From a virus (lineage: Duplodnaviria > Caudoviricetes), in the IMG/VR virus record IMGVR_UViG_3300037419_001256, positions 1 through 40,804 of that record: a stretch of 40,804 bases of DNA; one strand, 5' to 3'. A program made the translations under genes and the position numbers. The notes below the pieces were generated by a model, which was given only the letters and a program-made list of their open reading frames with translations, did no database searches and was not told the origin of the DNA. This document shows positions 1 through 40,804 of the stretch, piece after piece. Each line of letters starts with the position of its first letter. Position 1 is the first letter of the stretch.

Positions 1-122
1 GCGCTTGGCGTCCGCCCACATTCTTTCCTTGGGCTTGTCGTCGTAGGTGTCGTCCGCCCGAACCGATTCCAGCGTGGAATTGAGAACGTCCTGCCTGTCG
101 GGCCAGCGCCTCAGCGCAACGT
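1..122. repeat. Terminal overlap, identical to 40683-40804 (circular contig, unit length 40682 bp)
   Basis: Exact match of the first 122 nt with the last 122 nt; the portal frame is continuous across the join. Confidence 0.95.
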
Positions 123-630
123 CGAGATCGTACCAGGTGACAATCCCGTCATAGCTCTTGTCGCTCAGGTCCGGCCTTGCCGAATGCGGGTCATGGAAAT
201 AGCGATCCCACGCAATCTGGATCAGCGCCGGGTCGATGCCCTTCTTCGTCTGCTTGTGGCCGACCATGATCGCGCAGGTGCCGGGAGTCAGAAGATCATC
301 CCATGCGGCGCTGCGCTTCTCGTCCCATTTCTCGGTGTCGCAGACGAAGCGGATTGAGTCCGTCGCCGCGTTGGCCGCGTCCTCGTCGTCCGGGTTGCGG
401 GGGAATGCCTTCGGGTCTTTGCGCTGCTGCCTCTCCAGTCCGGAGAGATAATCGACCTTGCGCTGGATGCGGTTGTAGGTGACGACCGGCTGCTTACGCT
501 TCTTGAGCTCGTTTTCCTCGTCCGATGTCCACTGCTTGCCGTCGCGGTAGTCGATGTCCCGTTCGGCGAGCTTGCGGGCGTCGCGTGTGGCGTCTTCCGA
601 CTCCTCGAACATGTGAACGAGATCGGTCAC
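1..630 (-). CDS. Portal protein, N-terminal part (continues at 40682-39357; about 651 aa in total)
   Basis: GTG at 630 overlaps the terL stop (in-frame ATG also at 642). Reads MTDLVHMFEESEDATRDARKLAERDIDYRDGKQW...TYNRIQRKVDYLSG...DPKAFPRNP, a P22-like portal N-terminus, open to base 1. Confidence 0.88.
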   Translation of the reverse strand, partial: MTDLVHMFEESEDATRDARKLAERDIDYRDGKQWTSDEENELKKRKQPVVTYNRIQRKVDYLSGLERQQRKDPKAFPRNPDDEDAANAATDSIRFVCDTEKWDEKRSAAWDDLLTPGTCAIMVGHKQTKKGIDPALIQIAWDRYFHDPHSARPDLSDKSYDGIVTWYDLDVALRRWPDRQDVLNSTLESVRADDTYDDKPKERMWADAKR

Positions 631-2084
631 GCCACCTTCCATGAACCCGTCTCCTCAGTGGTTTCGTCCCAGCGGTCGCGCGGCTTATTCTTGTCGATCG
701 TTCCCGCCAGCGCCGGATGTGCCTGGTCGATCGCCCGTCCGATGAGGGACGCCGTATCAACCTCATCGTCGTGCTTGCCGGCGGGAAAGCTCAGGAACTC
801 GCTCAGGTCGGCGTGCGGTTCGAGATAGACTCGCCCGCTTGCGGCCATTGCCTGAAAGCTTCTGGCACGTGTCGGCTTGTCGGCCACGCTCGGCAGCCAT
901 TCCAATCGGCAGAACACCCGCCGCTCCAGCATCCGTCGTCTAAGTGCCGGTTCGATTGCCTTCTGGATCACCCCGCCCTCGCCGAACCACGCCAAGGGCT
1001 TGTATTGCTTAATCAGGTCAAGCTTGCGTTCGATCCACACATCAGAGGTGGCCTGCCCGCGCCACCCATCGACACGGTAAATGCATCCTCCCGCGTCGAT
1101 CCCCCAGACGCGATGGACCGTATAGTCGCCATCGCCGTCCGTGACCGCGTAGTCGCTCGATCCGTAGTAACGAAGAGCGGGCTTCGCTTCCCATTCCTTG
1201 AACCAGGAACGCTGAAAGAACGTGCCTTCGTCGGGCTGCGGCCGCTGCTGATACAGCGCCGACCATTCTCTCGGTCCAATCGTGGCCTTGATGCGGGCTA
1301 GGGCCTGCTCGTCGTACCATTCGGGCCAGAGCGCCTTGCCCTGAAGATCCAGCGCCGGGAGTTCGAGCACATCCCACTGCTCAGGCTCAGTTTCGAGCAG
1401 CCGACCAGCAAGATCGTCCTCGTGCCAACGCGTCTGGATAAGGACAATCGCGCCTCCCGGCATCAATCTGGTGAATAGGGTCGAGCGGTACCAATCCCAA
1501 ACAATGTCCCGGCGCCGCTCGCTGTCCGCCTCTTCGCGATCCTTGAACGGATCATCGATCAGGGCGATATGCGCGCCGCGGCCCGTGACCGCCGTTCCCA
1601 CGCCCGCCGCTACATAGGCGCCGCCGTGGTCGGTGTTCATCCGGTTCGCTGCGTAACTGTCCGTTGCCAGTGAGACGTTCGGGAACACCTCGCGGAACTC
1701 CGGCTCATCCACGATATTGCGGACGTTCCTGCCGAAGTCGTTGGCTAGGTCTGAGTTATAGCTTGCCGCGATGATCTGCCGCGTTGGCTGACGACCCAGG
1801 CACCATGCCGGGAATCTCTTGGATGCCAGTTCCGACTTCCCATGCCGCGGGGGCATGAAGATCATCAGCCGGTCAATGTCCCCTCTCTCGACCGCCTCAA
1901 GCTTGTCGCAGATCCGCCTGTGGTGCTCGGCCGAGCGATAAAGGGGATTCGTGTATTCAGTGAACGCGAGAAGCGACCGTTGCGACTCCCTGCGCTTCAG
2001 TTCCTTCACTAGCCGCTCCAGCTCGGCCAAGGAGCGGGGCGACGGCTTCTGTGAGGGCTCGGATGCGGTCGATGAGTTCGTCAT
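627..2084 (-). CDS. terL: Terminase large subunit (true start may be about 2030)
   Basis: Walker A MPPRHGKSEL, Walker B ALIDDP, coupling motif TRW, C-terminal nuclease region with HDDEVD; directly upstream of the portal. Confidence 0.95.
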   Translation of the reverse strand: MTNSSTASEPSQKPSPRSLAELERLVKELKRRESQRSLLAFTEYTNPLYRSAEHHRRICDKLEAVERGDIDRLMIFMPPRHGKSELASKRFPAWCLGRQPTRQIIAASYNSDLANDFGRNVRNIVDEPEFREVFPNVSLATDSYAANRMNTDHGGAYVAAGVGTAVTGRGAHIALIDDPFKDREEADSERRRDIVWDWYRSTLFTRLMPGGAIVLIQTRWHEDDLAGRLLETEPEQWDVLELPALDLQGKALWPEWYDEQALARIKATIGPREWSALYQQRPQPDEGTFFQRSWFKEWEAKPALRYYGSSDYAVTDGDGDYTVHRVWGIDAGGCIYRVDGWRGQATSDVWIERKLDLIKQYKPLAWFGEGGVIQKAIEPALRRRMLERRVFCRLEWLPSVADKPTRARSFQAMAASGRVYLEPHADLSEFLSFPAGKHDDEVDTASLIGRAIDQAHPALAGTIDKNKPRDRWDETTEETGSWKVA

Positions 2085-2331
2085 CCGACATCTCGATCTC
2101 GCTGTTGACGTTCAGGTTCACGTCTTTCGGAAGCAGGGATGCGATCACCTTCAGATATTGGTCCGGTTTCTCGGCACGGACCTTCTCGACCGCAGCAATC
2201 CCGTGCTCGTTGAAATCATCATAAAGCGCCTGGATGAACGCCTCGCCAAGCTTATTGCGAGCGCCCTTTGGCCGTCCGCCCATTCCAGTATGGCCCACTA
2301 TGAACTGGCCGGTGTCGTTGCGGTCACTCAT
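1957..2331 (-). CDS. terS: Terminase small subunit
   Basis: GQF..G..GGRPKGARNKL N-terminus typical of TerS; position just upstream of and overlapping terL. Confidence 0.75.
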   Translation of the reverse strand: MSDRNDTGQFIVGHTGMGGRPKGARNKLGEAFIQALYDDFNEHGIAAVEKVRAEKPDQYLKVIASLLPKDVNLNVNSEIEMSDDELIDRIRALTEAVAPLLGRAGAASEGTEAQGVATVASRVH

Positions 2332-2629
2332 AATCGGTTGTCGCGCTCGTGCAGGGCTTTCCTGTGACCTTCGCCCGGATATAGCCCTTGATTGTCTCGC
2401 CCGAGCTCAAGACGGCCGATGCGAGAATGTAATGCGTTCCCTGATTGCTTGCGGTCACATTGAAGCTCACGCTCGTTCCGCTGATCGATGGTGTTCCGAT
2501 TGTTAGCGTGTCGCTCGTTATGTCGCTGTCCGTGATCGTGTTCGTCCCAACGGCGCCGGACAGGTTAAGCGTTACTCGCCTTACCTCATCCTCGATCATG
2601 TCGGGGAGCTCGTCGGGTCTTAGCTGCAT
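2324..2629 (-). CDS. Small Ig-like/beta-rich virion accessory protein (101 aa)
   Basis: 3' part of ORF 2324..3061 from ATG 2629 (MQLRPDELPDMIEDEVRR...); S/T-rich beta strands; coupled to its neighbours. Confidence 0.55.
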   Translation of the reverse strand: MQLRPDELPDMIEDEVRRVTLNLSGAVGTNTITDSDITSDTLTIGTPSISGTSVSFNVTASNQGTHYILASAVLSSGETIKGYIRAKVTGKPCTSATTDYE

Positions 2630-3054
2630 GTGACATCGAGCTCGCCAACGGAGAAGATCGGCGTTGTTCCGACCTGCATTGCGATGGAGGAAGTGAGCGC
2701 TCCATAAAGCAGCAGCGTTCCGTTGCCCGAAGAAGCTGTTCCTATTCCCACGTAGAGAAGATCGCTGCCCGGACTCGCCGTGCAGATCGGGAAGGCAATC
2801 TCGGCGTCGTTGCTGCTCGTCCCGCTTGCCGCGGTCCATCCGCTTGACGTTCTGACGACGGCCTGCCTTGCGTAACCTGTGTATGCTGTTTCGCTGGTCG
2901 CCTGGTTGCCCGACGTTCCGGGGCTTGCCGTGTGGAGGCTGATGTAGAGATTCCCGAGCGGAGACGACGCGGCATTGTCCGCGATGTTCGCGATCGCCGT
3001 CCCCTCCAGGATGAGGGCGAGGAGCTGATTGGCGAAACTGGTTGTAACGCTCAT
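2620..3054 (-). CDS. Virion fibre-associated structural protein (144 aa)
   Basis: LYISLHTASPG...ETAYTGYARQAV motif, typical of a widespread phage fibre-associated domain. Confidence 0.6.
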   Translation of the reverse strand: MSVTTSFANQLLALILEGTAIANIADNAASSPLGNLYISLHTASPGTSGNQATSETAYTGYARQAVVRTSSGWTAASGTSSNDAEIAFPICTASPGSDLLYVGIGTASSGNGTLLLYGALTSSIAMQVGTTPIFSVGELDVTCS

Positions 3055-3413
3055 CCCGCACTCCGAATGGTGAAGCTTTGAGGCATGGCCTTGAGGGTCA
3101 TCGAACCCTGCATCGCTCTCAGCTCAAATGACTGTGGAATTGCCGCCAGCACTATTGGGCGTCCCGCAACCTTGAGATCGCCGGACACCGTGAATGTAAT
3201 CGATGCCGTTGCCGTAAGGGCCTGGTGAACGATCAGCGTGCCCGAAACGGGAAACGATATTCCGACCGTGGCGACGGGGTGGACAATAGACCCGATCGTT
3301 CCCGAAGCCGTGAACGTAATCGTTGCGGTGGCCGCAAGGGCCGCGCTTACCGCGGTGAGGCCGAACGACCCACCGCTAACGGATCGTGCTGAGATCGGCG
3401 ACAATCCCAGCAT
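3051..3413 (-). CDS. Putative structural protein, A/T/S-rich beta repeats (120 aa)
   Basis: MLGLSPISA start and repeated ATATITFT-SG units; ATGA-coupled to the next gene. Confidence 0.5.
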   Translation of the reverse strand: MLGLSPISARSVSGGSFGLTAVSAALAATATITFTASGTIGSIVHPVATVGISFPVSGTLIVHQALTATASITFTVSGDLKVAGRPIVLAAIPQSFELRAMQGSMTLKAMPQSFTIRSAG

Positions 3414-4463
3414 TTAGTACTCATACCCAATCAGGGTGACCGTGTTGCCCGCCGTGGCCGTTCCGATCTGGCTGATTCCGAATTGCATATTGCCGGAGAG
3501 CTCGAATCCATCCGGAAACGTCACGCAGTTGCCGTTCGTCACATTGGCCGTCGCGAGATACGTTCCAGCAGCGCACGTCGCGATCAGCGGGCTATTGGCC
3601 GCTACCGCTCCCGTCGCCGTGATCCTCAGGTTGCAGACAACGCCCTGGCCGGCGGCGCCCGCATTTTTCGTGCTCACACTAAGCGATTGCAGCCTGAGCC
3701 TCTTCCCAGACGTAACCGCAAACGTCGTTCCGGTTGCTCCCGCAGTTCCGTCCGTGATCGGGGTCAGCGTTACAAGCGCCTCGCTCGTTGCCGCTGTGAA
3801 GCTTGCCGAAAAAACCCTCAGGACGCGCCCCGCATCCTTCAGATCCTGGGTCGAGAGGCCCGTTGAACCCTGCGTTCCCTTGGTGAGAGTCGGCGGGGTG
3901 ATCGTCACCGTGCCCGAAACAGGCACCGCGCTCGCCCTCAATTGGGCATCCGTTAGAGGCCCGGACACGGCGAATGTACCGCCGCCGGCGTTGGCCGTGA
4001 CAGTGCCGGAAACGGCCACGGTCGAAGCGATCGACACAGGCTGCGTCGCTTGCCAGAACGTGCCCGACACCGGAACAGCGGCAGCCCTCAGCTGCGCGTC
4101 CGTCAAAGGACCGCTTACATTTACAGTGGCGGCGATGCTGACCGGTTGTGTGGCCTGCCAGAAAGTGCCGCTGACCGGCACCGTTCCCGAAATCCCTACG
4201 GTTCCCGATATTGGCTGGGTGGCTTGCCAAAAGGTTCCCGACACCGCGACCGGCGTTGCGCGCAGCTCGGCGTCCGTTAGTCCGCCCGACGAAGATCCGC
4301 CTCCGCTGACAATCGAGACGGGCAGCGGGTTTGCAGAACTTACGTCCGTCGCTGTCCCGTCCTGTCCGAACGTGACCTTGATCCGGTCGTAATAGACGGC
4401 GCCGATCTCATCGGCAGCCATGCAAATCGCGGCAGAGCGGCCGCGCATATAGTTGTCTGGCAC
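3414..4463 (-). CDS. Beta-strand repeat fibre/spike-like protein (349 aa)
   Basis: Three copies of VSGTFWQATQP(I/V)S and three of LTDA(E/Q)LRA..V.VSG; N-terminal DVSSANPLPV. Confidence 0.6.
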   Translation of the reverse strand: MPDNYMRGRSAAICMAADEIGAVYYDRIKVTFGQDGTATDVSSANPLPVSIVSGGGSSSGGLTDAELRATPVAVSGTFWQATQPISGTVGISGTVPVSGTFWQATQPVSIAATVNVSGPLTDAQLRAAAVPVSGTFWQATQPVSIASTVAVSGTVTANAGGGTFAVSGPLTDAQLRASAVPVSGTVTITPPTLTKGTQGSTGLSTQDLKDAGRVLRVFSASFTAATSEALVTLTPITDGTAGATGTTFAVTSGKRLRLQSLSVSTKNAGAAGQGVVCNLRITATGAVAANSPLIATCAAGTYLATANVTNGNCVTFPDGFELSGNMQFGISQIGTATAGNTVTLIGYEY

Positions 4464-4530
4464 GGTCCCTCCCGGGGGAGCTGACGCTACGCCTCCCTCA
4501 CAAATTCAAATGAGTCTCTGAAAGTGACCG

Positions 4531-4644
4531 TTACGCACGCCGGCTCTCGATCATCGCCATTGCGCTATCGGCCAATGCGAAGAACATGCCGACCATCAAT
4601 GATGCTGTCGCTATCTCTGCCGACTTGAGCAGGAACTTCACCAT
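4531..4644 (-). CDS. Small hydrophobic protein (37 aa)
   Basis: Manual translation MVKFLLKSAEIATASLMVGMFFALADSAMAMIESRRA; purine-rich upstream sequence. Confidence 0.35.
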   Translation of the reverse strand: MVKFLLKSAEIATASLMVGMFFALADSAMAMIESRRA

Positions 4645-4786
4645 CTCAACTCGTCTCTGTCGTTCACAGGCTCCGGCAGTTTTGCCACCAGGAAAAACCG
4701 CTCGATCATCTCAAATGGGATCGTGAACGGTCGCTTCCATGACCATGTTCTGTATGACGGCGCTGGATAGGTCGGCCGCCACCAGA

Positions 4787-5044
4787 TCACGGCTTCCTCA
4801 GCAGCTTGCGAAATGTCTTGGCGAGATCGTCGATCGTCATCTGGTCAATCGGCTCGCCGTCGTATTTCAATCCGCCAAACCGCTGGATCGAGGTCTGGTA
4901 GATCACCGCGCCCAATAGTCTCTGCTCGCCCGCTGTCCCTGAATGCTTTGCGGCCGCCAGGTATGACAGAGCTCCGGCTATGCCCGCGCACTCGTCGGCA
5001 AGTCGGTGAATCGCATCTGCAATCTCCGACGCCGTTTCGTGCAT
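4787..5044 (-). CDS. Hypothetical protein (85 aa)
   Basis: ORF 4787..5146, most plausibly starting at ATG 5044 (MHETASEIADAIHRL...). Confidence 0.5.
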   Translation of the reverse strand: MHETASEIADAIHRLADECAGIAGALSYLAAAKHSGTAGEQRLLGAVIYQTSIQRFGGLKYDGEPIDQMTIDDLAKTFRKLLRKP

Positions 5045-5199
5045 TGGATCAGCCCTTCGAACTATGAGAGCTTTTCGAGCGCGATTCATCTCGGCGCTCC
5101 GTGGATGAAACCCGCCAGTCAGTTGCGCGTCGTGACCGCACTTCAATCAGTGCGTCGGTCTGAGAGGCAGTGCTGGCGGGGACCGCTTGCGCGGATATG

Positions 5200-5236
5200 A
5201 AAACGGGCCCGCTCCAGCTCTTTGCTGCGGGGCCCG
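5200..5236 (-). terminator. Intrinsic terminator in the late leader (tR'-like)
   Basis: Stem CGGGCCC/GGGCCCG followed by TTTT on the minus strand, downstream of the putative late promoter. Confidence 0.5.
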
Positions 5237-5294
5237 CCGTGTTCTCCGTTAGCTCACTTCTGCGCTGGGCGCATTTCTGAGCATTGCATTTCGT

Positions 5295-5323
5295 CCCCTA
5301 GCACAGATCGGGAACAAAAGCAA
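5295..5323 (-). promoter_or_regulatory. Putative late promoter (pR'-like)
   Basis: TTGCTT-17 bp-(GC)TAGGGG, an alphaproteobacterial-style sigma70 promoter, just downstream of the Q-position gene. Confidence 0.35.
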
Positions 5324-5344
5324 GCGAAATATTCACCGCATCGT

Positions 5345-5359
5345 GAACGTATGCGGAAC
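5345..5359. promoter_or_regulatory. Possible alphaproteobacterial LexA box
   Basis: GAAC-GTATGCG-GAAC (GAAC-N7-GAAC), intergenic. Confidence 0.35.
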
Positions 5360-5402
5360 CAACGCGCAGGTCAGGCATTGGTTGCATGGCTCTTTGAAAT
5401 CG

Positions 5403-6068
5403 TCAGGCAGCACGGCGCTCGAATCGTGCGGGAAGTTGTCCATCTACCAGCGCGCAAAGCCCCCGAATCGCTGCGTTCAGCAGCTCTCTATCATGCAGTG
5501 AGGGAAACATGGCGCACGACACGAGCCGTCCGCGCTCACGCAGACCTTCCGCAATCAGGGCGTCGGCCCATGTCGCGTTCGCGCCCTCAGGCGTCGTTCC
5601 AATGAGCGGGTCCACCAGGAGCGTGATGAGCACCTCGCGCTCATAGTCGCCGAGCCCGTCATTCATGCGGTCAAAGATGATGTCGGCTTTCGTTTGGCAG
5701 GCAATATTTTCGCTCTTGTCGCCACGCTCATAGCCGGAGACCTTGGCCCCGCGTCCGCCGTAACAGAGCAGCGCTGCGTAGTGACAGCCCCAGAACCTTC
5801 CCGAGCGGACCATTTCAACCGGATCATGGCCGTGCCCGTCGAATAGTCCCAAGGCCGCCATTTGACCCACGGCATCGCAAATCTCGCTGTCGATCTCACC
5901 ATTGCGACCATCGAGCCGCTTATCCACCGGAGGATTGACGAATGAGAACAACTTGCGCAGCGCCATGATGCGCTCGTTAGGTCGGCCGCGATCATCGGCC
6001 ATGACATCCGCCTTAGCGCGGGAGCGCCGGTTGCCCTTGCGCGGACCAGGTTTACGCGGTCTGCCCAT
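5403..6068 (-). CDS. Putative late-gene regulator (lambda Q position)
   Basis: Last gene of the cro-replication operon; basic N-terminus MGRPRKPGPRKG; function inferred from position only. Confidence 0.45.
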   Translation of the reverse strand: MGRPRKPGPRKGNRRSRAKADVMADDRGRPNERIMALRKLFSFVNPPVDKRLDGRNGEIDSEICDAVGQMAALGLFDGHGHDPVEMVRSGRFWGCHYAALLCYGGRGAKVSGYERGDKSENIACQTKADIIFDRMNDGLGDYEREVLITLLVDPLIGTTPEGANATWADALIAEGLRERGRLVSCAMFPSLHDRELLNAAIRGLCALVDGQLPARFERRAA

Positions 6069-6216
6069 ATTTTCCCTCCCCAAACATCTCCGTCAATATC
6101 CGCTGCAATTCCTCGATCCTGCCCCTGTTCTCAGCCTGCATTTCACGCCTGACCTTCAATTCTGCTTCGTATCTCAGACGAAGAGATTCCCAGCTTGCAG
6201 GATCGCAGCGGTTCAT
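6052..6216 (-). CDS. Hypothetical protein (54 aa)
   Basis: ATGA-coupled to the replication gene stop; MNRCDPASWESLRLRYEAELK... Confidence 0.5.
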   Translation of the reverse strand: MNRCDPASWESLRLRYEAELKVRREMQAENRGRIEELQRILTEMFGEGKYGQTA

Positions 6217-7061
6217 GCGGCCCTCACGCTTTTCAGGATTGAGCCTGCAACATCGCCGATGGATGCGGCGTATTTTCGCCGGACTTCCTCGGCTTTCTCA
6301 ACATCTCCCCTGTCGGTGTAGAAGCGGACCATGTTGCTGACTTCGACTGCCGTCGGCGGGCGCAACTTCTGCGAAGACGGCGGCGCATTCCCGAACTTCT
6401 GCGCTCGCATCACCGCATCATGGCGGGAGATGATCCTGTTGGCCCAGGTGCCGCGCCAGTCGCTCTTCATTTTGCGCTCTGAGCGCCAATAGCATCCGAA
6501 GGCCTCGCCCTCGGTCTGGTAGCTCGCTTCCGTCCATTGCTCGGCACAGGCCCTCGCCATTGGCGGCAGTTCTGAAACTGGAGGGGGTGCCCAATCTGAA
6601 GGGATCAAATGCTTCCCATCAGCCCGCTTGCGGGTGGGTGTTTCTTTCTTCCCTTTTTCCCTTCTTTGTTCTGTGCCTCGCGTCTGCCTTGCGTCTGCCT
6701 CTTCCGGCGCCTCGTCCGCTGCCTCACAAGGAACAGCGTCTGCCTGATATTCGCTATATTTACAGATGGTTATGACCGCGACGCCTGCCTCACACGCTGT
6801 CTCGATCATCGCCTCGGCTCTGAGGCGTTTCCAAAGTCGCTCAACCCACGCTTTGTCGCGATCCAGAGCCCGCGCCATGTCGCGCTGAGAGACTGCTAGC
6901 TGCCCGCGCTGAAGCTCGATCTTGTGGCCCTTGTAACGCACGGCCTTTGGCCGCCATTGGGCCTTGACGATCATCCATGCGAAGGCCATCGCCTCAGCGT
7001 CGTTGCGGAACGCCGGATGCTCCTCGAAGAGCGGTCTGTGAATGCGGACGTAGCCGCTCAC
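6213..7061 (-). CDS. Replication initiator (lambda O-like)
   Basis: MSGYVRIHR...IELQRGQLAVSQRDMA winged-helix N-terminus; internal iteron-like repeats; C-terminal DW.PP...DWRGTW domain. Confidence 0.8.
   Translation of the reverse strand: MSGYVRIHRPLFEEHPAFRNDAEAMAFAWMIVKAQWRPKAVRYKGHKIELQRGQLAVSQRDMARALDRDKAWVERLWKRLRAEAMIETACEAGVAVITICKYSEYQADAVPCEAADEAPEEADARQTRGTEQRREKGKKETPTRKRADGKHLIPSDWAPPPVSELPPMARACAEQWTEASYQTEGEAFGCYWRSERKMKSDWRGTWANRIISRHDAVMRAQKFGNAPPSSQKLRPPTAVEVSNMVRFYTDRGDVEKAEEVRRKYAASIGDVAGSILKSVRAA
6642..6797. promoter_or_regulatory. Putative replication origin inside the initiator gene
   Basis: Multiple (C)TGCCT(C) direct repeats at 6674-6795 next to a pyrimidine tract (TTTCTTTCTTCCCTTTTTCCCTTCTTTGTTC), as in lambda ori. 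Confidence 0.6.
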
Positions 7062-7177
7062 CCGCGCCTCCGCTCGATCTCTTGAACCGCCTCGCTATGG
7101 GTATAAGTCTTCCACCACGTGAGGTAGTTGTAGAGCGACTGAAGGTTCTCTGGCAGGCTGCGGTAATACCTGTTCAT
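7058..7177 (-). CDS. Hypothetical protein (39 aa)
   Basis: MNRYYRSLPENLQSLYNYLTWWKTY...; coupled on both sides (ATGA and GTGA). Confidence 0.5.
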   Translation of the reverse strand: MNRYYRSLPENLQSLYNYLTWWKTYTHSEAVQEIERRRG

Positions 7178-7605
7178 GCCGCAAGCCTTTCCCGCAATGC
7201 CCTCAGGTCCGCCTCGATCTCGGCGTCCTCAAGCATCCGCCTCTGCGTGCAGCGGATCGCATGGAGAACCGTGGTATGGTCTTTCAGGCCGAACCGCTTG
7301 GCGAGGTCGGGCAGCGATTTCGGGGTGAGCTCGTAGGCGAGATACATCGCGACCTGGCGAGCACCGGATTCCTCGCGGGTGCCGCGTGCCGAAGCCATGA
7401 TCCTGACGGGGATCTTGTAATAGGCCGCAACGAGCGCCTGGATATGCGTCACCATCAACCTTGCCCCGGTGGGTGCGCCGCATGTCGGGCAAAGGGTCGG
7501 GGCAAGGACGGATTCGCGCGTAAGCGGCTTCTCCATCGCCACCACGACTTCGGGCTCGAACTTGAACGGAGGCGGGGGTGCAGTACGCGCGTTACTCGTA
7601 ATCAT
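7174..7605 (-). CDS. DnaA C-terminal (domain IV)-like DNA-binding protein
   Basis: ARQVAMYLAYELTPKSLPDLAKRFGLKDHTTVLHAIR matches the DnaA domain IV signature; preceded by CPTC. Confidence 0.85.
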   Translation of the reverse strand: MITSNARTAPPPPFKFEPEVVVAMEKPLTRESVLAPTLCPTCGAPTGARLMVTHIQALVAAYYKIPVRIMASARGTREESGARQVAMYLAYELTPKSLPDLAKRFGLKDHTTVLHAIRCTQRRMLEDAEIEADLRALRERLAA

Positions 7606-7841
7606 TTCCCACCCTCCGAATTGCACGCGAACTCGGGAAACATCTTCCCTTTCATCCGCTTAAGCTCGCTAAGCAGGTGCGTGACTCCATACGTTTCTGC
7701 GATCTTCGAGCATGAGGTCTTGTCGAGGAATCCCGCTGCTGAAGCGGTGAGAAGATGCTGCTCCGCATGAAGCTCGCGCTGCGCCAGTGAGTAGGCGATC
7801 GCCGGCGGCACGGGCCGATCTACGGTTGCGCCCATGCTCAT
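7602..7841 (-). CDS. Hypothetical protein (79 aa)
   Basis: ATGA-coupled to the rusA stop and to the next gene. Confidence 0.5.
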   Translation of the reverse strand: MSMGATVDRPVPPAIAYSLAQRELHAEQHLLTASAAGFLDKTSCSKIAETYGVTHLLSELKRMKGKMFPEFACNSEGGK

Positions 7842-8230
7842 AGCTGTACCTCGATCACGACCTTGCCGTTGGGAACGACAGCGCCCCACTCAATTCCCGT
7901 TGGACGAAAGAACTTGTCATCCACGCCCAGCGCCATTGCGATCCCGTCGCGGTGCGGCTTCAGCCTCGCGTCCACCCCGTCGCGGTCGTAATTGTAATTG
8001 GCTGGCGGGTGGGCAACCTGCTTGAGGATGATGTCGCTCTTGCCGTCATGGATGAACTTGAACGTGGGGCCGAACTTGGCGCCCAGGGCAGCCTTCGTGA
8101 TCCAATAGGAGGTGTCCTTGGACGCCTTCGTGAACCGGCTCTTCTCGGCCCAATGCACACGCGCGTTGGGCGAGAGCTTAGGCGACGGCCAGCCTAGTTC
8201 GATGATGATTTCCCGAGATTCCCCCCCCAT
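7838..8230 (-). CDS. rusA: RusA-like Holliday junction resolvase
   Basis: LGWPSPKLSPNAR, PP...DRDG...K...DGIA.ALGVDD pattern of the RusA family. Confidence 0.7.
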   Translation of the reverse strand: MGGESREIIIELGWPSPKLSPNARVHWAEKSRFTKASKDTSYWITKAALGAKFGPTFKFIHDGKSDIILKQVAHPPANYNYDRDGVDARLKPHRDGIAMALGVDDKFFRPTGIEWGAVVPNGKVVIEVQL

Positions 8231-8234
8231 CTCT

Positions 8235-8378
8235 CTATGTCCCGCCCAATGCTGGTGAGGGTGGCAATCCAAGCTCCTCGCGAAGCTGCCGCGCCTTGGC
8301 GAGAATGCGTTCGCGCTGCGCCTCTTGCCGACGCTTCGACAGTCGGCGTGCGGCTAGCGATGTGAGGAAGCGGATCAC
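8235..8378 (-). CDS. Hypothetical basic protein (47 aa)
   Basis: MIRFLTSLAARRLSKRRQEAQRERILAKARQLREELGLPP from GTG 8378. Confidence 0.45.
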   Translation of the reverse strand: MIRFLTSLAARRLSKRRQEAQRERILAKARQLREELGLPPSPALGGT

Positions 8379-8499
8379 CGCACAGCTCCGTGCGTCACGA
8401 GAACAATGGCGACCCATGTTCCGCACAGGATTGCTCCTGCGGTGAAGTTGATGAGGCCCCATGCGTAGTTTAGCCCGAGACGCATACACATGCGGAGGA

Positions 8500-8820
8500 T
8501 CACGCCGCCTTCTCCTCAGGTGGCGGCATGGGAAGCGTGAGGGAGCGTTGGCGGCCCTTGAGGGCGCGTTCGGTGTCGGATTCCGAGATAAGTTCCGGGA
8601 GCTCGGGCCACGCCTCAAGTGCGCGGAGCCAGGAAACAACGCTCATAGCGTTCTCGCCGGCGATGTATTTCGACACCATGTCGTCGTCCTTGAGGCCGAA
8701 CACGACGCGCATGTCGTCAGAGCTAAGGCCGCGGGATCGCTTCACCTGCTGCAAGGCGTAGCCAATGTCGCCGAGAAGTTCGTCGCGCGGTTTTCCGAAG
8801 ATTTTCGGAGCGCTGTTCAT
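8500..8820 (-). CDS. HTH regulator, CII-like position
   Basis: LQQVKRSRGLSSDDM...VSKYIAGENAM HTH-like segment downstream of cro. Confidence 0.55.
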   Translation of the reverse strand: MNSAPKIFGKPRDELLGDIGYALQQVKRSRGLSSDDMRVVFGLKDDDMVSKYIAGENAMSVVSWLRALEAWPELPELISESDTERALKGRQRSLTLPMPPPEEKAA

Positions 8821-8999
8821 GTAAGGGCAATCTTGTGATGACGTGCGATGCTGTCACCTGTTTCGTCGGCCCGTCCGCTATGCTCGGACGCTCCCCCCTC
8901 CCACTTGCGGGCGGGCCGCATTTCCAACGGAACGAACGGGAAGTCGCCGTAGATGGCGATGGGTGCCTTGAGCAGTTTGCTTAGAATCCCCCCAGCCAC
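8817..8999 (-). CDS. Hypothetical protein (60 aa)
   Basis: Fills the gap between the GIY-YIG gene and the cII-like gene; ATGA-coupled. Confidence 0.35.
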   Translation of the reverse strand: MAGGILSKLLKAPIAIYGDFPFVPLEMRPARKWEGGASEHSGRADETGDSIARHHKIALT

Positions 9000-9002
9000 G
9001 GC

Positions 9003-9614
9003 CTATGGCGCTCCGGTGAGGAGGATGGGGCGCGCGTTAGTGCCCGCCCCGACGCGGCTAGGGGCTACCGCGCTGTTGAGCTTTTCCATCCATTTGCTGC
9101 GGGCTAGCTCGGCCCACGGCGCATCAATTGGCTTGCCGTGAATATGCGGTTCGGCGAGATAGGCGTCCGCCTCGGCTTCGCGACCGGATTGGACTATGCG
9201 GTACGCGTCTCCGGCGAAGCTCCATCCCGAGCGTCGGCTGAGGTTTGCCACGCGAAGCGAGTAGCTTTGCTGTTTGCGGCTTTCCGGCGTGCCTCTGTAT
9301 GTCTTGCCCTTTTCGAGCGGAGAGCCGTTCGCTACCGGCAGCGTCGCAATGTCAAACGTTCCGGCGCGAATGGCCTCGATGGTGTCTTGCAAGTCTTGCG
9401 ACCAGTAGAACCATTCATAAGCCTTGTGCGTCTCCAGGAAGCGCTGGTGAAAGCGGCGCTCGATATCGTGGCCGCCGTCGATCTCCGCGATGATCTCCAG
9501 CGGAAGCGGCGACCATGCCTGAAGTCCGTTCTTCCTGCCGGTCGGGGAAAAGGAGCATCCGATCTTGATCGGTCCCCGCATCCCAACCGCTTTGATGAAA
9601 TAGACGCGCTTCAT
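9003..9614 (-). CDS. GIY-YIG (T5orf172/MUG113-type) domain protein
   Basis: VYFI...IKIG.S..P..R...LQ...E...H..F......EWF. Confidence 0.8.
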   Translation of the reverse strand: MKRVYFIKAVGMRGPIKIGCSFSPTGRKNGLQAWSPLPLEIIAEIDGGHDIERRFHQRFLETHKAYEWFYWSQDLQDTIEAIRAGTFDIATLPVANGSPLEKGKTYRGTPESRKQQSYSLRVANLSRRSGWSFAGDAYRIVQSGREAEADAYLAEPHIHGKPIDAPWAELARSKWMEKLNSAVAPSRVGAGTNARPILLTGAP

Positions 9615-9805
9615 GCTGCCAAACCGAAAAAATCGTTGGCGGTAACTTTCCCGTCAGTTGCCTCGATGATCTTCTCCATCACCGAGGATTCAGGGACGCG
9701 GCCTTCGCTGACGTAACGTGTGACAGTGATGTGCTTCACGCCGATCCGGCGCGCGAACTCTGCCCGAGTGGTGCCGGTTTCAGCGAGATAGTCTTGAAGG
9801 CGCAT
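9611..9805 (-). CDS. cro: Cro-like repressor
   Basis: MRLQDYLAETGTTRAEFARRIGVKHITVTRYVSEGRVP...TDGKVTANDF; divergent from the cI-like gene. Confidence 0.85.
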   Translation of the reverse strand: MRLQDYLAETGTTRAEFARRIGVKHITVTRYVSEGRVPESSVMEKIIEATDGKVTANDFFGLAA

Positions 9806-9824
9806 ATGCACCTCATAGGTGTAT
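9806..9824. promoter_or_regulatory. Repressor operator OR, overlapping the cro promoter (TTGAAA-17-TATGAG, leaderless ATG)
   Basis: Palindrome ATGCACC-TCATA-GGTGTAT; identical half-sites recur at 10658-10676. Confidence 0.75.
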
Positions 9825-9855
9825 TTCGCAACGCTTTCAAGGGGATTTTTCGCGC

Positions 9856-10368
9856 GTGGAGTGTATAGCCTCTTCCGGGTTTCTCACCCAACACGCTGCC
9901 ATGCTGGCAAAGCAGGTGGGCGCAAACATCAAGGCAGCCAGAAAGGCGAAAGCGGGCGGTAAGGGCTGGTCGCTGCAAAAGGTTGCGGCCAAGATCGAGC
10001 CTAAACCAACGACGTACCAGCACCTCGCGAGACTGGAAGCCGGGAAGGCGCTTACCCTGGAGTGGGTCGAGAAGATCGCGAAGGCGTTAGGCGTGGACCC
10101 GATCGACCTGATCGCCGGCCCGCGGAAACCTACCGAGACTCTTCCTCAGCTGAGTGAACAAGTCGCAAGTGAGGTCGTTGCCCGAACGCTGGCGGTTGTG
10201 GCGCTGAAGGATCCCGATCCTGACGAGAACATTGTTCAAGATATTGCTCTAGCGCTGCAAGAGATGCTTCGGACGTTTGCAAGGCGCCCTGAAGCAGCGA
10301 GCGACGCGTCTCTGGCGCAGATTGCAGCAGATGTCGTAGGCAGTCGATACGGCCCCGCAGCGAGCTAG
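9856..10368 (+). CDS. cI: CI-like immunity repressor (XRE HTH, no S24 peptidase domain; start may be 9901)
   Basis: IKAARKAK...WSLQKVAAKI...TTYQHLARLEAG...EKIAKALGV HTH; divergent from cro. Confidence 0.75.
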   Translation: MECIASSGFLTQHAAMLAKQVGANIKAARKAKAGGKGWSLQKVAAKIEPKPTTYQHLARLEAGKALTLEWVEKIAKALGVDPIDLIAGPRKPTETLPQLSEQVASEVVARTLAVVALKDPDPDENIVQDIALALQEMLRTFARRPEAASDASLAQIAADVVGSRYGPAAS

Positions 10369-10531
10369 CCAGCCTTAACTGCCATTCCCGAACCTTACAG
10401 GTGCCAGGATCGGGTGCCAGAGATACACTTGTCCGCATTGATCGGTCCCCAAGCGCTTCGATCTCCTCCGAGCTCAGGATCCGAACGCGAATTAGCGACT
10501 GTATGTCAGTCGAGACTGGTTGCAAGCGCAT
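10130..10531 (-). CDS. Putative SOS-regulated antirepressor, antisense to cI (133 aa)
   Basis: ATG with AAGAGA upstream and a LexA box 38 nt upstream; helical core; RPHLRLVH near the C-terminus. Confidence 0.5.
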   Translation of the reverse strand: MRLQPVSTDIQSLIRVRILSSEEIEALGDRSMRTSVSLAPDPGTCKVREWQLRLASSLRGRIDCLRHLLQSAPETRRSLLQGALQTSEASLAALEQYLEQCSRQDRDPSAPQPPAFGQRPHLRLVHSAEEESR

Positions 10532-10568
10532 ATATCTCTTGTGAATCGGATTAACGGGGAATGAGCGT

Positions 10569-10583
10569 GTTCTACGTTTGTTC
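10569..10583. promoter_or_regulatory. Alphaproteobacterial LexA (SOS) box
   Basis: GTTC-TACGTTT-GTTC (GAACAAACGTAGAAC on the minus strand), in an intergenic promoter region. Confidence 0.75.
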
Positions 10584-10651
10584 CAGCTAGCCTCCTACAG
10601 CGCAAGATTTCCCCCGAAAATATTTTTTCGCCTGTAACGTGCATTTTATAG

Positions 10652-10679
10652 TTGCACATGCACCGCTGAGGTGTATAGT
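10652..10679 (+). promoter_or_regulatory. Early promoter PL with operator OL
   Basis: TTGCAC-16 bp-TATAGT with the palindrome ATGCACC-GCTGA-GGTGTAT (10658-10676) across the spacer. Confidence 0.75.
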
Positions 10680-10717
10680 CCATCCTCAACAGGCCATCAG
10701 CCTTTGGAGAGGATGCA

Positions 10718-11005
10718 GTGGAACAACAGGGTCAGGGTCAGGGCGCGTCCGCTAGCGCGGAAACCGGCTCTCATGCTTCGCACGAAGCCCCTCTAGGTCT
10801 TCGCCCTTCGGGTTTCGATCCGGCGCGCATTCGCCAACTGGCGGAAAAGATTGACCGAGTAGGAATAAGCACGGCGGATGCTTTTGTGCGCGGTGCCTAC
10901 ACGGGGAGGCCTGAGCGTCACACCCTAGAAGTCACGTTCTACTGTCTCTCGGTGGCAGATGCTCTCCGCGCCCGCGCGGTTGAGCTTGCGGAGCAGTCGG
11001 CATGA
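10718..11005 (+). CDS. Hypothetical protein; N-terminus encoded by repeat L1
   Basis: First ORF after PL; GGAGAGGA RBS; ATGA-coupled downstream. Confidence 0.6.
   Translation: MEQQGQGQGASASAETGSHASHEAPLGLRPSGFDPARIRQLAEKIDRVGISTADAFVRGAYTGRPERHTLEVTFYCLSVADALRARAVELAEQSA
10741..10821 (-). repeat. Four-way-junction element L1
   Basis: Minus strand: CCGGATC GAA A [CCC GAA GGG] [CGAAGAC..GGCTTCG] [TGC GAA GCA] T GA GAGCCGG, hairpin, CGCCC. Confidence 0.85.
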
Positions 11006-11181
11006 CCAAGCCCCATTCCCCCCAAATCAACGACGGAATGGACGTTCTCGTGATGCTCCAGCGCATCCGGCGCGCCTTTCCTCGGCTCACCTCCGAAATG
11101 GACTTGCTCGTTGATCTGGTCAGCGATGGCGACGTGTCCCTCGCGCTCGACGCGGCAATCGCAAAGGAGCGCGCAAGATGA
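11002..11181 (+). CDS. Hypothetical protein (59 aa)
   Basis: Manual translation MTKPHSPQINDGMDVLVMLQRIRRAFP...; ATGA-coupled on both sides. Confidence 0.55.
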   Translation: MTKPHSPQINDGMDVLVMLQRIRRAFPRLTSEMDLLVDLVSDGDVSLALDAAIAKERAR

Positions 11182-11351
11182 CATCTCTCGCTGAATCACG
11201 CTTTCTGCTGATTGGAGCAGTGTTGGGATTGGCCGTGGTCGGGGCGAATGCCGCGCTCCGCACGGCACCGCGCCACTCGTGCTCCGCACCGAACCACTCT
11301 TCGGTGTTTCGGCCATTCGGCGAGTGTCGCATTTCGCGGGAGCGGCCATGA
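11178..11351 (+). CDS. Small hydrophobic protein (57 aa), C-terminal half encoded by repeat L2
   Basis: AAGGAG RBS; ATGA-coupled on both sides. Confidence 0.45.
   Translation: MTSLAESRFLLIGAVLGLAVVGANAALRTAPRHSCSAPNHSSVFRPFGECRISRERP
11242..11329 (-). repeat. Four-way-junction element L2
   Basis: Plus strand GGGCG..CCGCGCCACTC GTGCTCCGCAC CGAACC..GTTTCGG CCATTCGG CGAGTGTCG. Confidence 0.85.
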
Positions 11352-11830
11352 CCGCCGTCGCCAAACCCAGATGCGCCATGTGCGGGGGCACCCCGTTCAG
11401 CGTTTCGATGGACCCCAATGCGCCGCTGTTCTGCTCCCTGGAATGCGAGGGCAACTGGCGGAGACAGCAACGCGAAGGATCGTATCTCGCGGCGCTGAAC
11501 CTGACGCCCAAAGCTACTTACGAAGCGTGGGGCGACTTGGACCTTGGCGCTCCAGAGGAGGCGTGGGCCTGCGCGGTTGACCGTTTCCGCGAGGAGGCGC
11601 GCATCAACTCGCAATGCGCCGAGCAACAACGCAAGCTGGCTAAGGACGCGGCGGAGCAAGCCGAACGCCACGCCCGCCGCGCCGAGGACTTCGCCAAGCT
11701 CGCTGACGCAATAGAGCGAGCACCAATCACATTCGCCGCGTCAGCCGACACTCACCCGAAGGGCGGAGACGTGCAACAGGCTCCGCTCGTGAGTGGCGCG
11801 GTCCCCGAAGGGGAGACGCCCAATGCGTAA
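11348..11830 (+). CDS. Zn-finger plus coiled-coil hypothetical protein; C-terminus encoded by repeat R1
   Basis: CAMC...FCSLEC; GGAG RBS. Confidence 0.6.
   Translation: MTAVAKPRCAMCGGTPFSVSMDPNAPLFCSLECEGNWRRQQREGSYLAALNLTPKATYEAWGDLDLGAPEEAWACAVDRFREEARINSQCAEQQRKLAKDAAEQAERHARRAEDFAKLADAIERAPITFAASADTHPKGGDVQQAPLVSGAVPEGETPNA
11743..11821 (+). repeat. Four-way-junction element R1
   Basis: AGCCGACACTCA CCCGAAGGG CGGAGAC..GGCTCCG CTCG TGAGTGGCGCGG TCCCCGAAGGGGA GACGCCC. Confidence 0.85.
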
Positions 11831-12035
11831 GCTTTATTTCACAGTCCTCGGCCCAATCCCCAACGGCTTCTGCATCATCGCAGCATATCCAACATATGAT
11901 GAAGCCTACCGCCTTACCCTAACAAACCAATCATATTTCATGGGTGAGCCATTAACCCAGGAGGAAGCGGAACAGCGGGGGCTGATTACGCTCGCCGAGG
12001 TTGAGCACCTTGGGCCCGGAAAGATCGCAGCATGA
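11823..12035 (+). CDS. Hypothetical protein (70 aa)
   Basis: ATG right after R1; ATGA-coupled to the MTase gene. Confidence 0.55.
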   Translation: MRKLYFTVLGPIPNGFCIIAAYPTYDEAYRLTLTNQSYFMGEPLTQEEAEQRGLITLAEVEHLGPGKIAA

Positions 12036-12760
12036 CGTTGCGCGTCCTCTCCCTGTTCGCCGGAATAGGCGGCTTTGACCTTGGCCTGGAGCGGACTGGC
12101 GGCTTTCAGACGATCGCCTTCAGCGAGATCGACAAGCACTCCTGCAAGGTTCTCAAGCGCCACTGGCCGCATGTTCCGAACCTCGGCGACGTAACCACAA
12201 CGGAGTTCCCGAATGCCGAAGTCATCTGTGCCGGCTTTCCATGTCAGGACATCAGCCTTGCTGGCAAAGGCGCCGGACTTGCCGGAGCCCGTTCAGGACT
12301 CTGGCGGGAGGTGGTGCGAGCCATTCGCGTGGTACGACCACTCTACGCGCTGCTGGAGAACGTGGCAGCGCTGCTTGGACGGGGAATGGGCCGAGTTCTC
12401 GGAGACCTGGCCGAGGAGCGGTATGACGCGGAGTGGGATTGCATACCAGCGTTCGCAGTTGGCGCGCTGCACTATCGGGACCGGACGTGGATCATCGGTT
12501 ATCCCGACACCAACGGCGTGCGACCACAAAGGCTCAGGCCGTCTCCGACTGGAACGTGGTGCAAACAACAATTTGAGGGACTGGTTCAAGATCAAGTTCG
12601 GCTTTCTCTACCCGCCGGTCGCCGCAGTGGAATATCTGATGGGGTATCCGACAGGATGGGCCAGCTCAAAGCCTACGGAAACGCCGTAGTCCCGCAGATA
12701 CCCGAACTCATCGGCCGCGCAATCCTCGCATCGCTTGCCGAGCAGAAAGATGCAGCATGA
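12032..12760 (+). CDS. DNA cytosine-C5 methyltransferase, alpha subunit (motifs I-VIII and X)
   Basis: SLFAGIGG (I), GFPCQDIS (IV), ENV (VI), YRDR (VIII), AYGNAV (X); motif IX absent. Confidence 0.92.
   Translation: MTLRVLSLFAGIGGFDLGLERTGGFQTIAFSEIDKHSCKVLKRHWPHVPNLGDVTTTEFPNAEVICAGFPCQDISLAGKGAGLAGARSGLWREVVRAIRVVRPLYALLENVAALLGRGMGRVLGDLAEERYDAEWDCIPAFAVGALHYRDRTWIIGYPDTNGVRPQRLRPSPTGTWCKQQFEGLVQDQVRLSLPAGRRSGISDGVSDRMGQLKAYGNAVVPQIPELIGRAILASLAEQKDAA
12213..12689 (+). CDS. Nested +1-frame C5 MTase beta subunit (motif IX)
   Basis: Own GGAG RBS 7 nt upstream; C-terminal PVAAVEYLMGYPTGW resembles motif IX; PTP.A.D.KG segment. Confidence 0.72.
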   Translation: MPKSSVPAFHVRTSALLAKAPDLPEPVQDSGGRWCEPFAWYDHSTRCWRTWQRCLDGEWAEFSETWPRSGMTRSGIAYQRSQLARCTIGTGRGSSVIPTPTACDHKGSGRLRLERGANNNLRDWFKIKFGFLYPPVAAVEYLMGYPTGWASSKPTETP

Positions 12761-12981
12761 AGCCGATCGATAATCTTCGCGCACGGGCATTTCTAGCGCT
12801 CAATGATGACTTGCTCGAAGGAAGAGGATTCGGGCGGACAGAGGCTTTGCGGCATCTTGTGGGCGAATCCCTTCGGGACCGTGGCTCTCGTGCTTCGCAT
12901 GGAGCCCTTCGGTCTCCACCATCCGGCTTCGATCCACTTTCGCAAGTTTCCTCGCAGGAGAAGGAGGCTGGGGCCCAATAA
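12757..12981 (+). CDS. Hypothetical protein containing repeat L3
   Basis: ATGA-coupled to the MTase gene. Confidence 0.45.
   Translation: MKPIDNLRARAFLALNDDLLEGRGFGRTEALRHLVGESLRDRGSRASHGALRSPPSGFDPLSQVSSQEKEAGAQ
12861..12935 (-). repeat. Four-way-junction element L3
   Basis: Plus strand GGGCGAA TCCCTTCGGGA CCGTGGCTCTCG TGCTTCGCA TGGAGCC..GTCTCCA CCATCCGG CTTCGATCC. Confidence 0.85.
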
Positions 12982-12999
12982 GCTCCAGCCAGCAATCGC

Positions 13000-13770
13000 A
13001 TGGCAACCAAAGTCCAGCTGCAGACAGTCGGGCAAATCATTGACGAGAAGGACCGCGAAAACGCGATCATCAACGTCATTGCCCGCGCCGCATCAGACCC
13101 AAACACGGACGTTGACAAGCTGGAGCGCCTTCTGGCGATGCAGGAGCGGGTTCTTGAGCGCGAGGCAGAGCGGACCTTCAACGTCGCAATGCGCGGGGCT
13201 CAGGACGCCATCAAGCCAGTCCTGAAGAACAGGAAGAACAAGGAGACGCATTCGAGCTATGCGGACCTGGAGCAGATCAGCAAGCTCATCGATCCAGTCA
13301 TCCACGAGCAAGGCTTCTCGCTCTCATTCGGGACCGCCGACTGCCCGTATCCGAACCACTACCGCGTGACGTGCGCCGTGTCCCACACCGGAGGTTTTAC
13401 CCGCAACTACCAGGCGGACGTGCCGATCGACAACAAGGGGCCAAAGGGCGCGCAGAACAAGACCGACACCCACGGCTTCGGCTCAGCCCTCAGCTACGGG
13501 CGCCGCTATCTCAAGCTCCTGATCTTCGACATTGCCACGACCGACGATGACGGCCGCGCAGCCGGAAACGGAGGGCCAATCAACGAGGAACAGGTGAAGG
13601 TGCTGAACGGGCTGGCGGACGCGGTGAACGCCGACAAGGCCAAGCTCTGCGAATACCTGAAGATCGCCTCGCTGCCCGAGCTCCCGGCGCTCAAATACAA
13701 CGACACGATCCATCTGCTCGAACAGAAGAACCCGAAGGCTGCCCGCGACTATCTGACGGGAGGCCGCTGA
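13000..13770 (+). CDS. erf: ERF-family single-strand annealing recombinase
   Basis: DVDKLERLL, YADLE, GFSLSF, GSALSYGRRY...DDDG motifs. Confidence 0.9.
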   Translation: MATKVQLQTVGQIIDEKDRENAIINVIARAASDPNTDVDKLERLLAMQERVLEREAERTFNVAMRGAQDAIKPVLKNRKNKETHSSYADLEQISKLIDPVIHEQGFSLSFGTADCPYPNHYRVTCAVSHTGGFTRNYQADVPIDNKGPKGAQNKTDTHGFGSALSYGRRYLKLLIFDIATTDDDGRAAGNGGPINEEQVKVLNGLADAVNADKAKLCEYLKIASLPELPALKYNDTIHLLEQKNPKAARDYLTGGR

Positions 13771-14423
13771 TGGAGATTTTCAACTGCGAGCAGGGTTCCG
13801 AGGAATGGTTTCGCGCTCGGCTCGGCATCCCCACTGCTTCCGAGTTTCACACCGTCATGGCGAAGGGCCGCGACGGCGGGGACAGCAAGACACGCCGCGC
13901 CTACATGCTCAAGCTGGCTGGCGAAGTGCTGACCGGGGAACTGATGGACAGCTTCTCGAACGGCCACACGGAGCGCGGCAAGGAATACGAGCCGGACGCC
14001 CGGAACCTCTACGCCTTCATGAAGGACTGCGAGCCGCAACTGGTCGGCTTCATCCGCAACGGCCCAAAGGGTTGCAGTCCGGACTCGCTGATCGATGAAA
14101 ACGGCATGGTCGAGATCAAGACCAAGCTGCCACATATCCAGGTCGATTGCCTGCTCAGCAACAGGCTTCCGCCCGAGCACAGGGCGCAATGCCAGGGCGC
14201 CCTATGGGTCGCGGAGCGCGAGTGGATCGACTTCGTATCCTACTGGCCGAGGCTCCCGCTGTTCGTGATCCGCGAATACCGGGACGAGGAATACATCGCC
14301 AAGCTCGCTGCGGCGGTGGACGCCTTCAACGACGAACTGGCCGAGGCCGTGGAGCGCATCCGCTCCATGACTGACGGATCACATCTTCGCGAAGAACTCA
14401 GGCAATCACTGGAGGCAGCATAA
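13770..14423 (+). CDS. Lambda exonuclease/YqaJ-family 5'-3' exonuclease
   Basis: QGSEEWFRARLGIPTAS, GCSPD, VEIK, AQCQGALWV. Confidence 0.92.
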   Translation: MEIFNCEQGSEEWFRARLGIPTASEFHTVMAKGRDGGDSKTRRAYMLKLAGEVLTGELMDSFSNGHTERGKEYEPDARNLYAFMKDCEPQLVGFIRNGPKGCSPDSLIDENGMVEIKTKLPHIQVDCLLSNRLPPEHRAQCQGALWVAEREWIDFVSYWPRLPLFVIREYRDEEYIAKLAAAVDAFNDELAEAVERIRSMTDGSHLREELRQSLEAA

Positions 14424-14822
14424 ATGGCATCGCTCAACAAGGTAACGCTGATCGGGAACCTCGGGGCAGACCCGGAAGCCCGCTCACTCAACAACGGAGG
14501 GGATGTCGTAAACCTTCGCCTCGCCACGACCGACACATGGAAGGACCGCGACGGTAACAAGCAGGAGCGGACTGAGTGGCATCAGGTCGTGATCTTCAAC
14601 GAGAACCTGTGCAAGGTGGCCAAGTCCTACCTCCGCAAGGGCTCCAAATGCTACATCGAAGGCGCGCTGCAAACGCGCAAGTGGCAGGACCAGGGCGGTA
14701 ACGACCGCTACTCAACCGAGGTCGTTCTTCAGAAGTATCACGGCGAGCTGATCCTGCTCGACGCCAAGGGCGGCAATTCAGCGCCAGCGCGCGAGCGCGA
14801 GACGGGAGATGTTCCCTTCTGA
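14424..14822 (+). CDS. ssb: Single-stranded DNA-binding protein
   Basis: NKVTLIGNLGADPE...TEWH...YIEGALQTRKW, C-terminal DVPF; alphaproteobacterial type. Confidence 0.97.
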   Translation: MASLNKVTLIGNLGADPEARSLNNGGDVVNLRLATTDTWKDRDGNKQERTEWHQVVIFNENLCKVAKSYLRKGSKCYIEGALQTRKWQDQGGNDRYSTEVVLQKYHGELILLDAKGGNSAPARERETGDVPF

Positions 14823-15157
14823 TGCTCCCCGGCCGCATCAATTCCCGCGACTTGCGCGGCAAGCCGAAGATCCGTTCGGACGCGCATCGGAAATGGATTC
14901 GCTCTCATTTCTGCTGCGTTCCAGGCTGCCAGCAAATGCCGATTGACTGCGCGCATGTCTCAATCCCCGGCAATCGGGGTGTCGGGATCAAGGCGTCGGA
15001 CGCCTACACCATCTCGCTCTGCCATCCGCATCACATGGAGCAGCACCAGGGCTCGGAAACATTCGAGCGCAAATACAAGATCAGCATGGTCGCACTGGCG
15101 CGGGAGTTCTTCGAACGATCCCCGCACCGGCACAAGCTGGACAACCCCTATGCCTGA
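14822..15157 (+). CDS. DUF968/HNH-like Zn nuclease
   Basis: H..WIRS..CCVPGC....CAH...K..D...I.LC..HH.EQH. Confidence 0.75.
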   Translation: MLPGRINSRDLRGKPKIRSDAHRKWIRSHFCCVPGCQQMPIDCAHVSIPGNRGVGIKASDAYTISLCHPHHMEQHQGSETFERKYKISMVALAREFFERSPHRHKLDNPYA

Positions 15158-15605
15158 CAAGGAGCCTATCCTTTACCGTCCCGTGTTCGGCGGGATGCGC
15201 CCGACAACGCCCGCGGCGCAGGAGCAGTTCGCGGGGCTGGACCCTAAGCGGTCATACCGCGTGGACATCAAGGGGATCAGGGGAAACACTCGTCGCCTGG
15301 CGCTCTACTGGATATGCCTCAAGCTCGGCTGCGAGCAGCTTTCCGATGCGGTGGACGGCAAGATGTCGCCGCGCATCCTTCATCGCTACCTCAAGCGCCG
15401 CTGCGGGCTTTCCTCGCCGATCATCAGCAAGAAAACAGGCGAGATCATCGATTGGGATGATGAGTCCATAGCGTTCGAGAACATGCCCGAGAACGAGCGG
15501 GCGGCATACATCGATGACGCGCTTGCCAAGCTGTCCGAATGGATCGGCTGCGATGTCACCACCCTGCGCTCTGAGGCGCAAGCTCAATTCGGAGAGGCAG
15601 CATGA
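15150..15605 (+). CDS. DUF1367/NinB-like protein
   Basis: R.N.....YW and SIAF..M...E...Y pattern; start ATG 15150. Confidence 0.6.
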   Translation: MPDKEPILYRPVFGGMRPTTPAAQEQFAGLDPKRSYRVDIKGIRGNTRRLALYWICLKLGCEQLSDAVDGKMSPRILHRYLKRRCGLSSPIISKKTGEIIDWDDESIAFENMPENERAAYIDDALAKLSEWIGCDVTTLRSEAQAQFGEAA

Positions 15606-15844
15606 GCATGAGTTTCTTCACCCGCGCCAGCAACGGCGATCTCGTCGTGGCGAGCTACACTGGCCGCAAAAGCCACTGCTGGATTTGGTCTGTGTCGCTC
15701 AGTCGAGAACTGTTTGGCGCGCAGATCACACCCAAAGAGAGGCGGCGCGGGCAATGGCATCACTATTTCCCGCTGTTCGGGCGAACACTCATCATCAGCC
15801 GCCAGGATTACCACCGTGATCCTCGGCACCGGAGGGCAGCATGA
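15602..15844 (+). CDS. Hypothetical protein (80 aa)
   Basis: GAGG RBS; ATGA-coupled on both sides. Confidence 0.6.
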   Translation: MSMSFFTRASNGDLVVASYTGRKSHCWIWSVSLSRELFGAQITPKERRRGQWHHYFPLFGRTLIISRQDYHRDPRHRRAA

Positions 15845-16050
15845 AAACCGTAACCACCGTCACGGAACGGAAAGCAACGATAAGACCCATGTTCGTATCT
15901 AGAGTAGTTAAACCTCCTTTAGCTGTAGGACATCGCCAATGGCTTTCGGGCGATTGGCTTCGCCACCGCGCCACTCGTGAACCGAGCCTAAAGTCTCGGC
16001 CCTTCGGGCGAGTGTCGGCTATCGCGGGGGGCGCGCGTGGCATACGCTGA
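15841..16050 (+). CDS. Hypothetical protein containing repeat L4
   Basis: GGAGG RBS; ATGA-coupled. Confidence 0.45.
   Translation: MKTVTTVTERKATIRPMFVSRVVKPPLAVGHRQWLSGDWLRHRATREPSLKSRPFGRVSAIAGGARGIR
15948..16020 (-). repeat. Four-way-junction element L4
   Basis: Plus strand GGGCGAT TGGCTTCGCCA CCGCGCCACTCGTGAA CCGAGCC..GTCTCGG CCCTTCGGG CGAGTGTCGGCT. Confidence 0.88.
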
Positions 16051-16444
16051 ACGAACTGTCGTCACCGTCGAGGAAAGCATCCTCGAAATCCGCAAGACGG
16101 TCGCTCGCTACAAGGGTGAGCAGTTCGTCTTTGGCGTGGCCGAGGACAAGGTTGTTGTCGGCTTTACGAAGGAGGGGCGGCAAGTCCGCTTCACCGTCCG
16201 CCAAGACCCCGACCAGCCGCAGAAGAACAAACAGCTCTGTCGCGCCCTTCTGCTCGTCCTGAAGGCCAAGCTGGAGGCGGTTGAAAGCGGAGTGGCCGTG
16301 TTTGAGGACGAGTTCCTAGCGAACATCGTTCTTCCGACCGGAAAACTCGTCAGTCAGGAGGTCCGGCCCCGTCTGGCGACGGCATATGAAACCGGCGAAG
16401 CGCCCGCTCTCTTGCCCGACTACACCGAAAGGACCGGAGCATGA
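16037..16444 (+). CDS. Conserved-looking phage hypothetical protein (135 aa)
   Basis: YAERT.V....S..EI and RALLLVLKAKLEAVESG...FEDEFLA.IVLP motifs. Confidence 0.7.
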   Translation: MAYAERTVVTVEESILEIRKTVARYKGEQFVFGVAEDKVVVGFTKEGRQVRFTVRQDPDQPQKNKQLCRALLLVLKAKLEAVESGVAVFEDEFLANIVLPTGKLVSQEVRPRLATAYETGEAPALLPDYTERTGA

Positions 16445-16689
16445 GTCCAGACGGCGCCATTGTCGATTACATTTACGAATGGGCGTGGCGCACCGCCGTT
16501 CCCGGCGAAACGTCAACCGAGACGTTCAAGCGGGCAATCGAGCGCGGCTTGAGAGAGGGCAGGAAGTCAGCGTCAGCCGACACTCGCCCGGAGGGCGAAG
16601 ACGCAACGAAGATTGCGGCTGAGTTCACGAGTGGCGCGGTCCCGAACGAAGATTCGGGAGACGCCCGAACACCGGAGGGGGATCGATGA
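16441..16689 (+). CDS. Hypothetical protein; C-terminus encoded by repeat R2
   Basis: ATGA-coupled. Confidence 0.55.
   Translation: MSPDGAIVDYIYEWAWRTAVPGETSTETFKRAIERGLREGRKSASADTRPEGEDATKIAAEFTSGAVPNEDSGDARTPEGDR
16575..16666 (+). repeat. Four-way-junction element R2
   Basis: AGCCGACACTCG CCCGGAGGG CGAAGAC..GGCTGA GTTCACGAGTGGCGCGG, hairpin, GACGCCC; inverted partner of L4. Confidence 0.88.
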
Positions 16690-16856
16690 AACCATCATTG
16701 CTGGAGCTTGCCGAGCGCTATCAGCAGCACGCAATTCGAGTGGCAAAACTCGCGATTAGCCCGATTGGCGTGAGCAGGGCCGATGCTGCGACTGCCGCCG
16801 ATTGTTTCGCGATTGCCGCCGCTCTCCGCGCATCCAATACGAAGGAAGAGAAATGA
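16686..16856 (+). CDS. Hypothetical protein (56 aa)
   Basis: GGAGG RBS; MKPSLLELAERYQQHAI...ALRASNTKEEK; ATGA-coupled. Confidence 0.55.
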   Translation: MKPSLLELAERYQQHAIRVAKLAISPIGVSRADAATAADCFAIAAALRASNTKEEK

Positions 16857-17176
16857 GCGGACGCTTCAACGGAAGCGCTCTCGGCATTCGTCTGAAGATG
16901 CTTCGCGAATTGCGCGGCATGAGCTTGCAACAGGTCGCCGACGCTGCCGATCTAACCAAGTCTCACGTTTGGGAGCTTGAGCAGGGCCGCGCGATAAATC
17001 CGACTGTAAACGCCGTTTGGGGCTTGGCGGAAGCTCTCGCCGTCGCGCCGGGAACGCTGCTCGGTCTCGATGATCGTGTGCCGCAACTCGACCCATTTGC
17101 GCTCAAATTGGCGGGCATGATCGACCGCGAGATCAAGAGGCGCGCATCCAATACGAACAAGGAGCAGGAACAGTGA
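16853..17176 (+). CDS. XRE-family HTH regulator
   Basis: LKMLRELRGMSLQQVADAADLTKSHVWELEQGRAINPT. Confidence 0.88.
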   Translation: MSGRFNGSALGIRLKMLRELRGMSLQQVADAADLTKSHVWELEQGRAINPTVNAVWGLAEALAVAPGTLLGLDDRVPQLDPFALKLAGMIDREIKRRASNTNKEQEQ

Positions 17177-17376
17177 GCAACCCCGGATACTGCCCTGACT
17201 GCAAGGAAAGCGGATGGGCATGTCGCTGTGGCCGCGAATCATTACCGAAAGCCCAAGGGGGCGATGCTGATTGGCTGCGCGTGTTCGCCGATGCCTACAA
17301 GGACGACATTAGCGAGATTAGCCGAAATAAGCTGCTCGAAATTGCTGACCGTCTCGCGAACAAGGAGCAGGAATGA
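17173..17376 (+). CDS. Small Cys-rich hypothetical protein
   Basis: CPDC...CRC; coupled through the junction repeats. Confidence 0.55.
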   Translation: MSNPGYCPDCKESGWACRCGRESLPKAQGGDADWLRVFADAYKDDISEISRNKLLEIADRLANKEQE

Positions 17377-17900
17377 ACGCGCTCCCGCCCATTCTCGACG
17401 CCTGCTGCGGCGAGCGCACCTTCTGGTATGACAGGAAGGACGCACGAGCTCTATTCATCGACAAGCGCCGCGAAACGCACCCTATCGACATCGGGACGCC
17501 GGGAACACGCGGGCGGTCCCCGATTGTCGTCGATCCTGATATGCTCGCCGACTTCACCGATCTGCCGTTCCCCGATGCCAGCTTCCATCTGGTCGTTTTT
17601 GATCCGCCTCACGTGCAGCGCAAGGAAGCGCTGGGTGTAATCACGCGCCGATACGGGCATTTAACTGGCGACTGGAAAGACATGCTCTCTCGCGGGTTCG
17701 CGGAATGCTTCCGCGTGCTCAGGCCTAACGGGACGCTCGTGTTCAAATGGGCCGAATCCCAATTTCGCGTAAAGGATATTCTCGCGCTCACGCCCGAGAG
17801 GCCGCTGTTCGGCCACAAGACGAGCAAGACGACGCATTGGGTCGTGTTCATGAAAGACGCCTACGCCCGCGCCAATACGAACAAGGAGCAAGAACAGTGA
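17373..17900 (+). CDS. SAM-dependent methyltransferase (amino-MTase type, DPPH)
   Basis: ILDACCG.R.FW (motif I), VVFDPPH (motif IV), RVLRPNG. Confidence 0.85.
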   Translation: MNALPPILDACCGERTFWYDRKDARALFIDKRRETHPIDIGTPGTRGRSPIVVDPDMLADFTDLPFPDASFHLVVFDPPHVQRKEALGVITRRYGHLTGDWKDMLSRGFAECFRVLRPNGTLVFKWAESQFRVKDILALTPERPLFGHKTSKTTHWVVFMKDAYARANTNKEQEQ

Positions 17901-18160
17901 GGCTCAACATTTACAGCCAAGAGTTAACCGATGAGGTCGAGCTTGGCCTTAAGCCGAGCAACACGGGCATTGGATACTCGTTCGTTCGCATGTTCCTGAA
18001 GAGTGCGCCCGAGCTTCATCATCCGCCGCAGGACGATGACAGGAGCGCGATAACCTTCTGGCTACCGAAGTCCATGTGGCGGCGCGAAGAACTGGCGACG
18101 GCCTTTGAACAAATGGCTGAGCTGGTCCGCAGAGCGCCCAATGAAACAGGATTGGACTGA
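17897..18160 (+). CDS. Hypothetical protein (87 aa)
   Basis: GTG inside a junction repeat; MRLNIYSQELT...DDDRSAITFW. Confidence 0.65.
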   Translation: MRLNIYSQELTDEVELGLKPSNTGIGYSFVRMFLKSAPELHHPPQDDDRSAITFWLPKSMWRREELATAFEQMAELVRRAPNETGLD

Positions 18161-18474
18161 TGACCCAACCCCCTCCGACACTCAAAGCGATGCCGCGCGG
18201 CAAAGCAACGCTCCGTGAAGTCCACGACTTTCTGAACGGGCTTTCCGATAGCCAGTTCGCGGTGCTCGCCGGTGGTGAATACTGCGAAGATTTGCTCGGC
18301 ATGATCGTCGGTTCAATGGGCCGAGCGCTGGATGCATCCCCTAACCCCGAAGCCAGCGAGATTATGCGGGAGGCGCTGGAGCGGATTGAGCGGCTGCGCT
18401 TGAGCGGGATGGAAACAGAAGCGCAACAAATTGCTCGCGAAGCTCTGTCCTCAATATGTAAGGGGGAGCAATAG
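18160..18474 (+). CDS. Hypothetical protein (104 aa)
   Basis: TGATG-coupled ORF. Confidence 0.55.
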   Translation: MTQPPPTLKAMPRGKATLREVHDFLNGLSDSQFAVLAGGEYCEDLLGMIVGSMGRALDASPNPEASEIMREALERIERLRLSGMETEAQQIAREALSSICKGEQ

Positions 18475-18479
18475 TGTTT

Positions 18480-18552
18480 GGGCAGCTTCTCCCGCTCTCG
18501 CGCTACGCGCCGAGCCTGTTCCACGTCTCGGCCCTACGGGCTTCGATCGGGG
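18480..18552 (-). repeat. Four-way-junction element L5
   Basis: Minus strand CCCGATC GAA G [CCC GTA GGG] [CCGAGAC..GGCTCGG] [CGC GTA GCG] C GA GAGCGGG ..GCCC. Confidence 0.85.
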
Positions 18553-18556
18553 CTGC

Positions 18557-18871
18557 GTGAACCAGTCCCGCCCCTTCTCGCCTGAGACCTTGGCCGCTCG
18601 GTGGGCTTGCTCATCCGAGACGGTTCGGCAAATGTGCCGTCGTGGGGATCTCGGCTACTTCCGGCTCGGGAAGCTGATTCGCATCCCCGCCAATGAGGTC
18701 GAACGGGTCGAATGTCAGAATACCGTCTCGTCAGGCACCGAGGAAAATACAGCCTCGCCTACGGAACTCCCCGCAAGCGAATTGCGACTGGCACGGCTGA
18801 TCGGGGACGGGCCGAAGCTATCGCTGGTGAACTCTGGCGCCGGATCAACCGGCCAGCAGCGGAACGGGTAG
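18557..18871 (+). CDS. xis: Excisionase (HTH) with a C-terminal tail overlapping int
   Basis: PFSPETLAARWACSSETVRQMCRRGDLGYFRLGKLIRIP, an excisionase-type HTH directly upstream of int. Confidence 0.75.
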   Translation: MNQSRPFSPETLAARWACSSETVRQMCRRGDLGYFRLGKLIRIPANEVERVECQNTVSSGTEENTASPTELPASELRLARLIGDGPKLSLVNSGAGSTGQQRNG

Positions 18872-19674
18872 CCGACCTATGGGCACCCTACTCTACGGAC
18901 AGGATCGCCAACGGCGGCTCAAAGTCGCGGATCGACTCGCTCTGGAAAACGCTGGAGCCGCACTTCGGCTACAAGCTCGGCAAGGCCATAACGAAGGCCG
19001 ACTGCCGCGACTATGCGGCGATGAGGAAGCGGCAAGGGAAATCACCCTCCACCATAAAGACGGAGCTCGAAGCGTTGCGGGCGTGTCTGCGCTGGCACTA
19101 CGGGAAGGAAGCGCCGATCATCGTCGCGCCGTCACCGTCGAAGCCGCGGGACCGCTATCTCACGAAAGAGGAAGCGAAGCGCCTGCTGGACGCGATCGAG
19201 ACGCCGCACGCCAAGCTATTCGTGGAAATAGCTTTGGGAACCGGAGCCAGGATGGGCGCGATCCTCGACTTGACCTGGGATCGGGTGGATCTGAAGCACA
19301 ACCTCATCGACTTCAAACCCGCCGGACGGGCGACCACGAACAAGCGCCGCGTGGAGGTCGGGATAACGCCCCGACTACGGGAGAGGCTGGAGGAAGCGCG
19401 CAAAGGCGCTCTAACCGATCATGTGATCGAGTATGGGGGAAAGCCGGTCAAGAGCGTGAAGAAGGCCGTTGCCGCCGCCGCTCGGAGGGCTGGAGTGCCG
19501 TGCTCGCCTCATGTGTTCAGGCATACGGCAGCGGTATGGATGGCCCAGGCCGACGTTCCGCTGGACAGGATCGCGCAGGTTCTCGGGCATACGTCGCCGA
19601 GGGTCACTTACGCCACCTATGCGCGCTATTCGCCCCGGTTCATGGCCGATGCGATGGCCGCTTTGGACTGGTGA
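18712..19674 (+). CDS. int: Tyrosine integrase
   Basis: TGAR, K, HVFRH, LGH and Y (TYARY) catalytic residues; next to a tRNA-derived attP. Confidence 0.95.
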   Translation: MSEYRLVRHRGKYSLAYGTPRKRIATGTADRGRAEAIAGELWRRINRPAAERVADLWAPYSTDRIANGGSKSRIDSLWKTLEPHFGYKLGKAITKADCRDYAAMRKRQGKSPSTIKTELEALRACLRWHYGKEAPIIVAPSPSKPRDRYLTKEEAKRLLDAIETPHAKLFVEIALGTGARMGAILDLTWDRVDLKHNLIDFKPAGRATTNKRRVEVGITPRLRERLEEARKGALTDHVIEYGGKPVKSVKKAVAAAARRAGVPCSPHVFRHTAAVWMAQADVPLDRIAQVLGHTSPRVTYATYARYSPRFMADAMAALDW

Positions 19675-19734
19675 GTGGTTCATCGGTTCCGGCCAACCCT
19701 CTCGGAGTCTGTGGAGAAAGTGGCGGAAAACTGC

Positions 19735-19778
19735 GGTGGGCGCTACAGGATTTGAACCTGTGGCCTCCTCGGTGTAAA
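19735..19778 (-). other. attP core: 3' half of tRNA-Val(UAC)
   Basis: Minus strand TTTACAC CGAGG AGGCC ACAGG TTCAAAT CCTGT AGCGCCC ACC, i.e. anticodon loop, T-arm and acceptor 3' strand; 5' half absent; TCTGTGGA(G/C)AA repeats flank it at 19708 and 19846. Confidence 0.85.
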
Positions 19779-19873
19779 AGCGAGCGCCCCACGCAAATCT
19801 GCGGTTTTTTACCCACGATTGCGAGGGATTACGCCAACGTCTCTCTCTGTGGACAAGTCGCGGGTGGTTCCAA

Positions 19874-20473
19874 ATGAACCAGCCGACACTCTCGGAAATT
19901 GTCGTGCCTGAAGGCGGCTTCGGTGCCATCTATGCCGATCCGCCTTGGCGCTTCGCGTGCTGGAGCGGCAAGGGAACGGCGCGTTCGGCAGACAACCATT
20001 ACGACACGATGGCGCTTGAGGACATCGCTGCGCTGCCGGTGGCAGACATTGCCGCCGAGGATTGCGTTCTGCTGATGTGGGCGTGCTGGCCGCTTCTCCC
20101 CGAAGCTCTGAAGCTGATCGACGCTTGGGGCTTCACCTACAAGACGTGCGGCTTCGACTGGATGAAGGCGAACAACAGTCAGCCCGACATGTTCAGGGAG
20201 GACGCGGACGTTCAGGTGGGCATGGGGTATTGGACTCGCGCCAATAGCGAGCCGTGCCTTCTCGCCACGCGAGGCAAGCCTAAGCGCATCAACGCAGATG
20301 TCCGCATGGGAATTATCGAGCCGCGCCGAGAGCACAGCCGCAAGCCAGATTGCGTCCACCGCCGCAGCGAGCGCCTAGTCGGTGGGCCGTACCTGGAGAT
20401 GTTCGCCCGCACCCCCCGCGAAGGCTGGACCGTGTGGGGCAACCAAACAGACAAGTTCGCGAGGGCTGCATGA
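19874..20473 (+). CDS. MT-A70-family adenine methyltransferase
   Basis: IYADPPW, LMW, WGF.Y, GMGYWTR...E.CLLATRG, HSRKP, LEMFAR, WGNQ. Confidence 0.93.
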   Translation: MNQPTLSEIVVPEGGFGAIYADPPWRFACWSGKGTARSADNHYDTMALEDIAALPVADIAAEDCVLLMWACWPLLPEALKLIDAWGFTYKTCGFDWMKANNSQPDMFREDADVQVGMGYWTRANSEPCLLATRGKPKRINADVRMGIIEPRREHSRKPDCVHRRSERLVGGPYLEMFARTPREGWTVWGNQTDKFARAA

Positions 20474-20730
20474 CAAGAGAACTAGAGGACGCCGTGGTGC
20501 GCGTTTCAACGTGGCTCTCGCGGTTGCCTAGGGCCGCTTATCGCGGGCCGGGACTGCGCGCCACGCCGATCGCAGAGATCGAAACGCTGGTCGCGGCCTA
20601 CTCGACGGTACTCAAGCCTACTCTTCCCGCGCAAGGGATCGACACGCGAAGCGCCATCGACGCGCAGCGGCGTGGCCCGAAGGGTGAGAGCCCGGTCGCC
20701 AACGGCGATGCGCCCAAAGGAGCAAGTTAA
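20470..20730 (+). CDS. Hypothetical protein; C-terminus encoded by repeat R3
   Basis: ATGA-coupled to the MT-A70 gene. Confidence 0.5.
   Translation: MTRELEDAVVRVSTWLSRLPRAAYRGPGLRATPIAEIETLVAAYSTVLKPTLPAQGIDTRSAIDAQRRGPKGESPVANGDAPKGAS
20626..20715 (+). repeat. Four-way-junction element R3
   Basis: GGGATC GAC A [CGC GAA GCG] [CCATCGAC..GGCGTGG] [CCC GAA GGG] T GA GAGCCC GG, hairpin, TGCGCCC. Confidence 0.82.
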
Positions 20731-20792
20731 TGCCCAACTCAGGTGATAAACCAGTATCGTTTGGCATATCTGAACAAGGGGAGATGTAGATT

Positions 20793-21374
20793 ATGGGCGC
20801 ATCGGCTACGCCGACCGGGCCTGCGCCCTCCGGGCTGAGTCAATCTTCGTTGTCTCAGGCAGAGCCGCTAGTCCCTTGCGCGGGCCTAGGTCTTCCGACC
20901 GACTTGGCACACCATTACTTCTGGAGCGGATATTGGGACGGCCCGATCGATGGATGGATTTACGTTCGGGGGCAATTCTACCACTTTGACAGTCTGGGAG
21001 ACGCGCTGGCGCTCAATCATCGCATCTACGGCGTCTATTACGTTCCCAAGTCTGTTCGCGCTGCTCACATGCTACGGCACCGCAGCTTCGCGCTCCAAGT
21101 CGGCCGCCACACAGGCCGCAAGCCGGGCGAGCCGCGGCGCTTCTTCAGCGAGGCAGCGAAGCCAAATTGGAAGGTGTGGTATCTCGCCAACTCAAAACCG
21201 CTGCCACCAATCGAGCGCAAGATGATGGTCGGGATTACGCGACTGCGCGACGGAGTTGTTCACTGGCTCGACAAGCCGGAGCACTTCTCGCGGGAGTGGC
21301 AATATCTCGACAGCGACGAGGATGAGGAAGACACGCCCGCGACGGCGAAGCCGGGACGCCCAAACACCGTTTAG
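20793..21374 (+). CDS. Hypothetical protein (193 aa) with repeat-derived N- and C-termini
   Basis: GGGAGA RBS; core YWDGPIDGW.YVRGQFYHF. Confidence 0.6.
   Translation: MGASATPTGPAPSGLSQSSLSQAEPLVPCAGLGLPTDLAHHYFWSGYWDGPIDGWIYVRGQFYHFDSLGDALALNHRIYGVYYVPKSVRAAHMLRHRSFALQVGRHTGRKPGEPRRFFSEAAKPNWKVWYLANSKPLPPIERKMMVGITRLRDGVVHWLDKPEHFSREWQYLDSDEDEEDTPATAKPGRPNTV
20795..20884 (-). repeat. Four-way-junction element L6
   Basis: Plus strand GGGCGCA TCGGCTACGCCGA CCGGGCCTGC GCCCTCCGGGC TGAGTC..GTCTCA GGCAGAGCC GCTAGTCCCTTGCGCGGG. Confidence 0.8.
21342..21361 (+). repeat. Truncated element (terminal hairpin plus CGCCC only)
   Basis: CGGC GAA GCCG GGACGCCC followed by AAACACC, similar to the GAACACC after R2. 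Confidence 0.55.
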
Positions 21375-21386
21375 AGGACTATAAAG

Positions 21387-21614
21387 ATGAGCGAACTACG
21401 GGAGAAGGTGGCGGACGTTTTCGCCGGCGTGCTGTCCGAGATAGAGACTGGCGGCGATTGGGCTCTGATGGACCGCGCTTATGAGCTTGCTGACGAAATC
21501 CTCGCGATTCCCGAAATCCGCGAAGGATTATATCTCTACTCACGAAAGAAGGTGAAAGCGGGTAAGCCATCCAGGGAACCCGCTCTTGGGCATTCGATAG
21601 GGACGAGACGATGA
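21387..21614 (+). CDS. Hypothetical protein (75 aa)
   Basis: GAGGA RBS; ATGA-coupled. Confidence 0.6.
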   Translation: MSELREKVADVFAGVLSEIETGGDWALMDRAYELADEILAIPEIREGLYLYSRKKVKAGKPSREPALGHSIGTRR

Positions 21615-21946
21615 GCGACAGAATCATTGATTTAGAGGCTGGCGTTAAGCTCTACCGGACGCAGGCTCGCGCCAAACAGATTGTCGATATGTGCGTGGCG
21701 CACTCTCTGAATGAGCAGGGCGAACCTGACGAACACAACTTCCGTCGCTTCGCCCATGATGTCGCTGCGCTCGCGACGACGACGCTGCTACGCTACATCT
21801 ACGACGATGACGCTGAGATAAACAGGCTCGCGGTAGAGCGTGACCACTACAAGCGCCTCGCCGAAGAGGGTCTCCGCTGTCAGCCGATTGGCCCACTGAT
21901 TATCGCGTCAGTCGATACCGACCCGAAGGGCCGAGACACGAAGTAG
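21611..21946 (+). CDS. Hypothetical protein (111 aa); ends inside repeat R4
   Basis: Last plus-strand early ORF. Confidence 0.6.
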   Translation: MSDRIIDLEAGVKLYRTQARAKQIVDMCVAHSLNEQGEPDEHNFRRFAHDVAALATTTLLRYIYDDDAEINRLAVERDHYKRLAEEGLRCQPIGPLIIASVDTDPKGRDTK

Positions 21947-21993
21947 GCTCGGTGCGCAAGCATCGGTAGCGCGGTGCCGTCAGGCAGACGCCC
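21910..21993 (+). repeat. Four-way-junction element R4
   Basis: GTCGATACCGA [CCCGAAGGG] [CCGAGAC..GGCTCGG] [TGC GCAA GCA] TCGGTAGCGCGG TGCCGTCAGGCA GACGCCC. Confidence 0.88.
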
Positions 21994-22133
21994 TAACCCT
22001 TCTTCCTCTTCTTAACAGATAGAATAAGCATTACCGCAAGGGCGTGGCAGTCCTCTATGGATAATGTCACTTCCAATCGACCCGTTTCCGGTGTGAATAC
22101 CAGCTTTCCGAGCTCGATCGGCTTGGTGCTCAT
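21993..22133 (-). CDS. Small hypothetical protein (46 aa), last late gene
   Basis: ATGA-coupled to the Rz-like gene. Confidence 0.45.
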   Translation of the reverse strand: MSTKPIELGKLVFTPETGRLEVTLSIEDCHALAVMLILSVKKRKKG

Positions 22134-22618
22134 TTGTTCGGATCGATTGCCGACTGCTTGAGGTTCCAGTCGATCAGCTGGTCGTGCCGTTCTTCGTTTT
22201 CGGCTGCTCGCACATGCTCTTGGGGCGAAAGACACATCCAGGCCGGATCAACAGCTCGGCAGGGGGCGTCGCTGGAGACGCCTGCTGGGGGGCGACCGGC
22301 AGCACGTCGAGCGGCTTCGGCCTCTCGTTGCAGCTCGCCACGAATAGACTCAAGGCGAGCGTTAAGGTTGCTCGTGACTTCATGGGTGATCTGCTCCTGT
22401 TGGGCTTTGACCCGCTGGATCTGCGCGTCGTTCAGGGCCTTCGCCGAGCGTTGGGCATTCTCGTAATTGGCTTTGTCCTGCGCCCGTAGCTCGGTTAACT
22501 CGGCGTTCCTCTGCGCGAGCTTGTGCGAATGAATCCTCTCCAGCTTCAGCGCAATTCCAAGCATGATGCAGAGGAACAGCGATCCGCCGAAGAGCCATTT
22601 CCACAGGGCGCTAAGCAT
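22130..22618 (-). CDS. i-spanin (Rz-like)
   Basis: N-terminal TM segment followed by a long coiled coil; at the end of the lysis cassette. Confidence 0.75.
   Translation of the reverse strand: MLSALWKWLFGGSLFLCIMLGIALKLERIHSHKLAQRNAELTELRAQDKANYENAQRSAKALNDAQIQRVKAQQEQITHEVTSNLNARLESIRGELQREAEAARRAAGRPPAGVSSDAPCRAVDPAWMCLSPQEHVRAAENEERHDQLIDWNLKQSAIDPNK
22174..22383 (-). CDS. o-spanin lipoprotein (Rz1-like), embedded in the Rz-like gene
   Basis: Signal peptide with lipobox FVAS-C and a Pro-rich body; nested in an alternate frame of Rz. Confidence 0.7.
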   Translation of the reverse strand: MKSRATLTLALSLFVASCNERPKPLDVLPVAPQQASPATPPAELLIRPGCVFRPKSMCEQPKTKNGTTS

Positions 22619-22796
22619 CGTTGCCCCTGTGCTTCCCGCCCAAACTGGCGGCGGCAATCAGTGCATAGACCGGCGCAATTACGGGCCACATGATCGCGAG
22701 GCCAACGACCTCGTTCCATGCCCTCCGGCGAGCATACCGGCTAAGCAAATATGCGAAGCTCGGAGCGCCCACCGCATAGATGATGAGAACGGTCAT
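22611..22796 (-). CDS. Small two-TM membrane protein (61 aa)
   Basis: Two hydrophobic segments; ATGA-coupled to the protease gene. Confidence 0.5.
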   Translation of the reverse strand: MTVLIIYAVGAPSFAYLLSRYARRRAWNEVVGLAIMWPVIAPVYALIAAASLGGKHRGNDA

Positions 22797-23362
22797 GCGG
22801 CCTCCTTGCAAATTGGCATGTCCTTCATCTGCACGCTCCCGCTCAGCCCCTTCTGCGGATCGTAGAAGTTGATGATCCCCACGACCTTGCCCGTGGCGTC
22901 GTCTGTAATTTCACCGCCCGATTGGCCGGGGATCACGGTAAAAATGCCCCACAGGATGCCGAAGCCCGCGTTCCAGGCACCCGTGCTGATGAGGTTGATC
23001 GAGGTCAGCTCAGGAAGTCCGCGAGCGTGGCCTGTTGCGGTGTAAGTGCGGCCCTTGACGAACCCGCCGCAATCAATCGTGCGGAACGGTCCAGGCTCAG
23101 CGGTCCACAGCATCGAGAAGTCGTTCGTCGGGCTGTTGTAGATGACCTTGAACGGCTTGCCGTTGATGCTGCACCGCTCGGGGTTGTCCTTGACCACATG
23201 GCGGGCCGTCACGAGGAGGTTGGGGCCGATCCTCACGGCGCTCCCCCGCGAGGTGACGCAATCGACCATTGGGACGATTTGCTGCTCGATCTCGGGGAAT
23301 GCCTCGGGCGCAACAGGAGAGGCCGCACTGGCAAACGCCAGCGCGAGCAGCGCGTGGGTCAT
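22793..23362 (-). CDS. Trypsin-like (S1) serine protease with signal peptide
   Basis: Triad motifs VTARHV (His), NDF (Asp), PGQSGG (Ser); N-terminal MTHALLALAFASAA. Confidence 0.85.
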   Translation of the reverse strand: MTHALLALAFASAASPVAPEAFPEIEQQIVPMVDCVTSRGSAVRIGPNLLVTARHVVKDNPERCSINGKPFKVIYNSPTNDFSMLWTAEPGPFRTIDCGGFVKGRTYTATGHARGLPELTSINLISTGAWNAGFGILWGIFTVIPGQSGGEITDDATGKVVGIINFYDPQKGLSGSVQMKDMPICKEAA

Positions 23363-23377
23363 GGTGGATGCTTTCGG

Positions 23378-23851
23378 TTAGAGGTCTTTCAGGCAGAGCG
23401 CCCGTTCAGCAGCACGGCGTCTCACAAGTCCGCGGAACTTCTTGCCCTTTGCGGTCTCGTACCAGCCCACGAAACCGTTGCAGCCCTCGCGCCATTTGCC
23501 CTGATTGAAGGCGCGGGCCATGCGCGACCGGCAGAAGGCTGCGATTCCCGCGTTATAGGACGCGTCGATCGAGGCCGCGAAGGCGTTGCGTTTGTCCGCG
23601 AGTCCGGGGACGCACTTCAGGACGGCGGGGGCATAGTGCCGCTGCTGACGGGCGATAAGCAGCACTTGGCATTCCTGCGGGGTATAGACCCGCATCTCTA
23701 CTTCAGTGTCGCCGTAGCAAACCTGTAGCAGCCTCGGATTGGCGGGATCCGGGTTGGGGTGCGTGACCAGGCCCTCGAACGGGATTGTCAGCGCTCCAGC
23801 AGCGAGGGTGCAGGCGCCCGCGATGGCGAGCCGTTGCTTGCGGTTAGCCAT
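23378..23851 (-). CDS. Endolysin, GH24 lysozyme with SAR-like N-terminus
   Basis: FEG...D...VCYGDT, SYNAG...FC.S, GLVRRR.AER.LC; Gly/Ala-rich N-terminal TM segment. Confidence 0.9.
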   Translation of the reverse strand: MANRKQRLAIAGACTLAAGALTIPFEGLVTHPNPDPANPRLLQVCYGDTEVEMRVYTPQECQVLLIARQQRHYAPAVLKCVPGLADKRNAFAASIDASYNAGIAAFCRSRMARAFNQGKWREGCNGFVGWYETAKGKKFRGLVRRRAAERALCLKDL

Positions 23852-24089
23852 TCTTCTTGCCCTTCCACATGCGCACGCCCCAGCCGAGGGCGAACCACAG
23901 GCCGGCGAGAGTGAAGAGGAACGGCCGCCGCCATTCCGGGCTGATCCCGTAAACGAGATTGTTCAGCGCGTTCGGGTTCTCGATGATGTAGGCAAAGCCC
24001 GCCGTGCCGATGACGTGGAGGCGCATGGAACCCCAGCGCCACCAGTCCCGCCAGTTATCGACAAGGCGGTGCTCAATCTTCGAGATCAC
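23844..24089 (-). CDS. Holin-like membrane protein
   Basis: LVDNWRDWWRWGSMRL, two TM segments, basic C-terminus; directly upstream of the endolysin. Confidence 0.7.
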   Translation of the reverse strand: MISKIEHRLVDNWRDWWRWGSMRLHVIGTAGFAYIIENPNALNNLVYGISPEWRRPFLFTLAGLWFALGWGVRMWKGKKNG

Positions 24090-24295
24090 TAGGCAACCGG
24101 ATCGGTCGGCGCTGGAGCTGCGGGCTTGGGGGCCATGACGTACTGGACGAGCAGGCCGACCGCGAGGGCCGCGCCGTTCAGGAGGTTAACACCCTGGGCG
24201 TCCGCCCATGCCGGAAGGATGTTCGTTCCGGAAAAGATGCTGATGAGGGCGAGAAGGGCGGCCATGACGCGGGCTACGATGACTGAATATGACAT
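24089..24295 (-). CDS. Two-TM membrane protein (holin/antiholin candidate)
   Basis: AAGGAG RBS; two hydrophobic helices. Confidence 0.6.
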   Translation of the reverse strand: MSYSVIVARVMAALLALISIFSGTNILPAWADAQGVNLLNGAALAVGLLVQYVMAPKPAAPAPTDPVA

Positions 24296-24388
24296 TGTTA
24301 CTTTCTCCTTGATTTGTCGTGTGTTGCGGCTAATCGGGGATGGTCTGTTGCTTGACTTGGCCCCGCTGCGCTCCTCGTGGCGGGGCCT

Positions 24389-25096
24389 TTACGCAGCCTC
24401 TCGCTTGCCAGCCTGCCAAGAGCCGCATTGCTGGCACTGAAGCGATTGAATCCGGAACGATTTGGTCTTGCGATATCCGCGGCTCTGGAGGTGCGTCGAT
24501 CCGCACGCTCCGCATACCTCCCCGTGCCTCAGCTTCGGGTGGTTCGCGATGTAGGGCTTGACCCTATCGTAAACCTTCTCAAGCAGCCGCACGTCCTGCG
24601 AGCAGTAGCGCTGCATCTTGGCCTGGGCCCTGGGGCACCCGTCGATGACCCGCGTCCAGAGTTCCATGCCCTCATGCTTCAGCTTCCCCTCTTCGGTGAG
24701 GAGCGGGCCGACGAACGCGAGCTTGTTGCTGAGCAGCCCCAGCTTCTTGACCGCCTTGTAAACGTCGATCGATGTTGGCGGGGCTGGAGGGGGTAGATCC
24801 GCTAGCAGGAACTCGCCTTGCAGCTTGGGCAAATCAAAGCGGTCGCCATTGTACGTGACAATCGCATCGGCTTCCTCGAACAGCCTGTGAGCCTGGGCGA
24901 TCATCTCCGCGTGGCCGTGCTGCCAGTCGGAGTAGAAGATCATCTTGTTGGAGCCTTGCCACTTGGCCCCGAAGCATAAAGTCCCGCCGGGATCGACTAC
25001 TTGATTGAGGGAAACGGTGACATCGAAGAGCTGCCACACATAAGCCGTGGCGGGGCGCGTCTCGATGTCGAGGAAGAGGATGCGTGGTTCCTGCAC
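24389..25096 (-). CDS. RNase H-like DEDD 3'-5' exonuclease with C-terminal Zn ribbon
   Basis: FLDIET, TYNGDRFDLP, YCSQDV; CGAC...CQQC. Confidence 0.85.
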   Translation of the reverse strand: MQEPRILFLDIETRPATAYVWQLFDVTVSLNQVVDPGGTLCFGAKWQGSNKMIFYSDWQHGHAEMIAQAHRLFEEADAIVTYNGDRFDLPKLQGEFLLADLPPPAPPTSIDVYKAVKKLGLLSNKLAFVGPLLTEEGKLKHEGMELWTRVIDGCPRAQAKMQRYCSQDVRLLEKVYDRVKPYIANHPKLRHGEVCGACGSTHLQSRGYRKTKSFRIQSLQCQQCGSWQAGKREAA

Positions 25097-25147
25097 ATGG
25101 GTTCCCCCACTGTTGCGCCATACGTCAATTTGTGCTAGTCGCTCGGT

Positions 25148-25276
25148 ATGTCAGCGATCATATTCTTCTTCGTCGCAGTCGCGCTCGGCGGCAGCCTGAT
25201 TCTGCGCTTCCAGCGAATTGACGAGACAAACCGTCGGCTTGAACGACTTGAGCGAATGGTATTCCCGCTCGACTAA
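25148..25276 (+). CDS. Leaderless moron: 42-aa TM plus coiled-coil protein
   Basis: MSAIIFFFVAVALGGSLILRFQRIDETNRRLERLERMVFPLD; TTGCGC-17-TAGTCG-6-ATG. Confidence 0.6.
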   Translation: MSAIIFFFVAVALGGSLILRFQRIDETNRRLERLERMVFPLD

Positions 25277-25422
25277 TTCAGCTTGTCGAGCATCTCCCGG
25301 TCGCTGTCCGTCAGTCCCCGCTCAAGTTCTTCGTCCAATATCTCGCGGTAAGTCTTCTCACGCTTGTCCCGCAGGATTTGCTGAGGCTTCACCCTGAGCG
25401 CCTTGGCGTAGGGGTTTCTCAT
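25273..25422 (-). CDS. Hypothetical protein (49 aa)
   Basis: MRNPYAKALRVKPQQ...; ATGA-coupled. Confidence 0.5.
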   Translation of the reverse strand: MRNPYAKALRVKPQQILRDKREKTYREILDEELERGLTDSDREMLDKLN

Positions 25423-25628
25423 TCGCGCCCCCCACCTGGGCCGTATCTGATGCGATCGTGTAGCTTGAAGCCCGCAAGGACGATGGAGAGCATCGTCGCG
25501 ATGATGGTGAGCGCGTAGGCGGCTTGTGCGAGGCTCACTCCAGCGACCACCGCGAAGAAGTAGGCGAGCCGCTCCACCCATTGAGAGTGCTCGTGGGTCA
25601 CGAGGATGTTCCAGACATAGACGCTCAC
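25419..25628 (-). CDS. Two-TM membrane protein (69 aa)
   Basis: GAGGGA RBS; hydrophobic helices. Confidence 0.55.
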   Translation of the reverse strand: MSVYVWNILVTHEHSQWVERLAYFFAVVAGVSLAQAAYALTIIATMLSIVLAGFKLHDRIRYGPGGGRE

Positions 25629-25676
25629 TCCCTCGTGGGGGTTGGCTTTGGTGGTTGATTTGCGTTAAATGGCCCG

Positions 25677-25844
25677 ATGTTCGAGCGTTTGTTCCCCAAC
25701 ATCGCCAAGGCGACGAGGGACTGGACTGGCGGCAAGTGGGTTGCCGCGCCGGTCGTGATCTTCTTCGCCTGGGCGATGATCTATTCGATAGCGCGGTATT
25801 TCACTGAGGCCGCTGGCTGGGTCACTCCGACGGTGTTCATGTGA
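25677..25844 (+). CDS. Leaderless moron gene 1: 55-aa single-TM protein
   Basis: MFERLFPNIAKATRDWTGGKWVAAPVVIFFAWAMIYSIARYF...; TTGGCT-17-TTAAAT-6-ATG. Confidence 0.55.
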   Translation: MFERLFPNIAKATRDWTGGKWVAAPVVIFFAWAMIYSIARYFTEAAGWVTPTVFM

Positions 25845-25957
25845 AGCTAGACACCTGGCTAACCATTCCTCCAGCGCTTATGATCGCCGGGTGCCTTCTA
25901 CTCGGTATCTTTCAGACCGTCTGCTATGTGATGGGATGGCACGATCCGACCAGATGA
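25841..25957 (+). CDS. Moron gene 2: 38-aa single-TM protein
   Basis: GTGA-coupled; MKLDTWLTIPPALMIAGCLLLGIFQTVCYVMGWHDPTR. Confidence 0.5.
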   Translation: MKLDTWLTIPPALMIAGCLLLGIFQTVCYVMGWHDPTR

Positions 25958-26070
25958 AACGCGCTCTCAACCTTCTGCTGTATGGCACCGGCGCCCTGCT
26001 CGTCGGGGCCTATATCGTCTTCGGGCTTTGGTATGATGTCAGCCTCGGCTCAGCCGGGGCGCTTCACTAA
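25954..26070 (+). CDS. Moron gene 3: 38-aa single-TM protein
   Basis: ATGA-coupled; MKRALNLLLYGTGALLVGAYIVFGLWYDVSLGSAGALH. Confidence 0.5.
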   Translation: MKRALNLLLYGTGALLVGAYIVFGLWYDVSLGSAGALH

Positions 26071-26759
26071 GCTGAGAAACGGTTGGGCGGGGTGAACGTA
26101 GTCCCGTTCGGATAGCGAGCGGTATTGGACATCTTCACCCGCGCTATCCGGCCAGCAACGTCGCGTGTCGTGGTCGAGGCTTCGTCCGTTCCGATGAACA
26201 CGCCAAATGTGTCTGAAGTTGACGGGCCGGTGGCGGTTACGCGGCTATCAACCTGAACCCCATCGAAATACATGCGGTATGTCCCGCTGTCCCTGACAAC
26301 GGCAATATGGTGTTCGCTTCCGTCGAGATTGGAGCCTTGGCTATTCACGATCGGCGTTCCGGTGGAGAAGGCGTCCGCATAGAAGGCCACATTGCCCGTG
26401 CCGGAACAGAATATCGCCCATCGCGCAGCGCCCGCGTTACCCCTCGACATGAGTCCGCCGACCTGGGCCGCTGCCAAATTGGTGTGACACTCCCACGTCC
26501 AGTTCGTCGTGACGTTGTAGCGGCTCACCATCGCGGCGTTGGCATTGCCAGAGGGCCAGGTCATCCAGTCGCCCGTTCCGTCGAGGACGAGCTGCATGTT
26601 TCCCGTGTCGGCTGACGCGTTGCCGGCGAAGGAGCCCGAAACGCCGGTCACTTCCTCCGTTGGGGTGGATGCACTGAAGCGGGTCAGGAACAGCGTATTT
26701 GCGTCGGGGGTGGATAATCCGCTTGAAACACCGAGGCGGCGAGTGAGACAGCCGCCCAT
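26067..26759 (-). CDS. LamG/concanavalin-like receptor-binding protein
   Basis: LVLDGTGDW, WTWEC, HHIAVVRDSGTYRMYFDG, RYP..TFTPP. Confidence 0.8.
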   Translation of the reverse strand: MGGCLTRRLGVSSGLSTPDANTLFLTRFSASTPTEEVTGVSGSFAGNASADTGNMQLVLDGTGDWMTWPSGNANAAMVSRYNVTTNWTWECHTNLAAAQVGGLMSRGNAGAARWAIFCSGTGNVAFYADAFSTGTPIVNSQGSNLDGSEHHIAVVRDSGTYRMYFDGVQVDSRVTATGPSTSDTFGVFIGTDEASTTTRDVAGRIARVKMSNTARYPNGTTFTPPNRFSA

Positions 26760-27568
26760 CAGGAGATGCCGTCCCCGGTCAACCTCCAAACGGTCGATGT
26801 TACCTTGATGGCCGTCGCAACGCCGTTAGCCGCCAATGTACGCGATCCGGTCGAAGATCCCCAGCGAAGCGTGTCAGATGTTATGGCGAGCGTCACGGCC
26901 CCGGCGCCGCTTGCATTGATGAAGGTGAGGATCGTCCCAATCGGATAGGCCACGCTGGCGTTGCTCGGGATCGTCCAGGTGTGGGCCGAGCCGGACGTGT
27001 GATAGAGATGCTTGCCCGCATCGCCCATAACGAGCGTGTAGGTTGCGTCCTGAAGGTTCTGCGGCGCGCCGAGATAGCCGACAGCCGTTGTCGAAGGTGA
27101 ACTTGCCGGGGTAAGATCGGCGCCACCGGACAGCGTTTGTAGGCCGCTAAATGTGTTGGCCGTCCCCGTCCCAGGAACAGCGAGATTTGTCCGCGCCGTG
27201 GATGCACTGGAAACGTCGGAGAGGTTGTTGCTGTTCTTGAGGTAGCTGTTCAGGAGTGCGGCGGACGCATCCATGAACACTTGCTTGTTGCCGGCTGCCA
27301 AATTGACGGCCGATCCAGAATTGCTCGATGCCTCAACCGTGGTCCGGGTAAGGGTGTTCGTTCCCGAATAGGTGCCGATCCCGACTTCCCAATCACCGGA
27401 CGGATTGCCGTTCCCGTCCAGCGCGACAATCGTATATTTGCACGTGTCGTTGGTGGACATCACCGCGGAAAAGCGGCGGTATCCTGTATATGCCCCGGCA
27501 AGCGTGAGGGCCCCGGTCCCGGTAGTCGTTGACGACTCCTGGACGCGATCCGCGACGATGAAGGCCAT
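26759..27568 (-). CDS. Tail fibre protein
   Basis: ADRVQESSTTTGTG.LTLAGA..G...F N-terminal domain, NNLSDVSSASTARTNL linker, YTLV..DAGK...P.NASVAYPIGT C-terminal domain. Confidence 0.8.
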   Translation of the reverse strand: MAFIVADRVQESSTTTGTGALTLAGAYTGYRRFSAVMSTNDTCKYTIVALDGNGNPSGDWEVGIGTYSGTNTLTRTTVEASSNSGSAVNLAAGNKQVFMDASAALLNSYLKNSNNLSDVSSASTARTNLAVPGTGTANTFSGLQTLSGGADLTPASSPSTTAVGYLGAPQNLQDATYTLVMGDAGKHLYHTSGSAHTWTIPSNASVAYPIGTILTFINASGAGAVTLAITSDTLRWGSSTGSRTLAANGVATAIKVTSTVWRLTGDGIS

Positions 27569-27569
27569 A

Positions 27570-27740
27570 TTATCTCCGGACTACTCGCGAATAGACGTGC
27601 GCCTGCCTGCTCGCGCCAACGGCGGACTCGCCGGGAGACACGATCATGTAGGCGACAAGCTTCGATGAAACAGCTTCGTCGTCGTCAGGGCCGGTAAGAG
27701 TGAAAGCGATGACCTTGGTGGCTTCGACCTGGTTAGCCAT
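27570..27740 (-). CDS. Small tail-associated protein (56 aa)
   Basis: Manual translation MANQVEATKVIAFTLTGPDDDEAVSSKLVAYMIV...; TGATG-coupled. Confidence 0.55.
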   Translation of the reverse strand: MANQVEATKVIAFTLTGPDDDEAVSSKLVAYMIVSPGESAVGASRQAHVYSRVVRR

Positions 27741-28702
27741 CAGGTGATGCTCTTCACGCCATATTGCAGGCTGGTGATCGCGCTACTCGTGAACGCAGCC
27801 GAGGTTGCCGGGTCCGTTTCCCAGATCGCGACGTTGGCCGTGTATCCGGCATCCAGAGCGATGCTGCTGCTCGTGTAAGTCGTCGCACCGGACTTGACGG
27901 CGAGTTGAAGGTTCTGCGGCCCGCTCGCTCCGCATTTGGCGCGAGCAGTCACAACGAAAGCATCAACCACATAACCGCTCGGGATGGTCGTTCCGTGGCT
28001 GACGAGCTCGACCTGGTTTACCGTGGCGGAGTTGATGAAGTCGGTATCGGAATAAACCGTCTCATCGATCTCGGTATATGTGCCGGTCCAGTCTGTGGTC
28101 GCCCCGGCTCCCGTCGGTGGAACAGTCTTCAGCCGCTTGCTGACCGTTGATTCGTCAGCGCAGATGACCTGCGACCAATAGGAGATCAGGTTGCTCTTCA
28201 GCCGGACATAGGCGACGCCGTTGAGGGCCGAGGTGTCGGCGGTGCCGGTGAGCCTCTGTGTTCCGGAGAGGTAAACCGATGCCTCGCCCGAAACCGCGCA
28301 TTTGAAATGAATATCGAGCGTGTTGCGAGTGTCGGTGCTGGTCGTGAATGACGAGCCGACTTGCACGAACGATCCGGCATTGTTGCGGTATTGCTTGACC
28401 GTCAGCGCATTGCTGCTGAAGGTCATCGTGAGCTTGTAAACCTCGGTATCCGAGCTGTCATAGAACGAGAGGTAGGAGGCTTCGCTGCCCGATACTGCCG
28501 TGTCCACGGTAAGGTCTGCGTGGAACCAGAAGTCCGTCGCATTCGACCAATGGGCGCTCTCGGCATAGGAGCCGCTGAAGCCGTAGATCCGGATCGCACA
28601 GCGAGCCAGCGATGTATCGTAGCCCGCGCTCGTGGTTTCGTAGGTGTCGCCATCGGCGGGGACGAACGCCCCCATTTCGCCGCCGCCAAAAAGGATGCTC
28701 AT
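27740..28702 (-). CDS. Tail/receptor-binding protein, beta-sandwich (320 aa)
   Basis: S/T/G-rich; C-terminal WETDPATSAAFT...LQYGVKS; located in the tail region. Confidence 0.65.
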   Translation of the reverse strand: MSILFGGGEMGAFVPADGDTYETTSAGYDTSLARCAIRIYGFSGSYAESAHWSNATDFWFHADLTVDTAVSGSEASYLSFYDSSDTEVYKLTMTFSSNALTVKQYRNNAGSFVQVGSSFTTSTDTRNTLDIHFKCAVSGEASVYLSGTQRLTGTADTSALNGVAYVRLKSNLISYWSQVICADESTVSKRLKTVPPTGAGATTDWTGTYTEIDETVYSDTDFINSATVNQVELVSHGTTIPSGYVVDAFVVTARAKCGASGPQNLQLAVKSGATTYTSSSIALDAGYTANVAIWETDPATSAAFTSSAITSLQYGVKSIT

Positions 28703-29328
28703 AGGTCACCTACGAGCGTGATCTTGATGTCGGCCGCCGTTCCCACCGTGTCGGGACCGTAGAAGTCGATCGAATCCCCCGAGATGAGTGAGACCGTTGC
28801 GCCGCCCGATGTCGCAAAGGTGGGTGTCCCAGACGTGTCGAAGGTGCAGGTTCCAACCTCGACCCCGTTCTTCTCGATGCTGATGACGTAATCCGCACCA
28901 GGATTGGTAATCACCGCCCCGTCTGCGCCGTCGAAGTCCACATCGAACGAGATAGACCGCCGGACTACCTCGCCGCCCATCCATTGCTGGGCACCCGGCG
29001 TCCCGACGAAGGTCATCATAATCTCGAATTGCTCGGTCGAAGCGCTGGCCGCCTCACCGATGATGATATTGTCCTCGGTGGAAATCGTCTGGTCGGCCGA
29101 GTCCTTGACGATGACCTTATAGGCTACGCCCTCGGTGAAGCGGATCGTCGCCCTGCCCGCCGCATCGAGAACAGTCGGGTTGGCGTTGGCCGTCAACCCA
29201 TCCCTGTCCTGATAGGTGGCGAGGGGCGTGCTGGTCCCGGCCTCGTAGGTATAGACCTTCCCCCCTGCCAGCACGTCTCCGTAATCATCGAAGAGCTGGA
29301 CGAGGAAGGGCGCGAATGACGTTGCCAT
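28699..29328 (-). CDS. Tail fibre anchor (virion-binding) protein
   Basis: LAGGKVYTYEAGTSTPLATY.D......NP.VLDAAGRA, an N-terminal anchoring domain. Confidence 0.75.
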   Translation of the reverse strand: MATSFAPFLVQLFDDYGDVLAGGKVYTYEAGTSTPLATYQDRDGLTANANPTVLDAAGRATIRFTEGVAYKVIVKDSADQTISTEDNIIIGEAASASTEQFEIMMTFVGTPGAQQWMGGEVVRRSISFDVDFDGADGAVITNPGADYVISIEKNGVEVGTCTFDTSGTPTFATSGGATVSLISGDSIDFYGPDTVGTAADIKITLVGDL

Positions 29329-29356
29329 CCAGCCTCCCGAACTTTATGGTTTTTGC

Positions 29357-29473
29357 GTGAAAATCTGGCAGGTTATGCTGTTGCTGGCCGCTATTGGGCT
29401 GGCCGCGCCGCGTCAGTGGCGGTCGAAGGCCCTAGCGGTCGTCTTCGTTCTGTTGTGCGTTATCGGAACCTGA
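29357..29473 (+). CDS. Leaderless moron: 38-aa hydrophobic protein (sieA position)
   Basis: MKIWQVMLLLAAIGLAAPRQWRSKALAVVFVLLCVIGT; TTGCCA-17-TATGGT-6-GTG. Confidence 0.55.
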   Translation: MKIWQVMLLLAAIGLAAPRQWRSKALAVVFVLLCVIGT

Positions 29474-32131
29474 TGCGGCGATCGGCGCCGTGAAATTGTC
29501 GTTCACCGCCGACAATAGCCGCTGCTGAATAGCCGCCAGTGGCTCTCTCAGCTCCGGATTGGTCGCTGCGATCTTCGCCAGCCGCCCAATCTGCGACTTG
29601 GCCGCGGCGGGATTTGTCGCTCTTGAGAAGCCGGTCGCCCAGCGAACGAAGCCGGGGTTGGTCCAGACCTTCGCCATTGCGAAGTTGCCCGCCATCTCTG
29701 CTCCGATGCCTAACAAAGTGCCTACGTGGCCCAGCATGGCCGCAGCACCGGCCGCGCCGGCAAAGCCGGTCCCGACGAAATTGGGGACCGTTTGAGAGGT
29801 ATTGCGGAGGGCGTTGGAATTAGCGAGCCGCTGATTGACCGCGACGAACTTGTCCAGCGAACTCCTGAGCTCGCCGTTGCCGAACAGCAGCTTCCTCGCC
29901 GGTTCGGCCATATCGGAATACCACTGGACGAATGTGCGGGGATCGAATGCGCGACCTTGGCTGTTCGCGGGCTGCCCGCCCAGGCGGACGAGCGTTGATG
30001 CAATCTCGTCCCATGCCCCGCTCTTGACCGTCGCCGACCGAATCTGCGCTAGTGTCTTGAGGTCACCCGTGGACTTGCCGCCCTTGGTCATGGCCTGAAC
30101 CGCCGCAGCAGCCTTTTCCGGGTTCATCTGCCCGTCCTTGCCGAGAACGCGAACCAAGGCGTTATCGATGAGCTGCTGTTCGTTCCTGTAGAGGTTGTTG
30201 GCGCGCTCGAATGCCTTTGTGGCTCCCGGTCCCATCGAAGCCGCGGTGGTCCGCATGTCCTCGGACAGAGCGCCGTAGAGGGCGCGAAGGTCGCTCGTGC
30301 TGTGCCCTTCGCCGAACCGCATGTCGCCGATCTTCTCGCCGATGATCGTCCGGAAGTCCTTGAGGTCTTTCCACGTCAGGTCGCCGCTTTGCAGGGCATT
30401 CAGGTAGGTCGAAAGCTTCGGATCCCTCATCGCCTCGGCAAGATCGGGATTGGACTGGAACCTGCCCGTCAATTGCTGAAGCGTGGCAATCGCATTCGAC
30501 TTGGACGCGGGAGCCGTGTCAGCAATGGGAATCGCGTTGTAAGCCTTGGTCGCAACCGTTGCCCCGCGCTCGATGCGCTCCTGTGCGCCGCGCTGAAGCT
30601 CCGCCCCGGCTTCGTTCAATGTCCGCGCCGAGCCGTAGCGGTTGGCAACGTCCTGGACTGCGTTCTGGACTTGGCCCTCCGTGACCCTGCGAGCGTCGTT
30701 CATCACGCCGGCCGAGCCCGGAAGGTTGTCGAGGCCCTTTTCTATAATCGCAGCCGAGCGGTCTCCGGCAGCGCCCATCGGCAGGTTCACGCCGAACTCC
30801 TGAGCCGCTCCCACGCGAGCAGCCGGTCCCGCAGCCTCAAGCGGCTCGTTGAGCGTACCCGTTGCGGGATCGACCAGCTCGGGGACTTGCTGTTGCCGTC
30901 CGCGAAGAAGGCTGGACAGTTTGCCCGCGCCAAAGCCCAGCGCACCGCCTGCCCCAGCGCCAGTGGCACCACCAGTCAAGCGACTTTGCACATCCGTTCC
31001 CGAGCCGGCACCGTAAGCGCCGCCGTAAAGAGCCGCGATCCGAGCCAACTCTCCCGCACTGGATGCTCCGAACGTCGGAAGCGCCAACGAACCCACGACC
31101 TGCCCGCCCAGAAAGGGCAGCGGGTGCTCTTGCTGCAACTGCGACTGATAGGCGCGTTCGTCGCCAAGATTGCGGCTGTACAGATCGCCAAAAGCGCCTT
31201 GTCCGGAAAGCGATTGGTCAGCCGCCCGTGCGCCCGCCCTGATCTCGTCGCCGAACCCGAGCGTCACGGCGTCAAGTGCGCCGCGGCGGATTGCGGAACC
31301 CGTGCCTGCTCCCTGATCCGCTTTCAACGCATCAATACGCTGCTGAGTCTGTGCGTCGGCCGCGCTGTAATCGATTGCGCTGGAGTGCGGCTTAGCGGCG
31401 TCCTCTTTGCTTACGAGGCTGAGGTTGAACTGCTTCAAATAATCGTTGGCAGCGTCCGGTCCTTGTGTTTGCAGCACATTGAAGAACTGTTGCTGCTGCT
31501 CCGGCGTCATGCGCTTCGCCGGACCATCCGGACCATTGCCGCCGCCCTGAGCGTCCTGCGCGATCATCTGCGCCACGCTTTGCTCTGCCGCAGAAGCTGC
31601 TGGGCCGGCTTGGTTGCGAAGCGACGATATGGCCGTGTCGCGGAGGCGCGCTTTCGCGGCGATCGTCTCTGCCGAATCTCCCGGCATGGGGAAATAGCGG
31701 ACGTACTGGTTCTGATATTCCTCGGGGCTGATCGCAGCGCCGGATTCCTTGCGGAGCGTTGCGGCTACGAAGTCCCGCGCATAGGTGTCCGCCTGCTGCC
31801 TCTCGGTGCCCGTAAAGGCGTTGGCGACGCCTCTCGGCAATATATCGACAACGCCCTGCGTCAGAGGATCGCGGGGAGCGACGCCAGAGCCATATTTCTG
31901 GTTGGCATAGAGGGCGCGGCCATAGAATCCCGCCGCCAAGCCCTGCGTCCCGTTCGGGTCTTTGGCCGTGTCCTTTTCGGGAGGCGTGTACGTTGGAGTG
32001 AAGCTGCCCGTGGTCGGATCGACAACGCCCAGTGAGCCGCCAACCTCACGAATCTCCTTCTTCGGAGGGCGCGGCGTTCCGACCGTCACCGGGCCGGGTT
32101 GGTCGAATTGGTCGAACGGGTTGGGCATCAA
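29432..32131 (-). CDS. Large DNA ejection protein (P22 gp16-like)
   Basis: 899 aa, Ala/Gly-rich helical; NPFDQFD start, LRKESGAAIS..E, TLGFGDEI; last of the ejection cluster. Confidence 0.7.
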   Translation of the reverse strand: MMPNPFDQFDQPGPVTVGTPRPPKKEIREVGGSLGVVDPTTGSFTPTYTPPEKDTAKDPNGTQGLAAGFYGRALYANQKYGSGVAPRDPLTQGVVDILPRGVANAFTGTERQQADTYARDFVAATLRKESGAAISPEEYQNQYVRYFPMPGDSAETIAAKARLRDTAISSLRNQAGPAASAAEQSVAQMIAQDAQGGGNGPDGPAKRMTPEQQQQFFNVLQTQGPDAANDYLKQFNLSLVSKEDAAKPHSSAIDYSAADAQTQQRIDALKADQGAGTGSAIRRGALDAVTLGFGDEIRAGARAADQSLSGQGAFGDLYSRNLGDERAYQSQLQQEHPLPFLGGQVVGSLALPTFGASSAGELARIAALYGGAYGAGSGTDVQSRLTGGATGAGAGGALGFGAGKLSSLLRGRQQQVPELVDPATGTLNEPLEAAGPAARVGAAQEFGVNLPMGAAGDRSAAIIEKGLDNLPGSAGVMNDARRVTEGQVQNAVQDVANRYGSARTLNEAGAELQRGAQERIERGATVATKAYNAIPIADTAPASKSNAIATLQQLTGRFQSNPDLAEAMRDPKLSTYLNALQSGDLTWKDLKDFRTIIGEKIGDMRFGEGHSTSDLRALYGALSEDMRTTAASMGPGATKAFERANNLYRNEQQLIDNALVRVLGKDGQMNPEKAAAAVQAMTKGGKSTGDLKTLAQIRSATVKSGAWDEIASTLVRLGGQPANSQGRAFDPRTFVQWYSDMAEPARKLLFGNGELRSSLDKFVAVNQRLANSNALRNTSQTVPNFVGTGFAGAAGAAAMLGHVGTLLGIGAEMAGNFAMAKVWTNPGFVRWATGFSRATNPAAAKSQIGRLAKIAATNPELREPLAAIQQRLLSAVNDNFTAPIAASGSDNAQQNEDDR

Positions 32132-32472
32132 TAGGGCCTCTGTCCTGTCTCGAACTCGCGCATTGCCTGCCCGAGTGCGCCAATCATGTTGGGTCCGATG
32201 GGTTGGCCGGGATCAACGCCGAGCCGTCGCGAAACGTAGGCGATGTAATTGTCCACCTGCTCATCGGTGTTGTCGCCGCCTCTGCTTTTTCGAGGCGCGT
32301 ATCTTTCGACAACTGACGAGATCGTGTTCAGCCCCCGCCCGTGGTAGCGCTTTAGAAGCGCCTCCTGTGCAGCTATCCCTTGCGCGGGCGAATTGAAACG
32401 CTGGAAACGCATCGATCCAGGCACGCGCAGCGCGCCGGGGTTGTTAGTAAGGAAACCCGCCCGAGCCGCCAG
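32128..32472 (-). CDS. Virion-associated lysozyme-like (NNPG) domain; CTG start at 32472 or +1 frameshift fusion
   Basis: TNNPGALR...F.SP..GI.A...LL..Y..RGLNTI..VV.RYAP....N....YI..VS..LGV.P; the NNPG motif lies upstream of the first GTG (32424). Confidence 0.65.
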   Translation of the reverse strand: MAARAGFLTNNPGALRVPGSMRFQRFNSPAQGIAAQEALLKRYHGRGLNTISSVVERYAPRKSRGGDNTDEQVDNYIAYVSRRLGVDPGQPIGPNMIGALGQAMREFETGQRPY

Positions 32473-33169
32473 GGCTCGGACCTCCTAGTACTTTCTGGGC
32501 CGCGCCGGGTCCGTATTTCTTGTCGAACTCCGAAGCCAAGCCGGGGTTGGCTTTAAGATAGTCAATCGCGCCTTGCGGGATGTCTGATGAGGGCTGCTGC
32601 GCGCCGGCCATGCCGCGCGGGATGATCGTGAACGTGCCGTCGCCGTTATTCGCAACCAACGGCGCTCCCTCGGCTCGGTTGTGCAGGAACTGGTCAGCGA
32701 GGCGCGGGTCTTTGGAGTTCAGGAACTCGTATTCGCGCTGGAGATTGGTGGGCTGTCCGTTCTGTCCGGCCTTGAGATAATCGCCGATCTGCCCCAAGGC
32801 CACCAATCCGCGCTCGCGGTCCTCGAAACGATATGGCGAAAGGTCAATTCCCTCCTGCCCGTAATGTTGCTGGACGTAATGCCATTTCTCTGGCGTGTCG
32901 GCCCATCTGACGGCGGCTGAAAGATCAGCAACCCGTGCCTTCGCTGCCTCGCGCTGCTGTTCGTCCAGCTTCAGCGCAATGTTGGGATCGACCGCATAGA
33001 GTTCGGCGACCGCGCCTTGGTCGCCATGAACTGCCCTCGGCAGCAAATCGGCCAACCGGCGCTTGTTCTCCTGCTCCTGCCGCAACTGCTGGACTTGCAT
33101 CATGTCAGACAACGCCTGCCGCGTGTCGAACGGACGGACCTGGAGCGGAATGGATGCGTCGATCGCCAT
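32444..33169 (-). CDS. DNA ejection protein (P22 gp20-like position)
   Basis: MAIDASIPLQ start; Gln-rich helical; C-terminal AIDYLKANP....FDKKYGPGAA. Confidence 0.65.
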   Translation of the reverse strand: MAIDASIPLQVRPFDTRQALSDMMQVQQLRQEQENKRRLADLLPRAVHGDQGAVAELYAVDPNIALKLDEQQREAAKARVADLSAAVRWADTPEKWHYVQQHYGQEGIDLSPYRFEDRERGLVALGQIGDYLKAGQNGQPTNLQREYEFLNSKDPRLADQFLHNRAEGAPLVANNGDGTFTIIPRGMAGAQQPSSDIPQGAIDYLKANPGLASEFDKKYGPGAAQKVLGGPSPGGSGGFPY

Positions 33170-33879
33170 TAGAAACTTCCCCCCGGCAAGCCGGCCATAG
33201 CCGATGACCAGGATGTAGGCTGGAAGAGCGAGCCCTGACTGACGCCGACCGACATGGGCATTGTCGCAACGTTGCCGAAGCCGCCCCCGCCGCCCCCTAA
33301 TGCGTAGGGAAGGAGGCTAGCCAGCCCCTGAAGCCCGCCATTGATGGCGTTCGCCTGTCCGATATATCCCGACGCGCGGGCGTTGCCCTGCTGCGTAAGG
33401 AGGCTGCCTATATTTTGCGCCGACTGCTGCCCGAGCTGCGCGCCCGCTGTCGCCGCCTGTTGTCCGCCGCCGGCAATCGCCATGAATCTATTGAACTGGT
33501 CGTTGTAATCATCGGCCGCCAATCCCTGACCGAAGCGGGCGAGATCCTTGAGCGTACCGCCGCTCATCAACATTCCCTTGGCCGCCGCGCTGCTGTCAAT
33601 GGCGCGTTGGCCCTCGCCGAAGCGGAACTGGTAGCCGGGTGATGTGGTATAATCATAACCAGGCTGGAGCATCTCCAGCCCTTGCGTAATGGCTTGTCCG
33701 CCCGCCTGCCGCCACGGCGCGAGATCGGCGCGATTGAGGTCGAACTGCCGCCTCTGTTCCGCAATTGCCGCATCGGCAGACTGGGCCTGCGTCTTCGCGG
33801 CCTTCTTGGCGGCGCCGGAGCTGATGAGTGCTCCGCCAACGGTCGCGGCGCCAATGATTAGGGGTGCGGCAACAGGCAT
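33169..33879 (-). CDS. DNA ejection protein (P22 gp7-like)
   Basis: GAATVGGALISSGAAKKAAKTQ, SPGYQFR..EG..A...SAAAKG...SG.TLK. Confidence 0.8.
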   Translation of the reverse strand: MPVAAPLIIGAATVGGALISSGAAKKAAKTQAQSADAAIAEQRRQFDLNRADLAPWRQAGGQAITQGLEMLQPGYDYTTSPGYQFRFGEGQRAIDSSAAAKGMLMSGGTLKDLARFGQGLAADDYNDQFNRFMAIAGGGQQAATAGAQLGQQSAQNIGSLLTQQGNARASGYIGQANAINGGLQGLASLLPYALGGGGGGFGNVATMPMSVGVSQGSLFQPTSWSSAMAGLPGGSF

Positions 33880-34305
33880 TCATGCCCTCCAATTGAAAAG
33901 TTCGTAGTCCGTCGGCCCGCCGCCGAAGTCGCAAACCTGCTTCCCGCACGGCTCGAATCCCGCCGCCAAGGTAAACAGCCGGACATTCTCCATGCCCTTC
34001 TGTACGCGGGTCCACAGGTGATCGGCTCCGATGCTGGCAAGATATGCTCTTGCCTCCAGCGCCAGCTCTCTCGCGGCTCGTCCCCGTCCTTCGGGGAGGA
34101 TGAACGTGTGTATTTCGTAGGCACCGGGTGCGGACCATGTGGCGAGAAAGCCGCCATGATCGCCCAGCAATAGGTAATTCTTGTCGTCAGAAACAACGGG
34201 CGTGAGATCGAGGAACGATTTCCCGTCACCGCCGACGAACGGGCGGACTGCGGGGTGGTTAATCAGGTAGTTGGCTCTCTCGGGGTCGAAAGAGCGCTCA
34301 ATCAT
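33880..34305 (-). CDS. GNAT-fold virion assembly protein (P22 gp14-like)
   Basis: INHP.VRP, YEIHTFILPEGRG, AGF; positioned between the needle and gp7-like genes. Confidence 0.7.
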   Translation of the reverse strand: MIERSFDPERANYLINHPAVRPFVGGDGKSFLDLTPVVSDDKNYLLLGDHGGFLATWSAPGAYEIHTFILPEGRGRAARELALEARAYLASIGADHLWTRVQKGMENVRLFTLAAGFEPCGKQVCDFGGGPTDYELFNWRA

Positions 34306-34718
34306 GCGGCCACGATCGGAATCTTGTAGTCGGTCCCGTTCACCGAGATCGTCACGGTATGCGTTGGCGTGATCGTTTCGGCGGTGGGCGTGGCGTCGAT
34401 CCTGAAACTGTCGCACTGGACGAGCGCGTGAACATCCAGTGCGCCCGTCATCACGTCGCCGGCCTTTTTCACATAGGGACCGTTGCCGTTCTCAATCGTA
34501 TCGAGGCGCCCGTCGAGGCTTTCCAGCGACAGGTTCGCGTCCTCGACCGCCTCGTTCAGCGTGTCGATCTGCCCTGCTACGGTATCGAGGTCGGTTTCCG
34601 TCCCCGTCACCCGTTCGATCGTGTCAACGATGAGCGCCGCTTTCTCCAGAACCCGGATTGTCCGCTCGGGAACGCCCAGCTTCAGAAGATCAGGGCGAAT
34701 GGAAAAGTCGCGGGCCAT
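34302..34718 (-). CDS. Tail needle (P22 gp26-like)
   Basis: Heptad coiled coil, YVKKAGDVMTGAL, small C-terminal tip; position. Confidence 0.6.
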   Translation of the reverse strand: MARDFSIRPDLLKLGVPERTIRVLEKAALIVDTIERVTGTETDLDTVAGQIDTLNEAVEDANLSLESLDGRLDTIENGNGPYVKKAGDVMTGALDVHALVQCDSFRIDATPTAETITPTHTVTISVNGTDYKIPIVAA

Positions 34719-36118
34719 TATCTGCGCCCCGGCCTCACAACCACGTCGCCGCCCATCAATACCCTGAGAACGGGGTCAGACACGCGAATCCAGAACACCC
34801 AGTCCGTACCCACGCCGAGGCGGTGGTATCTCACGCGGGTCCGGTATTCGCCGATCTTGCCGATCGAGCGCCACAACTCCTTCCCGAAGCCTACGCCGTC
34901 CTTCGAGACCCGGAGCATGACCTGCGGGTCCGTTCCCTGACCTGAGCCGTCCAGTCCGACGCCGGTAGCGAAATCCAGGTAGAGCTCGTCAATGATGATC
35001 TGCTGACCATCGCCGCCCGAATGCTTGGTGATCCGCTCGCAGGCGATCTCCTGCCCCGCGTCATCGTGATAATCGAGGCTCTGGCGATAGACCTTGCCAC
35101 TCTCATAGTCGGTGACGAGATGCGTTCCGAAGGCATAGATGTGGTGCTCGGGGCGCGGGCGTTCTCTTTCGCCCGTGTTGGGATTGAGCCACGAGCGTTC
35201 GTGCCACTCCTGCTCCTTCAGGTCATAGCTCCACGTCGGCCCTTGATCCGCAGTCAAATTGTAGAAGGTATGCCCATCTTCCTGATACGCATGGGCCGCG
35301 ACGTTCTCCGCTGTTCGCAGCCATCTCTCGACCGCCTCCGTCGAGACCCTGACCGGCGTTGCGCCTTGAGTCCTGCGAACGATATTCTGGCCGTGCGCGT
35401 CGATCTCGACCCACCATGCCGAATTATCAAGCCTCAGCGCCGTGTCGGGATGCCCGCAGCCTGAATAGACCGTTCCGCCCGGAACTCTCTGAAATGGGTT
35501 GTCAGCATCGCCTGAATCGTACCACGGCTCGGTCGAGTTGCGCCCGTGGAGAAGGATCTGTTCTTCGGACGTGGTGATCGCGACAATATCGTCGGGCAGG
35601 GATTCTGCGGTGAAGAAGTTGGCGCCCGGAATGTTGGTCGGATCGTTCAGCTCCGAGTAGAAAACCTCGCCGTTCTCGCCCTGGTAGAGGATCCTCTGGT
35701 CGAAGAAGACGCAGAACCGGCCCCGTGGGGCGTCGGTGATCTTGCTGACCGTTCCCGCGTCGATGTCGAGCGCGTAATAGCCAGATCCGTCCCCAATGAC
35801 GATCGTGTTGAGCAGGCGGGCCATCGTGACCTTGCCGTCGAACGAGGGGATGGTGCCCCACTCGCGAAAGGTCCCGTTCTCGTAAATCTCGTAAATGCCC
35901 GTGCCGTAAACCGCGAACGCCCGGTCATCCATTTCGAGCGTTCCGCGTGCCTTCGTCTTCGGCAGCACGCAATGAAGCTCCAGCCCAGGTCTCCCGCGAA
36001 GGTGCGGCTTCTGGCCCTGCCGCTCAGGCGCGCATGGATACCAGTTGATCGACCTCTGGCTCTCGACCTTGGCGGTGATCCCAAGGTTCGACGGGCCGAC
36101 AACGGCGAGGTTGCCCAT
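34718..36118 (-). CDS. Tail hub/DNA stabilization protein (P22 gp10-like)
   Basis: 466 aa beta-propeller-like; FFTAESLPD, YQEDGHTFY, WHER, DPQVMLR.S.DG. Confidence 0.88.
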   Translation of the reverse strand: MGNLAVVGPSNLGITAKVESQRSINWYPCAPERQGQKPHLRGRPGLELHCVLPKTKARGTLEMDDRAFAVYGTGIYEIYENGTFREWGTIPSFDGKVTMARLLNTIVIGDGSGYYALDIDAGTVSKITDAPRGRFCVFFDQRILYQGENGEVFYSELNDPTNIPGANFFTAESLPDDIVAITTSEEQILLHGRNSTEPWYDSGDADNPFQRVPGGTVYSGCGHPDTALRLDNSAWWVEIDAHGQNIVRRTQGATPVRVSTEAVERWLRTAENVAAHAYQEDGHTFYNLTADQGPTWSYDLKEQEWHERSWLNPNTGERERPRPEHHIYAFGTHLVTDYESGKVYRQSLDYHDDAGQEIACERITKHSGGDGQQIIIDELYLDFATGVGLDGSGQGTDPQVMLRVSKDGVGFGKELWRSIGKIGEYRTRVRYHRLGVGTDWVFWIRVSDPVLRVLMGGDVVVRPGRR

Positions 36119-36441
36119 CAGAAATAGCAGGCCCTTCCGACGCCCGAACGGCGGTCAGACGTAACCATGCGAAGCTGAGCGAGCGCCAGTTGCTTCAAAC
36201 GTGGATCGTACTCCTGCCCCCATGCCGTGCAGGACGCCTTGCAATAGAGGGCCATGCTTTCGACGGCGTAGGCTGGTATGTCATCGACAGGCCACAGGGC
36301 GACCTCAAGCTGTTCAAGCTCGCCCTGACAGTTGTCGATGATCGTCTCCATGAGCTCGGCATCTTCCGCTGCGGCATCGTCCGCCGCGCCTAGGACGCCG
36401 AGTTGCCGGAGGACATGATCGCGCAGCTGCTCTTTCGTCAC
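36118..36441 (-). CDS. Head-tail adaptor (P22 gp4-like)
   Basis: MTKEQLRDHVLRQLGVL...AED, C-terminal YF; directly upstream of the gp10-like gene. Confidence 0.7.
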   Translation of the reverse strand: MTKEQLRDHVLRQLGVLGAADDAAAEDAELMETIIDNCQGELEQLEVALWPVDDIPAYAVESMALYCKASCTAWGQEYDPRLKQLALAQLRMVTSDRRSGVGRACYF

Positions 36442-36782
36442 GGGTTAACCCCCTGATGCATCGAAAGCCTGCGCTGCCTGAACGCCTCGAACCCGGACGG
36501 ATCGCCGCCGTGGAGCATGTACATCAGCCGCGCGAGTCCGCCGAACGGGCGGGCGGCATTTGGCGAGGCAACGGTTGCGGCGGGCGGTTGGACGAGGCTG
36601 CTAAGGCCCGTCGGCGCGTGATAGTTGGCCCCGTTGACGCCGAACCAACGCCCCGGTCCCATGTCGAACTCCGGCAGGCCCGGAGGCGGGGTCGATTGCG
36701 CGGAAGCGTTCACAACATTGCCCGCTGGAACGCGCATCGGGTCGGTGAACCTGTAGTAGCCGGGACTAGACATATCCAGCAT
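36438..36782 (-). CDS. Hypothetical Pro/Gly-rich protein (114 aa)
   Basis: ORF after a terminator; GTGA-coupled to the gp4-like gene. Confidence 0.45.
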   Translation of the reverse strand: MLDMSSPGYYRFTDPMRVPAGNVVNASAQSTPPPGLPEFDMGPGRWFGVNGANYHAPTGLSSLVQPPAATVASPNAARPFGGLARLMYMLHGGDPSGFEAFRQRRLSMHQGVNP

Positions 36783-36793
36783 GGCCGTTCCCC

Positions 36794-36825
36794 AAAAATA
36801 GGGGGCGGAGTGTTACCCCCGCCCC
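36794..36825 (-). terminator. Intrinsic terminator
   Basis: GGGGCGGGGGT AAC ACTCCGCCCC CTATTTTT on the minus strand. Confidence 0.7.
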
Positions 36826-36832
36826 GACCCGG

Positions 36833-37288
36833 TTACGGGCAGACGTAGTGAACGACGCAGGTGATCGTGCCTGCGGCTGCCGTGGCAGCGCCCGCAACGA
36901 CCGTGAGCTGCACGACCGTCTCGGCAGAAACCGAAACAGGCCCGTCCTTGAGCGTCCCGTGAAGCGGCAGAAGAACGCCGCCCTCGGGGAGATAGCCGGT
37001 AACGGCATCGCCCGTCTGGACGCCGAAGTTGCCGAAGGCGTCGGTGTCAGCCGAGGTGCCAACGTCGATGTCGATCGTTTCCGTCGCGTTCGAGTCGAGG
37101 TCTTCCATGCGGAGAAACCCGCCGAGGATGACCGCGCCCGCAGGAACGCGGCAGAGCTGCACAACGTCGCTGGTCGCGAGGCTGGTTGTCGCGTCAACGT
37201 GGCCGTAGGCCGCGCATAGAATGCCCGAGCCGACAGCCTTGAAGGCCGGCTGCGCCGAACCGGCAGCCGAAGAGGTAAGAGTCGCCAT
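36833..37288 (-). CDS. Capsid decoration/minor capsid protein
   Basis: DVVQLCRVPAGAVIL...DLDSN.T...DVG beta-rich protein right after the capsid gene. Confidence 0.7.
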   Translation of the reverse strand: MATLTSSAAGSAQPAFKAVGSGILCAAYGHVDATTSLATSDVVQLCRVPAGAVILGGFLRMEDLDSNATETIDIDVGTSADTDAFGNFGVQTGDAVTGYLPEGGVLLPLHGTLKDGPVSVSAETVVQLTVVAGAATAAAGTITCVVHYVCP

Positions 37289-37307
37289 GTACTGAGAGTC
37301 CTTATGG

Positions 37308-37332
37308 AAAAAGAGGGGCCCGAAGACCCCTC
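37308..37332 (-). terminator. Intrinsic terminator after the capsid gene
   Basis: GAGGGGTC TTCG GGCCCCTC TTTTT. Confidence 0.8.
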
Positions 37333-37339
37333 AGTCCGA

Positions 37340-38443
37340 TTAATTTTCGGCTGCGTTGCTGGTCGTCGCAGTGCCGGTCGTCGCGAAGAAGCCGGTGACA
37401 ACACCGTGATCCTTCTGATCGTCCGTATCCGCGGCACCAGTGCCGAAGTTGAGCTTGTTGATGCCCATGATGCCGGACACGCCCACGCCGTACTTGTCGC
37501 CGTAGTCGAATTCCTTGGTCATGGTGCTCCACCGCTTGCCGAGCGCGTAGCCGACCGCCTGAGCGCCGCAGAGGTAAACCGGAGTGACCTCAGTGGTGCC
37601 GCCGCTGCCGATGTTGTCGTAGATCGGCATTTCATCGACTTCCTTGACGATAGTGCCGTTCCAGTACAGGTCGCCGCCCTCGAAGAGCTTGGCCGCCTGG
37701 GCCTGAACAACGGTCGCCGCCAGAACCTCGGTATCGATCGAGTCCCGGAGGTTCTTCATCGCGTTCGGGTTGCAGAACGCGACATAGTAACGCCGGCCGT
37801 CAGACTCGTCCCGGATCGGGCGAATCTTCGGGTTGCACGTCTTCGCCTTCAGGATCATCGCGTCGAGCGCTGTCACGTTGAACAGGTCCGCCGTGGTGTC
37901 GAGAAGCGCGAGGTCCGCCGACATGTCCGTGAAACCCGCCGAGGCCGCGCCGAAGAGGACGCGATCAGCATTGTCCACGAGCCACGCATCGGCAATCGCC
38001 GCGGTGCGATCCACGAAGTTGGTCCCATTGAGAGAACCGAGCGCATCGAGGATCTGGTCGCGCGTGTCCTCGATCGACCAGTCAAGCAGGGTTGCCTTCG
38101 CTGCGTCGCGGAGGTCGATCGCTGAGCGAATTTCCTCCATCTCGGCAATGCGAACGGCGTTGCGCCGCTTGTTGATGGTGATGTCGTGGCTACGCGAAAC
38201 CAGGTCTTCCTCGTTGCCTTCGAGGACGCTGGAACCGAGAACCGGATCGTTGGTGAGACGATTCACGAGAGCAATGGTGATGGTGTCACCCGTGCCCTTG
38301 CGAAGATTCTCCTTCATCTGGATGACGGAGTTCTCGTCCGTGCCCATCAGGGACTTGAAACGACTGGCCTGAATGTACTCGCGGAAGAATTTGTCATCCC
38401 ATTGCTGGGCGGTAAGCCCAGTCGCTGCAACAGTGTCTGCCAT
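37340..38443 (-). CDS. Major capsid protein (DUF4043/N4-gp56-like)
   Basis: QQWDDKFFREY, GD.ITI.L, LEGNEEDL, IDLRDAAK, LCGAQA, KDHGVV; follows the scaffold gene. Confidence 0.9.
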   Translation of the reverse strand: MADTVAATGLTAQQWDDKFFREYIQASRFKSLMGTDENSVIQMKENLRKGTGDTITIALVNRLTNDPVLGSSVLEGNEEDLVSRSHDITINKRRNAVRIAEMEEIRSAIDLRDAAKATLLDWSIEDTRDQILDALGSLNGTNFVDRTAAIADAWLVDNADRVLFGAASAGFTDMSADLALLDTTADLFNVTALDAMILKAKTCNPKIRPIRDESDGRRYYVAFCNPNAMKNLRDSIDTEVLAATVVQAQAAKLFEGGDLYWNGTIVKEVDEMPIYDNIGSGGTTEVTPVYLCGAQAVGYALGKRWSTMTKEFDYGDKYGVGVSGIMGINKLNFGTGAADTDDQKDHGVVTGFFATTGTATTSNAAEN

Positions 38444-38502
38444 TGAAAATTATCCGTCTAAGGGACGCGACGCCTCCCGGCGTGGCAATCCAAAGTGAGT
38501 GA

Positions 38503-39285
38503 CTAGCCGAGGATTTGGGTAAGCGGCGTCGGACCAGACCACGAGGGGCCGGATCGTCCGCCCACCGATCCATCGGCGGCGGTTGTTGATGGGAGAACCG
38601 GCTTCGGCTGCGGAATTGCAGCTTTAAGCTCGGCCTCAATTTCGGAGCGGATCTGCGCCTTCAGGGCATCCAGTGACCCAACGCTCTGGATCGCAAGAGC
38701 GGCCTTCCCCTTGGTATATGCAAATTCGCCGGGGTCGTCCGATTGCGCCAGCTCGTATGCGAGCCGTGGATTGGCCTGCACCGCCTGCTCGAAAGCCTGA
38801 TAGGCTTCGTCATAGTCAGCATATTTGGCGCGGACAGCTTTCTCCGACGCATCGATGCGCTGGATCTGCTGGCGTTGCTCCCATTGCTGAAGCAGCGTTT
38901 CGCCGAACCTGGACATTTCCGCGGACATGAAGCCCTGCGGATCGTCCCAGAACTCGGGGGTTGGCTGCCGCGGTTGCGGCGGAACCTGCATCTGCCGCTG
39001 GATCATCTCCAGCTGCCGCTTAAGCTCCTTGTTTTCGTTCCGAACTGCCTTGAGGGGCTCGTAAATGTCCGGAGGAAGCTGTGACTGCGGGGCCGGCGGC
39101 GCCTCGCTTTCGACCGGAGCTTGCGGCTGCGGTTCTACGCCCGTTTCGTCCTTCTTCGCGAACCTGCCCTTCTCGTCTCTCAACCGATCGCTCGGCGGAT
39201 CGACTATATCGCTGGGCGGTGTCACAATCGGCTCAGGGGTCTCCTGCTCCGGCTCGCTCTTCAGAACTTCGTCAAGATTCTCCAT
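38503..39285 (-). CDS. Scaffolding protein
   Basis: Acidic Pro-rich N-terminus, RDEKGRF, coiled coils, DPGEFAY; between portal and capsid. Confidence 0.8.
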   Translation of the reverse strand: MENLDEVLKSEPEQETPEPIVTPPSDIVDPPSDRLRDEKGRFAKKDETGVEPQPQAPVESEAPPAPQSQLPPDIYEPLKAVRNENKELKRQLEMIQRQMQVPPQPRQPTPEFWDDPQGFMSAEMSRFGETLLQQWEQRQQIQRIDASEKAVRAKYADYDEAYQAFEQAVQANPRLAYELAQSDDPGEFAYTKGKAALAIQSVGSLDALKAQIRSEIEAELKAAIPQPKPVLPSTTAADGSVGGRSGPSWSGPTPLTQILG

Positions 39286-39297
39286 CGTTTACCCTCA

Positions 39298-39350
39298 ACG
39301 CCCGTAAAGTCGGCGGCACTTTGGATTACGCCCGTGGGTCGGCGGCACCT
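39298..39350 (-). promoter_or_regulatory. Tandem hairpin/pseudoknot motif upstream of the scaffold RBS
   Basis: Two copies of stem-GCCGCCG-stem-ACGGGCGT with compensatory stems (GGT/ACC and AAAGT/ACTTT). Confidence 0.6.
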
Positions 39351-39356
39351 TCAACG

Positions 39357-40804
39357 TCATCTCGACGTGGAACTGTTGTCGGGTTTCAGCGCTTCCATGC
39401 GCTCGGTCTCGGCCCTGAAGCCGTCAATCTGTGTCTGCTGGCCTTCGAGCATGACTCGCGCCTGCTCTACTGGATCTGCTTGCTGAGGCGCTTCCGGCGT
39501 TCCCGCCGCCTGAGCTTGCGCCACGTTCTTGAGCGTTTCACTCTTGGTTTTCTCCACCTCGGCCTCGGCGCCGGCCATTTGAAGCTGCTGCATTTGCTGC
39601 TGCGCCTGAACCTGTTCCGGCGGCGGACCCTGATTGAGAATGTCGAGCAGCTTGTCCTTGTTGCGAAGCGCCGAGGCTTCGACCAGGAACTCCAGCGCGC
39701 CTGGGTTGGCCTGAAGCGCGGGAGCATTGGCCATCAGCTTCGCAATGGTCTCGAACTGCTCGGCCTGGACCGTTGGCGTGTCCATGCCCTCATCGATCAC
39801 AATATCCACGTCGAGCTCGTTGACCGCGTTGCGGACTTCAACGACCTGGTTACCGTTCTGCTGAACGAACAGCCCGAGCGCCATGCCTGCCTGCTCATCG
39901 CCCTGGAGCGCGGCCTGAAGCATTTGCGGGCCGACTAACTGCGACGCCTTCTGGATCGCCTGCTGGTCACCCTGCATCACTTCCTGAGCAAGCATCTTGA
40001 CCGTGATCTTCTGGTTCAACCCGACGAAGCGAAGGTTGCGCTCGTCGTCGGTGACCCGAATCCAGCGCTCCTCGTTCCAGAACTGGCGAATGCGGTTCCA
40101 GATCGCGCGATAAACGGCGATGCTCAGCGACCGCAGCCGGTCGAACATGCGGGCCACCTCGACAAGTCCGCCCTGTTGCTGGGCGAGGATCGCCCGCCCG
40201 CTAAGGTCGTTCTCGTTCTTGCCCGCGAGCGCCGCGTTGGCCCCGAGAAGATCAATCTCGGCCTTGGCCTCCATCAGCATCTCGAAATTGCCGCGCGCCA
40301 TGTCGGCGGTCGGAAGAATCTCGAAATCGTCCTTGTCGCCGTCGATCAGCCCGTCCGGCCGCGCCAGCTCGCGCCGAATCTTCTCCTTGTCCGCCGCCGC
40401 AGAAAGAGACACGCGCGCCTGCCGCATCGTAATCAGGTGCAGGCCCTTCGAGCGCCGCTTGTTGATCTCGTCCTGCGGGGAAATCATCACCCTGACCGCA
40501 CCGAAGCGGTTGTTGTCGCGATCCACGTAAAGCGAAGTGGACTTGATCGGGTTTTCGGGATTGCCCTCTTCATCCATGTACGGAGACGGCTGCGGGTCTT
40601 CCAGATGGCCTGCCTTCGTAAAAACGCAGCGATACCAGACGCCCTCGCGGATATAATACATCTCCACGACGCGAACGCGCCGGCGCTTGGCGTCCGCCCA
40701 CATTCTTTCCTTGGGCTTGTCGTCGTAGGTGTCGTCCGCCCGAACCGATTCCAGCGTGGAATTGAGAACGTCCTGCCTGTCGGGCCAGCGCCTCAGCGCA
40801 ACGT
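39357..40804 (-). CDS. Portal protein, C-terminal part (P22-like)
   Basis: PQDEINKRRSK, SGRAI..QQQGG, R..RVT, ELDVDIVIDEG; in frame with 1-630 across the join. Confidence 0.9.
   Translation of the reverse strand, partial: VALRRWPDRQDVLNSTLESVRADDTYDDKPKERMWADAKRRRVRVVEMYYIREGVWYRCVFTKAGHLEDPQPSPYMDEEGNPENPIKSTSLYVDRDNNRFGAVRVMISPQDEINKRRSKGLHLITMRQARVSLSAAADKEKIRRELARPDGLIDGDKDDFEILPTADMARGNFEMLMEAKAEIDLLGANAALAGKNENDLSGRAILAQQQGGLVEVARMFDRLRSLSIAVYRAIWNRIRQFWNEERWIRVTDDERNLRFVGLNQKITVKMLAQEVMQGDQQAIQKASQLVGPQMLQAALQGDEQAGMALGLFVQQNGNQVVEVRNAVNELDVDIVIDEGMDTPTVQAEQFETIAKLMANAPALQANPGALEFLVEASALRNKDKLLDILNQGPPPEQVQAQQQMQQLQMAGAEAEVEKTKSETLKNVAQAQAAGTPEAPQQADPVEQARVMLEGQQTQIDGFRAETERMEALKPDNSSTSR
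40683..40804. repeat. Terminal overlap copy of 1-122
   Basis: Exact sequence identity. Confidence 0.95.

Follow-up and report, generated by a model that had tools for sequence, protein, structure and literature searches.

A multi-junction element predicted to fold as single-stranded DNA recurs in temperate phages, F-type plasmids, ICE leaders and Microviridae

The 40,804-nt phage sequence analyzed here (the window) carries ten copies of an element that belongs to a family found in temperate phages of alphaproteobacteria, which have up to 12 copies, in thousands of enterobacterial plasmids, in Microviridae and, ahead of ardC, in the leaders of ICEs. The element is a conserved module of ~85 nt that is predicted to fold only when the strand ending in CGCCC is single-stranded, and its strand follows ssDNA biology: virion-sense in microviruses, the ssiD strand in F and the template strand of ardC. 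We tentatively read it as a putative ssi/sso-like start signal for complementary-strand synthesis that doubles as a cassette joint, an account that we place first and to which we give somewhat less than an even chance. Such a signal is likely read by the proteobacterial host replication or transcription machinery, and the dispersed copies in temperate phages likely also serve as gene-exchange joints.

With filters off, a covariance model (R1) of 90 elements, nearly all from other genomes, scores the ten copies at 48.9 to 72.5 bits, all inside positions 10738 to 21996 (Table 1); the training set includes the window copy at 21905 and an element of the relative L119 that is identical to the copy at 12861. 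These are exactly the ten copies, in the same places and orientations, that a first-pass annotation made from the letters alone had listed, and since the next best match reaches only 18 bits, its statement that the replication and late regions carry none also stands. The truncated copy that it placed at 21342 is a plausible but unproven remnant: the terminal hairpin and GACGCCC are present, and R1 does not score the piece at E ≤ 1. The copies are no assembly artefact, since independent soil and rhizosphere contigs reproduce copies, for example with no differences across 16000 to 16658 and six across 11330 to 11763.

Table 1 Element copies, cargo and neighboring genes in the window
Feature	Position	Strand	Evidence
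Copy 1, tandem-GA type, full P0–P5	10741..10828	-	CM 66.8 bits
Copy 2, left half of inverted pair with 11738	11242..11337	-	CM 48.9 bits
Cargo between copies 2 and 3, one ORF	11338..11737	+	ORF listing
Copy 3, reduced P4	11738..11821	+	CM 72.5 bits
Copy 4, upstream of ERF/exonuclease/SSB genes	12861..12943	-	CM 67.6 bits
ERF-like annealing protein, lambda-type exonuclease, SSB	13000..14822	+	PHROGs 155, 149, 44
Copy 5, reduced P4, left half of pair with 16570	15948..16025	-	CM 72.4 bits
Cargo between copies 5 and 6	16026..16569	+	ORF 16037–16444 (phrog_17260) and start of ORF 16441–16689
Copy 6, divergent P3	16570..16666	+	CM 49.2 bits
Copy 7, short form lacking the terminal hairpin, immediately ahead of xis-int	18480..18556	-	CM 59.8 bits
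Ordinary phage tyrosine integrase, not IntI	18712..19674	+	phrog_1
Copy 8	20629..20715	+	CM 64.3 bits
Copy 9, divergent, left member facing 21905	20795..20881	-	CM 49.2 bits
Possible remnant, terminal hairpin and GACGCCC only	21339..21361	+	Seen in sequence; unproven
Copy 10, early operon end	21905..21993	+	CM 61.7 bits (copy was in training set)

The pairings of arms P1 and P3 and the two A·G mismatches are as first described, as are the reduced fourth arm in the copies at 11738, 15948 and 16570 and the missing terminal hairpin in that at 18480. The shared fold drawn at that stage is right in these arms and missed a closing helix, P0, in which 5'-GCGNN pairs with NNCGC just ahead of the terminal CC and whose two NN positions show two-sided changes in 48 and 51 of the 90 sequences. 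The true 5' boundary thus lies ~5 to 12 nt beyond the one first assigned, and the fold is predicted to comprise a three-way junction (P0, P1, P5) together with a four-way junction (P1–P4). The covariance analysis of a larger alignment that had been proposed as a check supports the pairing: 95.8% of cells are paired in the 90-element alignment and 21 of 25 pairs have changed on both sides, and in the same pairing test none of 500 shuffles scores as high and slid controls reach 30 to 43%. The A·G mismatches are kept at 88 of 90 and 86 of 90, numbers that are partly fixed by the seed patterns, and G·T versus A·C stands at only 19:10. The base at position −1 is never G (0 of 201), and CC follows the stem in 94 to 99%. 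In the copy at 20629, the short-arm sequences are swapped, with GCGAAGC in P2 and CCCGAAGGG in P4. The minimum free energy DNA structure of the copy at 10741 is the full three-way plus four-way fold; the full four-way junction is the minimum in only about three of the ten window copies.

An ssDNA fold on the CGCCC strand had been favored over RNA from the start, and we concur, on a strand bias of GNA triloops (591 on the CGCCC strand versus 42 on the other) and on a DNA folding z-score that is lower on the CGCCC strand in nine of ten window copies. GNA, GNAB and ANC loops predominate, and 282 of the 591 GNA triloops are unable to form cUNCGg on the opposite strand. GNA hairpins are extra-stable (PMC3201870). 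The annotation did not recognize the element as a named family, and Rfam gives no match over the window elements at E ≤ 1 and, at the gathering score, none for the copies from F and microviruses.

In 15 of 15 microvirus contigs (~12 lineages), with virion sense judged by gene orientation, the element is on the virion-sense strand, and these 4- to 6-kb genomes carry a single, cargo-free copy in a fixed place. In KT264808, this copy lies between VP1 and VP2, the interval of the phiX174 primosome hairpin, and in small-genome microviruses the end of the element is followed, after ~15 to 50 nt, by a hairpin that has a CTTG(A/T)T loop and resembles the phiX174 viral-strand origin. Seventy of 76 capsid-selected microviruses have no match at E ≤ 0.01, and several have nothing in the interval from VP3 to the origin-like hairpin. 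The F plasmid has two copies, 58088–58177 (79 bits) and 63476–63565 (71 bits), both on the strand of the deposited ssiD and ~95 nt 3' of ssiD/Frpo; the deposited ssiD stops before the element, and ssiE is a different, unrelated sequence. An F copy is matched by 4458 plasmid records, and its position is fixed across thousands of plasmids. Relative to the element, ardC is 5' and on the other strand in 20 of 20 and 15 of 16 cases, many of them related Bradyrhizobium, which places the element on the ardC template strand in 35 of 36. Chromosomes carry 1 to 14 copies in five of five carriers, and 13 of 120 other alphaproteobacterial genomes carry 1 to 5, with only 36 to 150 candidates scored per genome; in one Bradyrhizobium genome, 12 of 14 copies are on one strand and clustered.

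On a virion strand, on the T-strand in conjugation or on DNA that the phage exonuclease has resected, the element would fold to present P0 as a GCG/CGC stem whose 5' tail is non-G and whose 3' CC is left unpaired, and its mini-hairpins and G·A pairs would resist melting by SSB. A candidate host enzyme (RNA polymerase, or PriA/DnaG) would load at the folded element, and synthesis would run towards its 5' side. In plasmids and ICEs it would thereby enter the ssDNA promoter and the leading genes, and in phages it would enter the cargo gene, either strand of which an inverted pair would cover. ColE1, with primosome sites for the lagging (ssiA) and leading (ssiB) strands (PMC3167613), provides a precedent for paired sites. 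Recombination by ERF and exonuclease, with end-joining, would place breakpoints at the stem because the fold would resist trimming and the copies are ~66% alike; the ERF-like protein, exonuclease and SSB are likely the agents of exchange between copies. Rifampicin abolishes the early F conversion events at psiA and ygeB (bioRxiv 10.64898/2026.01.09.698686), genes that lie downstream of the two F copies. These data thus give no sign in E. coli of a site that primes efficiently without RNAP, and only an RNAP-dependent or weak priming role survives them.

Priming alone leaves unexplained the 5 to 12 copies per dsDNA phage and a loss of stop codons in the cargo: in 53 of 61 slots, the longest ORF extends into the second element and loses its own stop there; element-free homologues of four checked cargo families mostly stop within ~12 codons of the join. 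In the window, the cargo ORF between the second and third copies (ATG at ~11348, stop at 11830), which has no Pfam or PHROG match, meets no stop before the third copy and reads through it, and ORF 16441–16689 reads through the copy at 16570. The stop loss is counted in favor of the main rival, a structure-encoded recombination or strand-transfer site, attC-like or HUH-substrate-like, at which probably a host enzyme would cut the invariant GCG/CGC stem and join the 5' end of the element to the ends of foreign genes, yielding two-ended gene cassettes; we regard this as possible and, on balance, somewhat unlikely. Copies in dsDNA phages lie on both strands (105 plus, 103 minus), alternating, and form inverted pairs whose 5' ends face 0.1 to 1 kb of cargo around one small gene, with 57 of 89 neighbors spaced 231 to 1000 nt versus 24.5 expected (0 of 2000 shuffles as high). 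The loci L204 and L159 keep both elements and the outer flanks and differ in cargo, 48 of 72 viral element pairs at least 88% identical share neither flank, with identity mostly ending 0 to 3 nt from the GCG of the closing stem, and L156 has two identical copies. Contigs from five of eight runs diverge at 15948. The invariant triplet and fixed mismatches are as in attC, and the strand bias is equally expected for an ssDNA recombination substrate. However, gene conversion between copies likewise yields element-limited identity, breaks also fall at the 3' edge and inside the element (window versus L119) and at element-free gene borders (independent contigs), and no empty site was found for 399 elements, nor any zero-cargo pair. 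No enzyme is common to the 33 multi-copy phage loci, where the commonest families are ordinary integrase (28), annealing proteins (22) and HNH-like proteins (19). The window Int scores 32.5 bits with the IntI profile TIGR02249 (cut-off 265), and Y1_Tnp (PF01797) has no hits in the phage and control hits in 6 of 14 genomes, in keeping with the early observation that the window lacks a HUH transposase. An attC-like site had been among the first suggestions; the inverted pairs around single genes and the identity ending at the stem agree with it, but it is not our leading reading because the element is single-copy in microviruses and fixed in place in F and ICE leaders. The broader proposition, that a host enzyme cuts and rejoins the GCG/CGC stem of the multi-junction ssDNA site that F-type plasmids, ICEs, microviruses and temperate phages have in common, we consider unlikely.

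It is improbable that the fold is instead protective, as a nuclease- and SSB-resistant block or decoy that would shield ssDNA, delay ssDNA-promoter conversion or titrate a host defense protein. The element is on the 3' side of both Frpo and the ardC leader, in a position in which a converting polymerase would encounter it first, anti-restriction and defense genes are among its neighbors, its GNA hairpins are of the extra-stable kind, and a stem-loop roadblock, ssp2, has been shown in F (bioRxiv 10.64898/2026.01.09.698686). However, ssp2 is a different site that controls an ArdB-like gene, and with ssp2 deleted, F conversion is timed at 94 s versus 108 s either side of the copy (same source), indicating little stall; a roadblock would moreover harm a microvirus. 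Still harder to sustain is a selfish, non-autonomous ssDNA element of REP or MITE type, moved by a transposase in trans and of no benefit to its carrier. Near-identical copies with unrelated flanks and exact ends, and open frames that traverse copies, would suit such an element, but the fixed position in plasmids and ICE leaders and the low chromosomal copy number do not, and we found neither empty sites nor target duplications, nor any RAYT/TnpA or Y1 transposase among the neighboring gene clusters annotated. We assign very little probability to a structured RNA or mRNA regulatory element, although covariation alone cannot tell RNA from ssDNA (PMC5737381) and 309 of the 591 triloops could be read as cUNCGg on the other strand. 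F and ICEs have the element on the template strand, microviruses have it on the coding strand, and a single operon of the window phage has copies on both strands. Its conserved A·G and GA/GA pairs become pyrimidine mismatches on the other strand, and the predominant loops and the Rfam result also speak against RNA. Least credible is the early idea of a Holliday-junction mimic or substrate for the phage RusA, ERF, exonuclease and SSB: the fold does contain a four-way junction and the genes do lie close by, but two of its four arms, P2 and P4, are only 1 to 4 bp, resolvases need longer ones, and the element occurs in microviruses and in F in the absence of those genes.

The natural functional ssDNA structures known to date are mostly hairpins, a point made for attC (PMC5737381), and the present family conserves one fold of five to six helices from the F leading region to Microviridae and temperate phages. 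If the start-signal reading is true, microviruses that have no known complementary-strand origin would gain a candidate for one in the element, which would also be a part of plasmid establishment that has been overlooked. If recombination is true, it would define a new cassette system, integrase-free and two-ended, that takes up small foreign genes between sites in inverted orientation, and a site that is cut and rejoined would be, to our knowledge, the most complex conserved natural ssDNA fold. Either reading is open to immediate study in E. coli K-12 via F and M13, with covariation-guided mutants.

Among known systems, ssi/sso signals (phiX174 n'-pas, ColE1 ssiA/ssiB and the G4-type complementary-strand origin) are likewise strand-specific, folded ssDNA, and the element lies on a strand that exists as ssDNA and has, by computation, stable secondary structure there. 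The phiX174 F–G interval has mini-hairpins of the GCGAAGC/CCGAAG type and ColE1 a GAGCGTAGCGAG mini-hairpin, like those of the element, and one gokushovirus copy occupies the VP1–VP2 interval, as the phiX174 signal does. The covariance model matches neither phiX174 (no match) nor ColE1 (best 13.7 bits, E = 1), and in contrast to these signals the element is multi-junction, strongly conserved across its family and present in up to 12 copies in dsDNA phages. The Frpo/ssiD (ssp1a/b) ssDNA promoters of F and ColIb-P9 share with it the strand, the leading-region repeat and a place upstream of leading genes on the template strand; the ColIb-P9 variant scores only 13 bits. Unlike them, the element lies ~95 nt outside the deposited ssiD, has no AT-rich −35/−10 boxes in its consensus and no sigma-70-like site overlapping any copy, and is present in phages without Frpo. 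Three 400-nt "Frpo*" candidates (2, 6 and 7) in supplement 7 of PMC11541004, which gives sequences only and does not name the element, have it at their distal end.

Integron attC sites resemble the element in being ssDNA of conserved structure, in having a short invariant triplet at the terminus and unpaired bases at fixed places, and in bracketing single small ORFs. The attC core is AAC/GTT, whereas that of the element is GCG/CGC, and the element is multibranched rather than a hairpin and forms inverted pairs rather than a co-oriented array, with no IntI or attI. REP/RAYT systems, IS200/IS605 ends and REPINs share ssDNA hairpins, inverted pairs and exact ends with it; REP-type elements have a GTAG-type foot, which it lacks, and its low chromosomal copy number and the lack of a Y1 transposase in the window or the annotated neighbor clusters further set it apart. 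PeSL cassettes of T4-type phages and lambdoid boundary sequences are repeated junction elements where small early genes swap; unlike these, the element has no promoter, occurs in both orientations and is common to non-phage replicons. Finally, the DUF1874 motif is a multistem motif in consecutive intergenic regions, without an integrase, that was proposed as a possible unusual attC or ssDNA (Weinberg 2017, PMC5737381), whereas the element gives no match to any Rfam family, those curated from Weinberg 2017 included, has copies of alternating orientation and is carried by F and microviruses.

The element belongs to a real, widespread family of ≈85 nt with a predicted multi-junction single-stranded DNA (ssDNA) fold, read 5′ to 3′ on the strand that ends in CGCCC. 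A first loose pattern returned mostly chance matches (≈16 true element rows among ≈120 listed), and a descriptor scan missed three of the ten window copies, gave false matches up to a score of 14, and is used here only at ≥15. Pattern scans of viral sequences gave 21 and 125 stretches with relatives of the element, and a scan of genomes listed at least 124 stretches of an estimated ≈390, mostly from Alphaproteobacteria. An alignment of 90 non-redundant copies drawn at random from 158 (A2) is the basis of a covariance model, R1, trained with one window copy and one copy identical to another window copy. On the window, R1 returns exactly ten copies at 48.9 to 72.5 bits, the next match scoring 18 bits, which confirms the ten dispersed copies claimed in the first-pass annotation.

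Positions of features discussed in the text (L-numbers denote other sequence stretches)
Sequence	Position	Strand	Feature
Window	3882-4277		Three internal 72-nt repeats inside an unannotated 349-aa ORF
Window	9003-9614	-	MUG113/GIY-YIG-like gene adjoining cro
Window	10.7-22.0 kb	+	Early operon; holds all ten element copies
Window	10741, 11242, 11738, 12861, 15948, 16570, 18480, 20629, 20795, 21905		Starts of element copies 1 to 10
Window	10718-11005, 11178-11351, 12757-12981, 15841-16050		Short ORFs crossing minus-strand element copies
Window	12001/12745, 15596/15836		Examples of element-free gene borders at which strain contigs break
Window	17148-17177, 17872-17901, GCAGCATGA junctions		Short repeats at gene boundaries (30 nt, 97% identity); strain contigs recombine there too
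Window	19737-19789	-	tRNA 3′-half-like segment after int, likely attP core (Rfam tRNA, E 0.52)
Window	21339-21361		Truncated copy according to the first-pass annotation; no score from R1
F plasmid	58088-58177, 63476-63565		The two element copies
L215	3700-3770		Example of the GGAGCC...GGC...TGGTGAG module
L472	12803-12886	-	Related junction module (GAAAC/GGTTC arm)

From 5′ to 3′, the element comprises GCGNN (closing helix P0), usually an A, P1, P2, P3, P4, the 3′ strand of P1, P5, NNCGC, and an unpaired CC. The fold proposed in the first pass holds, except that P0 had been overlooked. P1 is SS-G followed by an A·G mismatch and then either five Watson-Crick pairs (70 of 293 copies) or two pairs with tandem GA/GA and a bulged A (191 copies). 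P2 is a hairpin, P3 has 5 bp, an A·G mismatch, and a variable tip, P4 is a hairpin or a 1-bp stub (e.g., TTCA), and the P5 hairpin is missing in short forms. In the 90-copy alignment, both sides change in 21 of 25 pairs and 95.8% of cells are paired; none of 500 shuffles is as high, and slid partners pair in 30 to 43%. The A·G mismatches are kept in 88/90 and 86/90 copies, counts that are partly circular because the seed patterns prescribed where the A·G mismatches lie and also portions of P1 and P3; the covariation of the P0 NN, outer P3, and P5 was specified by no search pattern. Position −1 is never G (0/201 viral flanks) and CC follows the stem in 94 to 99%, and thus an open fork and CC tail seem to be maintained.

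The 1480 loop slots in 370 copies hold 636 GNA, 93 GNNA, 52 GNAB, 32 ANC, and a single UNCG loop, with GNAB and ANC being DNA motifs. GNA triloops number 591 on the CGCCC strand versus 42 on the opposite strand, and 282 of the 591 are unreadable as cUNCGg on the complement; d(GNA) loops are stable according to the accessible part of PMC3201870. Nine of the ten window copies have a lower DNA z-score on the CGCCC strand, and MFE folds as DNA contain P0 and P1 in 10/10 copies and the complete four-way junction in ≈3/10, with loose boundaries missing the consensus and exact boundaries doing better. A strand test of G·T versus A·C is weak (19:10). Rfam scans, a check proposed in the first-pass annotation, matched no family over the elements, and no RNA holder is listed; that the element is a structured RNA is highly improbable.

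The window is a temperate podophage record from soil or rhizosphere with a terminal repeat of 122 nt (CheckV estimate, 58%), encoding terminase, portal, capsid, cI/cro, RusA, three DNA methyltransferases, ERF, a lambda-type exonuclease, SSB, xis, and int; no tRNA genes were found in it. The nearest annotated relatives of its early region include alphaproteobacterial phages. Each copy is crossed by at least one open plus-strand frame; the exceptions are 20795 and 21905, at which an ORF begins or terminates. Short ORFs span minus-strand copies as if keeping the operon translated over the element.

Across replicons, the folding strand is constant where it can be predicted which strand is single, whereas in dsDNA phages it may be either strand. 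Temperate phages give 265 matches in 57 loci, selected for having a pattern match, and the 29 phage loci with at least four copies hold 105 plus and 103 minus copies. Each of 15 Microviridae contigs carries one copy, virion-sense in 15/15, in the VP1-VP2 interval, the Rep-scaffold interval, or immediately 5′ of a hairpin that has a loop similar to the phiX174 origin CAACTTGATA and that we infer to be the microvirus origin; in other microviruses, the slot is occupied by different folds or empty. Among microviruses picked by capsid alone, 6/76 match at E ≤ 0.01 (two being seeds) and 11/68 with a looser pattern. Small IMG/VR contigs lacking a microvirus capsid were set aside; those with annotation are mostly pieces of tailed phages. 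In 18/68 microviruses, the slot is preceded on its 5′ side by a second conserved, structured module (GGAGCC...GGC...TGGTGAG) and holds the element, variants, or unrelated folds.

In PLSDB, 3596 records are matched by a phage copy and 4458 by an F copy, 3419 of the latter conjugative. The two F copies sit in repeats upstream of ssb and upstream of the gene preceding DUF932, on the same strand as the deposited ssiD (an ssDNA promoter) and ≈95 nt 3′ of its end. As the transferred strand is the transcription template of the leading genes (accessible part of bioRxiv 2023.02.15.528439), the folding strand of the F copies is probably the T-strand. The equivalent place in ColIb-P9 has only a 13-bit look-alike. 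The GAAAC/GGTTC junction module also occurs in Frpo* 4 and 5 (PMC11541004 supplement 7), in the equivalent position on the 3′ side of ssDNA promoters, both in IncI1 and in other plasmids. The promoter is common to Frpo* 5 and 6, whose junction modules differ. In ICE-like islands, the element ends the long structured leader of ardC-parB operons, with opposite-strand ardC on its 5′ side (20/20 and 15/16 cases) and variable defence or repair genes on its 3′ side. The long, repeated hairpin-rich leader ≈300 to 450 nt upstream of ardC in Bradyrhizobium ICE-like islands (L293, L309, L278) is a candidate alphaproteobacterial ssDNA promoter. Eight contigs classed as viral (L153, L203, L478, L482, L488, L521, L527, L552) show the geometry of a plasmid leading region, with one element on the opposite strand to DUF932 or ArdC genes that lie on its 5′ side. 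In sampled chromosomes, 13/120 alphaproteobacterial and 1/120 gammaproteobacterial genomes carry the element at low copy, as lower bounds.

We tentatively favor the element as a candidate single-strand initiation (ssi/sso-like) signal, at somewhat under an even chance, where host machinery would load at the folded element on ssDNA; the strand rule, the microvirus and ssiD-adjacent positions, and the open fork fit such a loading site. The chief counter-evidence comes from the accessible part of bioRxiv 10.64898/2026.01.09.698686: early conversion events that lie downstream of the two F repeats are lost under rifampicin, and thus a PriA- or DnaG-type site is not evident there; the same part reports little stall across the element copy in F with ssp2 deleted (94 s versus 108 s). 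The element may still have an RNAP-linked or host-specific role.

A strand-transfer site, which we consider unlikely, best accounts for the inverted pairs and missing stop codons in temperate phages and predicts the strand bias too. Neighbors 231 to 1000 nt apart are minus-then-plus, with 5′ GCG ends inward, in 57/89 cases versus 24.5 expected, and enclose a cargo of 0.1 to 1 kb, usually one ORF; 10/61 cargoes match Pfam (methylases, HNH, RNA ligase, DUF1643, YAcAr, HTH, R2K). Cargo ORFs enter the second element without a stop in 53/61 (by a longest-ORF rule with rough edges), and in the four cargo families checked, most element-free homologues end no more than ≈12 codons from the join. L204 and L159 have both elements and ≈50 nt of outer flank in common and different cargo. 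Among 72 viral pairs ≥88% identical, neither flank is common in 48, both in 10, the 3′ flank only in 10, and the 5′ only in 4 (17, 8, 5, and 10, respectively, for 40 genome pairs), and identity between near-identical elements usually ends 0 to 3 nt from GCG. Against strand transfer, no dedicated enzyme was found among proteins common to element loci, a MUG113/GIY-YIG-like gene occurring in 14/33 multi-copy phage loci and in no microvirus or F gene list, and the empty-site search with 399 elements gave 68 ten-mer coincidences, all judged spurious on inspection. Two observations speak against one fixed crossover point: the window diverges from L119, a relative with a copy identical to that at 12861, at the 3′ border of copy 1 and within copy 3, and some breaks in strain contigs fall at gene borders that lack the element. 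Cassette exchange alone poorly explains the single copies carried by minimal ssDNA genomes. Alongside an ssi/sso-like signal, the exact edges in dsDNA phages may be a by-product of a trimming-resistant fold plus ERF-type exchange among copies ≈66% alike. A fold that is protective is improbable, a selfish element more so, and a Holliday-junction mimic scarcely credible.

The family is apparently undescribed: our literature search, with older subscription papers (e.g., Nomura 1991, Masai and Arai 1997, Manwaring 1999) beyond reach, found no description, and the element is unnamed in the accessible parts of PMC1950547, PMC5737381, PMC9849209 with supplements, PMC9865509, PMC3167613, PMC12672017, PMC7690428, and bioRxiv 2023.02.15.528439. 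Three Frpo* candidate windows in PMC11541004 supplement 7 include all or part of it, unlabelled. F ssp2 and ssiE, on checking, are different sequences. By membership tests, the element is no member of n′-pas, Frpo, attC, or REP; its likeliest functional analogue is an ssi, with a cassette joint second.
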